Shown here one piece after another: positions 1 through 40,791 of a stretch of 40,791 bases of DNA; positions within the stretch are counted from its first letter, which is position 1, and every line of letters begins with the position of its first letter. The notes beneath the pieces were generated by a model that made no database searches, was not told where the DNA came from, and saw only the letters and a list, made by a program, of their open reading frames with translations. The position numbers and the translations under genes were made by a program. The stretch comes from Candidatus Moranbacteria bacterium RIFCSPLOWO2_12_FULL_48_12 (GTDB lineage Bacteria > Patescibacteriota > Minisyncoccia > Moranbacterales > UBA1568): positions 1 through 40,791 of the forward strand of contig MFSB01000008.1 in NCBI GenBank assembly GCA_001784735.1, in the 5' to 3' direction.

Positions 1-37
1 GTCCTGGAAGCATGATATACTGGGGGAGAAAAGGATA

Positions 38-82
38 CATGATAAGTGATACCCGGCCGAATGTATCGTTCGATACGGGCGG
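38..82. repeat. Upstream hairpin module (14-mer CATGATAAGTGATA plus GC hairpin CCCGGCCG..CGGGCGG); second copy at 35427..35476
   Basis: The exact 14-mer is shared with 35463..35476, and a similar GATACCCG(G/C)CCG hairpin arm is present. Both copies lie tens of nt upstream of a gene start (eno, ftsX). Confidence 0.5.
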
Positions 83-96
83 TCAGGATAAATACT

Positions 97-1395
97 ATGG
101 CAAAGATTGTTAGAGTGCATGGAAGGGAGATATTGGATTCGCGTGGCAACCCGACGGTGGAAGTGGAAGTGACGTTGGAAGATGGCACTATTGCTCGGGC
201 TGGTGTGCCTTCGGGCGCTTCGACGGGCGCATTTGAAGCAGTGGAACTCCGCGATAACGATCCGCATCGGTATAGTGGCTTGGGCGTAGAAAATGCGGTG
301 ACGCACGTGAACGGAGAGATTGCCGAGACAGTGCTGGGGATGGATGTTGAGGATCAGAAAAACATTGATAAGAAAATGATCATTCTCGATGGTACCGAAA
401 ATAAAGCCCGTCTCGGAGCCAATGCTATTTTGGGGATTTCTCTGGCAGTCTGTCGGGCAGCTGCCAAGTCCGCCGGCATTCCTCTCTACGAATATATAGG
501 AAAACTCTATGGAAAGAGAAAAAAAATCAATTTATCGGCCGACGTATTCCCTGTCCCGATGTTCAATATTCTGAATGGCGGGAAGCATAGCGACTCCGGC
601 CTGTCGGTGCAGGAATTCAAAATCATTCCTGCCGGTATCGCGGGATTCAAGGATCAGCTGCGGGCGGGGAGCGAGATTTTTCATGCTTTGAAAAAATTGT
701 TGGAACAAGAACAATTTTCCACCGGTGTCGGAGACGAAGGGGGATTCGCACCGCGTCTCGAGAGCCACAAACAGGCGCTGGAAATGATTATCAAGGCTAT
801 AGGAGAAGCCGGATATCGTCCGGGAGAGCAGGTATATGTCGGTCTTGATATCGCGGCCAATTCTTTTTATGATGCGGCGGAAGATCAGTATGTGCTCAAA
901 CCGGAGGGGGTTTCCCTTTCGCGCGAGAGTCTCATCAATGTCTATCGGGAATGGGTGCAAAAATATTTCGTCGTTTCCATCGAGGACGGACTGCACGAAG
1001 AGGACTGGCGGGGTTGGGCGCTCATGCAGGAAAAGCTCGGCAAGGAGGGAACCGCGTGGAAGAAACCGCTCTTGTTTATCGGGGATGATCTTTTGGTAAC
1101 GAATGTGAAGCGTTTGGAAAAAGCTATTGAGAGCAAGTCCTGCAATGCCGTACTCATCAAGGTCAACCAGATCGGTACTGTTACTGAAACTTTGGAGTGT
1201 ATGAAACTGGCAGAAAAAAAAGGTATGAACAGGATGGTATCGCACCGCTCCGGTGAAACGGTGGATGATTTCATCGCGGATCTGGCTGTCGGGACGCGCG
1301 CGGAATTCATCAAATCAGGATCGCTTTCGCGCGGCGAGCGGATCACCAAGTATAATCGGCTTTTGGAGATTTGGGAAAAAACCCGGGGGCGATAA
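97..1395 (+). CDS. eno: Enolase (phosphopyruvate hydratase)
   Basis: ORF 46..1395. The conserved N-terminus MAKIVRVHGREILDSRGNPTVEVEV starts at ATG 97. Enolase blocks SGASTG, KVNQIGTVTE and SHRSGET are present. The GTG at 46 only adds 17 non-conserved residues. Confidence 0.96.
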   Translation: MAKIVRVHGREILDSRGNPTVEVEVTLEDGTIARAGVPSGASTGAFEAVELRDNDPHRYSGLGVENAVTHVNGEIAETVLGMDVEDQKNIDKKMIILDGTENKARLGANAILGISLAVCRAAAKSAGIPLYEYIGKLYGKRKKINLSADVFPVPMFNILNGGKHSDSGLSVQEFKIIPAGIAGFKDQLRAGSEIFHALKKLLEQEQFSTGVGDEGGFAPRLESHKQALEMIIKAIGEAGYRPGEQVYVGLDIAANSFYDAAEDQYVLKPEGVSLSRESLINVYREWVQKYFVVSIEDGLHEEDWRGWALMQEKLGKEGTAWKKPLLFIGDDLLVTNVKRLEKAIESKSCNAVLIKVNQIGTVTETLECMKLAEKKGMNRMVSHRSGETVDDFIADLAVGTRAEFIKSGSLSRGERITKYNRLLEIWEKTRGR

Positions 1396-1427
1396 AATAA
1401 TTTCTCGACAATAGACAAAAATCCAAT

Positions 1428-2456
1428 ATGTTTTTTAATCGAAAAACTTACAAAGTCATTTGCGTCGGATCGACGTCTAAAGATATTTTCTTTCCGACGG
1501 ACGAAGGGATGATCATCCAGACACCCGGAGACCTCGTTTCCAAGGAGAAAATCGCTTTCGAATTGGGAGGAAAATACCGGGTAGCGGACCGCTTTGAGGC
1601 GGTGGGCGGAGTAGCGGCCAACGTGTCGCATGGGCTGACACGGCTGAGCCACAGAGCGGTCTGCTATAGCAAGATAGGCAAAGACGAGACGGGTAAGTGG
1701 ATCCTTCATGAATTCAAAGGTGAGGGCGTACCGACGGAATTTTTATTTGCGGATACGGCGGTGAAGACGGACCTCTCGGCGATTATCGTGCTGACGCAGA
1801 GCGGCGAGCGGACGATTTTTCATAATCGCGATGCCAATGAAAAGCTCCAGATCATTGATGAGAAATTCGCCGGAACGGAATGGGTTTTTATGAGCGCATT
1901 GAATGGCGCTTGGCAGGAAAATCTGAAAAAAGTCCTCGCGCTCAAGGAAAAATACGGTTTTTCTCTCGCTTTCAATCCTGGGCAGCATAATATCAAAGAG
2001 GATGCCGGACTGTTGCTTCAGGTGATAGCCAAAACAGATATACTCCTTCTCAATAAGGATGAAGCTATCGAGCTCACGATGCAGGGGCAGAAAGATTTGC
2101 CGAAAGAACGTTTGGATGATGAAATGTATCTCCTTCAAGCACTCGCGCGGACCGGAGCGAAAATTATCGGTATGACGGATGGCAAACGCGGCGCCTGGAG
2201 CTTCGATGGCAGGGAATATTGGTATTGTCCGATCCATACGAAGAATGGCGTGGTGGACAGTACAGGATGCGGGGATGCCTTCGGATCAGGATTTTTTTCG
2301 GCACTTTTGGAAGGTGCTTCTATTGAGCAGGCGCTCAAGTATGGTATGGCCAACAGCGGGAGCGTGGTAGGAGCGTATGGCGCGATTCAGGGGCTTCTTG
2401 CGGCTGGCGAAATGAAAAATATCGTAGAAAAGATTATTCCGGAGCGTTTGAATTAG
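1428..2456 (+). CDS. PfkB/ribokinase-family carbohydrate kinase
   Basis: 342-aa ORF with a ribokinase-fold layout and the C-terminal motif DSTGCGDAFGSGF (DTxGAGD type). Confidence 0.85.
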   Translation: MFFNRKTYKVICVGSTSKDIFFPTDEGMIIQTPGDLVSKEKIAFELGGKYRVADRFEAVGGVAANVSHGLTRLSHRAVCYSKIGKDETGKWILHEFKGEGVPTEFLFADTAVKTDLSAIIVLTQSGERTIFHNRDANEKLQIIDEKFAGTEWVFMSALNGAWQENLKKVLALKEKYGFSLAFNPGQHNIKEDAGLLLQVIAKTDILLLNKDEAIELTMQGQKDLPKERLDDEMYLLQALARTGAKIIGMTDGKRGAWSFDGREYWYCPIHTKNGVVDSTGCGDAFGSGFFSALLEGASIEQALKYGMANSGSVVGAYGAIQGLLAAGEMKNIVEKIIPERLN

Positions 2457-2500
2457 GGCGCGCGAAGAGATGACTTTCAACACATAACCAAGAAATAGAT

Positions 2501-3769
2501 ATGGGATTTTTTTCCAAATTACCATGGAAGCGTGAGCCGAACCTCATTTTGGCTCTTGATATAGGTACTGAGGTGGTCAAAGCCCTTATTTTTCGTGTGG
2601 ATGAGGATCAGAAGCACGGGGTGGTCATCGGCGCGGGCCGCGTGGCGCAGAAAATCGGCAATATGCAGAGCGGAGCGGTATCCGATATCGGCGGCGTCAT
2701 CAAATCTTCGCGTGAGGCGATTCTTCTGGCTAAAGAAAAGGCCGGAGTGAAACGAGTGGAAAAAAGCATCATCGGGATCGCCGGTGAATTGGTCAAAGGA
2801 ACGACAACGACAGTCCATTACGAGCGGGTCAATCCGGAAATGCATATCGGCATTCCGGAACTCAAGATGATTATCCAGAAAGTCCAGGAAAAAGCCTACC
2901 AGCGCATCAAGCGCCAGCTCTCCTGGGAAACGGGGCAGGATGATATCGACGTCAAGCTCATCAATGCCACCATCGTCGATGTGCGCATCGACGGGTATCA
3001 TATTTTGAACCCGGTGAATTTTCAGGGACGCGATGTGTCGATGAGCGTGTTCAACGCCTATGCGCCGATGATCCACTTAGGGGCTCTGCAGACGATCGCG
3101 GATGAGCTTGATCTTGATTTGCTTTCTATCGCCGCAGAGCCGTATGCTGTCGCGCGTTCCATCGAAGTGGAAGATATGCTCGATTTCAGCGCCATTTTTA
3201 TCGATGTGGGCGGCGGCACGACGGATATCGCCGTAGTGCGCAACGGCGGCCTCGAGGGGACGAAGATGTTCGCGCTCGGCGGCCGAGCCTTTACCAAGCG
3301 TCTGGCGCAGGAATTCCATCTGACATTCGATGTCGCCGAACAAATGAAGATCGATTATGCCAATGGCCGCCTCAAGGGCGAAGACAGCGCGCGTCTGGCC
3401 GCACTCTATGCCGATGACTGCCGTGTCTGGCTCGGAGGAGTGGAACTTTCCCTCTTGGAGTTTGCAGAAACCGATCTTTTGCCGTCGCGCATCTTTCTGT
3501 GCGGGGGAGGCTCGGCCTTGCCGGGCATCAAGCAGGCGCTTCTCTCTCCGGAATGGGCCCAAAGTCTGCCATTTTCCAAACAGCCGCAGGTCGGATTTCT
3601 CCAGCCGCGCGATATTATCCGTATCACCGATACGACCGGCGAACTGAACAATCCGCAGGATATCACGCCGATCGGACTTGCCAACTTAGCGCTTCTCGAC
3701 CATATTGAAGAGGAAAAGATGCTTTCGAGCATCCTGCGCCGGAGTATGGAATCTATTGAAAAGAACTAA
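2501..3769 (+). CDS. ftsA: FtsA-like actin-fold cell-division ATPase
   Basis: 422-aa ORF with phosphate-binding motifs LALDIGTEVVKA and IDVGGGTTDIAV, and FtsA-like domain order. Confidence 0.8.
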   Translation: MGFFSKLPWKREPNLILALDIGTEVVKALIFRVDEDQKHGVVIGAGRVAQKIGNMQSGAVSDIGGVIKSSREAILLAKEKAGVKRVEKSIIGIAGELVKGTTTTVHYERVNPEMHIGIPELKMIIQKVQEKAYQRIKRQLSWETGQDDIDVKLINATIVDVRIDGYHILNPVNFQGRDVSMSVFNAYAPMIHLGALQTIADELDLDLLSIAAEPYAVARSIEVEDMLDFSAIFIDVGGGTTDIAVVRNGGLEGTKMFALGGRAFTKRLAQEFHLTFDVAEQMKIDYANGRLKGEDSARLAALYADDCRVWLGGVELSLLEFAETDLLPSRIFLCGGGSALPGIKQALLSPEWAQSLPFSKQPQVGFLQPRDIIRITDTTGELNNPQDITPIGLANLALLDHIEEEKMLSSILRRSMESIEKN

Positions 3770-3775
3770 CAATTA

Positions 3776-3860
3776 AACGAACAACTGACGACTAACGACA
3801 AAAAAGAAAAAATACATGATGATTCTTTGTTGTAAGTCGTAAGTTGTAAGTTGTAAGTTA
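3776..3860. repeat. Heptamer-periodic low-complexity imperfect hairpin element
   Basis: The left arm AACGAACAACTGACGACTAACGACAA pairs with the right arm TTGTTGTAAGTCGTAAGTTGTAAGTTGT at about 19 of 22 positions, counting G:U pairs. It fills the ftsA / next-ORF spacer. Related elements are at 10757..10850 and, reversed, at 18311..18403. Confidence 0.6.
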
Positions 3861-3870
3861 CATCAGATAT

Positions 3871-5781
3871 ATGCCGCAAACATTCTATATCGAATCCGAC
3901 GAAGAAATCATTTCTGTCATCGGACGGTTGCGCAAATCTTCTGCGGAAGAGAATGTATTTGTTTTTCCCAAGCGGGCTCTGGTGCTCCAGAGCATCATCA
4001 ACCTCCGTCTTTTTCAGCGCGAGGCGGAGAAGCTAGGAAAGAAAATCATTATTGTCAGCCAAGATGAAGTAGGAAAGATGCTCGCCGAGAAAGCAGGGAT
4101 CGAGACGGAAAGCTATTCGGAAGATTTTTCCAAAAAAACGCCGCACTTGGAACTGACTGCTCAGGAAGAGAACGCTCCAGTACAGTCGATCGCAAAACCA
4201 GTGGCGCCAGGAACGCTCCGCTCCGATGCTATCGGAAGCAGCAATTTTTATGCGACGGAAGCCGCACCGCAGATTTCTCGTGAGTCTCTGCGCGCCGCAG
4301 AACTATCAGTTTCTTCGCTCCGTGTTCGCAACGCAACGCCCCCGAAACTTATCAGTTTGAATTCCAAGCGTTTTGAAGGAGTAGGCATAGCGCCTCAGGC
4401 GATACGCACTCCTGTCCAAGCGCCCGCACCAGCAATCGTACCTGTGCCGTCTTTGCCATCCGCGCGGTCATTTACCGTGGAGTCAAAGAGCACATCGCAG
4501 GGGCAGCGCGACGAACGTTTGAAAAATTTCTATGGCAATGTTCGAAAAGCGGCGGTTGTCGCTGTTCTGAAACAGGATCCGGGACAGAGAGGAGCTGTGC
4601 CGATTACTGGCAAAAAAGCGCACAAAATTTTCTTTCTTCTGGGCGGCATATCGCTTCTGTCTCTTGTCGGTGTAACGCTTTTCCTCTTTCTTCCGAAAGC
4701 GGAAATTCAAGTGACGCCGTATGCGATCACGCAAACGATGGAAGCGGAGATGGATGGCCGATCTGATATTTCCGCCTCAGGCGACGGGACTCTCTCTGTG
4801 CGTATGCTCGAGAAGGAAAAAGAAGTGACTCTCACTTTTGCGACGACTGGCAAATCGGGAGGAACGAATCAGAAAGCGCGCGGGACAGTGGTTATTGAGA
4901 ATAATTACAGCACTGATGCGCAGCCTCTGGTTGCGACGACGCGCCTGGAAACCGCGGATGGCAAGCTCTTTCGCCTAGTGAGCGGCGTAGTGGTTCCGGG
5001 GATGACGAATACAGGCGGCAAAAAAGAGCCGGGAGCGATCGAGGCCAGTGTGATGGCTGACCAGGCCGGTCCGGAATATAACATTGATGCGACGACATTC
5101 ACTATTCCAGGCTTCAAAGGCGGGCCGAAGTACGCTGCTTTTTCTGCCCGATCGGCCAAAGCGATGATAGGCGGCGGAAGCGGCGGCCTATCGGATGTGG
5201 CCGTGGTGGCCAAAGTGGATCTCGAGACAGCCGAGCGCGAAGCGAAAGAAAAAGCCAAAGAGGATTTCTTGGGCGAGATGCGCAGCGATCTGTTGCCGGA
5301 TGAGAAGGTGCTCGACGAAGAGGTAGAGGTGGCGCTCCTGGCACCGGCCACTCTGCCCTCGGTTGGCACAGTAGCCAACACTTTTGATTATAAAGCCACT
5401 TTCAAGGTGCGGGTATTCATTTTTTCAGAAAAAGCTGTCAAGGAGAGGGTTGAGGCGATGAGCGAGAAAAATCTAGAGGGGATGAAATTCAAACCGGTAT
5501 CTTCGGATATCACCTATAGCGATTCCGTACCGAATTTTTCCGATGGCACGCTCCGCCTCAAAGCGCATGCGCTCCTCGCGATGGAGTCGGATATCGACCG
5601 TGACAAATTGCGGGGAGCGCTCTTGGGAAAAAGCGAGGATGGTATCAAGCAGGTGCTGGAGAGTTTTCCGGAAGTAAAAAAGATAAAAGTGGTTTTCCAT
5701 CCGCAGCTATTCATGAAAAGCATCCCCAGTTCCAGTGATCGCGTTTTCGTTCTTCTTGAGCCGGGTGAGAAGATGGAGTAG
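3871..5781 (+). CDS. Hypothetical single-pass membrane protein (636 aa)
   Basis: Long ORF with a charged N-terminal domain and an Ala/Pro/Ser-rich linker. It has one hydrophobic helix (IFFLLGGISLLSLVGVTLFLFL) and a C-terminal domain of about 360 aa. No family recognised by eye. Confidence 0.75.
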   Translation: MPQTFYIESDEEIISVIGRLRKSSAEENVFVFPKRALVLQSIINLRLFQREAEKLGKKIIIVSQDEVGKMLAEKAGIETESYSEDFSKKTPHLELTAQEENAPVQSIAKPVAPGTLRSDAIGSSNFYATEAAPQISRESLRAAELSVSSLRVRNATPPKLISLNSKRFEGVGIAPQAIRTPVQAPAPAIVPVPSLPSARSFTVESKSTSQGQRDERLKNFYGNVRKAAVVAVLKQDPGQRGAVPITGKKAHKIFFLLGGISLLSLVGVTLFLFLPKAEIQVTPYAITQTMEAEMDGRSDISASGDGTLSVRMLEKEKEVTLTFATTGKSGGTNQKARGTVVIENNYSTDAQPLVATTRLETADGKLFRLVSGVVVPGMTNTGGKKEPGAIEASVMADQAGPEYNIDATTFTIPGFKGGPKYAAFSARSAKAMIGGGSGGLSDVAVVAKVDLETAEREAKEKAKEDFLGEMRSDLLPDEKVLDEEVEVALLAPATLPSVGTVANTFDYKATFKVRVFIFSEKAVKERVEAMSEKNLEGMKFKPVSSDITYSDSVPNFSDGTLRLKAHALLAMESDIDRDKLRGALLGKSEDGIKQVLESFPEVKKIKVVFHPQLFMKSIPSSSDRVFVLLEPGEKME

Positions 5782-5843
5782 GTTTCTTGCTTTCGTCATT
5801 TATTTTTGTTACAGTATCTTTTAATAATCGTCAATAAAGGAGT

Positions 5844-6245
5844 ATGCGTGATGACACAACCGAAAGAGAAAGAGAGGCAGAAGAGCGGAGAAAAAAAGAA
5901 AAACGTACGAAACAGGCGCATGAAATTGAAGCTAGCATCAACATTCTAAAAAATGAGAGAACCGACAAAAATAATAAAAAGAGAGGCCTAGAAGATGTTA
6001 TTCGTCGTTTGAAAGATGATCTGCATCTCAATAAAAAAGAGCTAGAAGAAAAAAAACAGCGGATGAATCAACTTGTCAGCCAGCAAGGTGTCTTGACAGA
6101 AGAAATTCATCGGATTCAGACAGCACATGACCGCCTCACAGCGGAACTTAATAAGAAAGAAAAAGAGCTTCGTTCAGAAGAGGGGGAGTTAACAGAAGTG
6201 GAAGGGGATTTATCACGCACAGAAAGAGAGAGGAGAGATTTGTAA
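5844..6245 (+). CDS. Hypothetical K/E/R-rich coiled-coil protein (133 aa)
   Basis: AAAGGAG lies just upstream of the ATG. The sequence is strongly charged and heptad-like throughout. Confidence 0.65.
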   Translation: MRDDTTEREREAEERRKKEKRTKQAHEIEASINILKNERTDKNNKKRGLEDVIRRLKDDLHLNKKELEEKKQRMNQLVSQQGVLTEEIHRIQTAHDRLTAELNKKEKELRSEEGELTEVEGDLSRTERERRDL

Positions 6246-6255
6246 TTACTCTGGA

Positions 6256-8142
6256 ATGACACAAGGTATGCGAGCAGGCGACATACGTAAGGCTTATCTG
6301 AATTTTTTTGCTGAAAGGGGACACAAAATTGTCCCTTCAGCTTTGCTTGTTCCGGAAAATGATCCAACGACGCTTTTTACCGGATCGGGCATGCAGCCGA
6401 TCGTTCCCTATCTCTTGGGCGAACCGCATCCGCTCGGCACCCGCATCATGGATTCGCAGAAATGTTTCCGGGCGGGAGATATCGAAGAAGTCGGCGACAA
6501 TCGCCACACGACATTTTTCGAGATGCTCGGGAACTGGTCTTTCGGGGACTATTTCAAGCAGGAGCAGATCACTTGGATGTGGGAATTTCTGACCGAGAAG
6601 ATGGGACTCGATCCACAGCACCTCTTTTTCACCTGTTTTCGCGGCAATGCGGAATTAGGCATACCCAAAGACACTGAGTCGGCTTTGCTGTGGCAGAAAC
6701 TTTTCGCAGCCAAGGGTATCGATGCGAAAATCGGAGAGAATCCCGAAACAGACGGGATCCGCGAGGGCGAGAAAATATTTTATTATTCCGAAAAGAAAAA
6801 CTGGTGGAGCCGTTCTGGGATGCCGGGCAATATGCCTCTCGGCGAGCCGGGCGGGCCGGATACGGAGATGTTCTGGGACTTCGGCGCGGAGCATGATTTC
6901 CACAGAGAGTCGCAGTGGAAAGATGCGCCGTGCCATGTGAACTGCGATTGCGGTCGGTTTATGGAAATCGGCAACAATGTCTTTATGGAGTACCGGAAAA
7001 CAGCCGTCGGCTTCGAGAAGCTCAAGCAGAAAAACGTGGACTACGGCGGAGGGCTGGAACGCCTGATAGCGGCCAAGAAGAACGATCCGGATATGTTCCT
7101 TGGCGATATATTCGATACATTGCGCGAAACATTGAAAAAGCTTTCCGGAAAAAAATACGGGGAGGATTCGAAACAGACTTTCGCTTTTCGGGTGATAATG
7201 GATCATATGCGCGCCGCGACGTTCCTGATCGCGGACGGCGTCCTGCCATCCAATACCGATCAAGGCTATGTCTTGCGGCGGCTCTTGCGGCGAGCCGTGC
7301 GCTTCGCGGACATGCTCGGTATGGTGCCGGGATCGCTTTCTCTCTGTGTAGCAGCTGTAGTTTCGGAGTATCAGGAAGCCTATCCATACCTGATTGAAAA
7401 GAAAGGCTTTATTGTCTCCGTTATCGGAAATGAAGAAGCTAAATTTCGCGAGACTTTGGCGCGCGGGATGAAGGAACTTGAGAAGCGCTTGAGCGAAGCG
7501 GCGCTCAACGGCAAGGACGCTTTTGAATTGTTTTCGACGTACGGGTTTCCGCTGGAAATGACTGAGGAGATCGCCAAAGAAAAAGGCGTAACGATCGAGC
7601 GCGAAGAATTTCAGAGGGAATTTACGAAACATCAGGAGCTTTCCCGGACGGCGAGCGCGGGGAAATTCAAAGGAGGACTGGCGGATCATAGCGCCAAAGT
7701 TATCGCTTTTCATACTGCGACGCATCTGATGCTTGCCGGACTGCGGAAATATCTGGGACAGGATGTCCATCAGGCCGGATCCAATATCACCGAAGAACGA
7801 ACTCGGTTTGACTTCACGCATCCGGAGAAAGTGAGCCGTGAAGTACTCGACAAGGTAGAGATCTACGTGAATGAGGCTATCGAAAAGAAATGCGCCATGA
7901 TTACGGAGGTGATGGAAAAAAATAAGGCCAAAGAGGCTGGCGTCGAGGGCAGTTTCTGGGAGAAGTACCCGGACAAGGTCACGGTATATAAAGTGAAGGC
8001 GGATGATGGCACCGTTTATTCTCAGGAATTGTGTGGCGGCCCGCACGTTGCTAACACAGAAGATATAAAAGGAAGATTCAAGATTATTAAAGAAGAAGCC
8101 TCGTCCGCCGGTGTCCGCCGTATCAAAGCAATTTTAGAATAA
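6256..8142 (+). CDS. alaS: Alanine--tRNA ligase, short form (628 aa)
   Basis: N-terminal IRKAYLNFFAERGHKIVPSALLVP..DPTTLFTGSGMQP..FEMLGNWSFGDYFK. Editing-domain His/Cys motifs HTATHLM and CGGPHV are present. The ORF ends soon after the editing domain, so a C-Ala domain seems absent. Confidence 0.95.
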   Translation: MTQGMRAGDIRKAYLNFFAERGHKIVPSALLVPENDPTTLFTGSGMQPIVPYLLGEPHPLGTRIMDSQKCFRAGDIEEVGDNRHTTFFEMLGNWSFGDYFKQEQITWMWEFLTEKMGLDPQHLFFTCFRGNAELGIPKDTESALLWQKLFAAKGIDAKIGENPETDGIREGEKIFYYSEKKNWWSRSGMPGNMPLGEPGGPDTEMFWDFGAEHDFHRESQWKDAPCHVNCDCGRFMEIGNNVFMEYRKTAVGFEKLKQKNVDYGGGLERLIAAKKNDPDMFLGDIFDTLRETLKKLSGKKYGEDSKQTFAFRVIMDHMRAATFLIADGVLPSNTDQGYVLRRLLRRAVRFADMLGMVPGSLSLCVAAVVSEYQEAYPYLIEKKGFIVSVIGNEEAKFRETLARGMKELEKRLSEAALNGKDAFELFSTYGFPLEMTEEIAKEKGVTIEREEFQREFTKHQELSRTASAGKFKGGLADHSAKVIAFHTATHLMLAGLRKYLGQDVHQAGSNITEERTRFDFTHPEKVSREVLDKVEIYVNEAIEKKCAMITEVMEKNKAKEAGVEGSFWEKYPDKVTVYKVKADDGTVYSQELCGGPHVANTEDIKGRFKIIKEEASSAGVRRIKAILE

Positions 8143-8290
8143 TGTCAAAATCAAAATTTCAAATGTTAAATTCCTGCCTGTCGGCAGACAGGAAACTCAA
8201 AGCTCCAATGATTGAAAGATATTTTTAAACATTCAGATTTTAGTCATTGATTTGGTATTTGTCATTTGAGTTTTAACATTTACAGCGTGG
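8142..8290. repeat. Intergenic AATGTCAAA/TTTGACATT-type module with central GC hairpin
   Basis: Contains AATGTCAAAA, CAAATGTTAAA, the hairpin CCTGTC-GGCA-GACAGG (8177..8192), then the inverted ATTTGTCATTTGAG and TTTTAACATTT. Same architecture as 31113..31232. Confidence 0.5.
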
Positions 8291-8355
8291 TGGTTGACAC
8301 CTGCTGAACAATGATATAAAATAAGTAGGTTAAATAAGTCGATATTTCTATGGAT

Positions 8356-8667
8356 ATGCTCGCGATTATCAGAACTGGCGGAAAGCAGTACAAGGTTTCC
8401 GAGGGGCAAAAAGTGAAGATTGAGAAGCTCGATCAGGCAGTCGGCGACACCGTGCAGTTCGAGACGCTCTTTGTCGGCGATGAGAAGGCTGTCCATATCG
8501 GTGCGCCGGTTTTGGAGAAGGCAGTCGTGGAAGGCAAGGTGCTCGCGCAGGAACGCCATGACAAAGTCAAAGGCATCAAGCACAAGGCCAAGAAGCGCTA
8601 CCTCGTCCGCTATGGCCATCGCCAAGCGTACACGGAAGTGGAGATTACTAAAATCTCAGTAAAATAA
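8356..8667 (+). CDS. rplU: 50S ribosomal protein L21
   Basis: MLAIIRTGGKQYKVSEGQKVKIEKL is a typical L21 N-terminus. An alternative ATG lies at 8350. Confidence 0.95.
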   Translation: MLAIIRTGGKQYKVSEGQKVKIEKLDQAVGDTVQFETLFVGDEKAVHIGAPVLEKAVVEGKVLAQERHDKVKGIKHKAKKRYLVRYGHRQAYTEVEITKISVK

Positions 8668-8684
8668 TTCCAGCAAAAAATAAG

Positions 8685-8708
8685 TCCCGCCTCAAGCGGG
8701 ATTTTTTT
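8685..8708 (+). terminator. Rho-independent terminator after rplU
   Basis: TCCCGC-CTCAA-GCGGGA stem-loop followed by a T-run (8702..8708). Confidence 0.8.
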
Positions 8709-8740
8709 ATCTGTTTATTTCCAAACAAATGAATTATTCA

Positions 8741-8762
8741 CTTATCGACGGCCGTCGATAAG
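8741..8762. repeat. 22-bp perfect palindrome CTTATCGACGGCCGTCGATAAG
   Basis: Read directly. It is fully self-complementary with no loop, in a non-coding tract. Confidence 0.9.
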
Positions 8763-9316
8763 TAAATAAGAGTTAATTAACGTTTCGGGAGGCTGAAAAC
8801 TTCATCTCGTGGTACATACAAGCCAAGAAAGGAGCTTTTATTGCAACGTCGTTTAGTTTAATCTCAATTAGGGTCTAATTCCCCGCCGCTTGCGGCGAGT
8901 ATCAAAGACAAATTTGTCAAAGATACCTCGCGGCTTGCCGCGAGGAGTATTCATTGCATAAAACAGCACTTCTCTGGCTTCATAGAAAGAAAATTAAAAA
9001 AATCTAGCCTCCCATAAATACCATTAAACCGTAAATAACACCATCATTGATACTTCTTCCAGTTCAAACTGATGTATTCTATTCTAGTATTTTGCCAGCC
9101 TCGACGGCTAGGCGGGCAAAAAACTAGAATGCTTGCAAATGAGACATTGTTTTAGAATGTGGTTCTTGTCTTTTACTTGCATTCTAATTCTCACGGCTGT
9201 TAGTTTCAGAGCGCATTATATTATTTTTCAAATATACTGTCTAAAAATTCAAAGACCCGGGGAGAGAAGATTCATCTCCGCGGGCCCCTCCAAGTTTTGC
9301 TTTTTCTTACAATCCC

Positions 9317-9562
9317 TCAAATACGAGCGAGGCAGTAACGCAGTACCTCTGATATGTTGGATGGGTAAGCCGTTTCTTTTGGAAAGTCTCCCAGTCCCTT
9401 CCTGCCTTCCCGGAATCCCTGGAATGCTCTCGGTACAGGGAACGGGTCAACATGGGTATGTTCCGCGTTCATCATTTGAACCATCAAAAGGTAGACTTTT
9501 GCTTCGTCGGACAGCGGTGGCAACGATGCGAGAGGCGGTTCCATTATGAAATTGCTACGCAT
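9317..9562 (-). CDS. Hypothetical small protein (81 aa), possibly co-transcribed with the FabZ-like gene
   Basis: The ORF starts 12 nt after the stop of the 9575..10072 ORF on the same strand. A terminator-like hairpin plus T-run follows on the minus strand near 9255..9290. No recognisable motif. Confidence 0.3.
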   Translation of the reverse strand: MRSNFIMEPPLASLPPLSDEAKVYLLMVQMMNAEHTHVDPFPVPRAFQGFREGRKGLGDFPKETAYPSNISEVLRYCLARI

Positions 9563-9574
9563 CTCATTTTCTTC

Positions 9575-10072
9575 TTATAGGCTGGTTTGGTTAATCTTGA
9601 TTCGTTCAAGCATACGTCGGGGAAAACGAGTTCCTGTAAAATGTACAGTCGCCACGGATTTACCGTACTGGTTAAAAACCTCACCACGAAAAGTGAATCT
9701 CCGTTTGGTTTGATCGATTAGCTCAACCTCACAGGTTAAGCCATCGCCAGGCATAGCCGGTAATGCCACTTCAATCATTGATGTGTTGAGAATCGGAAAA
9801 ACCTCTCGATCTGTGAACATCATTAGCACGGCTCCGGTCAGATGCACGAACTCTGCGATGAGAACTCCCGGCATAATCCCGAAGTGATCCTGAATCCTTG
9901 TATCGTCAACGCACACTGAGAAATATCCACTGGCGCGAGTGCTTTCATGAATGTGCACCTTGTGAATTACGAGTGCACCACCACGATGTGGCAGGATTTG
10001 CTCAATCTCGACCATACCCAGGTCGACGTGAATAGCTTCCGGTGCAACCAATGCTACAGCGGGTACATTCAT
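9575..10072 (-). CDS. FabZ/FabA-like hotdog-fold dehydratase
   Basis: The motifs IEQILPHRGGALVIHKV and DHFGIMPGVLIAEFVHLTG match the (3R)-hydroxyacyl-ACP dehydratase pattern ILPHR..P..GHFP..P.MPGVL..E. GAGAAGGA lies upstream of the ATG. Confidence 0.75.
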   Translation of the reverse strand: MNVPAVALVAPEAIHVDLGMVEIEQILPHRGGALVIHKVHIHESTRASGYFSVCVDDTRIQDHFGIMPGVLIAEFVHLTGAVLMMFTDREVFPILNTSMIEVALPAMPGDGLTCEVELIDQTKRRFTFRGEVFNQYGKSVATVHFTGTRFPRRMLERIKINQTSL

Positions 10073-10151
10073 TGTGTATCCTTCTCAAAAATTGGCTGAA
10101 ACAAAAAACGAGCTTAATGCTCGTCACTTAAGGAACTAACTAATGTCCGTA

Positions 10152-10748
10152 TTATACCAGTTCCTTGCGATTTGTCAAGGAAGAGACGAGGGTGAGTTCG
10201 TCGGCGTATTCGATGTCGCCGCCGGTGGCCATGCCGCGTCCGATCCGGGTAACTTTGATCTTGCAGGGTTCCAGCTTTTTTTTCAGATAGAGAGCGGTCA
10301 GGTCACCTTCGGTGGTGGGATTGGTCGCCAGGATAACTTCCTTTATGCCGTCATTTGCTACCCGATGGAGGAGCTCGTTGATACGGAGAGTATCACTGTT
10401 GTCGCTCTTGCCGCTTTCCAAGAGGCCTCCCAGAACGTGGTAGAGACCAAGGTAGGCGCCAGTACGTTCGATAGCGATGACATCGAGTGGTTCTTCCACG
10501 AGGCAGAGGGTGTCAGTTATACGTTTGGTATCGGCGCAGATGGAGCAGAGTTCGCCTTCGGCGATATGGAAACAGCGTGTGCAGCTTTTCAGGTGATGGA
10601 GCGCTTCGAGGCTCTCCGCAAAGCTCTGGAGTTTCTCCTCGTCCTGTTTGAAGAGGTAGAGTACGATGCGTTCAGCCATTTTGGGACCGACGGAGGGGAG
10701 AGTGGAAAAATGTGCTATCAGGGATTGGAAGACCTTTGGATAATGCAT
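10152..10748 (-). CDS. recR: Recombination protein RecR
   Basis: LIAHFSTLPSVGPKMAERIVLYL (HhH), the Cys4 zinc finger CTRCFHIAEGELCSIC, and the Toprim block LCLVEEPLDVIAIERTG. Confidence 0.95.
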   Translation of the reverse strand: MHYPKVFQSLIAHFSTLPSVGPKMAERIVLYLFKQDEEKLQSFAESLEALHHLKSCTRCFHIAEGELCSICADTKRITDTLCLVEEPLDVIAIERTGAYLGLYHVLGGLLESGKSDNSDTLRINELLHRVANDGIKEVILATNPTTEGDLTALYLKKKLEPCKIKVTRIGRGMATGGDIEYADELTLVSSLTNRKELV

Positions 10749-10756
10749 TTGAAGAG

Positions 10757-10850
10757 GAATTATGAATTACGAATTATGAATAAAGAAAAGATAAACAATA
10801 AAAACCCGGTAAGTAAATCCTGATTCTTGATTCAAGATTCCTGATTCATT
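10757..10850. repeat. Heptamer-periodic imperfect hairpin element filling the dnaB-recR spacer
   Basis: Left arm GAATTATGAATTACGAATTATGAAT and right arm AATCCTGATTCTTGATTCAAGATTCCTGATTCATT are largely complementary with wobble pairs and mismatches. Confidence 0.55.
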
Positions 10851-12209
10851 TTAGGAGTGTATCTTCTCCAGCGACTTGAATGTGGTGGAGTTTTCCTCGA
10901 AATACAACTGCACTTTGCCGATGGGGCCGTTTCTGTGTTTGGCGACGATGATATCGGCGATGTTCTTGTTCGGGGTATCCGGCTTGACGCGATCTTCCCG
11001 GTAGAGGAACATCACCACGTCGGCATCCTGTTCGATCGAACCGGATTCGCGCAAATCGGAGAGCCGCGGTATCTGATCCGGACGGGATTCCACGGCTCGA
11101 GATAATTGCGAGAGGGCCATTATCGGGATATTTAATTCGCGAGCCAATTGTTTCAATCCGCGGGAAATTTCTGAGATTTCCTGGACGCGATTATCGCTTT
11201 GCCGGTTGCTGCGGCCTTCCATCAGCTGGAGATAGTCGACGATGATGAGCCCCAGATTGTGCTCGGCCTGGAGACGTCTGGCCATCGTCCGCATTTCCAT
11301 GATATTGAGCGAGCCCGAGTCATCGATGAAAATAGGGGCTTCAGAAAGGACGCCCATAGCGTCAGAAATACGCTCAAAGTCGTTATTCGAGCCTTCGCTT
11401 GAGAGTTTGCCGGTTCGCAAGCGCCAGAGGTCGACGCCGGCTTGGGCGGCGATCATCCGATCCACGAGCTGATCCGAGGACATTTCCAGAGAGAATATCC
11501 CCACCGGTACCTTGGAGTGAACGCCGATCTGCCGGGCGATGTCGAGGGCGAGGGCAGTTTTGCCCACCGATGGGCGGGCGGCCAGGATAAGGAGATCGGA
11601 TTTCTGGAGCCCGGCCAAGAGATTGTCGATATCCGGGAAAAAAGTCTGAACGCCGCGGAAGGCGTGATCGCTCTTGTGCAGTTCATCGATGCGGTTGAAA
11701 GCAATTTCGAGAATGGATTTGATGGGGACAAAATCCTGCTTGATATATTTTTGGGAAACGGCAAAGACTTTCTGTTCAGCTTCGTCAAGGATTTTTTGGA
11801 CGTCTTCGGATTCATCATAGCCCATTTCGACGATATCGCTCGCGGCGCTGATGAGGCGGCGGAGCAGGACTTTTTTCTGGACCACTTTGGCATAGTGGAC
11901 GACGTTCGAAGCGGAAGGAACAGAATTGACCAGCGAGGCGAGGTAGTTCGATCCGCCCACTTTTTCCAGCTGGCTCTGTTCTTCCAGCTTGTTGGCCAGC
12001 GACAAGACGTCGATCGGCTCGCGGTCTTCGTAGAGGGCGAGCATCGTTTCGTAAATCACGTTGTGGTCGTCTTTGTAGAAGTCACCCACTTTGAGCAGAT
12101 CGGCGATTTTGATGACAGCATCTTTGTCCAGCATCAAAGAGCCGAGCACCGAAGTTTCAGCTTCGAGATTATGCGGGGGAACGCGGAGATGATCGGTGGC
12201 TTTGGCCAT
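10851..12209 (-). CDS. dnaB: Replicative DNA helicase DnaB
   Basis: 452 aa. N-terminal PPHNLEAETSVLGSLML, Walker A ARPSVGKTALALD, and the IIVDYLQLM and SQLSRAVE blocks. Confidence 0.97.
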   Translation of the reverse strand: MAKATDHLRVPPHNLEAETSVLGSLMLDKDAVIKIADLLKVGDFYKDDHNVIYETMLALYEDREPIDVLSLANKLEEQSQLEKVGGSNYLASLVNSVPSASNVVHYAKVVQKKVLLRRLISAASDIVEMGYDESEDVQKILDEAEQKVFAVSQKYIKQDFVPIKSILEIAFNRIDELHKSDHAFRGVQTFFPDIDNLLAGLQKSDLLILAARPSVGKTALALDIARQIGVHSKVPVGIFSLEMSSDQLVDRMIAAQAGVDLWRLRTGKLSSEGSNNDFERISDAMGVLSEAPIFIDDSGSLNIMEMRTMARRLQAEHNLGLIIVDYLQLMEGRSNRQSDNRVQEISEISRGLKQLARELNIPIMALSQLSRAVESRPDQIPRLSDLRESGSIEQDADVVMFLYREDRVKPDTPNKNIADIIVAKHRNGPIGKVQLYFEENSTTFKSLEKIHS

Positions 12210-12252
12210 TATCTGTAAGAATTAAAAGTTGTATCTATAATTATTTACTCTT

Positions 12253-12332
12253 TGTCATCTCGACTGAGTCTTCGAATGGAGGGATCTGTTTTCCAAAAAT
12301 AAATAGATTCCTCAACGGGCTCGGAATGACAC
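12253..12332. repeat. TGTCAT..GGAATGACA-family intergenic element
   Basis: TGTCATCTCGACTGAGTCTTCGAATGGAGGGATC ... GGGCTCGGAATGACAC. Related copies are at 15285, 18480..18614 and 35268..35348. Confidence 0.55.
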
Positions 12333-12447
12333 CTTCTTCTTACGCCTTATCTTTTCAAATGTGTTTGAACGAACGTAAGCTTTATTATACTGAACGTCGA
12401 GAAGAAGTCCAATGTTTCTGTTGTATAAAATGTGACTAACTCGTGGG

Positions 12448-12476
12448 TTGACAAAACAGAATTTATGGTGTATAAT
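12448..12476 (+). promoter_or_regulatory. Perfect sigma70-type consensus TTGACA-N17-TATAAT, oriented antisense into the cysS 3' end
   Basis: TTGACA at 12448..12453, a 17-nt spacer, and TATAAT at 12471..12476. It lies inside the loop of the ACAGAAT/ATTCTGT hairpin that probably terminates cysS on the other strand. Confidence 0.35.
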
Positions 12477-12498
12477 AAACATTCTGTAGTGTCTTTTT

Positions 12499-13947
12499 TT
12501 AAGATTTCTTCAAGCGATAGCCTCCGGGAATATCCTCCGCTTTGTAGCCGCGTTTTTCAATGAGATCACGCAGGCGATCAGATTCGGCGAAATCTTTCGT
12601 TTGGCGAGCTGCCTCGCGCGCTTTGGCCATATCTTCTACGTCTGTTGGAATAATTTCTTTTTCCCTAGTCAGACCGAAGAACAAGAATATCTTTTCGAAA
12701 ACCAGTCCGAGAACCGCAGCGTCTACCGTTTCTTTTTGATCGAGCAACATATTTATTTTTTTTATCAATTCGAAGGTGACGGCAAGCGCCAGAGGAGTGT
12801 TCAGATCATCGCGCATCGCCTCTCTCACTTTTTTCAAGTACTCTTCTCCTCCGAAAGCACTTGCCCCGTGATTCGCTCCAACGGATTTTACGGAGCCAGG
12901 TATATTTTGCTCGCCTTTAACGCTGTTCAAACGCTCCACAATGCTGTACAGAACTTCTTTGTTTTTCTTTGCCTGCTCCAGAGCCTCCCAGGTGAAATTC
13001 ATCTGACTGCGATAGTGGGCGCCGATATAGAGCATGCGCAGATCCATCGGAGAAAAGCCTTTTTTCAAGATATCTTCCAATATATAGAAGTTGCCTTTGG
13101 ATTTACCCATCTTTTCACCATCCACGAGGAGGTGGCGAGTATGAAGCCAGTAACGGACAAAAGGCTTACCGGTAACACCTTCGGACTGGACGATTTCCGC
13201 CTCATGATGGGGAAAAATATTATCTTCACCGCCGGTGTGGATGTCCAGCGTATCGCCGAGGTATTCCATGCTCATCGCGCTGCATTCGATGTGCCAGCCG
13301 GGATAGCCTTCGCTCCACGGCGATGGCCAGTGCATCAGGTGATCTTTGGGGGCTTTGAGCCACAGAGCAAAATCCCAAGGATGTTTCTTATCGGGATGCT
13401 CTTCGAGACGGGCGCCTACTTTCAAATTTTCCAAAGTATTGCCGGAGAGCCTGCCGTACTGGGGAAAAGAAGTGACATCGAGAAACACATTGCCATTTTT
13501 TTCATACGCATAACCTTTCTTGATGAGTTCCTTGATCAGCTTGATCATCTGCTTGATGTGGGCGGTGGCGCGGGGAAAGTAATGGGCTGGTAAAATATTG
13601 AGCGCTTTTTCCATCCGCAAGAAATATTCTTCATAGAAGCGGGTAATTTCTTCAGGGCTTTTCTTTTCCGCTCTGGCCTTTTTTTCAATCTTGTCTTCTC
13701 CACTATCGGCTTGACCAACTTCGTCTTCCGTTAAATGACCAACATCGGTGATGTTCTTAATCATCCGTACCTCAAAACCCGCGTTCTCGAGAACGCGGCG
13801 CAGCGTATCGGCAAACACGTAGGCGCGGATATTGCCGATTTGCATATATCCGTAGACTGTCGGGCCGCAAACATACATCCCGACTTTGCCGGGATGGAGA
13901 GGTTCAAAGACTTCTTTTTTCTTGGTAAGTGTATTATAGAATTTCAT
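12499..13947 (-). CDS. cysS: Cysteine--tRNA ligase
   Basis: [39 protein letters not shown]-type region and KMGKSKGN (KMSKS). Confidence 0.97.
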
Positions 13948-13995
13948 AGTTGTCGTTATCGTAATTCACGATTCACTATTCTTAATTCCGCCTTG

Positions 13996-14905
13996 CTAGA
14001 GCCACTTCTTGATTCTGAAAACCGTGATAGTGATGAGGGAGAGGAATATCATCAGGCTGGTGTGGATCCAGAAAGCATGCGGATTGTGTCCGAATGGGAT
14101 CTGGGCGCTCATCGCGAGCATGTTGGAATAGACAGTCATGGGGAGGAGGATAGCGGAGAAAATGGTGAGCACTTTCATCGTCAGTTCCAGCTTGTTGGAG
14201 AGGAGGGAATTGTTGGTGGCTTCGAGCGCCTCGATGGTTTCTTTCTGGCTCTCCAGGATGTTCCACAGGCGGACGTTGGTGCCGATCATATCCTGGAAAT
14301 AGATCTTCGTTTCCGCCGGGATGAACGGGTGATCCTTCTGGAGGATGGATTCAAGGATGGAGCGCTGGGGTTTCAGGGTGCGGCGGAAGTTGAGGATGTC
14401 GCGCTTCAAGACGGAGATCTCGAAAACCATCTCCTTTTCTTTTTCCGCGAAGACCTGATTTTCGATAAAATCCAGCTTTTGGCTGATATGGTTGAGGCGC
14501 GGGAAGCAGGAATTGAGAAGGAGGGCGATGATATGGTGGAGGAGGTGGGCCGGAGTAGTTTCCATGGACAGTCGGCGCTTGCCTTCGCTCTTTTGCAGAT
14601 CCTCGAAAAATTTAGTGAGCTGATAGATGCTTTGGCGGTGGCTGGTGATGAGATGGCGGTCGGTCAGGATGATATCCAGTTCGCCCGAATACGTCGTCCG
14701 CTTCTCCGTGTCGAAGAGGGGGATATGGATGGAAAGGAACAGGCAGTTATCGTACTGCACGACTTTGGGCTGATAGGTGGGCGTGATGAGCTCCTATATC
14801 GCCAGCGGATGGATATTGAAATTTTCCTGGAGAAAAGTGATGTCATCGTTCTCCGGGTTCTCAAAATCGATCCACGTTATTTTTTTGTGTTTGAGGATTT
14901 TCATT
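13996..14905 (-). pseudogene. CorA-like Mg2+/Co2+ transporter gene, disrupted
   Basis: The C-terminal part (ORF 13996..14760) has the CorA two-TM tail, but YGMN is replaced by YSNM. The upstream N-terminus MKILKHKK.. (ATG 14905) is out of frame by one nt in an A8 run (14880..14887). An in-frame TAG (14794..14796) follows IHPLAI. Confidence 0.75.
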
Positions 14906-14917
14906 TTTATTTGTGGC

Positions 14918-14954
14918 CTCCTCCACTTTCCAAGGGGAGGGTAGGGAGGGGTTT
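14918..14954. repeat. CCTCC..TTTCCAAGGGGAGGGTNGGGAGGGGTT hairpin repeat, copy 1
   Basis: Near-identical to 17474..17510. Contains the hairpin core CCTCC(A/C)CTT-TCC-AAGGGGAGG. Confidence 0.7.
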
Positions 14955-15024
14955 GAAATTTACTTTAGTATATCAAGCAAAAGTATAATTGACAAAACCC
15001 TGTGGGGAGGACTATGCTCTCAGT

Positions 15025-15261
15025 ATGTTGAAAAAGTTTGTTCTTGGGTTTATACGGTTATACCAAAAAACCATCTCTTTTGAACACGGGTTCATCGGGA
15101 TGCTGTTCGGGGAACGGTTTTGCCGTTTTCATCCGACCTGCAGCGCCTATACGTACGAGGCCATAGAGCGCTATGGTGTCGCGCGCGGAAGTTTTTTGGG
15201 GCTGAAGCGTATTTTTCGTTGTCATCCGTGGAATGATGGGGGGTATGATCCGGTGCCCTGA
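15025..15261 (+). CDS. yidD: Membrane protein insertion efficiency factor YidD
   Basis: [49 protein letters not shown]. The conserved part starts at ATG 15025. Confidence 0.9.
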
Positions 15262-15284
15262 GTCAACTTAGATCGTTTGTATTT

Positions 15285-15314
15285 TGTCATTCCCGCGAAG
15301 GCGGGAATCCAGGA
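15285..15314. repeat. TGTCATTCCCGC-GAAG-GCGGGAATCCAGGA hairpin repeat
   Basis: Same family as 35268..35296 and 35319..35348 (GTCATTCC..GGAATCCAG). Confidence 0.65.
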
Positions 15315-15486
15315 TTTCAGATTAGTGATTTTGTAATATATTTAGTTGGATTCAGTGTTGGAATCTATTAAAAGAGTCTAGAGAAGAATACAGACTTTCT
15401 GAATAGATTCTAACCAGTCCGTTAACAATCAGTCAGTTGGTATGATTGTGACGGTTTTTTGTCTTTTTTATGATGGAGGAACGAAG

Positions 15487-15651
15487 ATGACGAAGAAAGT
15501 TCAGAAAAGAATGCCGCCGGTGGAAGAAGCTTTCGCTGGCATTGAAAATTGGCCGCCCAGGCATGTCCACACAAGGGGCGTCCGTACGTCACTGAGAACT
15601 GGGATCGTTTCCGCGAAAAAGATTTCTCCATCAACCGCAGTCAGGAAATAG
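15487..15651 (+). CDS. Small ORF s1 (54 aa), SD-led
   Basis: GGAGGA lies 6 nt upstream of ATG 15487. The N-terminal half looks protein-like and the C-terminal half is R/S/T-rich. An alternative frame (15549..15896) competes with it. Confidence 0.35.
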   Translation: MTKKVQKRMPPVEEAFAGIENWPPRHVHTRGVRTSLRTGIVSAKKISPSTAVRK

Positions 15652-15661
15652 GGAGGAGCTC

Positions 15662-15862
15662 ATGCCAGATACAAAGCGCGGACCACGTGCTCCAAACGGA
15701 CGAGTTGTTTGTCTGGTGTTTCTCTCGATTGTTGCTGAAAAGGGAGAAAGCCAGCTTGGTTCAGACGGAAAGCTTCGCAGAATCACAGTGCAGGTGGCAA
15801 GACAAATGCATTATCGCGTGGGTAAGTGTTGCGACGAGCGTTGTAGGAGGAAGTGCCAATGA
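15662..15862 (+). CDS. Small ORF s2 (66 aa) with C-terminal Cys cluster GKCCDERCRRKCQ
   Basis: GGGAGGAG overlaps the s1 stop and lies a few nt upstream of ATG 15662. The stop overlaps the s3 start (ATGA). Confidence 0.45.
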   Translation: MPDTKRGPRAPNGRVVCLVFLSIVAEKGESQLGSDGKLRRITVQVARQMHYRVGKCCDERCRRKCQ

Positions 15863-16053
15863 CTCAAACAGCGACCGGAACAGCAAGGGCCGTTAAGCAG
15901 GTTCCTTGTAAACAGATCCCTCAATTTTCTTCAGTTTCGGAATCCGTTGCCATTGCCAAGTTTTGGCAGGTGATAGCAGGAAAAAATTCCGCGGAGCGAA
16001 AAGTCTGCAGGGATTGCGAATATTGCCCTTTTAAAACGGGGCATCCGATTTAA
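15859..16053 (+). CDS. Small ORF s3 (64 aa) with C-terminal CRDCEYC motif
   Basis: AGGAGG (15845..15850) lies 8 nt upstream of ATG 15859. ATGA overlap with s2. Confidence 0.45.
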   Translation: MTQTATGTARAVKQVPCKQIPQFSSVSESVAIAKFWQVIAGKNSAERKVCRDCEYCPFKTGHPI

Positions 16054-16115
16054 TTACGTAGTAAGAATACGGTGCTGGTAAGCAATCTGGTGCCGTAGCA
16101 AGGAGAGGGGAAGGT

Positions 16116-16145
16116 ATGGAGCTTCCAGCATATCAATGTTGTTAA
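16116..16145 (+). CDS. Mini-ORF (9 aa, MELPAYQCC), SD-led
   Basis: AGGAGAGGGG (16101..16110) lies 5 nt upstream of the ATG. Too short to judge as coding. Confidence 0.2.
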   Translation: MELPAYQCC

Positions 16146-16161
16146 TCAAGAAGGGGGTGCT

Positions 16162-16458
16162 ATGTCGTCACAAATAGAAATACCCACGTTTGTCCCGCAA
16201 CTTGGGGAGCGTGTTGGAAGATCGGACCTGCGACCTATGCAGGTGTTTCAACGGTCTGAAACGGTGCCGGGCTGGATGTGTCTGCACGCTGATGAGTCCA
16301 GGGTTCCGGAGCAAGTGGCAGCTACGGTGCACTACGATTCGGAGTCTTCCTTGTGCACCAGTACGTGTGCGTGCAAAGGGCCGTGCCAAGAATTGCACAT
16401 ACGGCTCAAGGGACAGGGCACACAGCAGAAGGACAAAAAGAAGGGGAGAAAACACTAG
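16162..16458 (+). CDS. Small ORF s4 (98 aa) with Cys/Ser/Thr cluster SLCTSTCACKGPC and a Lys-rich tail
   Basis: AAGGGGG lies upstream of ATG 16162. Third-position G/T preference resembles that of host genes. A competing frame (16190..16489) is also Cys-rich. Confidence 0.4.
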   Translation: MSSQIEIPTFVPQLGERVGRSDLRPMQVFQRSETVPGWMCLHADESRVPEQVAATVHYDSESSLCTSTCACKGPCQELHIRLKGQGTQQKDKKKGRKH

Positions 16459-16577
16459 CGCGTATAACATCGAAAAATTTATAAACTGATCGAGCCAATG
16501 GGCTCACACGTGGCAACGGCCACATAAGAATAGGGGTGCACAGAACACGTGACACCCCTTTCAAATGCTTTTGAGGG

Positions 16578-16604
16578 TTAGCACTCTACTTGACAGAGTG
16601 CCAA
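16578..16604. promoter_or_regulatory. CIRCE operator (HrcA binding site)
   Basis: TTAGCACTC-N9-GAGTGCCAA against the consensus TTAGCACTC-N9-GAGTGCTAA (one mismatch), directly upstream of hrcA. Confidence 0.9.
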
Positions 16605-16618
16605 TAGGTATTTATAAT
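16590..16618 (+). promoter_or_regulatory. Consensus sigma70-type promoter of the hrcA-grpE-dnaK cluster
   Basis: TTGACA (16590..16595, inside the CIRCE spacer), exactly 17 nt, then TATAAT (16613..16618). Confidence 0.8.
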
Positions 16619-16648
16619 GAAACTGGGATTCAATATATTGATAAATCT

Positions 16649-16684
16649 GTACACTATTTTCCGCGACCGCGGAAAATAGTGTAC
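16649..16684. promoter_or_regulatory. 36-nt palindrome (17-nt perfect arms) in the hrcA leader
   Basis: GTACACTATTTTCCGCG-AC-CGCGGAAAATAGTGTAC, checked base by base. It lies between the promoter and the GTG start at 16697. Confidence 0.85.
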
Positions 16685-16696
16685 ATCGAGTAGAGT

Positions 16697-17461
16697 GTGA
16701 ATAATAGGCAAAAACAAGTTCTCTCAGCTATTGTGGAGCTCTATACGGAGACGGCTTTGCCCGTAGGTTCCCAAGTGCTTTTGAAACACTCCGATTTTCC
16801 GGTCAGTGCGGCGACTCTCAGGAGCGATATGGTGACGTTGGAAGAGGAAGGTTTTCTCTACCAGCCGCACGTGTCCGCCGGACGTATTCCGACTGATCAA
16901 GGCTATCGTATCTACGTCGAGGAAATGATGGGAGAAGAGACGCTTTCGCGCCGCGATCAGGAACGGTTGCAGAAAGAGCTCCTGATGCTCCGTGCCAAGC
17001 ACGTCCGTCTGGGGCGGACGACGGCCAAACTTCTCTCCGTTCTCTCCGGCAATTTGGCGGTCTCGAGTACCGGCGCCAACGATTTTTATGATTTCGGGAT
17101 GAAGGAACTTATCGAGAAGCCGGAGTTTCGTGAGATAGATGAATTGTGCCGTTTGGTGGAAACGCTCGATACGCTGGATGAAAAATTGGATGGCCTGATG
17201 GTGAAATTGAAAGACGGAGAAACGCACATATACATCGGCAAAGAAAATCCCATCGCGGGTATCGATAATTGTTCCATGATCGTGGCGCCGTACAAGAATC
17301 GCGAAGGGGAGAAAGGGATGCTGGCTATTATCGGACCGAAACGGATGGATTATGCCAAGAACAAATCCCTCATCGAGTATATGAAGAAGCTTTTGTCTTC
17401 GTCATTGGCTGTTGTGATAATTGTTGGGACGACAGGAATCATTTCAATAATTAAAGTATAA
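16697..17461 (+). CDS. hrcA: Heat-inducible transcription repressor HrcA, short form (254 aa)
   Basis: N-terminal RQKQVLSAIVELYTETALPVGSQVL is a typical HrcA wHTH. It sits next to CIRCE and upstream of grpE/dnaK. The C-terminus ends in a hydrophobic stretch LAVVIIVGTTGIISII. Confidence 0.88.
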   Translation: MNNRQKQVLSAIVELYTETALPVGSQVLLKHSDFPVSAATLRSDMVTLEEEGFLYQPHVSAGRIPTDQGYRIYVEEMMGEETLSRRDQERLQKELLMLRAKHVRLGRTTAKLLSVLSGNLAVSSTGANDFYDFGMKELIEKPEFREIDELCRLVETLDTLDEKLDGLMVKLKDGETHIYIGKENPIAGIDNCSMIVAPYKNREGEKGMLAIIGPKRMDYAKNKSLIEYMKKLLSSSLAVVIIVGTTGIISIIKV

Positions 17462-17473
17462 TTGTTCCCATTT

Positions 17474-17510
17474 CCTCCTCCCCTTTCCAAGGGGAGGGTG
17501 GGGAGGGGTT
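17474..17510. repeat. CCTCC..TTTCCAAGGGGAGGGTGGGGAGGGGTT hairpin repeat, copy 2
   Basis: Near-identical to 14918..14954. Lies between hrcA and the grpE fusion ORF. Confidence 0.7.
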
Positions 17511-17518
17511 AAAAAAAT

Positions 17519-18472
17519 ATGACACCAAAGAAGAATCACGAATCACGAATCACGAATCTCGGAAAACATGAACAATTCGAGATAAGCCAGAAAGTCATCT
17601 TGTACAATCCGCAAGACAAGAAATTTCTTATTACAAAAGATGAGAGACCTTCAGAAGCTTCTGAAAAATATGGTGTGTGGGAAGTACCAGGTGGTCGGAT
17701 GAATGAAGGAGAAAAAACAGAGCAAGCTATCGCTCGTGAAATCAAGGAAGAATTGGGAGAAGATGTCCAATACGAAATCATCAATGCTAATCTGGGACAC
17801 ACTATACACTATTTTACCGAGCAACCGAGTCGAGCCGTCCTTTTTGTACTAGCAAAATACAAGGGTGGAGAGATCGCATTGAGCGAAGAAAATAGCGAAT
17901 TTTACTGGAATACCATTGAGGAAGTCGAGAGCAGCAAAGAGTATTTTCCATGGTTGAAAGGGGTCATTAGGAACGCAGCGAATTATCTAAGAAATGAAGA
18001 ATTATTGAATGATCTGAAGCGATGCCAAGCGGACTTCGAGAATTATAAGAAGCGCCAGGCGGAAACGCAGAAAATGCTCGGGGGATATCTCATAGAAAAA
18101 CTGGTGCTGGATATCGTCCCGGTGTTGGATAATTTCCGCTCCGCGACGCTCCACGTCCCGCCCGAAGAGAAAGACAGTCCGTGGGTCATTGGCATCCAGT
18201 ATATCGAGAAACAACTAGAGACGGTATTGACTGACAATGGCATTCAGACGATAGAAGTAAAAGAGGGCGAAGAGTTTGATCCGAAGATACATGAGGCCGT
18301 GAGCAATGCAGAACCAACAACCAACAACCTACAACCTACAACAGAAGAAGATGCTTCGGAGGCGGGCAGTCAGTCGTCAGTCGTCAGTCGTCAGTCGATA
18401 GTCAAGGTGATCCAGAAAGGCTATAAGTTCGGTAATCGAGTGATACGACCGGCGAAAGTGACAGTAAAGTAA
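17519..18472 (+). CDS. grpE: Nudix hydrolase domain fused to nucleotide exchange factor GrpE
   Basis: One uninterrupted 317-aa ORF. A complete Nudix box GRMNEGEKTEQAIAREIKEELGE (Gx5Ex7REUxEExG) lies in the N-terminal half. The C-terminal half carries GrpE blocks ADFENYKKR, VLDNF, HEAV and IQKGYKFGNRVIRPAKVTV. Confidence 0.85.
   Translation: MTPKKNHESRITNLGKHEQFEISQKVILYNPQDKKFLITKDERPSEASEKYGVWEVPGGRMNEGEKTEQAIAREIKEELGEDVQYEIINANLGHTIHYFTEQPSRAVLFVLAKYKGGEIALSEENSEFYWNTIEEVESSKEYFPWLKGVIRNAANYLRNEELLNDLKRCQADFENYKKRQAETQKMLGGYLIEKLVLDIVPVLDNFRSATLHVPPEEKDSPWVIGIQYIEKQLETVLTDNGIQTIEVKEGEEFDPKIHEAVSNAEPTTNNLQPTTEEDASEAGSQSSVVSRQSIVKVIQKGYKFGNRVIRPAKVTVK
18311..18403. repeat. Heptamer-periodic low-complexity element lying in frame inside the grpE coding sequence
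   Basis: (ACAACCT)n ... (CAGTCGT)n spans 93 nt, or 31 codons. It resembles the reverse complement of the intergenic element at 3776..3860. It encodes EPTTNNLQPTTEEDASEAGSQSSVVSRQS between the conserved HEAV and IVKVIQKGY blocks. Confidence 0.6.
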
Positions 18473-18479
18473 CCTTTAC

Positions 18480-18614
18480 TGTCATCCCGGGCTTGACCCG
18501 GGATTCAGGTTGTCACCCTGAGCGAAGTCGAAGGGTCTCAGAACAATAAGACAAGATTCCTGCGCCACCGCTAAAGCTTTAGCGACACGCGGTCGACAGG
18601 CTCGGAATGACAAG
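18480..18614. repeat. Composite TGTCAT..GGAATGACA-family element
   Basis: TGTCATCCCGGGCTTGACCCGGGATTCAGG, TTGTCACCCTGAGCGAAGTCGAAGGGTCTCAG, the 16-nt palindrome CGCTAAAGCTTTAGCG (18569..18584), and CAGGCTCGGAATGACAAG. Confidence 0.6.
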
Positions 18615-18808
18615 AGAAAAATAATTTCATTTAATAAGTTAATAAATAATATGTCGACCCCGCATAGACTTTCGAAGAACGCATCAGTAAGTGGACGTTG
18701 TGTTCACGGATACGCCTTCGGCTGTATTGTTGTGAATGTCGATTAAATAATTAATAAAGTTTTGCGGGGTGCTCATAGTTGTAGCTCCTCGCAGACTCAG
18801 AGACAACT

Positions 18809-20767
18809 ATGGCAAAGATACTCGGCATAGACTTGGGGACAACCAACTCCGCGATGGCGTTCGTGGAAGGCGGGACTCCCAACATCATCGAGAACAAGGA
18901 AGGCAATCGTACCACACCGTCGATGGTGGCGATATCGAAAACCGGCGAGCGTCTGGTGGGCTTACTCGCCAAGCGCCAGGGTGTTACCAATCCAGAGAAT
19001 ACACTGTTTTCCGTGAAGCGCCTCATCGGGCGGCATTTCAACGACGAGGAAGTCCAGCGCGACAAGAAAACGCTTCCCTACAAGATTCTTCAGGCCGGCG
19101 AAGGCGTGAAGATCGTGATGGGTGGCAAGGAATACACGCCGCAGGAAGCTTCTGCGATGATTCTCGGCAAACTGAAGGCCGACGCAGAAGAGAAGCTGGG
19201 TGAGAAGATCACCGACGCGGTCATTACCGTACCGGCCTATTTCGACGACTCCCAGCGCAAGGCCACCAAAGAAGCGGGTGAAATCGCCGGATTCAACGTG
19301 CGTCGCATCATCAACGAACCGACGGCCGCCGCTCTGGCCTACGGTTTCAACAAGAAGAAAGATGAGAAAATTGCAGTTTATGATCTGGGTGGCGGAACGT
19401 TCGATATTTCCATCTTGGAAGTAGCCGAAGACACGGTCGAAGTGAAGTCGACCAACGGGGATACGCACTTGGGCGGTGATGACTTCGACCAGCGGATCAT
19501 CCACTGGATACTCGATGAATTCAAGAAACAGGAAGGGATCGATTTGAGCAAAGATCCACTGGCGCTCCAACGCATCAAGGAATCTGCCGAGAAAGCCAAG
19601 ATCGAACTCTCGACTGCCAACGAAACGGAAATCAATCAGCCATTCATCACCGCGGATGCCAACGGGCCGAAGCACTTGCTTATCAAGATGTCGCGGGCCA
19701 AGTTGGAAGAGCTGGTAGGCGATCTGGTCGAGGCGACATTTGGCCCAGTGAAAAAAGCCCTGGCCGATGCGAAACTGGATGTGAAAGATATCCATGAGAT
19801 CGTCTTGGTCGGCGGGATGACTCGTATGCCGCTGGTTCTTTCCAGCGTAGAAAAATTCTTCGGCAAGAAAGCCAATATTACCGTCAATCCGGATGAGGTG
19901 GTGGCGCTTGGTGCCGCTATCCAGGGCGGGGTACTGGAAGGTTCTGTGAAAGATGTGCTTCTCTTGGACGTGACGCCGCTCACATTCGGTATCGAGACTT
20001 TGGGAGGCGTGCGGACGCCGCTTATCGATCGCAATACGACGGTACCTGTATCTCGCTCTCAGGTATTTTCCACTGCCGCTGATAATCAACCATCGGTGCA
20101 GATCCACGTACTCCAGGGTGAGCGTGAGATGGCCTCTGACAATAAATCTCTTGGTCAATTCATCTTAGACGGCATTCCACCATCGCCGCGCGGTATCCCG
20201 CAGGTGGAGGTGACGTTTGACATCGATGCTTCGGGAATTCTTTCTGTGACGGCCAAAGATAAGGCGACGAATAAATCCCAATCTATCCGTATCGAATCAT
20301 CCACCGGACTTTCCAAAGATGAGATCGAGCGGATGAAGAAGGATGCCGAGATGCACGCCGATGAGGACAAGCGCAAGAAAGAACTCATCGAAGCGCGCAA
20401 TATGGCCGACAGCCTTTCCTACACGACCGAGAAGTCGATGAAAGATGCCGGTGACAAGTTGACCGCTGATGAGAAGAAGCCGGTGGAGGAAGCCATCACT
20501 GAGCTCAACAAAGTGAAGAACGGCGATGACTTGGAAGCTATCAAGAAGGCCACCGAGAATCTCTCCACCGCCGCACAAAAGATTGGTGAGAAACTCTATA
20601 AAGCGGCTCAAGAAGCCGAGAAGACCAAAGCAGGCGAAACTAAGCCAGCCGATGGCAATACTGGTACTGCCGAAGCCCCGAAAGAGGCCGAAACAGAGCC
20701 TGCTTCGGCTTCAGACGAGCCGGCTAAACCTGAAGGTGATAAACCAGCAGACGAGCCGAAAAAGTAA
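18809..20767 (+). CDS. dnaK: Molecular chaperone DnaK (Hsp70)
   Basis: [22 protein letters not shown].., [22 protein letters not shown]. 652 aa. Confidence 0.98.
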
Positions 20768-20778
20768 GGAGTATATTA

Positions 20779-20808
20779 AGAGCGGAGGTTTTCCTCCGCT
20801 CTTATTTG
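20779..20808 (+). terminator. Rho-independent terminator after dnaK
   Basis: AGAGCGGAGG-TTTT-CCTCCGCTCT (10-bp stem) followed by TATTTG. Confidence 0.85.
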
Positions 20809-20819
20809 AAAATAATTAT

Positions 20820-21386
20820 ATGAAAATGATTCCTTCCGTCACAAATCGTGAACTTGATGAAACTTTTATTTATCAGGGACTATCATGGCAACCAAGAATT
20901 ACATCAAGGGGAGATCTGGGTATCACTGGACCATTTTGCAAGAGATGTAACGTAAGTTTAGCAGGTGGTGTGGTTAAATGTTGGAACTGTAATGCCGATT
21001 ACTCAAAAATTTTAGATAGCGACTTAGTGGAACTTCGAAGTAAAGCTCATAAGATATATGAAGCGAATGCTCGTTCAAAATACCCAGTTATAAACTTTGA
21101 CATCCCACCAACATCACTTAGTCATAGTACAACTGAGGACGAGAATTTTTTTGTGGGATATAAATTTGGGCAAGAAAAGGGTAGAAAACAATTACACATT
21201 TGGGTTGGTGAGAGGAAAAAAGATCAAAGTAATAAGGATAAAGTTCAATTAGTTATTGATGTTGATAAAGAAGAGTTCAGACATGACCAAACTAATAAAT
21301 TTCCTGGTGAAATAATTGCTAACGCCAAGATTGTTTTCAAAAAATCCAGTACAGATATAAACTATGAAAAAATAGTTGAAGGATGA
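20820..21386 (+). CDS. Hypothetical zinc-ribbon protein (188 aa), AT-rich
   Basis: ATG 20820 lies after the dnaK terminator. The longer track ORF from 20526 overlaps dnaK in another frame. Motif CKRC-x11-CWNC. Visibly more AT-rich than the flanking genes. Confidence 0.6.
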   Translation: MKMIPSVTNRELDETFIYQGLSWQPRITSRGDLGITGPFCKRCNVSLAGGVVKCWNCNADYSKILDSDLVELRSKAHKIYEANARSKYPVINFDIPPTSLSHSTTEDENFFVGYKFGQEKGRKQLHIWVGERKKDQSNKDKVQLVIDVDKEEFRHDQTNKFPGEIIANAKIVFKKSSTDINYEKIVEG

Positions 21387-21398
21387 AATATTTTATCT

Positions 21399-21437
21399 AA
21401 AAATGAAGCGGCCCTGGCAGAATGTTTCCCGCCAGGG
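21399..21437. repeat. 39-nt hairpin repeat AAAAATG(A/C)AGCGG(C/T)CCTGGCAGAATGTTTCCCGCCAGGG, copy 1
   Basis: Second copy at 22994..23032. Hairpin CC(C/T)TGGC..GCCAGGG. Lies between convergent ORFs, so it is terminator-like. Confidence 0.7.
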
Positions 21438-21497
21438 CTTTGTTCATTTGTAGACCTCCTATAGAAAAAACGCGGTTAAATTTGCTTGTGGTCGGCG

Positions 21498-21905
21498 CTA
21501 CGGTTTTTCTTGCACCTCGAATACTTCGAGGTTGAAGTGGACCGGGCCGATCCAGAGGTCGTGTTCTTCTGACCCTTGCGAAGCCGTAGCCTGAATGATG
21601 GCCGTTTGTTCCTTGCCGACGAACTCATCGTCGACTTTGACACCAGCGATGTGCGGTTTGATCACTACCGCTTTTCCGACGATCGTGAACTCCACGCCGC
21701 TGCCTTGGCACAGATCTCGGATGTAGTTGACCGGGATACCGGTGCCGCGCATGTTGTTTGATCCGAAACTCATACTCTCGTAATAGTAGGTGCGCTGGTA
21801 TAGATGCCGCGTGCCTACTACACGAGCTGAAAGTATCATGCAGATATTGCTGTTTACAACCTGCCGCGCTATTTTTGCTGCATCTTCTGCCGTTTTAATA
21901 GCCAT
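21498..21905 (-). CDS. Hypothetical protein (135 aa)
   Basis: ORF 21498..21962. The likely start is ATG 21905 (MAIKTAEDAAK..). No motif recognised. Confidence 0.55.
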   Translation of the reverse strand: MAIKTAEDAAKIARQVVNSNICMILSARVVGTRHLYQRTYYYESMSFGSNNMRGTGIPVNYIRDLCQGSGVEFTIVGKAVVIKPHIAGVKVDDEFVGKEQTAIIQATASQGSEEHDLWIGPVHFNLEVFEVQEKP

Positions 21906-22232
21906 TTTTCCCTCTATTGTTAAGGTGGTTGTTGCGTATCGGAATAAAATGTAACACTTCATTGCAACAAACCATTATACTCTTATTCATCGGTTTTGTC
22001 AATGTGAATGATGTAATAATGCTTTGAATAAAGCATTATTGATGATATGTTAAAATACTTAAGTATTCGCATGAAAGCGGTGATTGTTTTTAGTATCTAA
22101 ATCTATGAAAGTCGTGTTGATGCATGGGAAGGATACGGATTCGAGCCGGAAAAGAAAATGGGTCAGGTACATTTTTTATAAAAAAATGATTAGAAAGCCA
22201 GAAAAGGGGGCAGGTACAATTACTTAAATACT

Positions 22233-22301
22233 ATGGTTTGGACGGACGAGCAGATAGCAAATCATAGGGAAGTGGTGGATGTTCTGGAGGGGATAGAGTG
22301 A
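22233..22301 (+). pseudogene. Fragment A: duplicated 5' end of the M24 peptidase gene (22 codons then stop)
   Basis: MVWTDEQIANHREVVDVLEGIE* compared with MVWTDEQIKNHKEVVDVLEGIV.. of the intact gene at 26530. About 55 of 66 nt are identical by hand alignment. Confidence 0.75.
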
Positions 22302-22326
22302 TCAGTATTTTTATACAATAAAAGTT

Positions 22327-22851
22327 ATGTTGACACCAGAACAAGAAGAGTGGCTGGCGCATCTTTCGGACACCGGAACAGTCAAGATCGTACCATTTGA
22401 CCCGACCACGGAGGAGAAATTTGAAAGAGTGAAAAAGAAAATCCAGGGTCATTTTGGAGCGGATGTTGCTGTCGAGCATTATGGCGCCTCGAGTCTCGGC
22501 ATATCAGGTCAAGACGAAATTGATGTGTACGTGCCAGTTCCAGAGGCGAAATTCAATGAAACTGTCGAAGCGCTTCGGAAACTTTTTGGTGAGCCCAGAA
22601 GCACTTATCCTCTGAAAAGAGTCAGGTTCGTGGCGGAAGAACAAGGCAAGCATGTCGATATTTTTGTCATCAACAAAGAACATGAGAGCTGGAGTAAGCT
22701 TGTCCAATTCCAGCATATTCTAAAAACAAATCCTGAAGTATTGGAATCCTACCGAAAATTGAAGGAAGAAGGGGATGGATTGAATATTCGAGAATACTAT
22801 AGACGAAAACTAATTTTCATCAACCGAGCAATACATAAAAAGAGTCGTTAA
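22327..22851 (+). CDS. GrpB-like nucleotidyltransferase-fold protein
   Basis: HYGASSLGISGQDEIDVYV matches the GrpB pattern H.GSTS.PG...KP.IDI.V. The C-terminal FQHILKTNPEVLESYRKLK matches FRD.L...P.....Y..LK. Confidence 0.75.
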   Translation: MLTPEQEEWLAHLSDTGTVKIVPFDPTTEEKFERVKKKIQGHFGADVAVEHYGASSLGISGQDEIDVYVPVPEAKFNETVEALRKLFGEPRSTYPLKRVRFVAEEQGKHVDIFVINKEHESWSKLVQFQHILKTNPEVLESYRKLKEEGDGLNIREYYRRKLIFINRAIHKKSR

Positions 22852-22871
22852 AAATTTTACGATTGCAAAAT

Positions 22872-22955
22872 ATGCTTTGGACGGATGAACAGATAAAGAA
22901 TCATAAGGAGATGGCGGATGTTTTGGAGGGGATTGTCCGAGAATTTTTTTGTTAA
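22872..22955 (+). pseudogene. Fragment B: duplicated 5' end of the M24 peptidase gene (27 codons then stop), truncated at a REP hairpin
   Basis: MLWTDEQIKNHKEMADVLEGIVREFFC*. About 60 of the first 66 nt are identical to 26530... The stop is immediately followed by REP copy 1. Confidence 0.8.
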
Positions 22956-22976
22956 TTTGGAAGCCTTGCTTCCAAA
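22956..22976. repeat. REP hairpin copy 1 (TTTGGAAGC-CTT-GCTTCCAAA)
   Basis: 9-bp perfect stem with a 3-nt loop. Confidence 0.9.
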
Positions 22977-22993
22977 ATCTTCTAAATGGTTAA

Positions 22994-23032
22994 AAAAATG
23001 CAGCGGTCCTGGCAGAATGTTTCCCGCCAGGG
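22994..23032. repeat. 39-nt hairpin repeat, copy 2 (see 21399..21437)
   Basis: AAAAATGCAGCGGTCCTGGCAGAATGTTTCCCGCCAGGG. Lies downstream of the minus-strand ORF 23118..23780. Confidence 0.7.
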
Positions 23033-23117
23033 CCTGTTTCTCCTCCTTTTGTCGTTGATTGATACTATCCGAGAAAATCGTATTTCTTATAGGAAGGTCA
23101 AGTCCTCAGACACCCGA

Positions 23118-23780
23118 TCAGAGCAGCGCTGTGATGGTAGCGTCTGAAATGCACTTTTCCCATGCTTTCCGGCATGAGGGAAGCACAGTTTTCGGGATAA
23201 TGAAACGCCTGAGTCTTTTTTGCACTTCATCGGATGGCACGGAACGATTCCTGGCCAGCCACTTCGCTACCCGTTTGGGGATGGTGATCCGGGTAGTTTC
23301 GAAGTCTGGCCAGCATGGGATGCTGGTCGTCTCCTTCACGGTAACCAGAATAACGGACCACCGAGAATGCCAGATTTTTGGCGTGCCTTCCAAGTTGTAG
23401 AGAAAGCTATCCCGCTCCAAGAAAAGCTCGATTTGCCTATCGCTATCCACAAGGACTGTCCGGCTCTCCACCGTGTGTGGCGGCGTAATGCTGTCGACTT
23501 CCCGTACCATGTCACGGTAGCGCAAAGGCATCACTTTTTTGGTATATGTGAGAGAGGGCACGACGGTAAGCAAGTGCCTGAAAACATCCAGGTAGTAGAA
23601 TGCTACGGCCTTTGCGGTCGCCTCCCCGAAGTCATACTGGTTAGTTCTGGCTTCACTTCTGCGGCTATTTTTCACGGTTCGATCTCCTGTAAAAGGACGA
23701 AGCAGATCCGGGTGAACCGGCATCTGGTTACTTCGATGAAGTAACGGCTCATTATAGGTCGAGAGAGTAATAAATGTCAA
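23118..23780 (-). CDS. Hypothetical protein (about 200-220 aa)
   Basis: Longest ORF in a segment where both strands are open. The track start is TTG 23780 and the first ATG is at 23723 (MPVHPDLL..). No family recognised. Confidence 0.5.
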   Translation of the reverse strand: MTFITLSTYNEPLLHRSNQMPVHPDLLRPFTGDRTVKNSRRSEARTNQYDFGEATAKAVAFYYLDVFRHLLTVVPSLTYTKKVMPLRYRDMVREVDSITPPHTVESRTVLVDSDRQIELFLERDSFLYNLEGTPKIWHSRWSVILVTVKETTSIPCWPDFETTRITIPKRVAKWLARNRSVPSDEVQKRLRRFIIPKTVLPSCRKAWEKCISDATITALL

Positions 23781-23800
23781 CCATGAATCTGGTGATGTAA

Positions 23801-23821
23801 TTTGGAAGCCTTGCTTCTAAA
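23801..23821. repeat. REP hairpin copy 2 (one mismatch: ..GCTTCTAAA)
   Basis: TTTGGAAGCCTTGCTTCTAAA. Confidence 0.85.
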
Positions 23822-23915
23822 TTTACTTCAAGCAGGGAATTAGCCGCTCTTTGCATATCCTCTGGCATATTCTATACTTGGGGCAGGAGCTTTAAGCATT
23901 AATTTATAAAAGTCT

Positions 23916-24863
23916 ATGGGATTTTTTCAAACCGTAAAAAAGAGCGTCTATGATGTCGCTTTCTACGCCACCGCCAAGACGGAGAGTTTCTCGGTAGCGC
24001 TCAAGCAGTACACTTTGTTTATCTTGTGCGTGGCGGTCGTCATCTCGATTCCTCTGTATATAGCTTTCGGAGTGTGGCATTCTCAGGTCAAAGAAATGGG
24101 CGATATCCGCGCCAAGGTGTTGGCCGTGTATCCGGATGAGCTTGTGCTTACTTTCCAAAATGGTCAGATGGCTTCCAATGTCGAGGAGCCATACAGCATC
24201 CCGATGCCAGCGGAATTTGATGTGAAAACTCCGAAGAATCTCGTCGTTATCAATACCCGCGGATCCATCACGCTCAATGATTTCGAGCGTTACGATACCC
24301 TCGCCATCCTCGGAGGCGATGCTGTCTGGACGCACGACCCGCAAAAAGACAAAATCGAAATTCAGAAATTCGATCAATTTAGCAAAGCCTCTTTTGTCTT
24401 GAATGAGCAGAAACTCACGGAATGGGTAGATCTCGCCTTCAAAGTCGGAAGAATTGTTGTCATTATCCTGCTTATTTTCATGCCGGCGTTTATCTTCGTC
24501 TTTCTCTGGGTCGGGTATCTTGTCTATCTCCTCTTCGGAGCGTTTGTCATCTGGCTTATGGCGAAACTGCGCAAAGTTGACTGTACTTACGGCCAGTCTT
24601 ACAAGCTCGGTCTCTATCTCCTCACCCTCCCGATTCTCTATAGCGTTCTGACCACCGGTCCGCTTTCGATGTTCCATATCCCCTTCGGCTTCACCCTCAT
24701 ACTTGCCGTCCTCGCCTACGCCAATCTCGGCCCAATAAAAACAGTCAAAACAACTTCTGTTTCTCCTGCACCAAACAATATGCCCGTTTCAGCCAAAGGC
24801 TCTGAGTCAGTCGAAGGGATAAAAGTTGGAGATAGTGAATCCAATAAAGATGGGAAGTTGTAA
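23916..24863 (+). CDS. Multi-pass membrane protein, DUF1189-like
   Basis: N-terminal MGFFQTVKKSVYDVAFY and several hydrophobic helices. The family assignment is from memory of the DUF1189 N-terminal pattern and is unverified. Confidence 0.6.
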   Translation: MGFFQTVKKSVYDVAFYATAKTESFSVALKQYTLFILCVAVVISIPLYIAFGVWHSQVKEMGDIRAKVLAVYPDELVLTFQNGQMASNVEEPYSIPMPAEFDVKTPKNLVVINTRGSITLNDFERYDTLAILGGDAVWTHDPQKDKIEIQKFDQFSKASFVLNEQKLTEWVDLAFKVGRIVVIILLIFMPAFIFVFLWVGYLVYLLFGAFVIWLMAKLRKVDCTYGQSYKLGLYLLTLPILYSVLTTGPLSMFHIPFGFTLILAVLAYANLGPIKTVKTTSVSPAPNNMPVSAKGSESVEGIKVGDSESNKDGKL

Positions 24864-24894
24864 AAAATCATACTGACTGGGGTAAATAAGAGAA

Positions 24895-24915
24895 TTTGGA
24901 AGCAAGGCTTCCAAA
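24895..24915. repeat. REP hairpin copy 3 (TTTGGAAGC-AAG-GCTTCCAAA)
   Basis: Perfect copy, opposite loop orientation to copies 1, 2 and 4. Confidence 0.9.
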
Positions 24916-24951
24916 CTTTTAGATAGCAGAATGGCGTAAAGAAAGAAATAT

Positions 24952-25633
24952 ATGCCTATAAATCCAAATTATAATCTTGATAAAATAAAGTTTTCACTCG
25001 ATGAGGGAACATGGCAACGCGCCACTATACTTTATTACCAAACGAAGTGAGCGAAACGAAAGTTTACTTTCGTTTCCGAGCGCAGTGCCGGTAAAATCGG
25101 GTTGAATACCCCGCGGCTTGCCGCGGATATGAAACGAGCTTAAGCTCGTTTCAGGGTCCAGGGCTTGCCCTGGGGTAAATACCTGTTATGAGAAACACAA
25201 GGTAACAAAGTTTGAATCAGATTCGTATGGATTTTCAGCGGTTGTGTTTGGCAGCCGTGTGTATAAAGTACGTGTGTCGACGCGTCGTTTTGACGAAGGA
25301 GATTGTGAATGTTATCTCGGACAAAATGATGAATTATGCAAGCATATGGTAGCAGTCGCTATTTATGCTATACTTGGCGGAAGACCGCTATTGGAGGAAG
25401 AAAAGCAACAAAAAAATGATATATCTTTAACATGGTTCATTTATCAGAATTCACTAAGTGAGGACTGTAGTCGTCTTGCCGCTACTGTTTCCGAGCTTCC
25501 GGTAAGTTTGCAAACAGCCGAGCTTTTGGTTGATCTTCTCTTAAGGATGGATAAAAAACTTTGTACAGGCGGCGTTGATGATTCAGATGGAGTTGTTGGC
25601 GGTTGTATGGAGGAAATCGTGGGGGTTACTTGA
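24952..25633 (+). pseudogene. SWIM zinc-finger protein gene interrupted by a hairpin array
   Basis: A 32-codon N-terminal piece (24952..25050, ..EGTWQRATILYYQTK*) is followed by about 125-145 nt of hairpins. The rest lies in another frame (open from about 25133; track ORF 25244..25633) and carries the SWIM motif CECYLGQNDELCKH. Confidence 0.6.
25053..25173. repeat. Array of four consecutive hairpins
   Basis: GAAACGAAAGT-TT-ACTTTCGTTTC (25053..25076); CCGCGG-CTTG-CCGCGG (25111..25126); the palindrome GAAACGAGCTTAAGCTCGTTTC (25131..25152); CCAGGG-CTTG-CCCTGG (25158..25173). Confidence 0.85.
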
Positions 25634-25751
25634 AGAGTTTTCCAAAGCTGATTCGAGGTGTATTGTTGTATTTTGTAAGCTTTTTGAAATAGAAACCTGT
25701 TTTGGATGGGAAAAACCGCTTGTTGCAATTGCCAAGCGTGCAAGAACATGA

Positions 25752-25772
25752 TTTGGAAGCCTTGCTTCCAAA
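25752..25772. repeat. REP hairpin copy 4 (CTT loop)
   Basis: TTTGGAAGCCTTGCTTCCAAA, 37 nt upstream of the transposase ORF. Confidence 0.9.
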
Positions 25773-25808
25773 TGGTAGAATAGTAGAGAAGTATTAAGTA
25801 TAAAAATC

Positions 25809-26483
25809 GTGTCAATAAGAAAAATTAATTTCGCAAGTGGCGAATTTTATCATATTTACAATAGGGGAACCGACAAGCGGAACATCTTTTCCGATTTGGC
25901 AGATCAAGAGCGCTTTATTCAGAGTATGAAAGAATTCAATGCGCTCAATCCGATTGGCAGTATTTATGAACATTGCCGTTCTCAATTTGGAAGCAAGGCT
26001 TCCAAAAATGGTAAAAAGGACAAAAGGCTTGTAAATATAGTGGCTTATTGCCTGAATCCAAATCACTACCATTTTATATTGGAACAGGTTTCAGAAAAAG
26101 GCATAGAGAAATTTATGCAAAGGCTTGGTACGGGATATAGCAAATACTTCAATAACAAACACGAGAGATCTGGTGGACTATTTGAGGGAAAATTTCAAGC
26201 AGTACATATCGACTCAAACGAATATCTTCTGCATGCGAGTGTTTATGTCAATCTCAACGACCGTGTTCATGGATTTGGAAGCAAGGCTTCCAAATCTTTA
26301 GGGAAGATGTTGATTAAGAGCAGATCCAGTTGGGATGAGTATATGGGAAATGCTAAAGAAGGGTTTTGTACAAAAGACAATATTCTTGGTCAATTTAAAA
26401 ATGTTAAAGAATACAAAACTTACGCGGGAAATGTGCTGGTAGGTATACATGAAAGAAAATTTTTAGCACAAGAGAAATTTTAA
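25809..26483 (+). CDS. IS200/IS605-type Y1 (HUH) transposase, REP-associated tyrosine transposase (RAYT)-like
   Basis: FYHIYNRGTDKRNIF, HUH motif NPNHYHFIL, LFEGKF, and Tyr motif ASVYVNLN. Flanked by REP hairpins and containing two more. Confidence 0.82.
   Translation: MSIRKINFASGEFYHIYNRGTDKRNIFSDLADQERFIQSMKEFNALNPIGSIYEHCRSQFGSKASKNGKKDKRLVNIVAYCLNPNHYHFILEQVSEKGIEKFMQRLGTGYSKYFNNKHERSGGLFEGKFQAVHIDSNEYLLHASVYVNLNDRVHGFGSKASKSLGKMLIKSRSSWDEYMGNAKEGFCTKDNILGQFKNVKEYKTYAGNVLVGIHERKFLAQEKF
25986..26006. repeat. REP hairpin copy 5, in frame inside the transposase ORF (encodes FGSKASK)
   Basis: Starts exactly at codon 60 of ORF 25809..26483. Confidence 0.9.
26274..26294. repeat. REP hairpin copy 6, in frame inside the transposase ORF (encodes FGSKASK)
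   Basis: Starts exactly at codon 156, the same phase as copy 5. Confidence 0.9.
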
Positions 26484-26488
26484 AGTTA

Positions 26489-26509
26489 TTTGGAAGCAAG
26501 GCTTCCAAA
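26489..26509. repeat. REP hairpin copy 7
   Basis: Lies 5 nt after the transposase stop and 20 nt before ATG 26530 of the peptidase gene. Confidence 0.9.
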
Positions 26510-26529
26510 ATCTATTTCAATTGAAATAT

Positions 26530-27270
26530 ATGGTGTGGACGGATGAGCAGATAAAGAATCACAAGGAGGTGGTGGATGTTTTGGAGGGGATTGTCCAGGA
26601 GGTCTTTTTGTTTATATCAAAAGAGAAAATTGTCACGGAAAGAAGTATCCAGAAGTTTATTCTGAGGAAGTATTCAGAGTATGACCTCAAATCTTGTATG
26701 GGTTTGCCGATAGTGGCGTTTAATGAACACTCGGCACAGCCGCACTATGCCATTGGCAAGAAATCAAAAGTTTTGAAGCCAAATACTTTGATTCTCATCG
26801 ATATTTGGGCGCGGTTTAAGAAAAGGAACTACCCGTACGCGGATATTACCTGGATGGCCTATTATGGAAAATCATTGCCTATCAAAATACAGCGGGCATT
26901 CGATACGGTATTGAAGTCGAGGGATGCCGCCCTCAGATTTATTAAAAGTCATGCGAAGAAGGGAAAGTTACCGAAAGGACAGGCAGTCAATGAAAAAGCC
27001 AATGCTATAATATATAAAGCGGGATATGGGAAGCATATTCTCCATTCGATTGGCCATTCTATCGGATTTCGCTCGCCCCATGGTGCCGACAAGAATCTTA
27101 ATAAGAAAGGCGACGAGCCTTTGAAACTCAGTCTCGGTTACACAATCGAACCCGGCATTTACATTGCCAATGAATTCGGCATCCGCAGCGAGATCGACTT
27201 TTATGTCGATGAAACAATGAAACTGCACATCACCACCGGCCTCCAAAAGAAAATGGTTTTTATAAGGTAA
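26530..27270 (+). CDS. M24-family metallopeptidase (Xaa-Pro/methionine aminopeptidase-like pita-bread domain only)
   Basis: LILIDIWA, YADITWM, HSIGHSIG and GYTIEPGIY..GIRSEIDF match the M24 metal-ligand blocks. The start is taken at ATG 26530 (MVWTDEQ). Confidence 0.82.
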   Translation: MVWTDEQIKNHKEVVDVLEGIVQEVFLFISKEKIVTERSIQKFILRKYSEYDLKSCMGLPIVAFNEHSAQPHYAIGKKSKVLKPNTLILIDIWARFKKRNYPYADITWMAYYGKSLPIKIQRAFDTVLKSRDAALRFIKSHAKKGKLPKGQAVNEKANAIIYKAGYGKHILHSIGHSIGFRSPHGADKNLNKKGDEPLKLSLGYTIEPGIYIANEFGIRSEIDFYVDETMKLHITTGLQKKMVFIR

Positions 27271-27285
27271 TTAAGAATTTTATCT

Positions 27286-27786
27286 ATGCCAAAAAGAATC
27301 ATTGAAGATTTTACGGGGGCGAAGAAAGAAATGGATTGCATCGGATGCGCCATTACAGAAGCTGGGAAGGATCAGCCCGGATATATCATCGAGACCAGGC
27401 TGTTTCATGCGCATCAGGATTATGAAATTCCGATTATTGGATTTGTTGTGCTTTCTACGAAGAGACATATCATAAGTTTTGATGAATTTACGGATGAAGA
27501 GGCGGCGGAATTTATTGGATTGGTACGGGAGATTCGCAGGGCGCAACGCCAAGTGCTTGGCATTGAGACGGTATATTTTATTCAGGAGGAAAATAATATC
27601 GGCAGTCACTTTCATCTGTGGTTTCTCCCGCGCTATGAATGGATGAATGACGAGGCCAAGTTTGGAAAGAAACTAAACTCCGCTCGGCCGGTGCTTCAAT
27701 TTTCCAAGACGCATATGAAAACTCCGAAGAATATCGCCGCAGTAAAAGAGGCCGCCGAAAAATTGAGAGTATACTTGAATAAATAG
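27286..27786 (+). CDS. HIT-family-like protein
   Basis: N-terminal CIGCAI and a histidine-triad region SHFHLWFLPR, in which the third His is replaced by Trp. Confidence 0.7.
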   Translation: MPKRIIEDFTGAKKEMDCIGCAITEAGKDQPGYIIETRLFHAHQDYEIPIIGFVVLSTKRHIISFDEFTDEEAAEFIGLVREIRRAQRQVLGIETVYFIQEENNIGSHFHLWFLPRYEWMNDEAKFGKKLNSARPVLQFSKTHMKTPKNIAAVKEAAEKLRVYLNK

Positions 27787-27814
27787 GTATGTAATCAGTT
27801 ATGTAATTAAATAT

Positions 27815-28129
27815 ATGGTTCAGAAGTTCATCATTATCTATATTGCCTATCCGAACCTGAAAGAAGCCAAGAGGGTGACGGGGATGTTGCTCAAGCGAAG
27901 GCTTATCGCTTGCGCGAACTATTTTCCTGTGGCGAGTGTCTATCGCTGGAAAGGAAAAGTTGAGAATGCCAAGGAAGTCGTCTCCATCCTGAAAACCAAG
28001 AGAACCAATTGGGGTAAGGTGAAAAAGGCGGTCGAAGCCATCCATCCCTACGAAACCCCGTGTATTATGAAATTGGAAGTGGAAGCGAACAAATCTTTCG
28101 CCGATTGGATCGAGAAAGAGACGAAATAA
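27815..28129 (+). CDS. cutA: Divalent-cation tolerance protein CutA
   Basis: 104 aa: ..EAKRVTGMLLKRRLIACANYFPVASVYRWKGKVE..E..L..KT......V...I...HPYETPCI. Confidence 0.88.
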   Translation: MVQKFIIIYIAYPNLKEAKRVTGMLLKRRLIACANYFPVASVYRWKGKVENAKEVVSILKTKRTNWGKVKKAVEAIHPYETPCIMKLEVEANKSFADWIEKETK

Positions 28130-28146
28130 TCTGCTATAATGCAATT

Positions 28147-28515
28147 ATGAACATCAAAGAGCTTTTGAAAATAAGCGGTGTGCCGGTAGTAATTGCATCA
28201 CTTTGCTGTCTGTCGCCAATTGTCCTGGTAGTATTCGGAATTGGAACGGTTGGCTTCGCCTCATCACTTGCGGACACGCTGTATGGCGATTATAAATGGT
28301 ATTTTCGTATCGCTGGATTGGTGGCGATGGCGATCGCGCTCGTATTTTATTTCTGGCGGAACAAAAATATCTGCACGTTGGATGAGGTGAAGCGGAGGCG
28401 AAACGAAATCATCAATACCATCACACTCACGCTCATTGCCGGTATTTTGGGATACGTTTTCTTCTTGTATGTCGTTGTGCACTACGCGGGCGTGTGGCTT
28501 GATTTATGGACATGA
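28147..28515 (+). CDS. Small three-helix membrane protein with a CC motif (MerT-like first helix)
   Basis: The start is taken at ATG 28147 (MNIKELL..). [18 protein letters not shown]. The stop overlaps the msrAB start by 10 nt. Confidence 0.6.
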
Positions 28516-29678
28516 ATATGAATATACAAGGGCGGTTCTTCCCATTATTTATCGGTATGTTGATCATCCTCGCAATAATTGTATTGGTGGGGATGTTTTT
28601 ATTGCGTAATCCATCTAATAGCACACCTATGCCGCAGAGAGATACTTTGCCTGAAGAAACAAGAACGGCGCTGTTTGCAGGGGGATGCTTCTGGTGCGTG
28701 GAGGCGGATTTTGAGAAACTGAGAGGCATTGTCAATGTTGTCTCAGGCTATGCCGGCGGGAATACGGATAATCCGAACTATGAGAACTATGCCCAGGGAG
28801 GGCATCGGGAAGTGGTCGAAGTAACCTACGACATTTCAAAAACAACCTACAAAAGCCTCGTAGAGCATAGCATACGCTACAGCGATCCGACTGATGCCAC
28901 AGGATCATTTTATGATCGCGGCGTGCAGTATGCCCCAGCGATTTACTATGCAACCGATGAAGAGAAAAAAGTCGCGGAGGCAGTTATCGCGGAGATAAAC
29001 GCCGAAGGGATTTATGAAAAGCCGATCACTATAGCAGTGCTCTTACGCACGAAATTTTGGCCAGCGGAAGAATACCACCAGGATTACTCCAAGAAGAATC
29101 CAGTGCGGTATAATTTTTATCGGAGCGGATCCGGGCGGGACGCCTTTATCGAGAAGCATTTCAAGAAAGGCGTGAGCGAGAAATTACCTGAAGCGACCCA
29201 GACGCCGATGGATAGTTCAGGAAATGTCAGTTTCGAAAATTACCAAAAGCCATCTGACGAGACGTTGAAGGAGACGCTTTCGCCGCTCCAGTATGCCGTG
29301 ACGCAGAAAGAGGGAACAGAGCCGCCGTTCGCAAACGAGTACGATGCCAATAAAGCGGACGGCATCTATGTCGATCGGATTTCCGGCGAGCCGCTTTTCT
29401 CCTCACGGGATAAGTATGATTCGGGAACCGGTTGGCCGTCCTTTGTCAAGCCGCTCGTGAGCGATGCTGTCATATTGCGTGAAGACAATGGATTTTTTTC
29501 CGTTCGGATGGAAGTCCGGTCGCGTTATGCCGACTCGCATTTGGGGCATGTCTTTGATGACGGTCCGGCAGAGCGCGGCGGGAAGCGTTATTGCATGAAT
29601 TCTGCCGCGTTGCTCTTCATTCCGAAAGTTGAGATGGAGGCCAAAGGCTATGGCAAGTATCTCCCTTTGTTTAAGTAG
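28506..29678 (+). CDS. msrAB: Membrane-anchored bifunctional methionine sulfoxide reductase MsrA-MsrB
   Basis: N-terminal hydrophobic anchor. MsrA motif GGCFWCVEA. MsrB motifs [24 protein letters not shown] and RYCMNSAAL. Confidence 0.94.
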
Positions 29679-29691
29679 GGGAAATAAATAT

Positions 29692-29931
29692 ATGCATCAG
29701 GAAATTCCAAATGAAAAAATTGAGGCGGAAGAAATAGGCAATGAAACCGCGGAGGGGTTGATTGCCCGAGTGGAAGCGTCGCTTGAAAATGGTCTTTTTG
29801 ATAGACATGAGCGCGAGGAAGTGAAAAGGATGCTTCGGACGGCACAGCTTCTGACACAGAATACCAAAACAAAAAAAGAAATAAACCGCCTTCTTGCCAC
29901 TATTGAAAACATGTACGGTGGCCCGGAGTAA
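29692..29931 (+). CDS. Hypothetical small helical protein (79 aa)
   Basis: ATG 29692 lies after the msrAB stop. The longer track ORF start (29629) overlaps msrAB. Confidence 0.45.
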   Translation: MHQEIPNEKIEAEEIGNETAEGLIARVEASLENGLFDRHEREEVKRMLRTAQLLTQNTKTKKEINRLLATIENMYGGPE

Positions 29932-29941
29932 AAATTAATAC

Positions 29942-30703
29942 ATGCTTGCTTTCTTTAAACAATTTCCGGAAATAAGCGCTGTCCTTTCGGAAAAGAAGGA
30001 CGAATCGATGAAAGTTTTCTTAGAGCGGCCGGAAGAGAACAGGGAAAATCGAGAAAAGTTTTTTCTCAGGCAGGGAATAGATGCCGGCAGAGTAGTCAGC
30101 GCCGAGATTGTCCATGGTACAAAAGTAGAAATTATTACTTTTCAAAAATATACCGATAAACGACGGCCGTCGCTAATCGGTATAAGTAGTTTTGGTGTGG
30201 TGAGGCAAGTGATTCCGGGTACGGATGCATTGGTGACTAAGGAAAAGAATGTATTTTTATCTATTACGGTAGCGGACTGTCTGCCGATATTTTTCTATGA
30301 TCCGGTCGCCCGAGTGATAGGTATCGCGCATGCGGGGTGGCGGGGGCTTGTGGATGGGGTGATGGGGAAGACGTTTGAGGCATTTGTTGCTTGTGGCGTG
30401 GATAAAAAAAACTTATTTGTCTCCCTTGGTCCGAGTATTCAAAAATGTCACTTTGAAATCGGGATGGATATTTTACCAAGGTTTGAGGACTTTGAAAAAT
30501 ATATTAATCGCAGGGACGGAAGAATATTTGTGGATTTGCCAGGGATTGCCAAAGAGCAATTACAAGGCTTGGGAGTATCCGAAGACCATATTGAAATAAG
30601 TACCGCTTGTACTTTTTGTGAATCGGATATTTTCTTTTCTTACCGCCGCGATAAACCACAGAAAATCGAAGCGATGGTCGCTGTAATTGGACTAGCCTCT
30701 TGA
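29942..30703 (+). CDS. pgeF: YfiH/PgeF (DUF152) family purine nucleoside phosphorylase / peptidoglycan editing factor
   Basis: ITVADCLPIFFYDP, GIAHAGWRG, and a C-terminal CTFC..FFSYRRD. Confidence 0.88.
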   Translation: MLAFFKQFPEISAVLSEKKDESMKVFLERPEENRENREKFFLRQGIDAGRVVSAEIVHGTKVEIITFQKYTDKRRPSLIGISSFGVVRQVIPGTDALVTKEKNVFLSITVADCLPIFFYDPVARVIGIAHAGWRGLVDGVMGKTFEAFVACGVDKKNLFVSLGPSIQKCHFEIGMDILPRFEDFEKYINRRDGRIFVDLPGIAKEQLQGLGVSEDHIEISTACTFCESDIFFSYRRDKPQKIEAMVAVIGLAS

Positions 30704-30719
30704 AGTTTTATTTACTATC

Positions 30720-31112
30720 GTGTATGTTGCATTGACACTTATGCCGGAAGAAAATCCACAATCCAAAGACACCCGGGCTCTCCCGCAGGAGCAGCGTGGC
30801 GGGCAGGCTACCATCAAGGTGTGTTTGCACGAGAAATGCTGCCGGAAAGGCGCGCGAGCAGTTTATGAGAATCTCAAAGAGGGACTGGCAAAAGAAGAAG
30901 CCTTGGTCTTGCCGGTGTATGAATGTTTCAATTTTTGCAAAGAGGGACCCAATATCGCTATCAATGACAATATTGTCAAGGGGGTGAAGCCGTTTCTGGA
31001 GGTGGAGAGGGTGCGCCAGGAACTGCGCGATCCATCCTGCCGGGCCGATGGTCTTGGCTCCAAAAGCCTCGATGCTCTCGACGAGGTTTTGGAAGATATT
31101 GATAGGTTGTAG
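30720..31112 (+). CDS. Thioredoxin-like [2Fe-2S] ferredoxin domain protein
   Basis: IKVCLHEKCC..GA..V...L and ECFNFCKEGPNIAIND resemble the CxxxxC...C.G.C..GP.V pattern. The start is uncertain (GTG 30720 or ATG 30741). Confidence 0.6.
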   Translation: MYVALTLMPEENPQSKDTRALPQEQRGGQATIKVCLHEKCCRKGARAVYENLKEGLAKEEALVLPVYECFNFCKEGPNIAINDNIVKGVKPFLEVERVRQELRDPSCRADGLGSKSLDALDEVLEDIDRL

Positions 31113-31232
31113 AATGTCAATCCGCCAGCCGGCGGATCAAATGTCAAACCGACTATAAAACCTTAATGTCAAAACAGTCATTTTGGTTTTGGATTTCATT
31201 TGATATTTAGCATTTGAGCTTTGACATTATTT
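31113..31232. repeat. Intergenic AATGTCAAA/TTTGACATT-type module with central GC hairpin (second copy of the architecture at 8142..8290)
   Basis: GAATGTCAA, the hairpin ATCCGCC-AGCC-GGCGGAT (31120..31137), CAAATGTCAAACC and TTAATGTCAAAAC, then the inverted CATTTGATATTTAGCATTTGAGCTTTGACATT. Confidence 0.5.
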
Positions 31233-31296
31233 GTGGCTTTGTGGTAGCTTACCCTATCGCCTTTTAGGGCTTTCACAGCAGGAGAAAGAGAAGTTT

Positions 31297-31734
31297 ATGA
31301 AGCTGAACAAATACTTTTTTAAGAGGCATTGGCATACGCTGTGGAAAAGGTTTTTTAACGCTCTGCAGAGGCTCAAAAGAGCCACTTTTGAGTTTTTAGG
31401 GCGTTTGCCACGTACCGAAGATATGCGGGTGCGGTTTCGTATGAATACTTTTCTGAAAGATGGGAGATATTTTTTACAAGCTCAGTATGCTCGCTTGGTC
31501 ATACGCAGCGAATATACCAAACGTGATTTAGCAGTGCTTTTTGTCGTAGCCTTCTTTGTTGGTTACGGTCTTAAAACAGCGGCAGCGCAAGTTATCACCA
31601 TCGGATTTGATGACTATACGCTCCCTCCCAAAGAAATGCTCTTCGATTTGAATGCTGTTCAGAAAAAAATGATTGAGAACGGGAGTGTATTAAGAGAAAG
31701 CGATGCTATGCTAGGCGGCGCGTGTAGTGAATAA
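31297..31734 (+). CDS. Hypothetical single-pass membrane protein (145 aa)
   Basis: GGAGAAAGAG lies upstream of ATG 31297. One hydrophobic helix LAVLFVVAFFVGYGL. Confidence 0.55.
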   Translation: MKLNKYFFKRHWHTLWKRFFNALQRLKRATFEFLGRLPRTEDMRVRFRMNTFLKDGRYFLQAQYARLVIRSEYTKRDLAVLFVVAFFVGYGLKTAAAQVITIGFDDYTLPPKEMLFDLNAVQKKMIENGSVLRESDAMLGGACSE

Positions 31735-31748
31735 TTGTATAATATCGT

Positions 31749-32804
31749 ATGGATATGGAAACGCTTTTTTCCGAAAAAACCGAGGAGGTGGAAACTGATA
31801 AGCAGAAAGTGAAGAATCTGACTGCATTGGTTATTTTACTCGCGGGATTATTTCTTGGCAGTCTCTTCGTGGATTTAGTCCAACTGATGACTGGCAAGGG
31901 GTTTTCTCGCAATGCTGTGAAGAATTATGATCTCTTGGAAACAGGCGGCAAGACTTGGGTGGCTTACAGCAATCCGAAAGTGGCGGTCCAGGTTATCACG
32001 GACAAGAATTGTATCGAGTGCGATCCGAGCGAGGCGCTCCTCTGGCTCAGGCGGGTGGTGCCGACGCTGGAAGTTTCGTCGATTGAAAGCGATTCCTATC
32101 AGGGTAATCTCCTGATCGAGCGGTTCAACATCATTTCCCTGCCAGCCTTCATTTTTTCGGACAGCGTGGCGGAGACTGATTTTTATGCGCAAGCCTCGAG
32201 CTTGTTTGCGTTTGAGGGCGGGAGATATTTTTTCGATATGGGGAAAATCGGCTTGCCGGTTGGGAAATACTTGAAATTGCCGGAGGTGGGTGATGATGAT
32301 ATCGCTTTTGGTACCAAGGATGCCAAGGTGGTAATCATTGAGTTTTCTGATTTCCAGTGTCCGTACTGCAAAGCGTTTCAAGCCGATATGAATCAGGCGC
32401 GCAAAGAGTACGGAGACAAAATATTGTTTGTCTACAAGCATCTGCCGCTCTCCATCCATCCGCAAGCGGAAAATGCAGCCCTGGCAGCCTCGTGCGCCAA
32501 TGAGCAAGGGAAATTTCAAGCCTATGCTGACCATCTTTTTGTCAAGCAGGATGAGTGGGCGAAAACGACCGGAACGCAGAAATTTAAAGATTATGCCTGG
32601 CGTTTCGGGATAAACGGCCGCGAGTTTGCCAAGTGTCTCGATACAAAAAAATATCAGGACAAAGTGGATGCCGACAAGGTAGAGGCGGCGAGCTTTTTTA
32701 TCAGCGGTACGCCAGGAACATTCGTGAACGGCACTTTCTTGTCCGGTGCTGTCGGAGCCGAAGCGCTGAAGGCAGCCATTGATGCCGCACTTACTAAAGA
32801 GTAA
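31749..32804 (+). CDS. Membrane-anchored DsbA-family thiol:disulfide oxidoreductase
   Basis: N-terminal TM helix and a thioredoxin-fold active site FSDFQCPYCKAF. Confidence 0.88.
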   Translation: MDMETLFSEKTEEVETDKQKVKNLTALVILLAGLFLGSLFVDLVQLMTGKGFSRNAVKNYDLLETGGKTWVAYSNPKVAVQVITDKNCIECDPSEALLWLRRVVPTLEVSSIESDSYQGNLLIERFNIISLPAFIFSDSVAETDFYAQASSLFAFEGGRYFFDMGKIGLPVGKYLKLPEVGDDDIAFGTKDAKVVIIEFSDFQCPYCKAFQADMNQARKEYGDKILFVYKHLPLSIHPQAENAALAASCANEQGKFQAYADHLFVKQDEWAKTTGTQKFKDYAWRFGINGREFAKCLDTKKYQDKVDADKVEAASFFISGTPGTFVNGTFLSGAVGAEALKAAIDAALTKE

Positions 32805-32808
32805 AAAT

Positions 32809-32864
32809 GTATCATAATTCCACCTGCCTCGACGGCAAGGCGAGCGGCCGCGGAATTATGATAC
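32809..32864. terminator. Long hairpin after the DsbA-like gene
   Basis: A 13-bp outer stem GTATCATAATTCC / GGAATTATGATAC enclosing a GC-rich insert that contains GCCTCGACGG. No clear T-run on the plus strand, so a terminator role is uncertain. Confidence 0.45.
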
Positions 32865-32945
32865 AAAAATAAAAGCCCTCCAGTTTTTGAAGAACGATTG
32901 ATATTTTCGTTTTTTTACTGTAGACTGAAAAACGTTTTGATATCG

Positions 32946-33018
32946 GCCACCTTAGCTCAGCTGGTAGAGCAGTGCTTTCGTAAAGCAAAGGTCCCCAGTT
33001 CGATTCTGGGAGGTGGCT
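32946..33018 (+). tRNA. tRNA-Thr (anticodon CGU)
   Basis: Cloverleaf folded by hand. Acceptor GCCACCU/AGGUGGC, D arm GCUC-AGCUGGUA-GAGC, and anticodon loop UUCGUAA. T arm CCCAG-UUCGAUU-CUGGG; no encoded CCA. Confidence 0.88.
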
Positions 33019-33029
33019 CATGTTATGTT

Positions 33030-33347
33030 ATGACAACACCGACGCACGTAGCAGCCAATTTGGGAATTTTTTTATTGCTCATGCAGGCAGATGGTCTGAG
33101 TCCAAACTATACTGATTTAGTGTTTCTTATTGGTTCAAATCTTATTGATCTGGATCACTTATCCTCTCGACCTATATATGATCCGATGAGGAATGGATTC
33201 AAAACACATTTCCTGCATCAAAATTGGAAAGTAATCCTGCTGGTATCAATTTTGATGCTGTTTATTCGACCGATGATGTTTCTTGGTATCGGGCTCATCC
33301 TTCATTTCTTTTTAGATTATCTCGATATAAAACGGAAGAAGATCTAA
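33030..33347 (+). CDS. Small membrane protein, YdjM/DUF457-like
   Basis: The start is taken at ATG 33030, after the tRNA. Hydrophobic helices and a LIDLDH motif. Confidence 0.5.
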   Translation: MTTPTHVAANLGIFLLLMQADGLSPNYTDLVFLIGSNLIDLDHLSSRPIYDPMRNGFKTHFLHQNWKVILLVSILMLFIRPMMFLGIGLILHFFLDYLDIKRKKI

Positions 33348-33410
33348 CTAAAATAGTAGATGTTGTTCTTGCTTTTGGGAGAGTGAAAATTATGTTATAC
33401 TGAAAGGCGT

Positions 33411-34503
33411 ATGAATGTGATGCAAGAGAGAATCGCGGTTCTTCAACAAAAACTCCTGCAGCTGCAGGACCATCTTTGACGTTGGGCGAAAAAAGGTCCG
33501 CAGAGAGGAACTCCGTCTGCAAAGCGAGCAGCCTCATTTTTGGAATGATCCCAAGGCTGCCGGGCGCGTGATGCAGGAACTGGAAGCCCTCGAGAACGAA
33601 CGGGTTTCTTATGAGCGTTTGAAAAAAACGCTTGCCGATTTGGCCAGTTTCGCTCTTCTGGAAGATTTGAAACCGGAAGATGCCGAAGAGCTGGAAAAGG
33701 AGTGCGCGCTGGTCGAAAAAGCCCTGAGCGAGTGGGAACTGAAGACGCTTCTCGGTGGCGAGTATGACGCCAAAAACGCTCTTCTCACGGTCAGAAGCGG
33801 GGCTGGAGGGGTAGATGCCCAAGATTGGGCGGAAATGCTCCTCAGGATGTATCTCCGGTATGCCGAGAATAACGGGTGGAAGACGCATCTTCTCGATGAA
33901 TCGCGGGGAGGCGAGGCCGGCATCAAGAGCGCCACCGTCGAGATAACCGGGACATACGCTTATGGCTATTTGCGCGGCGAAGCGGGCGTTCACCGGTTGG
34001 TGCGGCTCTCCCCGTTCAATGCGAAAAGTTTGCGGCAAACATCGTTCGCCTCGGTGGAAGTGATGCCGGTCATCGATAACGTGGCGATGCTTCCTATCAA
34101 GCCGGATGAACTGCGGATCGATACCTATCGCTCGTCGGGCGCAGGCGGTCAGAATGTGAACAAGACCGAAAGCGCCGTGCGGGTCACCCATATTCCGACC
34201 GGTCTCGTGGCAGCTTGCCAGAGCGAACGCTCTCAACTGCAAAATAAAGAAGAGGCGATGAAGATGCTCCGCTCCAAACTGGCACAAAAGCACATCGAAG
34301 AACAAGCGGCAGAAAAAAGAAAATTGCGCGGAGAATTCAAAAGCGTCGAGTGGGGAAATCAAATCCGCTCCTATGTTCTCCATCCTTATACGCTCGTCAA
34401 AGATCACCGAACCAATACCGAATTGAGCGATGCGAGCTCAGTGCTGGACGGTCATTTACAAACTTTTATCGAAAGCGAACTCCGCTATCTGCAGTCCCAT
34501 TAA
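33411..34503 (+). CDS. prfB: Peptide chain release factor 2, with programmed +1 frameshift
   Basis: The frame-0 ORF from ATG 33411 ends at CAT CTT TGA C (33471..33480). Skipping T33477 joins it to the frame that encodes ..DVGRKKVRREELRLQSEQPHFWND.., the SPF tripeptide (RLSPFNA) and GGQ (SGAGGQNVNK). Coding is therefore 33411..33476 plus 33478..34503. Confidence 0.95.
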
Positions 34504-34531
34504 ATATTCACCTTGGAAAAATAAAAAATAT

Positions 34532-35233
34532 ATGCCAGCCATCCAGCCGATCATCCGTTTTGAGAATGTCGCCAAAGTTTTTTCTGGCAATGCTGTTGTA
34601 CTTGAAAATGTCAACCTCAGTATCCAGCCGGGAGAGTTCATTTCTATCGTCGGAGCGAGCGGAGCCGGGAAGTCGACACTCTTGAAACTGATTTATGCGG
34701 AAGAAATACCCACAGAAGGAGAAATTTATTTTAGTGGACGCCCTTTGAGCCATATCAGCCGCAAGCATCTGCCGTTTTTTCGCCGCAATATCGGGACGGT
34801 ATTTCAGGATTTCAAATTGCTGCCGGAGCGAACGGCCTTCGAAAACGTCGCGTATGCCCTGGAAGTGGATGGCCGGAGCACGGCTGATATCAATCTGGAA
34901 GTGCCGGAAATTCTCGAAATTGTCGGCCTGGGCGCTCAAATGCACCAATTTCCGAGGCAATTGTCCGGAGGGGAGCAACAGCGCGTTTCTCTCGCCCGCG
35001 CGCTCATCCATCGCCCCAAGGTCATCATCGCGGATGAACCGACTGGCAATCTGGATCCGCTTTCAGCCAATGAGATTATCCAATTGCTTCTCCAGATCAA
35101 TTCATTCGGTACGACCGTGCTCTTGGCGACCCATAACAAGGGCATCGTCGACAAACTGGACAAACGTGTTATCCTTATCAATAAGGGTCGGATTTTCCAC
35201 GACCAGAATAAAGGCAAGTATATGTTACAATAA
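34532..35233 (+). CDS. ftsE: Cell-division ABC ATPase FtsE
   Basis: IRFENVAKVF, Walker A GASGAGKST, signature LSGGEQQR, Walker B VIIADEPTGNLD. Followed by ftsX. Confidence 0.94.
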   Translation: MPAIQPIIRFENVAKVFSGNAVVLENVNLSIQPGEFISIVGASGAGKSTLLKLIYAEEIPTEGEIYFSGRPLSHISRKHLPFFRRNIGTVFQDFKLLPERTAFENVAYALEVDGRSTADINLEVPEILEIVGLGAQMHQFPRQLSGGEQQRVSLARALIHRPKVIIADEPTGNLDPLSANEIIQLLLQINSFGTTVLLATHNKGIVDKLDKRVILINKGRIFHDQNKGKYMLQ

Positions 35234-35267
35234 GTAACATAGAACTCATTTAACATTAACCCTGTTC

Positions 35268-35348
35268 TGTCATTCCGGGCTTGACCCGGAATCCAGTAGA
35301 TGAGCCATAAGCATTAAGCTGGATTCCCGCCTGCGCGGGAATGACAAG
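35268..35348. repeat. MITE-like element with GTCATTCC..GGAATCCAG inverted termini
   Basis: TGTCATTCCGGGCTTGACCCGGAATCCAG (35268..35296) and, inverted, CTGGATTCCCGCCTGCGCGGGAATGACAAG (35319..35348). Confidence 0.65.
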
Positions 35349-35426
35349 CGGCTAAGGTTTTCGTGATATAAAGGCTTATAATAGAGACAAAAGAGAGATT
35401 AATTTAAATCACCTCATAAGATAAGA

Positions 35427-35476
35427 GATACCCGCCCGTACCGAACAGTACGTTCGGGCGGGCATGATAAGTGATA
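35427..35476. repeat. Upstream hairpin module, second copy (see 38..82)
   Basis: GATACCCGCCCG..CGGGCGGG (8-bp outer stem, inner CCGAAC/GTTCGG) followed by the exact 14-mer CATGATAAGTGATA. Confidence 0.5.
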
Positions 35477-35546
35477 AAAATATCTCCTTTGTTTTTTTTC
35501 GGACATCAATTATCAATCATCTTTTATCTCGTATCATTTTCTCAAT

Positions 35547-36461
35547 ATGAAAACGCTCAAGCTTTGGCGCACCTTCAAGGAAGGCATAGAAAATTTCCGC
35601 CGCAATGGCTGGCTGACGTTTGCGACAGTCAGCATCCTCACTCTCTCGCTCTTCATCGTCAGCCTCTCGTTTCTTATCGGAATGACGACGAGTCTGATAT
35701 TGGAAAATATGCGCGCCAAGGTGAGCGTGAGCGTTTCTTTCAATCCGGATGTGACGGAAGGGCGGATTTTGGAAATAAAAAACGAGCTTTCCAAGTATAC
35801 GAAAGAAATCGTTTCCGTGGAATATGTTTCGCGCGATAAAGCGCTGGAAACTTTTCTCGCGGAGAGCGGCAATGACCCGATCATTGCGCAAGCCATCCAA
35901 GAGATCGGGGAGAATCCGCTTTTGGCATCGCTTGTTATCAAAGCGGTCAAGCCGGAGGATTACCCGCTTATTGTGAGTCAGATCGAAGGCTCGACCTTCC
36001 AGAATGACATCAGTCGGATCAATTATGCCAAGAACAAGAAGATTTTTGAGCGGCTCGACCGGATCAATAAAACGGTTGGCAAGGCTGGTCTGATTCTTGG
36101 GGCTATCTTTATTTTTGTTTCCATTCTCATCACCTTCAACACGATACGCATCACCATCTATTCTCATCGCCAGGAGTTTGAGATTATGCGTCTAGTGGGC
36201 GCGTCCAATATCTATGTGCGGATGCCGTTCGTATTCGAGGGAGCGCTCTATGGACTGGTCGCAGCCGTGCTCACGCTAGGCCTCCTCTTCGGTATGGCGT
36301 ATTATTTTGCTCCATTTACAACGGGAGCTCTGCCCCAGGGGAATGTTCTGAATCTTTTCCTCGGCTCTTTCTGGCCTATTTTTGGCGCTCTAGTACTCCT
36401 CGGTATCTCCCTCGGCGTGGTCAGTAGCGCCATCGCCATCCGCCGCTATCTGAAAGTCTGA
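35547..36461 (+). CDS. ftsX: Cell-division permease-like protein FtsX
   Basis: 304 aa. N-terminal ..RTFKEGIENFRRNGW, an extracytoplasmic domain, then three C-terminal TM helices. Directly downstream of ftsE. Confidence 0.9.
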   Translation: MKTLKLWRTFKEGIENFRRNGWLTFATVSILTLSLFIVSLSFLIGMTTSLILENMRAKVSVSVSFNPDVTEGRILEIKNELSKYTKEIVSVEYVSRDKALETFLAESGNDPIIAQAIQEIGENPLLASLVIKAVKPEDYPLIVSQIEGSTFQNDISRINYAKNKKIFERLDRINKTVGKAGLILGAIFIFVSILITFNTIRITIYSHRQEFEIMRLVGASNIYVRMPFVFEGALYGLVAAVLTLGLLFGMAYYFAPFTTGALPQGNVLNLFLGSFWPIFGALVLLGISLGVVSSAIAIRRYLKV

Positions 36462-36482
36462 AATCTTAACAAATGTGTCCTG

Positions 36483-36520
36483 AAAAAACCCCCTGACTTG
36501 ACGTAAAGGGTTTTTTCTTT
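36483..36520. terminator. Terminator-like hairpin after ftsX
   Basis: AAAAAACCC ... GGGTTTTTT with an A-run and a T-run on either side, so it could act in both directions. Confidence 0.55.
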
Positions 36521-36571
36521 TATTCTCAAATATCAAGTGGTTATTTACCAACGAGATTAAGGAGATTCCTC

Positions 36572-37198
36572 ATGCAACCAGGACTACGGGCAATTCTCGA
36601 GCGTACTCCCGCGCAAAGCGAGGGGTTTATCTTCAGTCGTGTGCGTTCGCGTTACCCTTACGGCTCTGACGTGTACCGATCCGTAGTAAAAGCCTATGAG
36701 TCGATGCAAGAGGCTCACAATGGCGATACCCGGCAGAGCGGCGAAGCATATGAAGAGCACCCCAAAGCCGTAGCATCATTTGTCATCGAGATGTACGGTT
36801 TGCACCGGCCGCCAGTCATCATCGCCGCTCTTGATCACGATATGCCGGAGGACAAACCTGAGATCTGGCCAATCGAACGGATGGAAGGAACTTTCGGAAG
36901 AGACGTGGCTCTCATCGTCGATTGGGGCAATATGCGGCGTTTCAATCATATTGAAAATAAGTTGCTCGCGCGAGAAGCTTACTGTCTTAACTTTTTCCGC
37001 GACGCGCCCAAACATGCCGCGGTATGGAAGCTGGGTGATGTGTGGCATAATGGGCATACGCTCTGGACTCCGACAAACGAGAAGATTTGTGAGAAAGCGC
37101 TGGAAATCGAGCGCTTTTGGTTACCTCTCGCGTACCGTTACGACATATATGTCGAAGAAATACAAGAAACGCTGGTAAAGCTGCGTAACGGATGCTGA
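36572..37198 (+). CDS. HD-domain (p)ppGpp-hydrolase-like protein (RelA/SpoT hydrolase domain only)
   Basis: EAHNGDTRQSGEAYEEHPKAVA....AALDHDMPED matches the SpoT/RelA HD pattern H.GQ.R.SGEPY..HP..VA...AALLHD..ED. AAGGAG lies upstream of the ATG. Confidence 0.78.
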   Translation: MQPGLRAILERTPAQSEGFIFSRVRSRYPYGSDVYRSVVKAYESMQEAHNGDTRQSGEAYEEHPKAVASFVIEMYGLHRPPVIIAALDHDMPEDKPEIWPIERMEGTFGRDVALIVDWGNMRRFNHIENKLLAREAYCLNFFRDAPKHAAVWKLGDVWHNGHTLWTPTNEKICEKALEIERFWLPLAYRYDIYVEEIQETLVKLRNGC

Positions 37199-37459
37199 AC
37201 GAGGTGGGTGCGTCTCAAATAAATGGAGAAGTGGATTCGTCTCATCGCGACGCCGTAGCCAGAAAGTGGTTGCGGCGCGTGTTTTTTTCTCCTGCCCGAA
37301 ATGCTTTTGTTGGTTGAATAGATGAAGGCTTTTTTGAATTATGAGGTTATAAATATGCTTTAACAGAAGGAAATATCGTTGCAGGCGGGCTTGAAAAAAA
37401 TCTGTTTTCCTGTAGAATAGGGGAGTGTTAATGAGATTTTTGATTGAGGAATTCAGTAT

Positions 37460-37714
37460 ATGAAAGGTTACATATATATTTTACTCAGTTTAAAAGATTA
37501 TAAGACGTATACGGGATCTACAGATAATCTTGAAAAGCGATTAAAAGAACATCATAATGGGAAGTGCAAAGCGACAGTAAATCGTAGACCGCTTCAATTG
37601 ATATATTCTGAGAAAATTGATAGTTTGGATGAAGCTAGAAAAAGGGAGAAATATTTTAAAACAGCTTCAGGTAGAAGAGCTTTAAAGAAAATTTTTGAGG
37701 ATTTCAAAAAATGA
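37460..37714 (+). CDS. GIY-YIG nuclease domain protein (84 aa)
   Basis: GYIYILLS..YTGSTDNLEKRLKEHHNG......R.P..LIYSE......A.KREKYFK. AT-rich. The stop codon abuts the first base of tRNA-Gln. Confidence 0.88.
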   Translation: MKGYIYILLSLKDYKTYTGSTDNLEKRLKEHHNGKCKATVNRRPLQLIYSEKIDSLDEARKREKYFKTASGRRALKKIFEDFKK

Positions 37715-37785
37715 TGGGGAATGGCCAAGTGGTAAGGCAATGGGTTCTGGTCCCATGATCGGGGGTTCGAATCCCTCTTCCCCAG
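37715..37785 (+). tRNA. tRNA-Gln (anticodon CUG)
   Basis: Hand-folded. Acceptor UGGGGAA/UUCCCCA with U1-A72 and G73. D arm GCC-AAGUGGUAA-GGC. Anticodon arm AUGGG-UUCUGGU-CCCAU. T arm GGGGG-UUCGAAU-CCCUC. No encoded CCA. Confidence 0.9.
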
Positions 37786-37819
37786 CTAGTAGTTTTGGTT
37801 AAGAAATGATAATTCTGTA

Positions 37820-37955
37820 GCCAAGCGGCCCGCCTCGACTCGCTAGAAGCTTGTCTTCAGCGAGGTGGGTAAGGCAGTGGGTTCTGGCCCGTCTCGACGA
37901 GGCGTTGAGCCGAGGTGGATCCCACCATGCGAAGGTTCGATCCCTTCCTCCCCAG
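37820..37955 (+). pseudogene. Second tRNA-Gln(CUG)-like sequence lacking a contiguous 5' acceptor strand and carrying two related hairpin insertions
   Basis: GCCAAGCGG-[41 nt]-TAAGGC-A-GTGGG-TTCTGG-[32 nt]-T-CCCAC-CATGC-GAAGG-TTCGATC-CCTTC-CTCCCCA-G. Stem changes relative to the first tRNA-Gln are compensatory. Both insertions begin CCCG(C/T)CTCGAC and end CGAGGTGG. Confidence 0.6.
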
Positions 37956-37974
37956 CTGATGAATTTAAAATTCT

Positions 37975-38520
37975 ATGAAATCATTTTCTCGAGATATTTT
38001 GATTGTTGATTTTGAAGTCACAAAGTTTGATATTGAAAAAGGTGAGCCTATTCAAATAGGCCTTATCCTTTTAGATAAGAATACTTTAGAAACCAAGTGG
38101 TCGTATAGTTCTTGGATACAGCCAAAACAGCCAGTTTCTTTAGAGCAAGCAGGTCTGCGTTGGGCAAGCCTCGATCAAAATGATTTGGAAGAAATAAAGA
38201 AAGCCCCAGACCTGGTAACTGTTGCGAAAAAAATTGTAAAATTGTTACCGGAGAAATACTTTCTCTGCGCTTGGAATGCCACATTTGATTTTTGTTTCTG
38301 GGATAAACTTCTCAAGACGGTTGGTATGCGAACCAAAACTGCTAATATCTTGGATCTCTGGACATTGGCACAGGTAAAATTGCTGAGCGATGAGAATTAC
38401 ACTGGAGACTACAAATCAGAATCTGTTTTTCAGTATTTTGGTGCCAAGCCAAGAACCAAACACTATGGCATCACTGATTGTGAAATTGAAGCAATGCTTT
38501 TGAGGAAACTATTGCAATAA
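37975..38520 (+). CDS. DEDDh-type 3'-5' exonuclease (DnaQ-like fold)
   Basis: Exo motifs LIVDFEVT (DxE), AWNATFDFCFW (NxxFD) and HYGITDCE (Hx4D). AT-rich. Confidence 0.78.
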   Translation: MKSFSRDILIVDFEVTKFDIEKGEPIQIGLILLDKNTLETKWSYSSWIQPKQPVSLEQAGLRWASLDQNDLEEIKKAPDLVTVAKKIVKLLPEKYFLCAWNATFDFCFWDKLLKTVGMRTKTANILDLWTLAQVKLLSDENYTGDYKSESVFQYFGAKPRTKHYGITDCEIEAMLLRKLLQ

Positions 38521-38606
38521 GAAAAGAAAAGGAGGGCAGGTATCTTTTTCAAGAAAAAATAATTTTTTGGATTCGATTATTGCATAATAAGGTGGCCAGT
38601 TCTCGT

Positions 38607-39017
38607 ATGAAAATACTCTTTGTTTGCGAAGGCAATATCAACCGCAGCCAGATGGCAAGCACTCTCTTCAAGGCGCTCGTTCCCGAAGCTGAGGTACTTT
38701 CGGCCGGCGTATATGCGGATCATCCCGGCGAATTTCTTTCCGCGGTATCGGAGGGATCCATCGCTGCGATGAAGGAGCTGGGCTTCGATATGAGCTCAAA
38801 CATTATCACGCAACTGACCAGAGAAATGGTGGAGGCAGCCGACAAGGTTATTCTTGTCGGTTCTGTGCCGGGCGGATCCATACCCGAATATCTCAAGAAT
38901 TCTGTGAAGCTCGAGACATGGGACGTGCCGGATCCCGGTTATGGTCAGATATCCATCGAAGCGGCCAGGGATATGATATTGAAAGACGTGAAGCAGCTCG
39001 CAGAGAAGTTGAAATAG
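38607..39017 (+). CDS. Low-molecular-weight phosphotyrosine phosphatase / ArsC-like protein
   Basis: MKILFVCEGNINRSQMA (CX5R-S P-loop) and a distal WDVPDP. The start is taken at ATG 38607. Confidence 0.82.
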   Translation: MKILFVCEGNINRSQMASTLFKALVPEAEVLSAGVYADHPGEFLSAVSEGSIAAMKELGFDMSSNIITQLTREMVEAADKVILVGSVPGGSIPEYLKNSVKLETWDVPDPGYGQISIEAARDMILKDVKQLAEKLK

Positions 39018-39249
39018 TATTTCACGAATACTAAAGCTATTGAAGAGCAAGGCCATCTATAGATGTTTGATTATTTCGAACACCTTTTCGTTTTATGTTG
39101 GTTTGGGTTGCCAGAAAAGCAATTTCGTGGCATAATGGGTTTTACTTGTCCCGTACTACACTATATCAGGTGATAGTATTGGCATAGTAAACTAAGAATT
39201 GATACACCATTCTCTATTACTTTTGATGATAGTTCGGTGTGGTACTGGG

Positions 39250-40791
39250 ATGAACAACCCGATTTTTTTTCTGGCACGCAAGATGTGGCAATTTTCCGAG
39301 GGCAATCACCCGAGGGTAATTTTGTTTGCCTTTTTACTGATTGTTGCCAATGCTATCAGTCTTTTAGAACCGCTCATTGTGGCCAAGATTTTGAACACCG
39401 TCCAAGAACAGGGGATATCCTTTGCCAACTTGCATATCTTTTTTATCCTGCTCGGCCTGTTTATCCTTCAAACCATACTTTTTTGGGTCTTCCACGGGCC
39501 GGCTCGTGTGCTCGAGACGACCAATAGTTTTTTGGTGCGTGCCAATTACAAAAAATACCTGCTCAATGGGACGATCGGACTGCCGCTGGAATGGCATACG
39601 GAACATCATTCTGGCGATACTATCGATAAGATCGAGAAGGGGACGAAGGCACTCTATAACTTCTCCGAAAATAGCTTTCAATTTATTCAGGCAATGGTGC
39701 GCTTTTTTGGTTCTCTGATTGCTTTGGCACTTTTTAATTTCAATACGACTTTCATCGTAGTGTTTGTGACGCTCATCGCTATTCGTATCATTATCGAATT
39801 CGACAAAACGCTTGTGAAACAATACCGTCTGCTCAATACAGCGGAGAACAAGATTTCCGCGAAGATTTATGATGTCATCAGCAATATTTCTACGGTGGTT
39901 ATCTTGCGGGTGGAACAACTGCTTTCCAAAGATTTGTGGAAGAGCATTATGAAACCTTTCGGGCTGTATGTCGAGAATAGCAAGCTCAATGAATGGAAGT
40001 GGTTTACGGCCAGTATGGTGAGCGGCACGATGATCTCTTTTGTTTTGGGATTTTATGGGTATATGACGCTTCTCCATGGCGAAACGATTCTTGTAGGAAC
40101 CCTCTTTGCCCTCTATAGCTACACGGGGCGTATCAACGAGATATTTTACAGCTTCGCTTATTTGTACAGCGATACGGTGCGCTGGCGCACATCCATCCAG
40201 AATGCCGAAGAATTATCCGATAATTTTCGCGAAATAGCAGAAGAGGGGAGTATCATACACGAATGGAAGATTTGCGATATACGTTCGTTGACATTTTCCT
40301 ATCACAGCCAGGATGATGCGGACTTGCACCTCGATAATGTGTCTCTGTCTTTCCGCCGGGGTGAGAAAATCGCCGTTATCGGAGAGAGCGGCAGTGGCAA
40401 GACAACTTTTCTCAAAATTATCCGCGGTTTGTACGCGCCGACGAAAGTTTCAGTCAGTCTGGACGGCCAGGAGCTTTCTGATGGATTTATTTCGATGAAA
40501 AATGACATCGCGCTTATCCCGCAGGAGCCGGAAATATTCGCCACCACCATTCGGGAAAATATCACCATGGGCGTGGATCGCACGGAAGAAGAGATACGGA
40601 AGTATATGGATATCGCCCGCTTCAGCGCTGTCGTGGAACGCTTGCCGCACGGTCTGGAATCTTCCGTCGTGGAGCGGGGAGTGAACTTGAGCGGCGGTGA
40701 GAAACAGCGCCTCGCTTTGGTGCGGGGGCTTATGGCATCGGAAGACAAATCGATGATTCTTCTCGATGAATCGACGAGCAGTGTCGATGCG
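39250..40791 (+). CDS. ABC exporter, fused permease and ATPase (partial; runs off the 3' end of the window)
   Basis: Hand translation from ATG 39250 is open to the window end (514 codons). It is absent from the ORF track because it has no stop. The TM region is followed by Walker A GESGSGKTT, signature LSGGEKQRLAL and Walker B ILLDESTSSVD. Confidence 0.9.
   Translation, partial: MNNPIFFLARKMWQFSEGNHPRVILFAFLLIVANAISLLEPLIVAKILNTVQEQGISFANLHIFFILLGLFILQTILFWVFHGPARVLETTNSFLVRANYKKYLLNGTIGLPLEWHTEHHSGDTIDKIEKGTKALYNFSENSFQFIQAMVRFFGSLIALALFNFNTTFIVVFVTLIAIRIIIEFDKTLVKQYRLLNTAENKISAKIYDVISNISTVVILRVEQLLSKDLWKSIMKPFGLYVENSKLNEWKWFTASMVSGTMISFVLGFYGYMTLLHGETILVGTLFALYSYTGRINEIFYSFAYLYSDTVRWRTSIQNAEELSDNFREIAEEGSIIHEWKICDIRSLTFSYHSQDDADLHLDNVSLSFRRGEKIAVIGESGSGKTTFLKIIRGLYAPTKVSVSLDGQELSDGFISMKNDIALIPQEPEIFATTIRENITMGVDRTEEEIRKYMDIARFSAVVERLPHGLESSVVERGVNLSGGEKQRLALVRGLMASEDKSMILLDESTSSVDA

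Follow-up and report, generated by a model that had tools for sequence, protein, structure and literature searches.

A candidate lineage-specific array of small Cys4 proteins in the yidD–hrcA gap of Moranbacteria

The gap between yidD and hrcA on a Moranbacteria (CPR) contig carries four same-strand small ORFs, s1, s2, s3 and s5 (15487-16458, plus strand; positions are those of the window, by which we mean the whole stretch of 40,791 nucleotides that was analysed). The unit to which these ORFs belong spans 15.42-16.56 kb, with yidD on one side and the CIRCE-controlled hrcA-grpE-dnaK operon on the other, and is ordered as a promoter-like block, s1, s2, s3, a structured spacer, s5 and a terminator-like hairpin. 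Its features and those at its boundary are as follows.

15422..15446, plus strand: conserved upstream block TTAACAATCAGTCAGTTGGTATGAT, putative promoter/operator of the small-ORF operon
15487..15651, plus strand: s1, 54 amino acids, basic, zero cysteines; GGAGG at 15475-79, 7 nt upstream of ATG 15487
15662..15862, plus strand: s2, 66 amino acids, Cys4 family member with invariant C17, C57, C61 and C65
15859..16053, plus strand: s3, 64 amino acids, 1+3 cysteine pattern VPC-x32-CRDCEYC; GGAGG at 15846-50, 8 nt upstream
16054..16161, plus strand: intergenic leader before s5 with hairpins at 16069-16096 and 16109-16126; includes s4
16116-16145, plus strand: s4, ATG 16116, 9 codons, non-genic
16162..16458, plus strand: s5, 98 amino acids, Cys4 family member with C40, then CTSTCACKGPC, and a Lys-rich tail
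16492..16562, plus strand: 3' UTR with three hairpins, fold z-score -3.7
16578-16604, plus strand: CIRCE operator with 1 mismatch, at the boundary of the unit (16578..16618)
16590-16618, plus strand: consensus sigma-70 promoter for hrcA, overlapping CIRCE (promoter scan 12/12)

A sequence-only reading of this stretch had described a train of five starts, each led by a strong SD. Three of these, at s1, s2 and s3, do have GGAGG, and ATG 16162 of s5 is preceded by a weaker GGGGG-type site; the remaining start, s4, is not a gene, because AAG takes the place of its ATG, amid conserved nucleotides, in the nearest variant haplotype (AAG in loci L010 and L011). The couplings pointed out in that reading are present in the sequence: the s1 stop TAG (15649-51) continues into GGGAGGAG, the s2 GGAGG overlapping this stop 5 nt before ATG 15662, and the s2 stop and the s3 ATG 15859 overlap in ATGA. 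The longest ORF within the gap is indeed 115 amino acids, and the C-termini are as Cys-rich as quoted there. The remark that most housekeeping genes lack an SD also holds, with an SD-like site at only about 2 of the 29 long ORFs of the window and the genome's housekeeping genes being without one. There are ten GGAGG-N4-9-ATG sites on the plus strand of the 40.8 kb, and s1, s2 and s3 account for three of them. Across all family members, an SD was found at 52 of 54 starts vs 4 of 44 hrcA starts, a comparison that is biased because SD-led starts were preferred when starts were chosen, and the sites of the window itself are the only ones free of this bias. The codon usage scores of the four ORFs are near 0, between the coding (+0.40) and off-frame (-0.51) values of the window, and the annotated frame of s2 is not the top-scoring one. 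A single RNA run is available from these samples; it is very small and contains none of the small-ORF sequence.

We recovered 63 hrcA loci, mostly from Moranbacteria; in 44, yidD precedes hrcA. Over these 44 loci, representing 44 Moranbacteria species, the anchoring synteny is yidD-[array]-hrcA, the gap is 319-1699 nt long, and there is exactly one CIRCE per gap, always between the array and hrcA (44/44). ORFs with a shared cysteine pattern (a [VI]-x-Cys strand, 15-60 residues, and C-x2-3-C-x2-5-C near the C-terminus) are present at one to three per gap in 29 of the 44 species. The pattern is carried by 54 of 162 plus-strand gap ORFs vs 7 of 1581 ORFs outside the gap (Fisher p = 5e-52, 44 genomes), and by 1 of 121 ORFs on the gap minus strand (Fisher p = 3e-14 vs the plus-strand gap). 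Of 24 distances between consecutive members, 18 lie within -10 to +32 nt, and four of these are 4-nt overlaps. Three proteins retrieved independently from a database of 5.8 billion proteins (P0004, P0011 and P0015) are all encoded in the same cysS-corA-yidD-[x]-hrcA-grpE-dnaK slot, and no Cys4 family member was found at the hrcA loci of other Patescibacteria or Firmicutes. At the Moranbacteria loci examined, both the slot and the Cys4 family are conserved, and it is the individual cassettes that are replaced. By the strict cysteine pattern, 15 of the 44 species are without any member; the family is therefore dispensable, which speaks against a core regulatory role. Some relatives' gaps also hold a separate small family with a 2+2 cysteine arrangement, which is a distinct set of ORFs.

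In alignments of 45-47 sequences the four cysteine columns are invariant, and the conserved positions other than cysteine include V/I at -2 (38/45) and an alanine (39/45). The shared core of about 45 residues comprises the [VI]-x-Cys strand, a Gly turn, an [IVL]-[PS] strand, an A-R...H-Y helix and the terminal C-x2-3-C-x2-5-C. Family proteins are 52-102 amino acids long, with a conserved C-terminal domain and N-termini that are their most variable part. Exactly four cysteines in a 1+3 layout are found in 28 of the 54 members and five cysteines in 16, and the spacing of the triad varies (CxxCxxxxxC, CxxCxxC, CxxxCxxxC). The pI exceeds 8 in 26 of 54 members, the median GRAVY is -0.48, and many members, s2 and s5 included, bear basic tails that look unstructured. 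When a family HMM built without window or L010 sequences was run against the 414 ORFs of the window, the top matches were s2 (1.9e-7), s5 (5.8e-5) and a 62-amino-acid ORF of L010 (7.9e-5); s2 and s5 hence agree with the family in motif, in location from yidD to CIRCE-hrcA and in HMM recognition. An HMMER search of 1.84 billion representatives gave 12 matches, namely one repeat artefact and 11 small proteins, which are the window's own, the input homologues and three more of the same type. A pattern scan of metagenomes for new cassettes returned the same strain only, plus one chance match. AlphaFold models of the s2 core and of full s5, with 13-15 homologues each, are unusable (pLDDT 47.5 and 37.9), and therefore no fold supports a metal site.

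The sequence-only reading had left coding status open and proposed homology searches and a selection test. Both came out in favour of coding: s2 and s5 have homologues in Moranbacteria, with s3 below HMM significance, and nine orthologue pairs of the family, differing by up to 105 substitutions, have dN/dS values from 0.09-0.33, as expected under purifying selection. Same-slot ORFs in loci L012 and L059 match s2 at 43% identity (tblastn, E = 5e-10 and 4e-9), with saturated synonymous sites (pS about 0.85) and pN of about 0.37. The predicted s2 protein has a pI of 10.1, and its tryptic peptides include ITVQVAR and VVCLVFLSIVAEK. The s5 protein, of which two alleles are present, is 94% identical to P0001; its frame has a dN/dS of 0.34 vs 1.35 and 0.60 in the other plus-strand frames, and nucleotide conservation drops off directly after its stop codon. 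The earlier remark that alternative frames are open is correct for s5, which is overlapped by frames of 99 amino acids (plus strand) and 100 amino acids (minus strand), but the family profile supports neither, and the plus-strand one has a worse dN/dS than s5. As judged by comparative sequence analysis, s2 and s5 are real protein genes of a conserved family.

For s1 and s3 the evidence is such that we call them probable genes. Gene callers predict s1 on ENA contigs, and in comparison with L010 its frame has the lowest dN/dS (0.36), four of five isolated changes are third-position changes, and a stop codon is preserved (TAG to TAA). The positional analogue of s1 in locus L012 has an AFAGI motif and shares the SD and start context, but the protein similarity between s1 and this first ORF of L012 is not significant (E about 1.5). 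We regard s1 as a probable Cys-free companion gene. A 115-amino-acid alternative frame covers s1 and s2, and in L011 it runs on into the 62-amino-acid ORF and is called as one gene; this frame is not favoured, with a dN/dS of 0.96 vs 0.36 for the s1 frame, a comparison based on only 10 substitutions. The s3 ORF fits the cysteine pattern and the location, the family HMM that excludes window sequences gives it a non-significant E = 0.94, and no homologues were found beyond the window's own strain, so that s3 is probably a divergent member of the Cys4 family.

The array is framed by conserved non-coding elements. Between the window and L012, which comes from another species (90% HrcA identity), the block at 15422..15446 hardly changes, unlike its diverged flanks; within it, TGGTATGAT resembles an extended -10, and the block may act as the promoter, with a predicted transcription start near 15455. 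The match reported by the promoter scan itself (15446-15474) is not conserved in L012. The leader before s5 is about 92% identical to L010, the changes sit in loops, and both hairpins are predicted in the two sequences; it might serve in processing or stability or as a recombination flank. In the 3' UTR, the last hairpin (16533-16562, GGGGTG...CACCCC and then TTTC) resembles an intrinsic terminator closing the small-ORF operon, the transcript of which is predicted to end near 16562. All three hairpins of this region are kept in L010 with other stem sequences, e.g. GGGGCGC...GCGCCCC (compensatory changes), and the block is 91.5% identical to L012. Widely repeated REP-like elements are found at the array borders.

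Comparison of related loci reveals that the array is mosaic. In L010 and L011 the pair s2 and s3 is replaced by the different 62-amino-acid Cys4 ORF, and the window has s5 in common with L010 and its 3' flank in common with L012. Public runs hold both haplotypes plus a recombinant, and variant forms coexist within one sample. The locus behaves as a recombination hot spot: duplication and loss of cassettes, and their exchange within conserved flanks, give rise to arrays of zero to three or more copies per species.

Family members have no significant match in Pfam, NCBIfam, PHROGs, PADLOC or PDB sequences. Matches to nanobodies in the PDB are meaningless, stemming from a YYCAR-like string (AEIYCARA). 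We conclude that these proteins constitute an undescribed, fast-evolving family specific to Moranbacteria, in which s2, s5 and probably s3 are paralogues. The suggestion of metal- or zinc-binding mini-proteins, already made in the sequence-only reading, is the one that best fits four invariant cysteines over about 45 residues. Most likely, the four cysteines ligate one metal centre, with a [4Fe-4S]-type centre slightly favoured over Zn(Cys)4 because the cysteines are arranged 1+3 and the spacing of the triad varies; the same set could also be engaged in disulfides or form a Zn site. The basic, unstructured-looking tails suggest that the proteins may be cytoplasmic binding or regulatory adaptors for a nucleic acid or protein partner rather than enzymes or secreted peptides. 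Taken together, we favour, with somewhat better than even confidence, a lineage-specific operon or array of Cys4 mini-proteins that bind a metal (Fe-S or Zn) and are swapped as cassettes at the yidD–hrcA locus.

Several other explanations of this array have to be considered. One is that it is cargo of genetic conflict, accessory and exchanged horizontally at a recombination hot spot, comprising phage-derived anti-defence or addiction-type mini-proteins or a defence island, and unlinked to hrcA function. Copy number that varies, cassettes swapped between conserved flanks, coexisting haplotypes, the REP-like elements at the borders, and strong SD sites with atypical codon usage, unlike host housekeeping genes, would all be expected of such cargo. 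However, the best PHROG and PADLOC matches (E about 0.014) are not significant, no integrase or transposase adjoins the array, and there is no true IMG/VR match: the single one, L078, is spurious, being on the opposite strand to a 288-amino-acid ORF of the viral contig with no plus-strand ORF covering it. These results also fail to bear out the phage or plasmid remnant that had been suggested earlier. Moreover, all members found are in one slot across lineages with HrcA only 64% identical, which argues for long vertical residence and not repeated insertion. We consider the conflict explanation unlikely, though still worth weighing; it partly overlaps the favoured one, as the proteins could be Cys4 metalloproteins in either case.

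Exported disulfide-rich peptides, bacteriocin- or signal-like, in which the cysteines form disulfides and not a metal site, are another candidate, since secreted effectors are typically small, fast-evolving and rich in cysteine; the window also carries a gene for a DsbA-like thioredoxin (31749-32804). Yet neither signal peptides nor transmembrane segments are apparent when the sequences are read by eye, the proteins have polar or basic N-termini, the median GRAVY is negative, and no exporter is encoded nearby. Besides the 28 members with exactly four cysteines in the 1+3 layout, the 16 with five have an odd number, which is a poor fit to a purely disulfide role. We therefore give this explanation little credence.

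Slightly less credible still is the proposal, put forward in the sequence-only reading, that the ORFs are RiPP precursors; they would be of SCIFF/ranthipeptide, sactipeptide or lanthipeptide type, with cysteines cross-linked by a maturase encoded elsewhere. Small ORFs in tandem diversifying copies with C-terminal Cys clusters are in keeping with it, and one of 47 members weakly matches TIGR04114, a Cys-rich radical-SAM target family (E = 0.0066, under the cut-off). Against it, the 40 kb window contains no radical-SAM, LanM/LanB, YcaO, peptidase or peptide-export gene, in agreement with the earlier statement that no maturation enzyme is visible nearby, and none of these genes was found among the Pfam-labelled called genes within 4 kb at six relatives' loci. 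There is no conserved leader, the N-termini being the most variable part, and the conserved domain of about 45 residues has a remote invariant cysteine in a hydrophobic strand and an Ala/Arg helix, so that it looks likelier to be a folded domain than a core peptide.

Finally, it is very improbable that the region is a structured RNA or a decayed longer gene with accidental ORFs, and for s2 and s5 this reading is close to refuted: several frames are open over s5 and another over s1 and s2, codon usage is atypical, and flanking and internal hairpins are conserved, but it is the protein sequence that is conserved, synonymous sites being saturated and dN/dS low as given above, nucleotide conservation ends at the s5 stop, enrichment of the Cys pattern is limited to one strand, a longer gene homologous to the stretch is absent from all 44 relatives, and Rfam 15, at gathering and permissive thresholds, finds only two tRNAs in the window (best score in 15200-16750, 22.6 bits vs a gathering score of 66, chance-level with E of 0.6 or above), so that neither the known non-coding RNA nor the decayed gene raised earlier fits.

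CPR bacteria have many unannotated small genes, few of them with comparative support. Here, one lineage keeps the slot directly upstream of its heat-shock operon filled with a mini-protein family whose sequences have diverged almost beyond recognition, with the four cysteines unchanged. This makes it a concrete candidate for a new family of small proteins that bind metal, possibly as Fe-S. In a genome with little other use of SD sites, the array also exemplifies SD-dependent expression with translational coupling, and it is a natural case of recombination-driven cassette turnover in very reduced genomes.

Several known systems resemble this array in part. Like SCIFF/ranthipeptide precursors, the Moranbacteria proteins come from short, sometimes multicopy ORFs with a C-terminal run of cysteines at 2-3 residue spacing; they differ in that no maturase lies nearby and no NCBIfam match is significant, in that the ORFs are longer (52-102 amino acids) with a variable N-terminus rather than a variable core, and in that the remote invariant cysteine and the hydrophobic strand imply a fold. 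Ferredoxin-type CxxCxxC...C motifs for a single [4Fe-4S] cluster (Pfam Fer4 families) likewise have three close cysteines and a remote one, and the triad is exactly CxxCxxC in 13 of the 54 members. However, the best Pfam match, Fer4_6, is limited to one member (E = 0.49-0.92), the remote cysteine is N-terminal to the triad and not in a C-terminal CP, with no CP at the canonical distance, and the Moranbacteria proteins are mostly basic or neutral instead of acidic and variable in spacing. The C(P)XCG micro-proteins of haloarchaea are zinc-finger mini-proteins. Such proteins are similarly very small and often annotated as hypothetical, with four cysteines as the sole strongly conserved feature, whereas zinc ribbons have two CxxC knuckles (2+2) and the Moranbacteria family has a 1+3 arrangement with no second knuckle at the first cysteine.

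In layout, there is also a parallel with the WhiB-like (Wbl) proteins (PF02467; WhiB1 structures 5OAY and 6ONO), which are [4Fe-4S] transcription factors of Actinobacteria and actinophages. Both groups consist of small proteins with four invariant cysteines in a 1+3 layout, with basic tails in some Moranbacteria members and several paralogues per genome. The cysteines of WhiB1 are arranged as C9...C37-x2-C40-x5-C46 (PMC6282962). C-x2-C-x5-C is found in 16 of the 54 Moranbacteria members, several of them reading CxxCP[AV]RxxC (cf. CxxCPV of WhiB), and the first two cysteines are 24 apart in one hand-counted member vs 27 in WhiB1. A G[V/I]WGG turn after the last cysteine is the only other universal Wbl feature (PMC6282962), and it is absent from all aligned members, many of which end 1-10 residues past their last cysteine. 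The Pfam Whib profile matches 2 of 45-47 members at 13.7-14.2 bits (cut-off 23.6; E = 0.05-0.09), this similarity being confined to the Cys triad, and profile-profile comparison (hhalign against WhiB1, WhiB and WhiB3) gives a probability of 3%. Triad spacing is fixed in Wbl and variable here, and the Moranbacteria family forms one-slot tandem arrays in CPR bacteria, not Actinobacteria. Homology to WhiB is rejected on the hhalign probability and the missing GVWGG. A CPR counterpart of WhiB-like proteins, acting as small [4Fe-4S] redox- or NO-sensing adaptors that bind the RNA polymerase sigma factor or the HrcA/DnaK machinery, is a long shot; it would have to be convergent or diverged beyond recognition, and would be kept as an array that diversifies rapidly where the heat-shock operon begins. 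If the proteins were Fe-S sensors or sigma/chaperone adaptors, a class of regulators until now regarded as exclusive to Actinobacteria would become broader, and, were the WhiB parallel to hold, the array would be a tunable stress-sensing module for regulator-poor episymbionts.

The window is a contig of Candidatus Moranbacteria (CPR/Patescibacteria), and its closest HrcA relatives are Moranbacteria metagenome-assembled genomes, at 90% identity or less. Gene order is cysS (-), corA (-), yidD (+, ending at 15261), a region of small ORFs, hrcA (16697-17461), a NUDIX-GrpE fusion gene, and dnaK. The following features lie between yidD and hrcA.

15487-15651, + strand: s1, with GGAGG 7 nt upstream
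15662-15862, + strand: s2, with a GGGAGGAG site that starts within the s1 stop
15859-16053, + strand: s3, in ATGA overlap with s2, with GGAGG 8 nt upstream
from 16116, + strand: s4, 9 codons
16162-16458, + strand: s5, preceded by a weaker GGGGG site
16578-16604: CIRCE operator with one mismatch, just 5' of hrcA
16590-16618: sigma-70 promoter of hrcA, a perfect match overlapping CIRCE

The sequence-only reading had described a train of SD-led starts with an overlap of the s1 stop and the next SD and an ATGA overlap, and each of these details was found in the sequence; no ORF in the region exceeds 115 aa. Housekeeping genes mostly lack an SD, as it had remarked, with SD-like sequence in only about 2 of the 29 long ORFs of the window. 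The + strand of the whole window has ten GGAGG-N4-9-ATG sites, and s1, s2, and s3 account for three of them. Because CIRCE and the promoter directly precede hrcA, the downstream limit of the region is set by hrcA's own control elements. Three hairpins follow s5 and are kept, with different stem sequences, in the close variant L010; the last is terminator-like (GGGGTG...CACCCC-TTTC, fold z = -3.7), and the array is therefore most likely a separate transcription unit.

Several further features surround this region. A perfect 38-nt palindrome (16648-16685, TGTACACTATTTTCCGCG-AC-CGCGGAAAATAGTGTACA) lies in the hrcA 5' UTR, downstream of the -10; it occurs in L010 with an altered centre and on other contigs of the same runs, is absent from L011 and L012, and is a candidate for a mobile palindromic element or for a second hairpin with a regulatory role. 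The whole yidD-array-hrcA block is flanked by a 42-nt direct repeat of 90% identity (CCTCCTCCACTTTCCAAGGGGAGGGTAGGGAGGGG..., 14917-14958 and 17474-17515), each copy of which forms a hairpin and is a probable terminator. The grpE gene (17519-18472) encodes an N-terminal NUDIX domain fused to GrpE (317 aa; PF00293 and PF01025); GrpE of some relatives is plain, at 177-191 aa. A 417-aa open frame (13735-14988, +) opposite corA (13996-14760, -, PF01544) is probably spurious; contig L001 carries it as a called gene of 331 aa, which matches nothing in Pfam. The 40 kb that hold the Cys-rich array also encode thiol-redox functions: an MsrA-MsrB fusion (28506-29678) and a DsbA-like protein of 351 aa with a thioredoxin fold (31749-32804).

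We took hrcA loci from 63 species representatives, 44 of which have yidD upstream of hrcA as in the window. The gap between the two genes measures 319-1699 nt. Where it is longer, small + strand ORFs occur in trains, many of them sharing one architecture: a hydrophobic [VI]-x-Cys, 15-60 residues, and C-x1-3-C-x1-6-C near the C-terminus. This pattern fits 54 of 162 small + strand gap ORFs versus 7 of 1581 flank ORFs (Fisher p = 5e-52), and only 1 of 121 on the gap minus strand (Fisher p = 3e-14 against the + strand), which confirms that the ORF train is far beyond chance. By the strict pattern, species carry no copy (15 loci), one (11), two (12), or three (6), and copy number correlates with gap length (r = 0.72). 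Every gap has exactly one CIRCE, always between array and hrcA. Consecutive members are -10 to +32 nt apart in 18 of 24 cases, including four 4-nt overlaps, consistent with translational coupling; our choice of starts biases the SD counts for relatives. Some gaps hold a second type of small protein (93-118 aa, no Pfam match) with a zinc-ribbon-like 2+2 arrangement, CxxxxC...CxxxC (L021 2687-3019, L031 3436-3738, L060 3281-3637, and L014 794-1075), so the slot gathers more than one kind of mini-protein.

Alignments of 45-47 members contain only four invariant columns, all of them Cys (C17, C57, C61, and C65 of s2). Conservation extends to V/I two residues ahead of the first Cys (38/45) and to an Ala, kept in 39/45, with Arg after it; the family further shares a Gly turn, an [IVL]-[PS] strand, and an H/Y-Y/F pair. 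Homologues of s2, 43% identical by tblastn, occupy the same slot in L012, from a different species (E = 5e-10), and in L059 (E = 4e-9). We searched the 414 ORFs of the window with a profile from which all window and L010 sequences had been left out. The best match was s2 (E = 1.9e-7), followed by s5 (E = 5.8e-5); s3 was not significant (E = 0.94). The same profile recognized a 62-aa ORF of L010 at E = 7.9e-5. The check for purifying selection bore out a coding reading: dN/dS is 0.09-0.33 in orthologous pairs across species (16-105 substitutions), and s2 and its homologues have saturated synonymous sites (pS about 0.85, pN about 0.37). This argues for a protein-coding family under purifying selection, and we regard the coding status of the family as very probable. 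For s1 and s5 the only available comparison is with L010, where dN/dS (0.36 and 0.34) is lowest of the three + frames with only 10 and 11 substitutions, respectively. In L010 the s1 stop is TAA rather than TAG, and nucleotide conservation falls steeply directly past the s5 stop. Codon usage is uninformative on coding status, and the case for s1 and s3 is weaker than that for s2 and s5. The proposed s4 does not stand as a gene, its ATG being AAG in L010 and L011 though conservation over the 100 nt around it is about 92%; the spacer around it has two predicted hairpins, both kept in window and L010.

Members are exchanged as cassettes. L010 and L011 have about 190 nt in place of the 400 nt bearing s2 and s3. 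A different Cys4 ORF is encoded there, with its SD and ATG at the same position as in the window; the s1 tail, spacer, and s5 remain 89-95% identical to the window. L010 and L011 are identical over the cassette and divergent downstream of the hrcA -10. L012 shares with the window the 3' flank (16434-16622, 91.5%) and the 5' promoter-like/SD block (15392-15493), between which its ORFs are other cassettes. In public runs X10 and X20 (15557-16280), one groundwater sample has window-type (s2 and s3) and L010-type arrays (recognized by the joint of 15650 to 16061), both at similar depth. Another run yields a recombinant third contig, in which an s1 tail with L010-like SNPs is joined to s2 and s3 of the window type. 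Near-identical contigs also segregate two s5 alleles.

Repeats are also found in and around the locus. The REP-like hairpin GTCATTCCCGCGAAGGCGGGAATCCAGG lies at 15286-15313 and 35319-35347, with related copies at 18473-18508 and 35261-35296. Its assembler word depth of 3,000-21,000 in four public runs, against about 5 in the flanks, indicates that it is common to thousands of contigs in these communities; relatives' contigs break at it. Six copies of a 22-nt palindrome, ATTTGGAAGCAAGGCTTCCAAA, lie at 22939-26513 around an IS200-like Y1 transposase ORF (25809-26483, PF01797, E = 1e-6), and look like a REP/RAYT-type system.

The members that a family-profile search of 5.8 billion proteins retrieved independently of hrcA (P0004, P0011, P0015) all map to the cysS-corA-yidD-[x]-hrcA-grpE-dnaK slot. 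Among 1.84 billion representatives, exhaustive HMMER gave one repeat artefact and 11 small proteins: the window's own, the input homologues, and three more of the same type. In other Patescibacteria and in Firmicutes, hrcA loci yielded no member. The Cys4 mini-proteins thus form an undescribed family specific to this lineage, in a variable array in one conserved slot, and offer a clear experimental path to a function.

Among the roles first proposed, metal-binding mini-proteins are best supported, by the four invariant Cys in a 1+3 layout; these would ligate one metal centre, which we consider probable. The triad is spaced 2/5 in 16 members, 2/2 in 13, 3/3 in 10, and 2/3 in 8. Where a 1+3 layout varies in triad spacing inside a single family, cubane Fe-S sites are more usual than Zn(Cys)4 sites, which commonly comprise two CxxC knuckles; ferredoxin CxxCxxC...C is a known Fe-S site of three close Cys and a remote one. 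Another 1+3 Fe-S site is the C-Xn-C-X2-C-X5-C of WhiB (PMC6282962). Layout and spacing would thus slightly favour Fe-S over Zn(Cys)4; by this analogy, Fe-S specifically is a tentative assignment, and a Zn site or disulfides could take its place. The proteins are 52-102 aa long (median about 70) and hydrophilic (median GRAVY -0.48), with no hydrophobic N-terminus or transmembrane segment visible by eye. About half have a pI above 8 (10.1 for s2), with Lys/Arg-rich N- or C-terminal tails such as KDKKKGRKH of s5, suggesting that the tails would bind nucleic acid or an acidic partner. AlphaFold with shallow alignments gave two low-confidence models (pLDDT 47.5 and 37.9). A regulatory or adaptor role, judged from composition, is rather unlikely. 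Adjacency to hrcA may be functional or merely mark a permissive recombination site, and a core role in heat-shock control is unlikely because 15 of the 44 species lack the family.

The array might be accessory cargo of phage or defence origin. Its mosaic, accessory behaviour and foreign-looking SD and codon usage fit such an origin; however, neither this nor the phage remnant suggested earlier has direct support, and we consider cargo of this kind improbable. RiPP precursors, also suggested earlier, are unlikely: no maturase or exporter was found in the 40 kb window, as the first reading had noted for maturation enzymes nearby, or among Pfam-labelled called genes within 4 kb at six relatives' loci, and the conserved part is a domain rather than a leader. 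A structured RNA and a decayed longer gene are very unlikely, since Rfam gave chance-level matches in 15200-16750 (only two tRNAs elsewhere in the window) and the homologous gap of 44 related genomes contains no long gene.

ORFs of the small region have no Pfam match in any frame. The known proteins closest to the Cys4 family in layout are WhiB-like. Two members match Pfam Whib on a CxxCP[AV]RxxC stretch, with scores of about 14 bits, short of the 23.6 cut-off (E = 0.05-0.09); however, the G[V/I]WGG motif universal in WhiB-like proteins is absent, and profile-profile comparison puts the probability at 3% for WhiB1, WhiB, and WhiB3. We therefore do not file the Cys4 family as Wbl; by analogy of layout, it may work like a WhiB-like protein.

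Follow-up and report, generated by a model that had tools for sequence, protein, structure and literature searches.

Relic starts of an M24 peptidase gene in a groundwater Moranbacteria genome: candidate scars of two insertions of foreign DNA

The 5' end of an M24 peptidase gene, 60-85 bases in length, recurs twice upstream of the intact copy in a Moranbacteria genome from groundwater, within an analysed stretch of 40,791 nucleotides (40.8 kb; the window). We lean towards reading the two upstream copies, A and B, as non-functional scars left when foreign DNA entered the interval between dnaK and the peptidase gene on two separate occasions, each time with a replacement gene start. Incoming DNA would have consisted of cargo and about 60-105 bp of the peptidase 5' end of a related donor; integration would fall within this donor-derived stretch, the donor-derived start would become the working start of the peptidase gene, and the resident start would persist as a truncated remnant beyond the cargo. 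The first cassette carries a GrpB gene, and the second is an IS200-like module, consisting of a REP hairpin, cargo, a RAYT-like Y1 transposase and another REP hairpin, which has gathered REP-delimited genes. The copies and the first cassette are placed as follows:

22233..22301, plus strand: copy A, a relic of the peptidase 5' end (ATG at 22233, 22 codons, TGA at 22299-22301)
22327..22851, plus strand: GrpB-family gene, nucleotidyltransferase fold (PF04229, 6.4e-18)
22850..22955, plus strand: copy B, a relic of the peptidase 5' end (ATG at 22872, 27 codons, TAA at 22953-22955)
26510..27270, plus strand: intact M24 peptidase gene, copy C (ATG at 26530; PF00557, Peptidase_M24, 3.4e-29)

Copies A and B are real, far above chance. 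Aligned without gaps, the first 66 nt agree at 54/66 positions between A and C, 60/66 between B and C (an earlier note on this DNA had put these at about 55 and 60), and 52/66 between A and B; elsewhere in the window, on both strands, the best match to the 66-mer is 33-34/66. BLAST aligns B with C over 96 nt at 85.4% identity (E=6e-24), A with C over 69 nt at 85.5% (E=1e-14), and A with B over 63 nt at 82.5%, and the three copies form the largest direct-repeat family across the 40.8 kb. Both relics end in the early stops seen before, with the translations MVWTDEQIANHREVVDVLEGIE (A) and MLWTDEQIKNHKEMADVLEGIVREFFC (B). The 20-nt leader of the intact gene is also found in copy B, and an end-point test extends the B-C similarity from -22 to about +83, with modest support for the part from +68 to +83 (p=0.015). 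This similarity sets in directly past the GrpB stop codon in B and directly past the hairpin REP7 in C, and stops 0-12 nt short of the hairpin REP1, so that at both copies the boundaries of the repeat are the boundaries of the cargo; the TAA of copy B abuts REP1 (22956-22976), in line with the earlier observation that this copy is cut at a REP hairpin. The A-C similarity covers the stretch from around the ATG up to +62..66; the longer extent implied earlier is not statistically significant (p=0.24). An identical block of 17-23 nt is common to all three copies, and a promoter-like site (9/12) lies near copy A, at 22191-22220.

Mis-assembly of the repeats, a concern of the earlier note, is excluded. 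The full dnaK-to-peptidase arrangement is also found in three independent assemblies (L001, L005 and L007), and in runs X1 and X2, used as assembled contigs and unitigs, a single 4,419-nt unitig spans 21000-25060 with zero mismatches and a further unitig spans 25160-27314, at even depth. The assembled contigs of this population showed neither a circular form nor an excision product nor a polymorphic empty site.

The predicted empty site, with dnaK running straight into the peptidase gene, exists in related Moranbacteria. Synteny is kept in relatives both on the left (dnaB-cysS-corA-hrcA-grpE-dnaK) and on the right (a gene for a 166-aa protein, Cu-oxidase_4, DSBA, RF-1, FtsX), and in L023-L025 dnaK and its terminator are followed directly by the peptidase gene, which indicates that the 5.7 kb in between is an inserted islet. 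L011 and L012 have near-empty versions of the interval, and the relics are absent from the empty-site relatives L023 and L011/L012. L022 and L110 carry other inserts in the same position, and the region can indeed be regarded as an insertion hot spot. Positions 20745-20803 of the window align at 84-92% with L011 9926-9984, L023 367-409 and L110 413-470, in each case just 5' of the peptidase gene or of the first inserted gene; since in relatives the terminator stands immediately 5' of the peptidase ATG, it marks the left edge of the islet.

20768..20803, plus strand: dnaK terminator hairpin, left edge of the islet
20820..21962: outermost inserted block, consisting of the next three features
20820-21386, plus strand: 188-aa ORF
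21399-21445: hairpin T1
21498-21962, minus strand: 154-aa ORF, preceded by a 12/12 consensus promoter

Among the loci compared, the outermost block is found only in this strain: its ORFs have no Pfam or NCBIfam match, and BLASTN and TBLASTX against relatives gave no match except the T1 hairpin. The only duplicated items in 20804-26509, besides the gene start, are the REPs and the 47-nt T hairpin. GrpB homologues outside this strain are at most 64% identical; the one in L104 likewise lies 3' of dnaK. The GrpB cassette encodes no transposase.

Gene content between the copies agrees with the earlier description: GrpB, then an orphan minus-strand ORF, a DUF1189 membrane protein, a split SWIM gene and Y1_Tnp. 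The second interval is not a single cassette but a Y1-transposase module, bounded by REPs, to which genes have accreted:

22956..22976: REP1, left terminal hairpin, TTTGGAAGC-CTT-GCTTCCAAA
22994..23780, minus strand: hairpin T2 and orphan 201-220-aa gene, kept in the module of L013 and L110
23801-23821: REP2, left of the DUF1189 unit
23916-24863, plus strand: DUF1189 membrane protein gene (3e-19)
24895-24915: REP3, right of the DUF1189 unit
24954..25633, plus strand: SWIM zinc-finger gene, split (PF04434, 9e-5)
25752..26509, plus strand: module core (REP4, RAYT-like Y1 transposase gene, REP5-REP7)
25752-25772: REP4, doubling as the -35 box of a TGGTAGAAT promoter
25809-26483, plus strand: RAYT-like Y1 transposase gene (PF01797, Y1_Tnp, 1e-6)
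25986-26006 and 26274-26294: REP5 and REP6, in frame inside the transposase gene
26489-26509: REP7, right terminal hairpin of the module

All seven REP-pattern matches of the 40.8 kb fall within 22956-26509, with 0.02 expected by chance, and there are none outside the module at the compared loci; metagenome contigs with other flanks join at REPs, which implies that further copies exist somewhere. T2 (22994-23040) is a copy of T1, 95% identical over 40 nt. The orphan minus-strand gene has a 12/12 promoter (23780-23751), is 74% and 79% identical at the nucleotide level to its counterparts in L013 and L110, and has no family match in the Pfam/NCBIfam scan. Cargo of the module differs in the relatives L013, L110 and L113: the REP-delimited DUF1189 unit (23801..24915) is missing in all three, and in L023 a DUF1189 gene lies directly 3' of the peptidase gene. 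The SWIM gene is whole (256 aa) in L113 and is broken here by a MITE-like multicopy insert of ~150 nt (about 25035-25186), the depth of which is 6-10x local.

The putative transposase displays the HUH motif NHYHF and scores 29.4 bits with PF01797 (cut-off 23) and 30.1 bits with NF047646, REP_Tyr_transpos (cut-off 80); some database sources call its homologues 'RayT'. The layout of the module core is also seen in L013, L110, L111, L113, L112 and L115, and in L013, L110, L113, L112 and L115 the gene is flanked by its cognate REPs, as by REP4 and REP7 here. The REP sequence varies in step with lineage across loci, and homologues of such REP-flanked Y1 elements in Patescibacteria number about 3,700, a large family in which the transposase gene contains its own REP twice in frame. 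In REP/REPIN-RAYT and IS200/IS605 systems a Y1 (HUH) gene is likewise flanked by palindromes, and the REP/REPIN-RAYT palindrome is also present elsewhere (Bertels and Rainey 2011, PMC3116915; Bertels et al. 2017, PMC5581495). The module shares hairpins and a Y1 gene with IS200/IS605, but its transposase falls under the curated RAYT cut-off (30 vs 80 bits), two palindromes lie in frame in the transposase gene, and REP-delimited cargo has accreted on one side. Insertion of IS200/IS605 elements makes no target duplication; the module, in contrast, carries cargo and is flanked by duplicated gene ends of 53-105 nt in the window and L013, in L113 and in L112.

The same architecture recurs independently. 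In L113, a relic of the CutA1 5' end (90.6% over 53 nt) is followed by 10 nt, REP-SWIM-REP-RAYT-REP and intact CutA1, with 130 nt between the right REP and the duplicated segment. In L112, the 3' end of prfA is followed by REP-RAYT-REP, 4 nt and then the final 69 nt of prfA once more. L041 has a 19-codon relic, a DUF6922 and AbiEii toxin-antitoxin pair, and then an intact distant homologue of the peptidase, with neither a REP nor a transposase in the cassette. Relic architecture is found at other genes also in L043, where the relic lies between two full tandem paralogues, and in L021. In all, the Y1 module is flanked by a duplicated neighbour-gene end in three of five independent contexts (window/L013, L113, L112); L110 and L115 have the module without a duplicated gene end, so such duplication is not obligatory for it. 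The peptidase gene can therefore not be the specific target, given the same arrangement at CutA1, prfA and an unrelated gene. The earlier idea of repeated insertion regenerating the gene start thus holds for the architecture, with the old start left behind, and fails for peptidase specificity.

This architecture is reminiscent of dusA islands, which insert in the 5' end of a protein-coding gene and supply a new functional 5' end, so that the original end becomes a relic at the outer boundary and the flanks are imperfect direct repeats; dusA is always targeted, by a tyrosine integrase encoded beside the target, at a semi-conserved att site of 21 bp (Farrugia et al. 2015, PMC4482086). Here, too, the two relics stand on the upstream side of the cargo and the intact peptidase gene on its downstream side, as would follow if an old end had stayed outside and a new one had been fused to the gene body. 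Unlike dusA islands, the locus has repeats of 60-105 bp, related elements sit at different genes, and no integrase was found: the scan of 36 window ORFs (Pfam, 28; NCBIfam, 7 (one ORF with a shorter start)) detected no tyrosine or serine recombinase among the ORFs tested, whether inside the cassettes or in the rest of the 40.8 kb, and the neighbour of the intact peptidase gene is the Y1 transposase (PF01797). Islands at the ends of tRNA and tmRNA genes (CIMEs, tycheposon-type arrays) also accrete serially in units, each delimited by part of the target, which there is the 3' end of an RNA gene; some units are cargo only, and mobility relies on an integrase provided in cis or in trans. Stepwise accretion at a single site, partial gene-end copies and cargo-only units are common to those arrays and the peptidase locus, which differs in having neither an RNA-gene 3' target nor an integrase among the ORFs tested. 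An integron cassette array was rejected, as no integrase was found among the ORFs tested and the repeats, instead of resembling attC sites, are part of the coding region of the adjacent gene.

An unlikely explanation is that of site-specific integrative elements, either of the dusA or tRNA-island type or lacking an integrase and mobilised in trans (CIME- or satellite-like), in which a recombinase encoded elsewhere would read an att core in the gene end, and attP would carry the replacement end. The architecture identical to dusA islands (PMC4482086), tandem accretion like that of arrays at tRNA genes, and the best-conserved block of A, B and C (GGATGTTYTGGAGGGGAT, +46..+62), which falls close to where the repeats end on the right, would all fit, and an element-borne gene end would also account for the synonymous divergence described below. 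On the other hand, besides the lack of a recombinase among the ORFs tested in the 40.8 kb, close relatives of the same element target the peptidase 5' end, the CutA1 5' end and the prfA 3' end, which indicates that no single gene serves as a dedicated att site; L041 lacks a comparable core near the right end; and third-position conservation rises only mildly in the 5' end of the peptidase gene (0.72 vs 0.59). A shared att core and a single target gene, as in the dusA islands, are therefore not what these loci display.

Divergence between relics and intact copies bears on the source of the gene starts. Synonymous to nonsynonymous codon changes are 6:3 for A and C, 2:3 for B and C, 6:1 in L041 and 9:2 in L112; the pooled synonymous share is 23 of the 32 codon differences in these four short repeats, where random substitution would give 20-28%, and the excess holds at P=0.002 even with 45% allowed. 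Such mostly synonymous differences suggest that relic and intact copies diverged inside working genes, i.e., are different alleles, although later replacement of the intact gene by a diverged allele could also have produced the excess. Nucleotides 18-240 of the peptidase gene are 92-98% identical to L026 and the remainder 77-85%, which points to a recombination tract across the 5' part of the gene and counts in favour of a foreign start.

If instead the insertions themselves, above all that of the REP/Y1 element, had copied 60-105 bp of target on both sides, by staggered breaks or by template-switching of a replication fork with switch-back, and one copy had then decayed, the relics would be long target-site duplications made in situ. 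We regard this as improbable. It correctly predicts that the duplicated gene is always a local neighbour (peptidase, CutA1, prfA), and is consistent with similar sizes (53-105 nt) and with relics within 0-12 nt of the element ends in the window, L013, L113 and L112. The 23/32 synonymous changes, and the 9:2 ratio in L112 with the reading frame and stop codon preserved, are unlike neutral decay of one copy; moreover, the right-hand copy in L113 is 130 nt from the right REP, and the GrpB and toxin-antitoxin cassettes have no transposase. We know of no Y1 or HUH transposase that makes target duplications.

Local duplication followed by decay, in which a REP-mediated or illegitimate tandem duplication of the peptidase start, or of entire peptidase genes, is succeeded by deletion and unrelated insertions and the relics are dead paralogues, is very unlikely in our assessment. 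In enterobacteria, tandem duplications are known to be joined at REPs; copy B ends at REP1, the REP1 and REP7 regions, flanks included, agree at 79% over 42 nt, and the L043 relic lies between tandem paralogues. However, a joint between +83 and REP1 predicts a second whole REP1-REP7 interval, and none is present. At least four independent truncations would be needed, all within codons 19-28; the synonymous bias and the CutA1 and prfA cases are left unexplained; and L110 presents a module without a relic and L041 a relic without a REP. The REP-mediated duplication that the earlier note rated as equally plausible is thus disfavoured, because the second copy of the interval is absent and because relic and intact copies differ mainly at synonymous sites, where neutral decay of the relics is predicted.

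As for how foreign DNA with its own gene start may have entered, the simplest route would be homologous recombination by a single crossover ('Campbell' or ends-in) with a circular or permuted molecule. Campbell-type insertion-duplication is a laboratory technique in which circular DNA with an internal or terminal gene fragment yields direct repeats flanking the insert, one copy being truncated at the end of the fragment and the other beginning at its start; this is exactly the product seen at the peptidase locus. We know of no description of it as a natural route for gene cassettes or Y1/REP elements. For the Y1 module, a circle could form if excision paired a true element end with a false one lying in the adjacent gene. 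We infer the circular intermediate, the homologous recombination and the exact chemistry of integration, and likewise the order of events. Against this preferred route, 60-105 bp is short for a RecA-dependent crossover, L113 has the gap of 130 nt, L110 and L115 have the module without duplication, and the initial molecule joining cargo to a gene end is unaccounted for in the case of GrpB and the toxin-antitoxin pair, both transposase-less. A partial parallel is found in the rhs/cdiA orphan toxin/immunity arrays, where an incoming module recombines via a short stretch of conserved gene at the 3' end of a polymorphic toxin gene, swapping the gene's own variable domain, and the displaced resident end persists as a truncated 'orphan', with repeats that permit later recombination (Koskiniemi et al. 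2014, PMC3967940). In contrast to those arrays, unrelated genes are inserted at the peptidase locus and the peptidase protein itself is unchanged.

A more speculative proposal, to which we give limited credence, is that the REP-flanked Y1 family spreads between related genomes by taking along a piece of 60-100 bp of a neighbouring gene and using that piece as its point of entry into a naive genome. Re-entry may proceed by homology or by a Y1-dependent reaction, displacing the resident gene end, after which REP-delimited cargo may be collected. If true, this would be a route not described for HUH elements; the integrase-less cassettes (GrpB, toxin-antitoxin) would follow it too, and 'bring your own gene end' would then be a general mode of gene gain in the reduced genomes of Patescibacteria.

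Once in place, the relics would serve as direct repeats for later gain or loss of cassettes. The peptidase tree is star-like, and therefore does not order such gains and losses. The single relic of L013 is A-like in its left part (25/28, including three adjacent derived positions in common with copy A) and B/C-like in its right part (23/24), a mosaic of the kind expected from recombination between repeats, which suggests that GrpB either was inserted into an existing relic or was deleted by recombination between A and B.

The start of the M24 peptidase gene occurs three times in the window, once at the intact gene and twice in truncated upstream relics, here called copy A and copy B. The stretch between dnaK and the intact gene reads, from left to right:

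20768-20803, terminator directly after dnaK, homologous to the dnaK terminator of related loci
strain-unique block: a 188-aa ORF, hairpin T1 (21399-21445) and a 154-aa ORF on the minus strand
22233-22301, copy A, relic of the peptidase start: ATG at 22233, 22 codons, TGA at 22299-22301
cassette 1, the GrpB gene
22872-22955, copy B, relic of the peptidase start: ATG at 22872, 27 codons, TAA at 22953-22955
cassette 2, REP-bounded module, first half: REP1, hairpin T2 (22994-23040, a copy of T1) with an orphan minus-strand gene, REP2, DUF1189 gene (23916-24863), REP3
cassette 2, second half: SWIM gene split by a MITE-like insert (about 25035-25186), REP4, Y1 transposase gene (25809-26483), REP7
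26530, ATG of the intact M24 peptidase gene (Peptidase_M24, 3.4e-29)

Over the first 66 nt, 54 positions of copy A and 60 of copy B are identical to the intact start, and 52 are identical between the two relics. The best other match of the intact-start 66-mer, on either strand of the 40.8 kb, is 33-34/66, which rules out chance similarity as the source of the relics. In BLAST comparisons, copy B aligns with the intact start over 96 nt (E=6e-24) and copy A over 69 nt (E=1e-14); the three copies are the largest direct-repeat family of the window. Copy B and the intact gene are similar from 22 nt before the ATG, a point directly after the GrpB stop codon in the former and directly after the last REP hairpin in the latter, to somewhere in +68..+83, at REP1 or just short of it; the similarity of copy A to the intact gene spans approximately from the ATG to +62..66. 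A continuation of the homology of copy A to the GrpB ATG was considered, and is not significant (p=0.24). Family searches of the ORFs confirmed the gene content that the earlier note had placed between the copies. For annotators the relics are a warning: such short ORFs mimicking the start of the next gene are scars of pseudogene type and no leader peptides.

Mis-assembly or a collapsed repeat, which the earlier note had singled out for checking, can be excluded. Independent assemblies of several metagenomes have contigs with the full dnaK-to-peptidase arrangement (L001, L005, L007). In Logan unitigs of two metagenome runs, X1 and X2, a 4,419-nt contig spans 21000-25060 with zero mismatches, taking in copy A, GrpB, copy B, REP1, the orphan gene and DUF1189; a second contig spans 25160-27314, and depth is even. 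The sole break in coverage of these runs is the multicopy insert of about 150 nt within the SWIM gene. A joint in another run (X5, 22975>25749), considered as a deletion variant, is a 22-nt REP-to-REP artefact of short contigs. The sequence is contained in runs from groundwater and soil metagenomes. Among peptidase homologues, the closest show 77-85% identity and carry the source labels Candidatus Moranbacteria or simply 'bacterium'; close relatives were few when genome and metagenome contigs were searched with the peptidase, namely L014, at the same place as L011, and L026.

Gene order is kept among relatives both to the left (dnaB-cysS-corA-hrcA-grpE-dnaK) and to the right of the peptidase gene (166-aa gene, Cu-oxidase_4, DSBA, RF-1, FtsX). 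The empty site envisaged by the earlier note, dnaK followed directly by the peptidase gene, exists: in three related loci (L023-L025) the peptidase ATG lies 20 nt after the dnaK terminator. Elsewhere the two genes are separated by an 82-aa ORF only (L011, L012), by a 430-aa ORF (L022), or by two ORFs and a Y1 module (L110). Since terminator and peptidase gene adjoin in relatives, 20804-26509 (5.7 kb) represents inserted DNA at a variable site.

Is the scar peculiar to the peptidase gene? Short diverged direct repeats were sought in about 0.95 Mb of fetched loci, and the contexts of Y1 homologues were also inspected. Five independent cases were found in distant Patescibacteria-like genomes, with either the 5' or the 3' end of a gene repeated. 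In L041 (3718-4725), where the peptidase is only 46% identical to that of the window, the order is a relic of that gene's start (19 codons), a DUF6922 and AbiEii toxin-antitoxin pair, and the intact gene. L043 (13734-16350) has a 5' relic, two inserted genes and the intact paralogue of an unrelated gene, and L021 (8335-9637) has one inserted gene between repeated 3' ends. L113 (9055-10903) is without the peptidase gene; there CutA1 follows the Y1 module, and on the other side, 10 nt before the left REP, is a truncated copy of the CutA1 start (90.6% over 53 nt). In L112 (9889-10787), from a Minisyncoccia genome whose Y1 protein is 58% identical, the REP-Y1-REP unit begins 5 nt past the prfA stop codon, and the last 69 nt of prfA, stop codon included, are repeated 4 nt past the right REP. 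The Y1 module carries the scar in three of five independent contexts, each time as the end of whichever gene adjoins; in L110 and L115 the module is present with no duplicated gene end. Because the same architecture occurs at CutA1, prfA and an unrelated gene, the scar is not peptidase-specific. The insertion hot spot at the peptidase start proposed in the earlier note stands, and the phenomenon extends beyond this one gene.

We also considered the peptidase 5' end as a possible att site, but its nucleotide conservation is only mildly raised (third-position identity 0.72 versus 0.59, with other gene segments reaching up to 0.69). A REP-like half-site at +50..+70 of the gene (TTTGGA-N8-TCCAGG) was set aside as post hoc: it codes for conserved residues, and L041 is without a REP.

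If a relic derives from the resident gene at the time of insertion, it should decay neutrally, and for these codons about a quarter of random substitutions (0.20-0.28) are expected to be synonymous. When relic and intact copy are compared codon by codon, synonymous and nonsynonymous differences stand at 6:3 for copy A, 2:3 for copy B, 6:1 in L041 and 9:2 in L112. Pooled, this gives 23 of 32, a small codon sample, with P=3e-7 at an expected share of 0.28 and P=0.002 at 0.45, the latter allowing for purifying selection on the intact copy. The relic in L112 keeps its frame, its stop codon and 20/22 residues. Given this synonymous excess, the copies resemble a pair of alleles, both functional during their divergence, and one of them probably came from a related genome. 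The same bias counts against the two ways of producing the repeats in place, namely a long target duplication in situ and a local duplication followed by decay, and weakens both; the latter has also against it that the interval is without a second copy. The REP-flanked Y1 transposase family is not known to make target duplications. The excess may, instead, reflect later allelic replacement of the intact gene.

Exchange is apparent in the peptidase gene itself. Nucleotides 18-240 (26547-26770) are 92-98% identical to L026 (556-780), compared with 77-85% for the rest of the gene, and the first 17 nt and the upstream neighbour of L026 both differ from those of the window. This stretch is best read as a recent recombination tract over the 5' part, in line with a foreign-allele origin. 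A related locus with a single relic, L013, gives further evidence. The left part of its relic is closest to copy A (25/28), with which it has three adjacent derived positions in common (ATAG[C/T]AAAT versus ATAAAGAAT in intact genes); its right part is B- or C-like (23/24, C being the intact start), with copy A matching at only 18/24. GrpB may have entered an existing relic via a crossover near +46..+62, or it may have been lost in L013 by recombination between copies A and B; as either history requires it, the repeats recombine. A peptidase tree meant to order the gains and losses of the Y1 module was star-like, with bootstrap values of at most 44 at the relevant nodes. The peptidase gene of L023-L025 has a DUF1189 gene as its immediate downstream neighbour (L023 1229-2143), and in the window DUF1189 stands between relic B and the intact gene, so that the order of peptidase start, then DUF1189, is preserved; copy B could be the start of an older resident gene copy.

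The serial insertion with regeneration of the gene start suggested in the earlier note is largely right in kind, and its mechanism can be refined. Incoming DNA would carry a short gene-end stretch, beginning where the donor cargo ends and stopping at the end of the mobilised piece, and integration would occur inside that stretch by a single-crossover (Campbell or ends-in) event. Such an event should leave a left copy that is cut short on its 3' side and a right copy preceded by a foreign leader, as observed. HUH Y1 transposases excise single-stranded circles; for the Y1 module the substrate would be a circular molecule formed from a true end and from a false one in the neighbouring gene. A site-specific recombinase acting in trans is a weaker explanation, as the ORFs searched gave no integrase match and the target gene changes among relatives.

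The dusA islands have the same architecture as this locus: the island brings a new 5' end, and the old one stays behind at the boundary (PMC4482086). The locus also resembles the tandem islands found at tRNA genes and the orphan modules that follow rhs/cdiA genes (PMC3967940). Unlike these systems, it gave no integrase among the ORFs searched, has longer repeats and lacks a dedicated target, and one of its cassettes has a REP-flanked Y1 transposase as its mobile core.

The transposase exceeds the Pfam cut-off for Y1_Tnp and falls far short of the NCBIfam cut-off for RAYT. All seven window copies of its REP palindrome, TTTGGAAGC-NNN-GCTTCCAAA, fall within 22956-26509 (0.02 expected by chance), and REP hairpins set apart every gene of the module. 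Relatives have the same core and varying cargo: L112 has REP, Y1, REP only; L113 has REP, intact SWIM, REP, Y1, REP; L013 has relic, REP, T hairpin, orphan gene, REP, REP, Y1, REP, peptidase; and L110 has the layout of L013 but without the relic. The minimal unit therefore looks IS200-type, with the extra genes as accreted REP-delimited units.

Two full REP palindromes (25986-26006 and 26274-26294) lie in frame inside the Y1 ORF, each encoding FGSKASK. The pair is also found in L013 (2687/2990), L110 (3405/3693), L113 (10181/10475) and L115. Of the roughly 3,700 Patescibacteria homologues, 120 were aligned, and these have the motif [FL]G[SGN]xxSK at both positions. The two copies co-vary within each protein (for example LGSEASK twice, [PL]GNPTSK twice, FGGETSK twice), and the REP stems of L013 have compensatory C-G to T-A swaps. 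From these observations, the Y1 gene carries its own presumed recognition hairpins; we found no published description of in-frame REPs within such a transposase gene. The REP upstream of the gene provides the -35 box (TTGGAA) of an extended -10 promoter (TGGTAGAAT or TGGTACAAT; 25752-25781), a pairing conserved in all relatives (L013 ~2484-2515, L110 3146-3175, L113 9921-9955, L112 9962-9990, L115 ~1545-1575), which suggests that the transposase could repress its own promoter via REP binding. On REP-associated transposases of Patescibacteria, full-text searches brought up one passing annotation and nothing more.

Little is understood about gene gain in the small, streamlined genomes of Patescibacteria (CPR), which have few classical integrases and plasmids. 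The scar recurs in recognisable form, as an allele-like copy of a gene end, cut short, next to inserted genes, and it can be sought systematically. If this route is general, gene gains in these bacteria could be dated and counted by it; homology-guided integration, probably after natural DNA uptake, would be a main route of gain, and a very large, unstudied family of REP-associated Y1 transposases would be tied to cargo capture.

Several other elements are embedded in the insert and its surroundings. The two copies of the G+C-rich T hairpin (CCCTGGCAG...CCGCCAGGG), 95% identical over 40 nt, each lie between convergent genes and are conserved far above the surrounding relics; a further copy is in L013 (1642-1687). 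The hairpin probably serves as a terminator in both directions or represents a second family of small repeats. The adjoining minus-strand orphan genes were compared as possible paralogues, as a segmental duplication of hairpin plus gene would make them, and BLASTP found none. Both have perfect 12/12 consensus sigma-70 promoters (TTGACA-17/18-TATAAT, at 23780-23751 and 22002-21974), a match unusual for this sequence, which suggests strong autonomous expression. The GrpB gene was considered as mobile in itself; no close copy was found in another context, the nearest being 64% identical. The hairpin-rich insert of the SWIM gene has 6-10x local depth in four metagenomes and is therefore a multicopy MITE-like element; the SWIM gene is unbroken (256 aa) in L113, where a reversed copy of the insert lies beside the dnaK terminator (8333-8457). 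An Rfam search of 20500-27500, this insert included, gave no credible RNA family. Two further families of palindromic intergenic repeats have two window copies each, at 86-90% identity: CCTCCTCC..GGGGAGGG..GGGAGGGG (14917-14958 and 17474-17515) and GTCATCCCGGGCTTGACCCGGGAT (18473-18508 and 35261-35296). The GrpE gene of the window (17519-18472, 317 aa) has a NUDIX hydrolase domain fused at its N-terminus, and that of L011 is plain (214 aa).

Follow-up and report, generated by a model that had tools for sequence, protein, structure and literature searches.

A probable REPtron-type system in a Moranbacteria-like genome: a RAYT-like Y1/HUH gene flanked and interrupted by in-frame copies of a perfect palindrome

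Introduction

Within a 40,791-nucleotide stretch of DNA from Candidatus Moranbacteria bacterium RIFCSPLOWO2_12_FULL_48_12 (the whole of which we refer to as the window), an open reading frame with the signature of a Y1/HUH transposase lies among seven copies of a short hairpin repeat. Do this gene and these repeats form a REP/RAYT-type system, or are they an insertion sequence, a set of regulatory hairpins, or something else? A first-pass annotation had described the region as a REP/RAYT-like module. That description is borne out by profile HMMs and the predicted fold, as well as by 13 related loci and the co-variation of hairpin and gene between lineages, but it fits less well in that the hairpin lacks a GTAG foot, the copy number is low, and the NCBIfam match falls below the equivalog cut-off. 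The window locus is a small REP/RAYT-type system, and in-frame REPs as such are already known, having been reported within tnpAREP genes (Quentin et al. 2018, PMC6006769). The annotation was mistaken in regarding REP/RAYT systems as mainly proteobacterial, since surveys list Cyanobacteria, Bacteroidetes, and many other phyla (PMC6006769, PMC5581495). We found no description in the literature of a REP/RAYT-type system in this candidate-phyla (Moranbacteria-like) group. The reading that we consider probable is of a REPtron-type system in a Moranbacteria-like member of the CPR/Patescibacteria, made up of a vertically inherited RAYT-like Y1/HUH gene and its cognate perfect palindrome of 21-23 nt.

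The gene encodes a RAYT-like Y1/HUH protein

The open reading frame at 25809..26483 on the plus strand starts with GTG and encodes a 224-aa protein bearing the motifs YHIYNRG, NHYHFIL, and YVNLN. The HUH motif is N85-H86-Y87-H88 and the catalytic tyrosine is Y146 in YVNLN; H86, H88, and Y146 are invariant across 21 homologues. The protein matches the Pfam family PF01797 (Y1_Tnp) with 29.4 bits, above the gathering threshold of 23, over amino acids 70-147. It is a Y1/HUH protein, as the first-pass annotation had concluded from its motifs. Its sole NCBIfam match is REP_Tyr_transpos (NF047646), with a score of 30.1 bits that is well under the equivalog cut-off of 80. An AF2 model of moderate confidence (pLDDT 64.6) has as its best PDB match 4ER8, in which the E. 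coli RAYT is bound to a REP hairpin (E 2.6e-4, TM 0.42/0.55), followed by weaker matches to the IS608, IS200, and ISDra2 TnpA structures. The class-2 Y motif, Y---NP, is half present in the protein, which reads YVNLND and so has the N and lacks the P, and the protein carries a C-terminal extension. The window holds one copy of the Y1 gene, with no tnpB nearby.

Seven copies of a hairpin repeat cluster around the gene

A pattern search in which two or three mismatches were allowed located the 21-nt hairpin TTTGGAAGC-NNN-GCTTCCAAA at exactly seven sites in the window, starting at 22956, 23801, 24895, 25752, 25986, 26274, and 26489, with one mismatch, a G-T on the plus strand, in the copy at 23801. 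No copy was found outside 22956-26509 in the whole window with up to three mismatches. These positions, the single mismatch, and the confinement of the repeat to this region agree with the first-pass annotation, as does its occurrence in both orientations, which follows from the loop being CTT in three copies and AAG in four. Shuffled sequence yields a mean of 0.00-0.01 sites, so that the chance expectation for the seven copies is none. Folded as single-stranded DNA, the 23-nt form of the hairpin has a free energy of -8.6 kcal/mol (z = -4.9 to -5.3). Among 37 unique copies, the flanks show an A at -1 in 29 and a T at +1 in 30 and nothing further, and the GT[AG]G foot is absent 5' of the hairpin. 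The unit is exactly seven codons long, and none of its six frames contains a stop codon.

Two copies of the hairpin lie in frame inside the gene

Hairpins had been placed at almost every gene boundary, and this holds for five of the seven copies; the remaining two, at 25986 and 26274, are inside the Y1 gene. These in-frame copies, which the first-pass annotation overlooked, are the most distinctive feature of the system. Both are on the plus strand and encode FGSKASK, the first (25986..26006) as amino acids 60-66, between helix A and the HUH strand, and the second (26274..26294) as amino acids 156-162, just past the helix of the catalytic tyrosine. In the AF2 model, they fall within low-confidence loops at residues 51-69 and 148-164, respectively, and both sites are conserved in homologues. 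According to the model, both in-frame hairpins are predicted to form disordered surface loops outside the HUH-Tyr core.

The two internal sites share a heptapeptide, at five or more of seven residues, in 104 of 118 close homologues, and the two peptides are identical in 47. When peptides from different proteins are paired as a control, 0.7% agree at 5/7 or better. Single central differences between the twin peptides are loop flips, for example K/L for AAG/CTT. In the wider family, 84 of the top 150 representatives clustered at 50% identity could be scored, and the twin-peptide signature is present in only 14 of these.

Four fixed sites share a lineage-specific palindrome

Besides its internal copies, the Y1 gene is flanked by cognate hairpins, one upstream (25752..25772, loop CTT) and one downstream (26489..26509, which begins 6 nt 3' of the stop codon and ends 12 nt 5' of the start of an M24 peptidase gene), and the same is true of 12-13 of 13 related loci, the downstream copy being kept in 12. 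At the DNA level, the four-site layout (promoter, two in-frame, post-stop) recurs in 13 distinct loci with at least eight stem variants. The palindrome is lineage-specific: each lineage has its own, identical across the four sites, and all 13 examined loci of the Y1 gene clade carry the local variant at the fixed sites. Extra hairpin copies likewise agree with the variant of the local gene in the window and in three related loci (L031, L033, L042). In four genomes with Y1 genes that are approximately 81% identical, stem conservation is 100% at each of the four sites, and the linkers adjoining these invariant stems are rich in indels. Two-sided changes are seen at five of the nine stem pairs and one-sided changes at none, in an alignment that is biased because the variants were found by searching for perfect stems. 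Arm-to-arm correction could also yield both two-sided changes and perfect palindromy, with neither selection nor an enzyme.

Dispersed copies include insertions in housekeeping genes

Exact matches to the 21-mer were found at 29 places in 12 MAGs of CPR type, three of which bear Bdellovibrionales or Saccharibacteria labels in their records, and the 23-mer is present in 30 metagenome contigs. The count per species-representative MAG is at most seven exact matches, which is a lower bound because only exact matches were counted and the MAGs are incomplete. The window has three extra copies. In relatives the hairpins are dispersed and mostly extragenic, and 14 of 53 copies lie deep in an ORF versus 69% of random positions. 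Some dispersed palindromes are exact in-frame 7-codon insertions in the genes for QueA, PolA, Dus, and RNase HII. In QueA, a clean 7-codon insertion with perfect palindromes is found in 23 of 120 orthologues, and orthologous sites hold different perfect palindromes in different genomes.

Could arm-to-arm correction and short-tract gene conversion suffice to maintain and spread the palindromes, with no part played by the Y1 enzyme, in a gene that simply tolerates old insertions in two of its loops? The differing perfect palindromes at orthologous QueA sites fit such an explanation, as do the frequent loop flips at every site and stem changes that are two-sided every time and one-sided never. 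However, it leaves unexplained the retention of four sites, with invariant stems beside hypervariable linkers, across a large clade. Nor does it account for the origin of new 21-nt insertions in genes or for the finding that the nearest solved relative of the protein is a hairpin-binding nuclease. We regard an enzyme-free origin as unlikely and favor a REPtron-type system.

The upstream hairpin overlaps a predicted promoter

A promoter scan places the -35 element (TTGGAA, 25753-25758) and the spacer of the Y1 gene promoter within the upstream hairpin, with an extended -10 element, TGGTAGAAT, directly 3' of it at 25773..25781 on the plus strand. A -10 element at the 3' end of the hairpin, often extended (TGnTAnAAT), is found in at least nine of the 13 related loci, and the equivalent element stands in the same place in L042 and L044 (TGGTAGAAT), L030 and L031 (TGATATAAT), L033 (TGGTATAAT), and L078 (TGATACAAT).

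This overlap with a promoter, the preponderance of copies at gene boundaries (five of seven), and the flagging of some copies by a lax terminator scan would suit ordinary regulatory or terminator hairpins, or the operators of another factor, with an incidental link to the Y1 gene. Such hairpins would not be expected as an in-frame pair inside the Y1 gene in more than 100 homologues, nor in frame in QueA, PolA, Dus, and RNase HII, nor as the local variant at fixed sites in 13 of 13 examined loci of the gene clade. Moreover, the stem is flanked on both strands by a T-run 5' and an A-run 3', the opposite of the order expected of an intrinsic terminator. A purely regulatory role is thus improbable, and a REPtron-type system remains our preferred reading.

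The locus is syntenic in four genomes

In four genomes (the window, L042, L043, and L044) that differ by 15-25% in protein sequence, the Y1 locus follows hrcA-grpE-dnaK. Because this one syntenic position downstream of dnaK has been kept, the Y1 gene has the behavior of a domesticated gene rather than that of an insertion sequence. A single-copy, vertically inherited, housekeeping-like gene is the mark of a RAYT (PMC5581495), and the Y1 gene, with its synteny in four genomes and its one copy in the window, is of this kind. In L042, an orthologous extra hairpin at 9125 lies 5' of an intact SWIM gene, and the SWIM-RAYT block with its hairpins has the same arrangement as in the window; as this shared arrangement shows, the block was inherited rather than shuffled.

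An autonomous IS200/IS605-type insertion sequence, with the flanking hairpins as its left and right ends, would likewise present a Y1_Tnp domain protein with a hairpin on either side; the weaker matches to IS608, IS200, and ISDra2 TnpA structures would be in keeping with it, and this population does harbor a different small hairpin element with demonstrable mobility. Against it stand the shared position in four genomes at 15-25% protein divergence, the one copy in the window without tnpB, and the identical perfect palindrome at ends and internal sites in place of distinct imperfect left and right hairpins. In addition, the Y motif is YVNLN as opposed to the Y---Q of TnpA-IS200 (PMC6006769), and the sole NCBIfam match is to a REP-associated family. 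We consider an insertion sequence very improbable in comparison with an inherited REPtron-type locus.

Comparison with known systems

The system resembles REPtrons (E. coli YafM/TnpAREP, 4ER8; Pseudomonas RAYT-REPIN) in having a Y1/HUH protein with the closest fold, a gene flanked by cognate palindromes that are lineage-specific, a single vertically inherited locus, and copies that, in relatives, are dispersed mainly between genes. It differs in its hairpin, a perfect one of 21-23 nt that has a loop of 3 nt and lacks the GT[AG]G foot. Single copies predominate, whereas REPtrons have REPIN doublets, and there are few per genome rather than tens to hundreds. The 224-aa protein, which carries YVNLN(D) for Y---NP, is extended at its C-terminus and falls far short of the equivalog cut-off in NCBIfam.

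TnpAY1 subclass 2.4 (Bertels group 4; Cyanobacteria, Bacteroidetes; PMC6006769) also has cognate REPs in frame inside the transposase gene, in predicted peripheral loops and with the reading frame unbroken. In that subclass the insertions are between HuH and Y, whereas here they are before HuH and after Y, at two fixed sites in the same codon register that are conserved across a large clade. The motifs differ as well (NH[IFV]H, WQ, and YIxNNP in subclass 2.4 versus NHYH, FE-FQ, and YVNLN(D) here), and the REPs of subclass 2.4 are long and GTAG-footed or 'double-foot', unlike the present hairpin. Judged solely by motifs against the published table, the most similar group is TnpAY1 subclass 2.1/TIRYT (Bertels group 1; NH[YF]H, FQ, Y[IV]HLNP), which is also of similar length (median 238 aa) and has a C-terminal extension. 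Subclass 2.1 reportedly lacks nearby REP-like sequences and has terminal inverted repeats on either side, whereas hairpins flank and interrupt the gene here.

Rickettsia palindromic elements are longer than the 7-codon unit described here, and we know of no cognate enzyme for them, in contrast to the present unit, which is linked to a Y1 gene. These elements and intragenic REPs (Di Nocera et al. 2013, PMC3733652) share with the present system in-frame palindromes in genes that are still functional, and the genes known to carry such repeats include replication and repair genes, e.g., that for DNA polymerase I (PMC3733652). IS200/IS605 elements and their miniature derivatives share the Y1 HUH chemistry on single-stranded hairpins, but they are mobile and multi-copy, with distinct left-end and right-end hairpins, Y---Q, and often tnpB, none of which was seen for the Y1 gene here.

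Proposed mechanism

The association between the Y1 protein and the hairpin is positional and evolutionary. E. coli TnpAREP and IS608 TnpA suggest, by analogy, that the protein may bind the hairpin on single-stranded DNA and may cleave and rejoin DNA beside it; through such cleavage and rejoining, we propose, copies would be spread and homogenised. Expression of the Y1 gene could be subject to feedback from binding at the promoter copy and perhaps at the internal ones, and the gene-linked copies may serve as master copies by which the match between enzyme and substrate is preserved.

A further reading, which we put forward tentatively and consider possible but doubtful, is that the Y1 gene is the master template of a genome-wide 7-codon palindrome family renewed in place by enzyme-catalysed, hairpin-directed replacement or homing. 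If so, occupied sites (the four in the gene, and housekeeping sites such as the two in QueA) would be long-lived while their sequence was repeatedly replaced by the current variant of the lineage, and the promoter-embedded copy would lead to autoregulation. This would be a REP system with lasting sites and sequence turnover, as opposed to classical transposition to new sites.

Neighboring genes

The three extra hairpins are 5' of the Y1 gene. The copy at 24895..24915, from the pattern search, lies between a DUF1189 gene (23916-24863) and a SWIM (pseudo)gene; the mismatched copy at 23801..23821 lies between that DUF1189 gene and a divergent 201-aa gene (23118-23723, minus strand), which is 5' of it; and the copy at 22956..22976 directly follows the stop codon of an M24 peptidase fragment. 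That the hairpins thereby delimit three single-gene units (22956/23801, 23801/24895, 24895/25752), together with the varying gene content beside the Y1 gene among relatives, might recall an integron-like cassette array with the hairpins as recombination sites and the Y1 protein as recombinase, but this is scarcely credible: in relatives, 0-1 extra hairpins lie in the 10 kb to each side, no cassette was found in two different contexts, and the SWIM unit has not moved, because it and both of its hairpins were inherited with the Y1 gene in L042.

The full-length M24 peptidase gene (26521..27270, plus strand; Pfam PF00557) is accompanied by two plus-strand 5' fragments, A (22233..22301, 22 codons, ~85% identical to 26524-26591) and B (22872..22955, 27 codons, ~85% identical to 26520-26615). 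The first-pass annotation had hairpins at the break points of truncated genes, which is correct for fragment B, whose stop is directly before 22956, but not for fragment A, at whose break there is no hairpin. Its suggestion that hairpins drove local rearrangement is not supported, given that only one of the two fragments abuts a hairpin and that the SWIM-RAYT block is inherited. Strain variants (L038, L041) have insertions in the full-length M24 peptidase gene.

A hairpin repeat within and around a RAYT-like gene

A pattern search for TTTGGAAGC-NNN-GCTTCCAAA, a 21-nt hairpin with a 9-bp stem and a 3-nt loop, returned seven sites in the window, at 22956, 23801 (one mismatch), 24895, 25752, 25986, 26274 and 26489. 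No further site was found in the window even with three mismatches permitted, and dinucleotide-preserving shuffles give a chance expectation of 0.00-0.01 matches. The first-pass annotation had placed the copies at these positions and had seen none elsewhere in the window, and the search bears it out on both points. The loop is CTT in three copies and AAG in four. In most copies, an A at position -1 and a T at position +1 lengthen the stem to 10 bp, and this form folds as single-stranded DNA with an energy of -8.6 kcal/mol (z about -5). None of the six reading frames of the 21-mer contains a stop codon.

A terminator reading of the hairpins was rejected because the polarity of their A and T tracts is opposite to that of a terminator and because copies lie in frame. 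An assembly or adapter artefact was likewise rejected, since the hairpins recur in independent NCBI, JGI, ENA and Logan assemblies with lineage-specific variants. At gathering thresholds, Rfam matches only two tRNAs in the window (32946-33018 and 37715-37785), and it matches nothing in 22000-27500 at E values up to 1. Thus, neither the hairpin nor the structured insert in the nearby SWIM zinc-finger gene belongs to a curated RNA family. A separate 47-nt repeat, which includes the hairpin GCCCTGGC...GCCAGGGC, occurs in two copies that are 89% identical, one (21399-21445) after an ORF ending at 21386 and the other (22994-23040) just past hairpin 22956; a terminator scan flagged the first copy (21411-21438, minus strand).

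The gene in the hairpin cluster (25809-26483, GTG start, 224 aa), whose coordinates and motifs were correct as first annotated, scores 29.4 bits against Pfam Y1_Tnp (threshold 23), in agreement with its proposed identity as a Y1/HUH transposase. In NCBIfam it matches REP_Tyr_transpos alone, with 30 bits where the equivalog cut-off is 80, and JGI labels some homologues 'REP element-mobilizing transposase RayT'. The HUH histidines (H86 and H88) and Y146 are invariant in an alignment of homologues. The NHYH, FE-FQ and YVNLN(D) motifs appear to resemble most those of published subclass 2.1, and YVNLN(D) agrees with half of the class-2 signature Y---NP. A PDB sequence search with the single protein found no homologue, the one match being insignificant (E 0.2), and a PDB search with a 21-sequence profile found no match. 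A fold search with an AF2 model of moderate confidence (pLDDT 64.6) gave 4ER8 as the best match, followed by the IS608, IS200 and ISDra2 TnpA structures. The link to 4ER8, the E. coli REP-associated transposase with a bound REP hairpin, comes from this fold search only.

The first-pass annotation located all seven copies but overlooked that two of them, 25986 and 26274, lie within the Y1 ORF and in frame. Both share a common codon register and encode FGSKASK, at aa 60-66 and aa 156-162. In an alignment of 20 homologues with 59-86% identity, both peptide positions are conserved, and the two peptides match within a protein while differing between proteins (QLGNPTSK/QLGNPTSK, QLGSSASK/QLGSSASK and FGGSTSK/FGGSTSK, for example). 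Among the 118 of the top 120 homologues that have recognisable anchor motifs, 104 share at least five of seven residues between the two sites and 47 have identical peptides; when site 1 of one protein is compared with site 2 of a different protein, five of seven is reached in 0.7%. Single differences at the central residue correspond to an inverted loop: K/L to AAG/CTT, S/R to TCG/CGA, P/R to CCG/CGG and E/L to GAG/CTC. The low-confidence segments of the AF2 model, 51-69 and 148-164, coincide with the hairpin-encoded peptides and are predicted to be loops outside the HUH-Tyr core. The wider family comprises about 908 clusters (50% identity) at E below 1e-30, and the twin-peptide signature is present in 14 of the 84 scorable representatives among its top 150.

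A fixed four-site layout in related genomes

We read 13 distinct loci (the window and, in related genomes, L030-L033, L042-L044, L048, L002, L070, L073 and L078). A hairpin lies about 30-80 nt before the start codon in 13/13 loci, internal site 1 at about nt 171-218 in 13/13 (imperfect in L048), internal site 2 at about nt 451-491 in 12/13, and a downstream hairpin just past the stop codon in 12/13. Each lineage has its own palindrome, uniform across its sites; the variants include (T/C)TTGGAAGC, CTTAGAAGC, TTTGGAGGT / CTTGGAGGT, TTTGGAGGC and CTTAGCGGT, and that of L030 has a 6-bp stem and a 9-nt centre. Five of the nine stem pairs are changed on both sides and none on one side only, a count biased by the fact that the variants were found by searching for perfect stems. 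Four genomes carry Y1 genes that share about 81% DNA identity; in these, no stem differs at any of the four sites, and indels are more frequent in the linkers adjoining the hairpins than anywhere else in the gene. Loop orientation varies by site and by genome.

The upstream hairpin is followed directly on its 3' side by a -10 element, often of the extended type: TGGTAGAAT in the window, L042 and L044, TGATATAAT in L030 and L031, TGGTATAAT in L033, TGATACAAT in L078 and TGCTAGAGT in L048. The sequence TTGGAA in the left arm of the hairpin lies 17 nt upstream of this element. This spacing, together with the abutting -10 element, indicates that the upstream hairpin forms the -35 element and spacer of the Y1 gene's own promoter. 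From the overlap of hairpin and promoter we infer that the gene may be autoregulated.

The palindrome reaches 17-19 bp in some relatives, at internal site 2 in L073 and L070, where it includes the conserved flanking codons VHQL / KLVK, and at the upstream site of L078, where it includes the -10 element (TTGTATCA...TGATACAA).

The Y1 gene occupies one position in the window, L042, L043 and L044/45 (proteins 77-80% identical to that of the window), downstream of hrcA-grpE-dnaK and followed by a block that includes Cu-oxidase_4, 2Fe-2S thioredoxin, DsbA, RF-1 and FtsE/X; its immediate neighbours vary. Given this constant syntenic position, insertion-sequence behaviour was rejected. Single-locus, housekeeping-like behaviour is a defining RAYT criterion (PMC5581495), and the Y1 locus behaves in this RAYT-like way. 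The SWIM gene (24952-25745), which lies between hairpins 24895 and 25752, has an intact orthologue in L042 that is flanked by hairpins just as in the window, indicating that the SWIM-RAYT block was inherited and not built from cassettes. Cassette mobility of the SWIM unit was rejected on the same grounds of equal place and equal hairpins.

Dispersed copies and in-frame insertions

Searched for as an exact match, the 21-mer is present at 29 places across 12 CPR-type species-representative MAGs, counts that come from incomplete genomes. The records label these genomes mostly as Moranbacteria or Patescibacteria, with three as Bdellovibrionales or Saccharibacteria, and two of the 29 places adjoin a gene of the Y1 clade. 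The 23-mer with the flanking A and T is present in 30 metagenome contigs with G+C of 0.28 to 0.51, some of them further contigs from the Rifle samples in which the window's genome is found. Flanking conservation is limited to this A and T, and the hairpin flanks contain no GTAG foot. Of 53 unique copies, only 14 fall well within an ORF of 150 aa or more, compared to 69% of random positions. The intragenic copies are in frame, in DNA polymerase I, QueA, Dus (two different sites), RNase HII and XseA.

QueA carries an insertion at one site in 23 of 120 Moranbacteria-type orthologues, the site being empty in the other 97, and in the closest relatives of the query the insertion is exactly seven codons long. 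The inserted peptides (FGSKASK, LGSSASK, LGSRTSK, LGGRTSK, LGSPTSK and so on) have the same repertoire as those of the Y1 genes, and at the DNA level the inserts are perfect palindromes that differ between genomes at one orthologous site. Either these sites are renewed with the lineage's current variant or the site has been struck repeatedly, and both possibilities imply a directed process.

Several minor observations concern these copies. QueA lengths range from 345 to 447 aa in Moranbacteria-type genomes (alignment of proteins P0270-P0389), and apart from the two hairpin sites the alignment shows many other insertion blocks in which certain peptides recur, such as SGLTAE..., PRTGLEGTL, LPARIATRIVAGG and PLSEGRAGRGG, which may represent further families of in-frame inserted repeats. 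The Dus orthologues of two loci, L013 (5562) and L019 (446), carry the hairpin at different sites, and at each site there is a hairpin-free orthologue of equal length, with the partly similar GAAATTGAAAAATGGCTTCCAATT at one. The initial reading was a length-neutral replacement; on a simpler reading, the hairpin-free orthologue with GAAATTGAAAAATGGCTTCCAATT may hold a decayed copy. In contrast to the mostly single dispersed copies, a short contig without a Y1 gene (L025, LSNK01000006.1, 107-1591; also L065) has three 21-mers and adjacent half-sites (such as ...ttattgcttccaaat) within 1.5 kb.

Comparison with known REP/RAYT systems

What REP/RAYT systems are for has long been puzzling: neither the function of these domesticated enzymes nor the way in which REPs spread has been settled. 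By analogy, the system in the window appears to work like a REPtron, a RAYT gene with its cognate REPs. The core of the REP/RAYT-like reading in the first-pass annotation stands, and the system is richer than that annotation described. Strict membership of canonical RAYT/REP does not stand, given the lack of a GTAG foot, the low copy number and an equivalog score below the cut-off. The system differs from known ones in its host group (CPR/Patescibacteria), its minimal 21-nt perfect hairpin without a GTAG foot, its low copy number, its fixed four-site layout that includes a promoter copy, and its two internal sites conserved across a large clade. In-frame REPs within tnpAREP genes have already been described for subclass 2.4 (Quentin et al. 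2018, PMC6006769), as have REPs within replication and repair genes (Di Nocera et al. 2013, PMC3733652); repeats that are in frame, or that sit in the enzyme's own gene, are thus no novelty by themselves. Our literature search yielded no description of RAYT/REP systems, or of IS200-type palindromic repeats, from Patescibacteria or the Candidate Phyla Radiation, to which REP/RAYT biology would now reach.

The Y1 clade offers a stripped-down case, with a 21-nt perfect hairpin, few copies per roughly 1-Mb genome, and four copies built into the enzyme's own gene and promoter. Its matched enzyme-hairpin pairs, with stems GGAAGC, GGAGGT, GGAGGC, TTAGAAGC and TTAGCGGT, could be used for specificity swaps. 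The 7-codon palindromes also repeatedly give rise to length variation among essential CPR proteins, which bears on the annotation and modelling of those proteins.

The dnaK-M24 island and its small elements

A variable island of lower G+C separates dnaK from the M24 peptidase gene (26521-27270). Six of its other ORFs have no NCBIfam match, and four of these also have no Pfam match. Two diverged 5' fragments of the M24 gene, A (22233-22301) and B (22872-22955), bracket a GrpB gene; each shares about 85% identity with the beginning of the full copy (compared over 26521-26615). Fragment A is followed by GrpB, fragment B, a hairpin, the remainder of the island with the RAYT gene, another hairpin and then the full M24 gene. 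This arrangement would fit a series of insertions at the 5' end of the peptidase gene, each with a replacement 5' end. Hairpins had been reported exactly at the break points of truncated genes, which is true of fragment B, ending exactly at hairpin 22956, but not of fragment A, which ends at no hairpin. The related proposal that the hairpins drove local rearrangement is unproven, given this hairpin-free end and the inheritance of the SWIM-RAYT block.

The M24 peptidase gene has been struck by other elements in the strain variants L038 and L041. A 93-nt miniature element with two G+C-rich hairpins with CTTG loops near its ends is found at 8862-8954 of the window, and an identical element lies within the M24 gene of L038 (1617-1709, an insertion after window position 26724). 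Both copies have TTTAA directly before and TG after, without target duplication; judged from these junctions, this is the insertion style expected of IS200/IS605-derived miniature elements. L041 (1457-1991) departs from the window at 26629, inside the M24 gene, into unrelated sequence with a 201-aa minus-strand ORF, which could be an insertion or an assembly chimera; this divergent end shows no relation to the island's 201-aa gene.

The SWIM gene of the window is a pseudogene, split by a structured element of ~139 nt (about 25048-25186) and frameshifted near 25626, and its intact L042 orthologue encodes 256 aa. The insert, with hairpins CCGCGG-cttg-CCGCGG and CCAGGG-cttg-CCCTGG, is distantly similar to the 93-nt element. 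Several assemblies break inside the insert region, at 25031, 25109, 25113 and 25174, and a 79-nt copy of the insert, 93.7% identical, is present on another contig of the same sample (L054).

Follow-up and report, generated by a model that had tools for sequence, protein, structure and literature searches.

Among the systems closest to the locus described here are the REP/RAYT pairs, exemplified by E. coli TnpA-REP (YafM) with its REP/BIME sequences and also termed 'REPtrons' (Nunvar et al. 2010, PMC2817692; Messing et al. 2012, PMC3479197). REPs carry a terminal GTAG (or CGTC) tetranucleotide as a tag (Di Nocera 2013, PMC3733652; Messing 2012, PMC3479197), and the structure 4er8 is that of the E. 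coli RAYT in complex with a REP hairpin (PDB; Messing et al. 2012, PMC3479197). Long palindromes of the form 'a-palindrome-a^c' have been described in Pseudomonas (PMC3337134, PMC3116915). We compared with these systems a stretch of 40,791 nucleotides, hereafter the window, from Candidatus Moranbacteria bacterium RIFCSPLOWO2_12_FULL_48_12 (contig MFSB01000008.1), in which a RAYT-like gene carries a palindromic repeat within its own coding sequence. The gene, its promoter-like site and the copies of the repeat are as follows:

25809..26483, + strand: RAYT-like Y1/HUH tyrosine transposase gene (GTG start, 224 aa, from the ORF scan)
25753..25781, + strand: promoter-like site, TTGGAA-17 nt-TAGAAT plus an extended -10 TG, of which the -35, spacer and TG belong to the REP
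25752..25772, - strand: upstream flanking REP (loop CTT on the + strand), overlapping the -35 and spacer of the gene's promoter
25986..26006, + strand: in-gene REP, site 1 (codons 60-66, FGSKASK; 9-bp stem, loop AAG = codon 63)
26274..26294, + strand: in-gene REP, site 2 (codons 156-162, FGSKASK; 11-bp stem over 26272-26296, loop AAG = codon 159)
26489..26509, + strand: downstream flanking REP (loop AAG), with the stop codon 5 nt before it and an M24 peptidase gene 12 nt after it
22956..22976, - strand: dispersed REP, intergenic, after a GrpB gene and a duplicated M24 gene fragment
23801..23821, - strand: dispersed REP with one mismatch (TTTAGAAGC...), intergenic
24895..24915, + strand: dispersed REP, 32 nt past the stop of a DUF1189 gene

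The 21-mer TTTGGAAGCAAGGCTTCCAAA, an exact palindrome repeat, was found exactly at 25986-26006 and 26274-26294 on the + strand. Codon 60 begins at 25986 and codon 156 at 26274, and both copies read TTT GGA AGC AAG GCT TCC AAA and encode FGSKASK; exact matching therefore bore out the original prediction of two exact, in-frame copies in the same phase. Their placement was also as predicted, with the first copy before the HUH motif, between a conserved PIGSIYE segment and the HUH strand (LVNIVAYCLNPNHYH), and the second after the catalytic-Tyr helix (SVYVNLNDRVHG). In the window the repeat occurs seven times (six exact copies and one with a single mismatch), all at 22956-26509 and hence within 3.6 kb of 40.8 kb, and dinucleotide-preserving shuffles gave 0 matches to it. 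Each copy is predicted to fold as ssDNA into a hairpin of 9-11 bp (-8.4 to -10.8 kcal/mol, z -3.9 to -5.5), with values of -8.4 kcal/mol (z -5.2) for site 1 and -10.8 kcal/mol (z -5.5) for site 2, and the 21 nt hold no stop codon in any of the six frames.

Three other identities were considered for the repeat. A CRISPR-like array was rejected, as the window copies are irregularly spaced (845, 1094, 857, 234, 288 and 215 nt) and lie in and between ordinary genes. Intrinsic terminators were likewise rejected: a scan flagged some copies, but these have no T-tract, occur within ORFs and upstream of genes, and have gene-specific stems. Among known RNA families, Rfam at gathering thresholds returned only two tRNAs in the window.

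The protein encoded at 25809-26483 carries the HUH motif as H86-Y-H88 and the catalytic tyrosine as Y146. It matched PF01797 (Y1_Tnp) over residues 70-147 in a Pfam scan (29.4 bits; gathering cut-off 23), and H86, H88, Y146 and N150, four residues past Y146, are among the residues invariant in a protein alignment of 32 homologues. A PDB sequence-profile search with the 224-aa protein gave no match and a fold search was required; the top Foldseek match in the PDB for the AF2 model (pTM 0.74) was 4er8_A (E 1.9e-4, probability 1.00), followed by the IS608 and ISDra2 TnpA chains. The Pfam and fold matches together support the earlier identification of the gene as a Y1/HUH transposase homologue. 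The score against the RAYT equivalog model of NCBIfam, NF047646 (REP_Tyr_transpos), was 30.1 bits, below the cut-off of 80, and the protein extends at its C-terminus into an additional region bearing a conserved SSWxEY motif. It is a distinct subfamily that works like a RAYT but is not a canonical one. In the AF2 model, pLDDT below 50 is confined to residues 1-4, 55-70 and 155-166, and the site-1 and site-2 heptapeptides lie within the second and third of these segments, respectively. Both sites also fall in variable-length regions of the homologue alignment. The in-gene copies are translated in what are predicted to be two disordered, variable-length loops, which fits the earlier suggestion that self-targeting is tolerated in surface loops.

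From its genomic context the gene looks domesticated, being single-copy and syntenic. In relatives at 75-79% identity a GrpB or CutA1 gene adjoins the RAYT-like gene, which directly follows dnaK and a hypothetical gene in L144 and L146 and lies beside M24 peptidase and CutA1 genes in L148; the synteny next to dnaK argues for vertical inheritance. A few MAGs carry two divergent paralogues. A Pfam scan of the neighbouring ORFs in the window (GrpB, DUF1189, SWIM and M24) found no transposase-type domain, and no tnpB was evident. An autonomous multicopy IS200/IS605 element was rejected on the grounds of the same palindrome at both ends, the transposase-free scanned neighbours and the position of the gene: since this is syntenic in relatives, the locus is not a multicopy insertion sequence.

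We then extended the comparison to a family set of 81 genes, comprising 79 Patescibacteria loci plus the window. A hairpin was present at one or both of the two in-gene sites in 73 of the 81 homologues (both sites, 31; site 1 only, 25; site 2 only, 17; neither, 8), that is, at site 1 in 56/81 and at site 2 in 48/81. Hairpins were also found upstream of 75/81 genes and downstream of approximately 66/81. The conserved cassette runs, in order, REP (with -35, spacer and TG), N-terminal part, REP, HUH to Tyr core, REP, C-terminal part and REP. The family is large, with 937 clusters at 50% identity and E <= 1e-30, and divergent paralogous Y1 subfamilies show the same design with unrelated hairpins. 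The earlier question of whether the heptapeptides are lineage-specific insertions is answered in the negative, as an alignment check found a hairpin-encoded peptide at the same two places in homologues at 47-86% identity. Nor do the residues represent ordinary ancestral protein sequence, since each gene has its own palindrome, which matches its own flanking hairpins and shows compensatory stem changes between genomes.

Within a gene, the hairpins resemble one another closely. Hairpin pairs from one gene have the same inner 5 nt of stem in 72% of cases, versus 3.5% for between-gene pairs, and the inner stems of sites 1 and 2 are 90% identical, a value reached by 0/10000 permutations. In a separate protein set, at least six of the seven residues were common to both sites in 72/97 homologues, versus 18% with shuffled partners. 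These comparisons indicate that within-gene copies stay alike while the hairpin turns over between genomes. Among 85 in-gene hairpins, 89.5% of cells were paired, double-sided changes numbered 207 versus 58 in shuffles, and the covariation score was 0.542 versus 0.194 when shuffled (0/500 shuffles reached it; slid controls gave at most 0.144). The same 85 hairpins showed no one-sided (G-U type) changes at inner pairs. As G-U pairs are essentially absent, structure at the RNA level is disfavoured, and the pattern points to constraint at the DNA level. Hairpin-templated mutation can also yield perfect palindromy, and covariation alone is no proof of selection on structure.

The hairpins vary in other respects. 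Of the 87 hairpins whose loop is 3 nt long, 85 have a loop triplet that coincides exactly with a single codon. In-gene stems reach 18 bp and are often longer than those of the flanking copies, and hairpins sometimes also occur in the C-terminal tail of the enzyme's ORF. Some genes contain two hairpin types (e.g. L010, L007, L013, L033 and L053), others have loops that are reverse-complementary between the sites (L055, L006, L014 and the near relative L146), and two have REPIN-like doublets at site 1 (L069 and L077). Since the stems are perfect palindromes, REP orientation is set by the loop only, and orientation defined in this way varies between genomes. The presence and absence of in-gene hairpins is scattered over the family tree, a distance-based, midpoint-rooted NJ tree that fits either an ancient insertion with many losses or recurrent insertion. 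The same tree points to a clade whose hairpins are confined to the flanks and whose site 2 is taken by an 'xxxFR' linker.

The repeat is not confined to the window. The exact 21-mer was found at 64 metagenome loci, in at least 54 distinct flank contexts, and one copy lies on the contig adjoining the window (L143). Metagenomic copies occur in frame within Pfam domains of MiaA, RNase HII, TsaD and a CAP-domain protein; relative to the solved RNase HII and TsaD structures, the 21-mer is an insertion. The flanks of 54 distinct copies showed no GTAG/CGTC tag, target-site duplication or target motif, only an A at -1 and a T at +1, lengthening the palindrome. Extra cognate copies per 10 kb numbered 1.35 at 0.1-1 kb from the gene, 0.50 at 1-3 kb, 0.24 at 3-6 kb and 0.03 at 6-10 kb, so that density falls approximately 45-fold with distance; it is low in the 20-kb flanks. 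The repeat behaves like the cognate REP of the gene, in keeping with its original description as a presumed substrate hairpin. Taken together, the sequences identify the two FGSKASK segments as copies of a short, perfectly palindromic, dispersed REP specific to this Y1/HUH gene.

Our overall reading, to which we assign a probability of roughly 60%, is one of local deposition by the enzyme, in which two loops of its own gene were colonised, the copies were homogenised at the DNA level and the peptides are passengers. By analogy with E. coli TnpA-REP and IS608 TnpA, the enzyme would bind and process the hairpins on ssDNA, a link that we infer from co-location, co-variation and fold. New copies would be deposited mostly near the enzyme's own gene, which would make its own ORF the most exposed target. 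Survival would be limited to insertions in permissive loops, and likewise in loops of other housekeeping genes, where they could persist because the repeat is seven codons long and free of stops. Settled copies would then be homogenised with the flanking REPs by DNA-level copying, whether through template switching at hairpins or through replacement of hairpins by the enzyme, and the same copying would flip loops and carry the palindrome on into adjacent codons. Ordinary homologous gene conversion is an unlikely route, since the homology amounts to only 6-8 bp of conserved outer stem. Feedback on expression would be a possible by-product, not the reason for the copies. Two ancient insertions account better than frequent re-insertion for the unchanging codon phase and the nearly fixed positions, and a cis-biased bombardment step is therefore unneeded for either.

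As the upstream REP overlaps the promoter, autoregulation is plausible. Across the family, a TGnTAnnAT-like element lies at a fixed offset after the upstream hairpin, modally 12 nt past the loop, and the distance from this loop to the ATG is approximately 24 nt. The in-gene hairpins could on this basis be selected cis-regulatory sites: the enzyme would bind the promoter REP and the internal REPs (as extruded single-stranded or supercoiled DNA, possibly as mRNA), the internal sites acting as auxiliary operators, roadblocks or attenuators in a negative feedback, and all four sites would have to track its specificity. We consider this possible but unlikely. It would account for the provision of the -35, spacer and extended -10 TG by the upstream REP in the window, for the fixed family-wide offset, and for the one sequence common to all four hairpins of a gene. 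The REP stems of the window, L144 and L146 are identical despite saturated synonymous sites (pS 0.73-0.92); this persistence, the longer in-gene stems and the REP-embedded promoter would all also fit a selected regulatory role. There is a precedent in IS200, where tnpA expression is kept low by hairpins in the leader. However, 8/81 genes have no in-gene hairpin and 42/81 only one, and because these absences are scattered over the tree the in-gene sites appear dispensable. The same REP also lies in unrelated housekeeping genes, where such a role is unexpected, the missing G-U pairs speak against constraint at the RNA level, and conversion from flanking copies could keep the in-gene copies without selection.

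A more speculative and somewhat less probable extension would make the cassette a self-referential control and copying unit, in which the HUH enzyme senses and limits its own expression via the promoter and in-ORF REPs. It would also catalyse hairpin-for-hairpin replacement, a site-specific 'gene conversion' on ssDNA, keeping all cognate sites, including those of its own gene, in step as specificity shifts. In a bolder form, the REP-encoded loops may make contact with the hairpin, which would couple changes in the site to changes in its reader.

It is very improbable that the peptides themselves are the functional unit, i.e. that the protein needs two L/F-G-x-x-x-S-K loops, for example for DNA contact, with palindromy being secondary. 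Most homologues do share the pattern [LF]-G-[GS]-x-[AT]-[SP]-K at both sites, the codon phase is constant, and the loops could, hypothetically, become ordered upon DNA binding. The residues nevertheless differ widely by genome (GGSAS, GHRMS, SRRTS, GNPVS, RPLGS), always as reverse-complement codon pairs, and each gene has identical DNA on either side of its ORF. One or both peptides are missing from many homologues that look functional, other proteins tolerate the same DNA read in other frames, and the third-codon positions of the stems stay frozen against saturation at synonymous sites elsewhere. The seven codons at each site are dictated by the DNA repeat and not by the protein.

The original prediction had raised a first step of decay, and inactivation could proceed by self-targeting or by an in-frame REP-to-REP deletion switch removing the catalytic core (288 nt = 96 codons), given that the copies are direct repeats in the same phase and a deletion between them stays in frame. 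This reading is rejected, being even less credible than a need for the peptides: dN/dS versus relatives is at most 0.04 (dN 0.09-0.12, with synonymous sites saturated at pS 0.73-0.92), a sign of strong purifying selection on the protein; the invariant residues include HUH, Tyr and many more; and 81/81 genes of the family set are intact. A database search with the artificial deletion product returned only full-length proteins, except for an 87-aa fragment (P0311) and P0365, and found no natural REP-to-REP deletion variant, the internal deletion of P0365 not being REP-bounded. Finally, an assembly or chimera artefact has a negligible chance of explaining the palindromes, for although palindromes can confuse de Bruijn assemblers and approximately 8 related contigs stop no more than 310 nt from the gene (L006 exactly at its upstream hairpin), the identical protein is recorded on 32 and 17 contigs, the same architecture recurs in independent NCBI, JGI, ENA and Logan assemblies and in 79 species-level genomes, and the reading frame and homologous protein alignment continue through both copies.

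The locus matters in several ways. Each gene shows its presumed recognition hairpin up to four times in 0.8 kb, making the family a compact natural record of co-evolution between enzyme and site. In gene-dense Patescibacteria genomes, selfish palindromes write short peptides into proteins, including the essential TsaD, RNase HII and MiaA, which is relevant for annotation, for profile models and for the interpretation of 'lineage-specific insertions'. The steep fall-off of copies with distance is evidence of local deposition, rare for REP systems, and the repeat-embedded promoter offers a directly testable model of autoregulation for a RAYT. HUH enzymes serve as sequence-specific ssDNA-protein coupling tags, and this family may be a source of many orthogonal enzyme-hairpin pairs, the substrate of each being readable from the gene itself.

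Among known processes, quasipalindrome template-switch mutagenesis (Ripley; Lovett and co-workers) reportedly copies a change in one arm to the other arm at the DNA level. It would yield perfect palindromes, inverted loops, growing stems and double-sided changes that bypass G-T intermediates, and each of these features is present here, but alone it leaves the shared inner stem of four copies per gene unexplained and needs copying between sites. Rickettsia palindromic elements are said to lie in protein-coding genes (Ogata et al. 2000, 'Selfish DNA in protein-coding genes of Rickettsia'). Like the present repeat, they are palindromic, in frame in housekeeping genes, translated and tolerated in loops; unlike it, the RPE proper measure 100-150 bp and belong to Rickettsia, not 21 nt in Patescibacteria, and the resemblance is functional only. 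The intragenic REPs of Di Nocera et al. 2013 (PMC3733652) are similarly in-frame, translated, loop-tolerated palindromes in housekeeping genes, as in RNase HII, TsaD, MiaA and the CAP-domain protein here. In contrast to both these groups, our repeat is 21 nt long (7 codons) and stop-free in six frames, its host gene is the presumed mobilising enzyme itself, and its sites are conserved throughout a large family and show concerted evolution with the flanking copies; the intragenic-REP list of PMC3733652 contains no transposase genes.

The IS200/IS605 TnpA enzymes with subterminal LE/RE hairpins (IS608, ISDra2; PDB 2A6O, 2VJV, 2XM3) share the Y1/HUH fold, a gene bracketed by hairpins and the expected recognition of these hairpins on ssDNA by the enzyme. 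Insertion there occurs without target-site duplication, and none was seen here. They differ in having distinct imperfect LE and RE, whereas the same perfect palindrome lies at both ends here, in their frequent tnpB partner, none being evident beside this gene, and in lacking its extra C-terminal region with SSWxEY. The Pseudomonas REPIN-RAYT systems (Bertels & Rainey 2011, PMC3337134, PMC3116915) are alike in having one repeat family per RAYT, in vertical inheritance and long persistence, and in inverted doublets, which here lie inside site 1 of L069 and L077; the stem extension into neighbouring codons recalls their 'a-palindrome-a^c' form. Singlet hairpins of 19-39 nt predominate here, however, versus doublets of approximately 90 nt there, and co-evolution is readable here within one 0.7-kb cassette. 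In-gene copies are not mentioned in Bertels & Rainey 2011 (PMC3337134, PMC3116915), and REPs inside a RAYT ORF are not described in PMC2817692, PMC3337134 or PMC3733652 and its supplements, which, with incomplete coverage of the literature, is absence of evidence only; within the same incomplete coverage, we found no paper tying RAYTs to such repeats in Patescibacteria.

The last comparison is with REP/RAYT itself. As in that system, a single-copy Y1/HUH gene lies between two copies of a short palindromic repeat, further copies of which occur elsewhere, the predicted fold is nearest 4er8, the hairpin is gene-specific and the repeats cluster near the gene. Unlike it, the protein misses the NF047646 model (30.1 vs 80 bits), the palindromes are perfect and have no GTAG or CGTC tag, the hosts are Patescibacteria with apparently low copy numbers, the promoter is built into the upstream REP, and repeats lie inside the enzyme's own ORF, occupying one or two conserved loops and, in some cases, the C-terminal tail. 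This in-ORF placement of its own hairpins is a new variant on the REP/RAYT system.

The window contains seven copies of the 21-mer TTTGGAAGCAAGGCTTCCAAA (9-bp stem, loop of 3 nt); six are exact and one has a single mismatch. All lie within 22956-26509 and no more than 2.9 kb from the RAYT-like gene, and shuffled window sequence gave no match to the 21-mer. As ssDNA the copies are predicted to fold at -8.4 to -10.8 kcal/mol (z-scores -3.9 to -5.5), and the repeat contains no stop codon across six frames. Two copies lie within the gene and two flank it.

The RAYT-like gene and its REPs in the window
25752-25772, loop CTT on the + strand: upstream flanking REP, 37 nt 5' of the start codon
25809-26483, + strand: RAYT-like gene, GTG start, 224 aa
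25986-26006, + (coding) strand: in-gene REP at site 1, exact, from the first base of codon 60
26274-26294, + (coding) strand: in-gene REP at site 2, exact, from the first base of codon 156
26489-26509: downstream flanking REP, 5 nt 3' of the stop codon of the RAYT-like gene

Both in-gene copies are read in the frame TTT GGA AGC AAG GCT TCC AAA as FGSKASK, and the original prediction of two in-frame copies was right in every detail of coordinates, codons and reading.

The 224-aa protein matched Pfam Y1_Tnp at 29.4 bits (cut-off 23) and fell far under the threshold of the curated NCBIfam RAYT model (30 vs 80 bits). An AF2 model built from 32 homologues (pTM 0.74) matched best in the PDB to 4er8 (E 1.9e-4), a structure of the E. 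coli REP-associated tyrosine transposase with a REP hairpin bound to it; IS608 and ISDra2 TnpA came next. None of the aligned homologues departs from H86 and H88 (the HUH motif), Y146 or N150. Comparison with relatives of 75-79% identity gave a dN of 0.09-0.12 and saturated synonymous sites (pS 0.73-0.92), which limits dN/dS to about 0.04 or less. These relatives keep the gene in the same neighbourhood: in two of their loci, L144 and L146, it lies immediately 3' of dnaK and a hypothetical gene, and in a third, L148, it is beside M24 peptidase and CutA1 genes. The fold match, invariant motif, dN/dS and shared neighbourhood together identify the window gene as RAYT-like, functional and inherited vertically. 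It is not decaying, nor is it an insertion sequence that still hops actively, since relatives keep the gene in that neighbourhood.

Tolerance of the copies in loops, as originally suggested, fits the model: both FGSKASK segments fall in predicted disordered segments, with pLDDT below 50 only at residues 1-4, 55-70 and 155-166 of the model. Both sites are regions of variable length in the alignment. Where site 2 lacks a hairpin, a short linker without palindromy takes its place (e.g. xxxEFR-SSW or EGMNKEWMKELPF), and in-gene hairpin presence and absence is scattered across the distance tree; the protein can therefore do without the in-gene hairpins. A natural variant, the database homologue P0365 (164 aa), has lost about 45 of the residues that separate the HUH motif from the Tyr helix; the ends of this deletion (…NPNHIH joined to SNQYLLHLSAYI…) are not at REPs, and the site 2 hairpin peptide LGHRMSK is retained.

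Database searches returned 3686 relatives of the protein (206-265 aa; Patescibacteria wherever named), and a wider profile search gave 937 clusters at 50% identity (E <= 1e-30). At each of the two positions, all aligned homologues have a peptide resembling [LF]-G-x-x-x-[SP]-K, and its variable residues agree between positions within one protein (GSEASK/GSEASK, GNPTSK/GNPTSK, GGRTPK/GGPTPK). When 81 genes re-called from 79 species-level genomes were compared at the DNA level, the typical cassette comprised four hairpins.

Hairpin positions in the family (81 genes)
Upstream: 10-55 nt 5' of the start codon, typically about 24 nt; present in 75
Site 1: between PIGSIYE and LVNxxAYCLNPNHYH
Site 2: between YVNLNxRVH and SSWxEY
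Downstream: just 3' of the stop codon; present in about 66

Both in-gene sites are occupied in 31 genes, site 1 only in 25, site 2 only in 17 and neither in 8; with a hairpin at one or both sites in 73/81 genes, the in-gene copies are family-wide and not the lineage-specific insertions first envisaged. The downstream REP lies within the C-terminal tail of the gene in L031, L050 and L051. Family hairpins have the form (CAC)CAACTTGG-nnnn-loop-nnnn-CCAAGTTG(GTG), with a conserved outer stem and an inner stem particular to each genome. These data show that both FGSKASK segments, which sit in predicted disordered loops, arise by translation of the palindromic repeat cognate to the gene itself, and that such copies occur throughout the family.

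The inner five stem bases were identical in 72% of within-gene hairpin pairs versus 3.5% between genes, and the inner stems of sites 1 and 2 were 90% identical, a level reached in 0 of 10000 permutations. Among 85 in-gene hairpins, 89.5% of cells were paired, double-sided changes numbered 207 versus 58 in shuffles, and the covariation score was 0.542 versus 0.194 in shuffles (slid-partner controls <= 0.144). Since each of the four inner pairs takes three or four Watson-Crick types through double-sided changes, with no one-sided (G-U type) change, this pairing pattern is characteristic of a palindrome in DNA, as opposed to a helix in RNA. In 85 of 87 in-gene hairpins with a 3-nt loop, the loop coincides with a single codon, and the peptide therefore consists of reverse-complement codon pairs (L/K, G/[SPTA] etc.). 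Loops are often reverse complements between the sites of one gene (TCG/CGA in L055, CGG/CCG in L006, AAG/CTT in the near relative L146), and these flips account for single-residue S/R, R/P and K/L differences between sites. Where the flipped loop is a stop codon (TCA, TTA cases), in-gene copies are always in the sense orientation, whereas flanking ones may have TGA/TAA.

In L010 the upstream and site 2 hairpins are of one type and those at site 1 and downstream of another, and L007, L013, L033 and L053 similarly have two types per gene; such mixtures indicate wholesale replacement, not gradual drift. In-gene stems reach 16-18 bp through recruitment of adjacent codons (GCG CAC CAA CTT GG...CC AAG TTG GTG CGC, read as AHQLG...KLVR), and at site 1 of L069 and L077 a REPIN-like inverted doublet with palindromes of 17-24 bp is translated within the RAYT-like gene. 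Stems are identical among the window, L144 and L146 despite synonymous saturation elsewhere. In a protein-only replicate, at least six of seven residues were common to both sites in 72/97 database homologues (18% for shuffled partners), and 17 of 133 more diverse full-length representatives had an internal repeat of this kind (0 after shuffling). What keeps in-gene and flanking copies in step is thus a constraint or process at the DNA level.

The exact 21-mer was found in 64 metagenome loci (79 copies, 54 distinct flank contexts), one of which, L143, adjoins the window; only three or four of the 64 include a RAYT homologue. A(-1) and T(+1) were the only features shared by the flanks, and no GTAG/CGTC tag or target duplication was found in the 54 contexts. 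On contigs L088, L095, L097, L102, L103, L126 and L138 the 21-mer is translated in non-RAYT genes, in two codon phases, FGSKASK and N/RLEA[RL]LPN.

Other proteins with the REP in frame within a Pfam domain, and its reading
MiaA: NLEALLPN
RNase HII: FGSKASKF
TsaD: NLEARLPN; flipped loop NLEALLPK at the same site in a related organism
CAP-domain protein

In alignments to solved structures, RNase HII has 23 residues where 3o3g has 3, and TsaD has 9 more than 8iey, so these REP segments are insertions. The density of cognate copies drops with distance from the RAYT-like gene.

Extra cognate copies beyond the four canonical positions, by distance from the gene
0.1-1 kb: 1.35 per 10 kb
1-3 kb: 0.50 per 10 kb
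3-6 kb: 0.24 per 10 kb
6-10 kb: 0.03 per 10 kb

The same loci contain more distant Y1 paralogues (80-144 bits) that share this design with unrelated hairpins of their own upstream, downstream and within the ORF (site 1, or the post-HUH loop in L041). An ORF-embedded cognate hairpin is therefore not restricted to one subfamily.

Divergent Y1 paralogues
L006, 7313-7973: 17-bp stems upstream and at site 1
L014, 6389-7052: own hairpins, similar to the L006 paralogue
L077, 3266-3932: own hairpins, similar to the L006 paralogue
L045, 11397-12072 of the reverse-complemented locus, - strand: own hairpins, similar to the L006 paralogue
L041, 15279-15972 of the reverse-complemented locus, - strand: hairpin in the loop after the HUH strand

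Contigs L005, L006, L009, L021, L024, L025, L058, L070 and L078 all stop no more than a few hundred bases from the gene, and the end of L006 falls precisely on the upstream hairpin. Short-read assemblies are probably broken by the palindromes or by their repetition, and the frequency at which MAGs recover such cassettes could be biased as a result.

Elsewhere in the window, a duplicate of the 5' leader and first ~27 codons of the M24 peptidase gene (26521-27270), 82% identical to the original, stands directly before the REP at 22956 (22850-22950 vs 26508-26608; weaker match 22211-22311). The duplicate at 22850-22950 ends in a premature stop and lies beyond a 3.5-kb block that stretches between the REPs at 22956 and 26489 and holds four genes including the RAYT-like gene; in relatives the latter directly adjoins GrpB or M24. 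The arrangement suggests a rearrangement or segmental insertion associated with REPs. A second repeat family (47 nt, 89% identical, hairpin CCCTGGC...GCCAGGG) has copies 3' of the stop of ORF 20526-21386 (21399-21445) and 18 nt after the REP at 22956 (22994-23040); it may act like a terminator or represent a further small palindrome that is mobile. Between the DUF1189 gene and a SWIM-domain ORF, intergenic 25030-25190 contains four short hairpins in a row (gaaacgaaag..ctttcgtttc, ccgcgg..ccgcgg, gaaacgagc..gctcgtttc, ccaggg..ccctgg); 79 nt of it match metagenome contig L085:11157-11235 at 93.7%, an Rfam search found no family at threshold, and it may be an unannotated small RNA. For the overlapping ORFs 23904-24677 (-) and 23916-24863 (+), the + strand DUF1189 gene is favoured. 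A perfect sigma-70 consensus (TTGACA-18 nt-TATAAT, 12/12) at 23751-23780 (-) sits where the TTG start of ORF 23118-23780 (-) is annotated, a short way inward of the REP at 23801; this unannotated gene has no Pfam match, and its true start is probably further downstream.

The RAYT-like gene has a putative promoter at 25753-25781, to which the upstream REP would contribute three parts: a -35-like TTGGAA, the spacer of 17 nt and the extended -10's TG (TGGTAGAAT). Across the family a TGnTAnnAT-like element stands at a fixed offset 3' of the upstream hairpin, and the ATG is typically only about 24 nt past the hairpin's loop, so the leader would be very short or absent. This agreement is at the level of consensus and is not evidence of function.

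We favour a 'passenger plus drive' reading of the in-gene REPs, with a probability of about 0.6. By analogy with 4er8 and IS608, the enzyme would act on its cognate hairpins as ssDNA, mostly near its own gene; because of this proximity its own ORF would be heavily exposed to insertion, with survivors only in permissive loops. The copies may then be homogenised, either by template switching where hairpins form or by the enzyme itself replacing one hairpin with another; ordinary recombination is unlikely because the conserved outer stem is only 6-8 bp. That in-gene REPs are selected autoregulatory sites is credible in that the upstream REP overlaps the promoter and in-gene hairpins persist long, but they are frequently lost and the same element occurs within unrelated genes, which weighs against this less probable explanation. 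A protein-level function of the heptapeptides is unlikely, as are an assembly artefact and gene decay, whose 'first step' had been proposed and is at odds with the low dN/dS and invariant HUH/Tyr residues.

REP/RAYT systems are already known, as are intragenic REPs, from other bacteria (PMC3733652); the latter also bring to mind the Rickettsia palindromic elements. We found no report of a REP within a RAYT gene in the literature that could be searched. What appears new is the cognate repeat at conserved places in the enzyme's own coding sequence, the concerted evolution of in-gene and flanking copies, readable in one cassette, the putative promoter built into the repeat, and the occurrence of the whole arrangement in a large Patescibacteria family.

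What the first reader, a model, noticed from the sequence alone, without database searches (positions are those of the whole stretch)
37419..37955. Possible split of an older tRNA-Gln gene by a cassette carrying a GIY-YIG nuclease gene plus a replacement tRNA-Gln
The interrupted tRNA-like sequence lacks a contiguous 5' acceptor strand. Its 3' strand CUCCCCA needs xGGGGAG. Exactly AGGGGAG followed by UG (tRNA positions 8-9, as in the intact copy: UGGGGAA-UG-GCC) occurs at 37419..37427, about 390 nt upstream. It includes the compensating G7 that would pair with C66. The intervening 37428..37819 contains only the 84-aa GIY-YIG ORF and the intact tRNA-Gln, which starts on the base after the nuclease stop codon. 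One reading is a nuclease-associated mobile cassette that inserted between nucleotides 9 and 10 of a resident tRNA-Gln gene and brought its own functional copy. Free-standing GIY-YIG homing endonucleases are known in phage tRNA gene clusters. A caveat is that this ORF is only a bare catalytic domain with no obvious DNA-binding module. A 9-nt match could also be chance; I estimate roughly a one-in-a-hundred event in a 400-nt search space.
Basis: inference. Interest (0 to 1): 0.6.

Follow-up and report, generated by a model that had tools for sequence, protein, structure and literature searches.

The report
Nuclease–tRNA cassette displacing native tRNA-Gln
A small nuclease gene carrying its own glutamine tRNA gene has pushed aside and disabled the bacterium's original copy of that tRNA gene, and the same kind of nuclease-plus-tRNA arrangement turns up next to tRNA genes in many other bacterial groups.

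Summary
The central idea is supported. An 84-aa GIY-YIG gene plus an intact tRNA-Gln(CUG) sits in front of a disabled older tRNA-Gln(CUG). The older copy is 66 of 66 identical to nt 7-72 of the intact tRNA of congeners. It lacks nt 1-6 and carries two GC-rich insertions, in the D loop and the anticodon loop.

The proposed split point and 5' fragment are not supported. G7-U8-A9 are still joined to nt 10, so the break is at 6/7. AGGGGAGTG is part of a promoter motif. Seven congeners have that motif upstream of intact tRNA-Gln genes, and four have it upstream of an unrelated protein gene.

The same genome holds like cassettes at tRNA-Gln(UUG) and tRNA-Ser(CGA). Of 80 loci fetched by protein similarity alone from several phyla, 72 have a same-strand tRNA gene abutting the ORF. 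Of the same 80, 57 carry partial tRNA duplicates, usually with GC-rich palindromes in the D loop.

I read it as a tRNA-gene-resident, homing-endonuclease-like element that brings a replacement tRNA or tRNA part. Nuclease action and the role of the hairpins are inferred. Nine literature searches found no description of this arrangement.

The parts
37251..37286 (+). Intrinsic-terminator-like hairpin and T run ending the upstream HD-domain gene. Conserved in G023.
   Evidence: Terminator scan; alignment with G023.
37291..37389 (.). 99-nt insertion relative to G023. Its GC-rich ends (CCTGCCCG ... CAGGCGGG) are of the same type as the hairpin insertions.
   Evidence: Alignment of the window with syntenic G023.
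37391..37418 (+). Sigma-70-like promoter, TTGAAA-16 nt-TAGAAT. In congeners this is the promoter of the tRNA-Gln(CUG) locus. I infer that here it drives the ORF and the tRNA.
   Evidence: Promoter scan, 10 of 12 matches; 98% identical over 40 nt in G023.
37419..37427 (+). It is the promoter-proximal part of the conserved motif GTAGAATAGGGGAGT.
   Evidence: The motif lies upstream of intact tRNA-Gln in 7 congeners and upstream of an unrelated protein gene in 4.
37460..37714 (+). GIY-YIG nuclease gene (84 aa plus stop) of the stand-alone UPF0213/Slx1-like type. It has no DNA-binding module.
   Evidence: Pfam PF01541, 1.6e-16. PDB 1ZG2 at 7.7e-14 and 1YWL at 3.7e-11. dN/dS 0.09 against G003.
37715..37785 (+). 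Intact tRNA-Gln(CUG) carried with the ORF. Its allele differs from the genus-native one.
   Evidence: ARAGORN; Rfam 62.7 bits; 61 of 74 aligned columns identical to the native allele.
37786..37816 (+). 31-nt spacer between the cassette tRNA and the remnant. No match in relatives.
37817..37955 (+). Displaced copy of the genus-native tRNA-Gln(CUG). It holds nt 7-72, lacks nt 1-6 and is interrupted twice.
   Evidence: 66 of 66 tRNA bases identical to the G023 tRNA. Not detected by ARAGORN or Rfam as it stands.
37829..37869 (+). Insertion 1: a 41-nt GC-rich hairpin in the D loop, after nt 18 (position +/-2 nt).
   Evidence: Absent from G023. Folds at -9.9 kcal/mol as DNA, z -2.66. The same hairpin type sits at the same tRNA-Gln position in L035, L045 and L084. 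A 97% identical copy lies on contig C28.
37888..37919 (+). Insertion 2: a 32-nt GC-rich insertion in the anticodon loop, after the base that follows the anticodon.
   Evidence: Absent from G023. Folds only weakly (z -0.33 as DNA, -0.90 as RNA). Related sequences occur in G006, G011 and G015.

Best explanation
The region is a replacement cassette. A stand-alone GIY-YIG nuclease gene is fused head-to-tail to a complete tRNA-Gln(CUG) gene. The pair lies between the locus promoter and the former resident tRNA-Gln(CUG).

The resident copy lost its first six bases at the cassette's right junction. It also carries GC-rich palindromic insertions in its D and anticodon loops. It cannot form an acceptor stem and is dead as a tRNA, so the cassette tRNA supplies the function.

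The cassette belongs to a widespread family of UPF0213-type GIY-YIG genes that live in or against tRNA genes. Family members either duplicate part of the tRNA or bring a whole one, so the tRNA function survives the insertion.

The following steps are inferred, not shown:
- The nuclease starts the event by cutting tRNA-gene DNA.
- Repair from an element-bearing copy, using tRNA homology, installs the ORF. This resembles intronless homing.
- The promoter now transcribes ORF and tRNA together.
For: Polymorphism at one site.
- G023 is syntenic (HD-domain gene, terminator, promoter, tRNA-Gln, ABC transporter) and has no ORF.
- Six more congeners have the promoter followed by an intact tRNA within 27-98 nt.
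- Three other congeners (G003, G009, G011) carry a homologous ORF before tRNA-Gln(CUG), preceded by a 5' tRNA fragment.

Remnant identity.
- 66 of 66 bases match the native allele.

Recurrence in the same genome.
- Contig C47: native tRNA-Gln(UUG) nt 1-21, ORF, a foreign tRNA-Gln(UUG), then native nt 5 to the 3' end.
- Contig C18: a tRNA-Ser(CGA) 5' fragment, ORF, then the full tRNA-Ser.

Family-wide evidence. The 80 loci were fetched by a peptide pattern alone.
- 72 of 80 have a same-strand tRNA gene abutting the ORF. Five are cut by a contig end and 2 have none.
- 99 of 102 tRNAs in these loci are on the ORF strand.
- In 29 of the 48 loci with a downstream tRNA, the ORF's stop codon lies inside the tRNA, ending at nt 10 or nt 23.
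- 57 of 80 loci hold partial tRNA duplicates.
- By my arithmetic, chance adjacency is about 0.002 per ORF (44 tRNAs in 0.99 Mb).

The ORFs are kept by selection and track their targets.
- dN/dS is 0.07-0.22 where synonymous sites are not saturated.
- tRNA identity clusters on the protein tree: 31 label changes against a shuffled mean of 54.7, and 0 of 200 shuffles as low.
- The C47 ORF groups with one from another candidate phylum, support 100/99.
- 11 distinct tRNA-Gln(CUG) sequences occur among 14 loci of the genus.
Against: - No nuclease activity or target site is shown.
- The 84-aa protein has no DNA-binding module. It scores below the cut-off of NCBIfam's group I intron endonuclease model (26.6 against 56.05 bits).
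- An intact tRNA next to the ORF would itself be a target. How the element's own locus would be protected from the nuclease is unexplained.
- In G009 and G011 the arrangement has persisted while third codon positions diverged at 34 of 83 sites. The hairpin-bearing fragment is 93 of 96 identical. This looks like a long-kept functional unit rather than a fast homing cycle.
- No cassette-free allele was seen in the four runs laid.
- The window's layout (ORF, tRNA, then a 5'-truncated old copy) is not the commonest one.
- Kin share labels, so the tree clustering is partly vertical descent.
Confidence: 0.7

Rival explanations
1. The cassette was inserted between nt 9 and 10 of the resident tRNA-Gln, and AGGGGAGUG at 37419-37427 is its severed 5' end.
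For: - The 9-mer joined to the remnant without its two insertions scores as tRNA-Gln in ARAGORN.
- On contig C47 of the same genome a true 5' fragment of the native tRNA (nt 1-21) does lie just upstream of the ORF. The layout is therefore possible in principle.
- A chance match is about 0.01 per 400 nt (my arithmetic).
Against: - The remnant keeps G7-U8-A9 joined to nt 10.
- The 9-mer is part of GTAGAATAGGGGAGT. That motif precedes intact tRNA-Gln genes in 7 congeners and an unrelated protein gene in 4.
- Position 1 would be A opposite A72.
- The -10 hexamer ends one base before the 9-mer. A tRNA starting there could not be fully transcribed from this promoter (inference from usual promoter geometry).
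Confidence: 0.05
2. No mobility. The tRNA-Gln was duplicated in tandem and one copy decayed. The GIY-YIG gene is an ordinary cellular gene that happens to be co-transcribed with tRNAs, for example a tRNA-gene or RNA maintenance factor.
For: - Strong purifying selection on the ORFs.
- Long persistence of the G009/G011 arrangement.
- The family is a minimal Slx1-like domain without targeting modules.
Against: - The two tRNA copies are different alleles (61 of 74 columns), and the remnant equals the native allele of congeners.
- The ORF is present in some congeners and absent in others at one promoter.
- Three cassettes in one genome lie at three different tRNAs, each with partial duplicates at the junctions.
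- Close protein relatives sit at different tRNA types and in different phyla.
Confidence: 0.15
3. The hairpin-bearing tRNA copies are not debris. They are working parts of the element: a structured RNA or DNA module that guides, regulates or protects the nuclease gene.
For: - G009 against G011: the fragment with two hairpins is 93 of 96 identical, with changes only in the hairpin loops. Third codon positions of the ORF differ at 34 of 83 sites.
- The L048 and L053 hairpins are identical, while 40% of third positions differ.
- 37 of 65 internal insertions lie in the D-loop zone, most of them exactly 13 nt before the anticodon.
- Hairpin type tracks tRNA type across phyla.
- The window's layout (no 5' acceptor strand, hairpins in the D and anticodon loops) recurs in L081 and L111.
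Against: - In the window the hairpin-bearing copy lies downstream of the tRNA, not before the ORF.
- Insertion 2 folds no better than shuffles.
- The same hairpin family also lies at non-tRNA sites.
- The genome encodes two Y1-transposase-like proteins that could move REP-like hairpins independently.
- No RNA data were available.
Confidence: 0.2
4. The interrupted copy is a functional intron-containing or split tRNA gene whose insertions are removed from the RNA.
For: - The insertions sit in loops. One follows the base after the anticodon, which is the usual intron position in archaea and eukaryotes (recalled).
- The tRNA-derived parts carry no substitutions.
Against: - Nt 1-6 are absent and nothing nearby can pair with the 3' acceptor strand.
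- ARAGORN in intron mode finds nothing. Rfam finds no intron or ribozyme.
- In every locus examined, hairpin-bearing copies lie beside an intact copy.
- A full tRNA-Gln(CUG) is present 31 nt upstream.
Confidence: 0.02

Closest known systems
Free-standing GIY-YIG homing endonucleases of phage T4, for example SegB in the tRNA gene cluster (PMC2330249; title and abstract seen in the listing)
   Same: A GIY-YIG nuclease gene stands free among tRNA genes. It is inherited together with flanking tRNA sequence, with no intron involved.
   Different: - As I recall, SegB-type enzymes carry DNA-binding modules. This protein is a bare 84-aa UPF0213/Slx1-like domain.
- Here the ORF is fused to, or inserted in, a single tRNA gene, with partial tRNA duplication and loop hairpins.
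- Phage relatives are few (20 of 50,697 records) and distant (at most 42% identity). The one inspected is not next to a tRNA.
Mobile endonuclease ORFs in fungal mitochondria that insert into a gene and bring a replacement copy of the displaced gene end, for example the Allomyces atp6 case, with GC-rich double-hairpin elements nearby (recalled from memory; no paper read here)
   Same: An endonuclease ORF comes with a replacement gene part. The displaced native part is left as a remnant. GC-rich hairpin elements are associated.
   Different: Those cases are protein-coding genes in organelles. This one is bacterial tRNA genes, in several phyla.
Insertion sequences in rRNA genes of CPR bacteria that encode homing endonucleases (PMC11270868; passages read)
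   Same: - Stable-RNA genes of small-genome bacteria carry endonuclease ORFs. GIY-YIG ORFs are reported there at several rRNA sites.
- This genome has two GIY-YIG ORFs inside its 23S rRNA gene.
   Different: - The word tRNA does not occur in that paper's main text.
- Its authors judged GIY-YIG to lie outside spread by homing.
- rRNA insertions do not need a duplicated gene part.
Integrative elements that target tRNA genes and restore the tRNA 3' end (recalled)
   Same: A tRNA gene is the target, and the element carries the tRNA part needed to keep the gene whole.
   Different: - Those elements use integrases and are kilobases long.
- None of the five neighbouring proteins scanned against Pfam (36572-39017) is an integrase.
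- The element here is about 0.3-0.4 kb and most often duplicates the 5' part.
REP/REPIN palindromes moved by RAYT (Y1) transposases (PMC3733652 and PMC8049555; abstracts seen in the listing)
   Same: Short GC-rich palindromes are dispersed in the genome and inserted without target duplication. The genome encodes Y1-transposase-like proteins.
   Different: The heads are CCYGCC rather than GTAG or CGTC. The hairpins occupy a strikingly constant position in tRNA D loops across phyla.

Membership tests
GIY-YIG nuclease superfamily (Pfam PF01541) | Profile match above the curated cut-off over the whole catalytic domain | tested here: met
   60.8 bits against a cut-off of 22.6; residues 2-72 match profile positions 1-74 of 78.
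GIY-YIG nuclease superfamily (Pfam PF01541) | Conserved Tyr, Tyr/Gly, Arg, His and Glu of the active site | tested here: met
   Y6, Y17, G19, R27, H31 and E63 are invariant in the 6-sequence alignment A1. Their catalytic roles are recalled, not tested.
GIY-YIG nuclease superfamily (Pfam PF01541) | Nuclease activity | not testable with these tools
   Needs purified protein.
UPF0213 / Slx1-like stand-alone GIY-YIG | Closest solved relatives are UPF0213 proteins, and there is no auxiliary domain | tested here: met
   1ZG2 at 7.7e-14, 1YWL at 3.7e-11, SLX1 at 2e-4. The protein is 84 aa and nearly all of it is covered by the domain.
Homing endonuclease gene (free-standing) | Present in some related genomes and absent in others at the same site | tested here: met
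   Seven congeners have the same promoter followed by an intact tRNA and no ORF. G023 is syntenic on both sides.
Homing endonuclease gene (free-standing) | Site-specific cleavage of the allele that lacks the gene, and immunity of the carrier allele | not testable with these tools
The carrier locus holds an intact tRNA, so immunity is unexplained.
Homing endonuclease gene (free-standing) | DNA-binding module joined to the catalytic domain, as in I-TevI or Seg enzymes | tested here: not met
   Only the catalytic domain is present. TIGR01453 scores 26.6 bits against a cut-off of 56.05 and matches residues 2-37 only.
Intron in a tRNA gene (group I or archaeal type) or split tRNA | The gene is complete once the intervening sequence is removed, and a recognisable intron structure is present | tested here: not met
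   Nt 1-6 are absent. ARAGORN in intron mode finds nothing. No Rfam intron or ribozyme was found in 36500-38500. A bulge-helix-bulge motif was not formally searched for.
REP/REPIN-like palindromic elements (for the two insertions) | Short GC-rich palindromes in many dispersed copies, with a Y1 transposase in the genome | tested here: met
   22 strict hairpins with CCYGNC heads were found in the genome, several of them at non-tRNA sites. There are two PF01797 hits, one in the window at 26013-26249.
REP/REPIN-like palindromic elements (for the two insertions) | GTAG or CGTC head, as in the two large REP superfamilies | tested here: not met
   The heads read CCYGCC. The criterion is taken from the abstract of PMC3733652 (listing).
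tRNA-targeting integrative element | Integrase gene within the element | tested here: not met
   None of the five neighbouring proteins scanned against Pfam (36572-39017) is an integrase.

The most novel reading that the evidence does not exclude
UPF0213-type GIY-YIG genes, their partial tRNA copies and the CCYGCC...GGCRGG hairpins together form a previously undescribed class of mobile element that is specific for tRNA genes. In this reading a nuclease with no DNA-binding domain finds its target through the tRNA-derived, hairpin-bearing module. That module would act as a guide or scaffold RNA, or the target would be the cloverleaf or R-loop structure of tRNA-gene DNA. The hairpin-bearing copy in the window would then be such a module, not debris.
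Probability: 0.2. Interest if true: 0.9.

Novelty: new variant of a known kind. Interest (0 to 1): 0.72.

Why it matters
It would explain several things:
- why small GIY-YIG genes of unknown function (UPF0213) are scattered through many bacterial genomes;
- why tRNA-Gln alleles are so diverse within one genus (11 sequences among 14 loci);
- where the many tRNA fragments and GC hairpins in tRNA leaders of small-genome bacteria come from.

It also gives a concrete, testable case of a minimal nuclease domain with apparent target specificity. Three carriers are named as cultured strains in their record titles: two Algoriphagus strains and a Marixanthotalea strain (tRNA beside the ORF). Experiments are therefore feasible.

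For annotation, it warns that tRNA-like pieces beside such ORFs are parts of an element. They are not independent pseudogenes or assembly errors.

Tried and rejected
- ARAGORN in intron mode and at lowered thresholds on 37301-38000 gave only spurious low-score calls over the remnant.
- Rfam at a permissive E-value found no intron, ribozyme or other family in 36500-38500. It also found none in the roughly 110-190-nt T-loop insertions of relatives. My impression that those resemble a small group I intron core rests on inspection only.
- I tested whether the last base of the promoter motif covaries with nt 9 of the downstream tRNA. Four of the first 4 genomes agreed, but G005 and G008 broke the pattern, so I dropped the idea.
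- I looked in this genome for a tRNA whose only copy carries a hairpin, which would suggest splicing. None was found. No tRNA-Tyr was detected at all, which may reflect the 94.8% completeness.
- Sequencing runs: no RNA holder was listed. The four DNA runs laid showed the same arrangement and no cassette-free allele. The two joints reported came from other tRNA-Gln genes.
- Insertion 2 did not fold better than shuffles.
- Nine literature searches found nothing on GIY-YIG genes with partial tRNA duplication in bacteria. The library is limited to open-access papers and preprints, and supplements were not consulted.
- No structure prediction or complex prediction was run. The sequence matches to solved UPF0213 structures made them unnecessary.
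Full report
**What is in the window.**

Reading 37000-38400 with ARAGORN, Rfam, ORF listing and Pfam gives the following order of features:
- the end of an HD-domain gene and a terminator-like hairpin (37251-37277);
- a promoter-like site, TTGAAA-16 nt-TAGAAT (37391-37418);
- the 9-mer AGGGGAGTG (37419-37427);
- an 84-aa GIY-YIG ORF (37460-37714; PF01541 at 60.8 bits);
- an intact tRNA-Gln(CUG) starting on the next base (37715-37785; Rfam 62.7 bits);
- a 31-nt spacer;
- a tRNA-Gln-like sequence ending at 37955 that neither ARAGORN nor Rfam recognises.

Contigs from other public runs bridge all the junctions, so the arrangement is real DNA. The window is contig C8 of a 0.99-Mb, 55-contig genome. 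That genome holds 44 ARAGORN tRNAs, including one other tRNA-Gln, with anticodon UUG, on contig C47.

**What the interrupted copy is.**

Congeners carry an intact tRNA-Gln(CUG) that I call the native allele. It is found in G009, G011 and G023. The interrupted copy matches nt 7-72 of that allele at 66 of 66 positions.

Three differences remain:
- nt 1-6 are missing;
- a 41-nt GC-rich hairpin sits in the D loop (37829-37869);
- a 32-nt GC-rich insertion follows the base after the anticodon (37888-37919).

G023 lacks both insertions. Insertion 1 folds well (z -2.66 as DNA). Insertion 2 does not beat shuffles. The cassette tRNA is another allele, identical to the native one in 61 of 74 aligned columns.

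**The proposed 5' fragment.**

The remnant keeps G7-U8-A9 joined to nt 10, so the break is at 6/7, not at 9/10.

The 9-mer is the tail of the motif GTAGAATAGGGGAGT.
- In G023, which is syntenic on both sides, the motif lies 44 nt upstream of a complete tRNA-Gln.
- The same holds in G053, G004, G005, G014, G008 and G006.
- In G010, G007, G055 and G064 the motif lies upstream of an unrelated small protein gene.

It is therefore a promoter-proximal sequence of this genus, not a piece of tRNA.

An apparent match between its last base and nt 9 of the downstream tRNA failed in G005 and G008.

The 9-mer joined to the remnant without its two insertions does score as tRNA-Gln, with an A1-A72 mismatch. 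That test is weak, because this joined sequence differs from the native tRNA at only two bases.

It is beside the point once the motif is seen to be conserved for another reason.

**The cassette idea holds and recurs.**

At this promoter, seven congeners have no ORF.

G003, G009 and G011 have a homologous ORF (66-70% amino-acid identity) before tRNA-Gln(CUG). In each, a 5' fragment of the tRNA precedes the ORF and carries hairpins at the same D-loop position.

In the window's own genome:
- Contig C47 reads native tRNA-Gln(UUG) nt 1-21, ORF, a foreign tRNA-Gln(UUG), four bases, then native nt 5 to the 3' end. Both native pieces carry a 34-nt hairpin.
- Contig C18 reads a tRNA-Ser(CGA) fragment, ORF, then the full tRNA-Ser.

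Of 7 intact GIY-YIG paralogues in the genome, 3 abut tRNAs. Two lie inside the 23S rRNA gene, each bracketed by an 18-19-bp inverted repeat. Two stand free.

**A family across phyla.**

A scan of one genome per species, using a peptide pattern from the protein alignment alone, returned 80 loci. By their record titles they come from Patescibacteria-type lineages, Bacteroidota, Ignavibacteriota, Balneolota, Omnitrophota, Planctomycetota and others.

Adjacency to tRNA genes:
- 48 loci have a same-strand tRNA starting within -30 to +60 nt of the ORF stop.
- 10 more have one ending within 200 nt upstream.
- 14 that my script left unclassified have a tRNA overlapping the computed ORF ends, or a frameshifted ORF with a tRNA just downstream.
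- That makes 72 of 80.
- One further locus (L072) abuts a near-complete tRNA copy.
- 5 loci are cut by a contig end within about 60 nt of the ORF, and 2 have room but no tRNA.

Other family features:
- 99 of 102 tRNAs in these loci are on the ORF strand.
- In 19 loci the stop codon ends at tRNA nt 10 and in 10 loci at nt 23, so the ORF borrows conserved tRNA bases for its stop.
- 57 of 80 loci hold partial duplicates of the neighbouring tRNA.
- Two polarities exist: 5' fragment, ORF, tRNA; and tRNA, ORF, 3' fragment.

**The hairpins.**

In partial copies I counted 65 internal insertions of 10 nt or more.
- 37 lie in the D-loop zone, most of them exactly 13 nt before the anticodon.
- 9 lie further 5'.
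- 7 lie in the anticodon stem or loop.
- 12 lie in the T arm.
- 53 of the 65 have GC of at least 0.6.

Their ends read CCYGCC...GGCRGG, and the subtype tracks the tRNA type. The window's insertion 1 is of the type seen at the same place in tRNA-Gln fragments of L035, L045 and L084.

The window's layout (no 5' acceptor strand, hairpins in the D and anticodon loops) recurs in L081 and L111.

Hairpins of the family also lie at non-tRNA sites:
- window 35431-35462;
- a 99-nt insertion with like ends at 37291-37389, which is absent from G023.

The genome encodes two Y1-transposase-like proteins, so a REP-like, independently mobile origin is possible.

Yet they are not simply decaying. Between G009 and G011 the fragment with its two hairpins is 93 of 96 identical. 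Third codon positions of the ORF differ at 34 of 83 sites, and the downstream flank is 9 of 21 identical. What they do remains open.

**How it most likely works.**

Shown:
- presence in some congeners and absence in others at one site;
- a replacement tRNA or tRNA part at every well-resolved junction;
- purifying selection on the ORFs (dN/dS 0.07-0.22 where not saturated);
- clustering of tRNA type on the protein tree (31 changes against a shuffled mean of 54.7, 0 of 200 shuffles as low);
- a clade of 16 ORFs (support 100/99) spread over Ala, Thr, Val, Ile, Lys and Phe tRNAs, several of which show closely similar D-arm sequences (by inspection);
- cross-lineage relatives, such as the C47 ORF with one from another candidate phylum.

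Inferred:
- The UPF0213/Slx1-like nuclease (PDB 1ZG2 and 1YWL) cuts tRNA-gene DNA.
- Repair from an element-bearing copy uses tRNA homology, which installs the ORF and duplicates or replaces tRNA sequence.
- The locus promoter then transcribes ORF and tRNA together.

Unexplained:
- how the carrier's own intact tRNA escapes cutting;
- how an 84-aa domain finds its target.

**Comparison and novelty.**

The nearest known things are:
- free-standing GIY-YIG endonucleases such as T4 SegB (abstract);
- mitochondrial endonuclease ORFs that bring a replacement gene end (recalled);
- endonuclease-bearing insertions in CPR rRNA genes (passages, where tRNA is not mentioned);
- integrase elements that restore tRNA ends (recalled);
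- REP/RAYT palindromes (abstracts).

Nine searches of the held library found no account of GIY-YIG genes with partial tRNA duplication in bacteria. The library is partial and supplements were closed, so I claim only that it was not found there.

I file it as a new variant of the free-standing homing-endonuclease kind. A defining feature of classical members, the DNA-binding module, was tested and not met.

Noticed in passing
window 37291-37389: A 99-nt insertion relative to syntenic G023 lies between the terminator and the promoter. Its ends, CCTGCCCG ... CAGGCGGG, resemble the small hairpins. It may be a larger member of the same palindromic element family.
   Followed up: partly
window 35431-35462: A 32-nt perfect-stem GC hairpin lies just upstream of the FtsX-like gene. 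It is of the same type as the D-loop hairpins of Ala and Thr fragments in other phyla. No tRNA-like flanks were seen here.
   Followed up: partly
window 26013-26249: An ORF matches Pfam Y1_Tnp (PF01797, 29.6 bits). It is a possible REP-associated or IS200-like transposase that could move the hairpins. A second hit is on contig C36.
   Followed up: no
G000 contig C31, about 4740-4955 and 6996-7205 (L033): Two intact GIY-YIG ORFs lie inside the 23S rRNA gene on its strand. Each is bracketed by an 18-19-bp perfect inverted repeat.
   Followed up: partly
L017 (G006) about 370-580; L003 (G009), reverse strand, about 1860-2037; L011 (G014) about 450-590; L109 about 1850-1985: Downstream of intact tRNAs lie 3' tRNA remnants whose T loop holds a conserved insertion of about 110-190 nt. 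It contains a shared GGTCGGG...CCCG segment and ends in GAGCAGTGAGTGT. Some versions carry a paired ACTAGAGGGC / GCCCTATAG motif that looks like a group I intron P7. Rfam finds nothing.
   Followed up: partly
G000 contigs C49:2108-2222, C24 upstream of 2357, C49 upstream of 926, C12 upstream of 19191: ORF-less 5' tRNA fragments with GC hairpins sit in the leaders of several tRNA genes (Arg CCG, Arg TCG, Arg GCG, Asn). This is as if the nuclease ORFs had been lost after insertion.
   Followed up: partly
G000 contig C1:13600-14650 (minus strand): The tRNA cluster holds a duplicated 5' half of a tRNA-Met before the intact gene. Between tRNA-Ala and tRNA-Ile it holds an unassigned piece ending in a T arm, acceptor strand and CCA.
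   Followed up: no
whole genome G000: Neither ARAGORN nor the Rfam tRNA model found a tRNA-Tyr. The genome is 94.8% complete, so the gene may be unassembled.
   Followed up: partly
L035-L114: In 29 of the 48 loci with a downstream tRNA, the GIY-YIG reading frame runs into the tRNA. It stops at the conserved TAG at tRNA nt 8-10, or at a stop codon ending at nt 23.
   Followed up: yes
window 37975-39017: An RNase T-like exonuclease gene and a low-molecular-weight phosphatase gene lie between the remnant and the ABC transporter gene. In G023 the tRNA is followed directly by the transporter gene.
   Followed up: no
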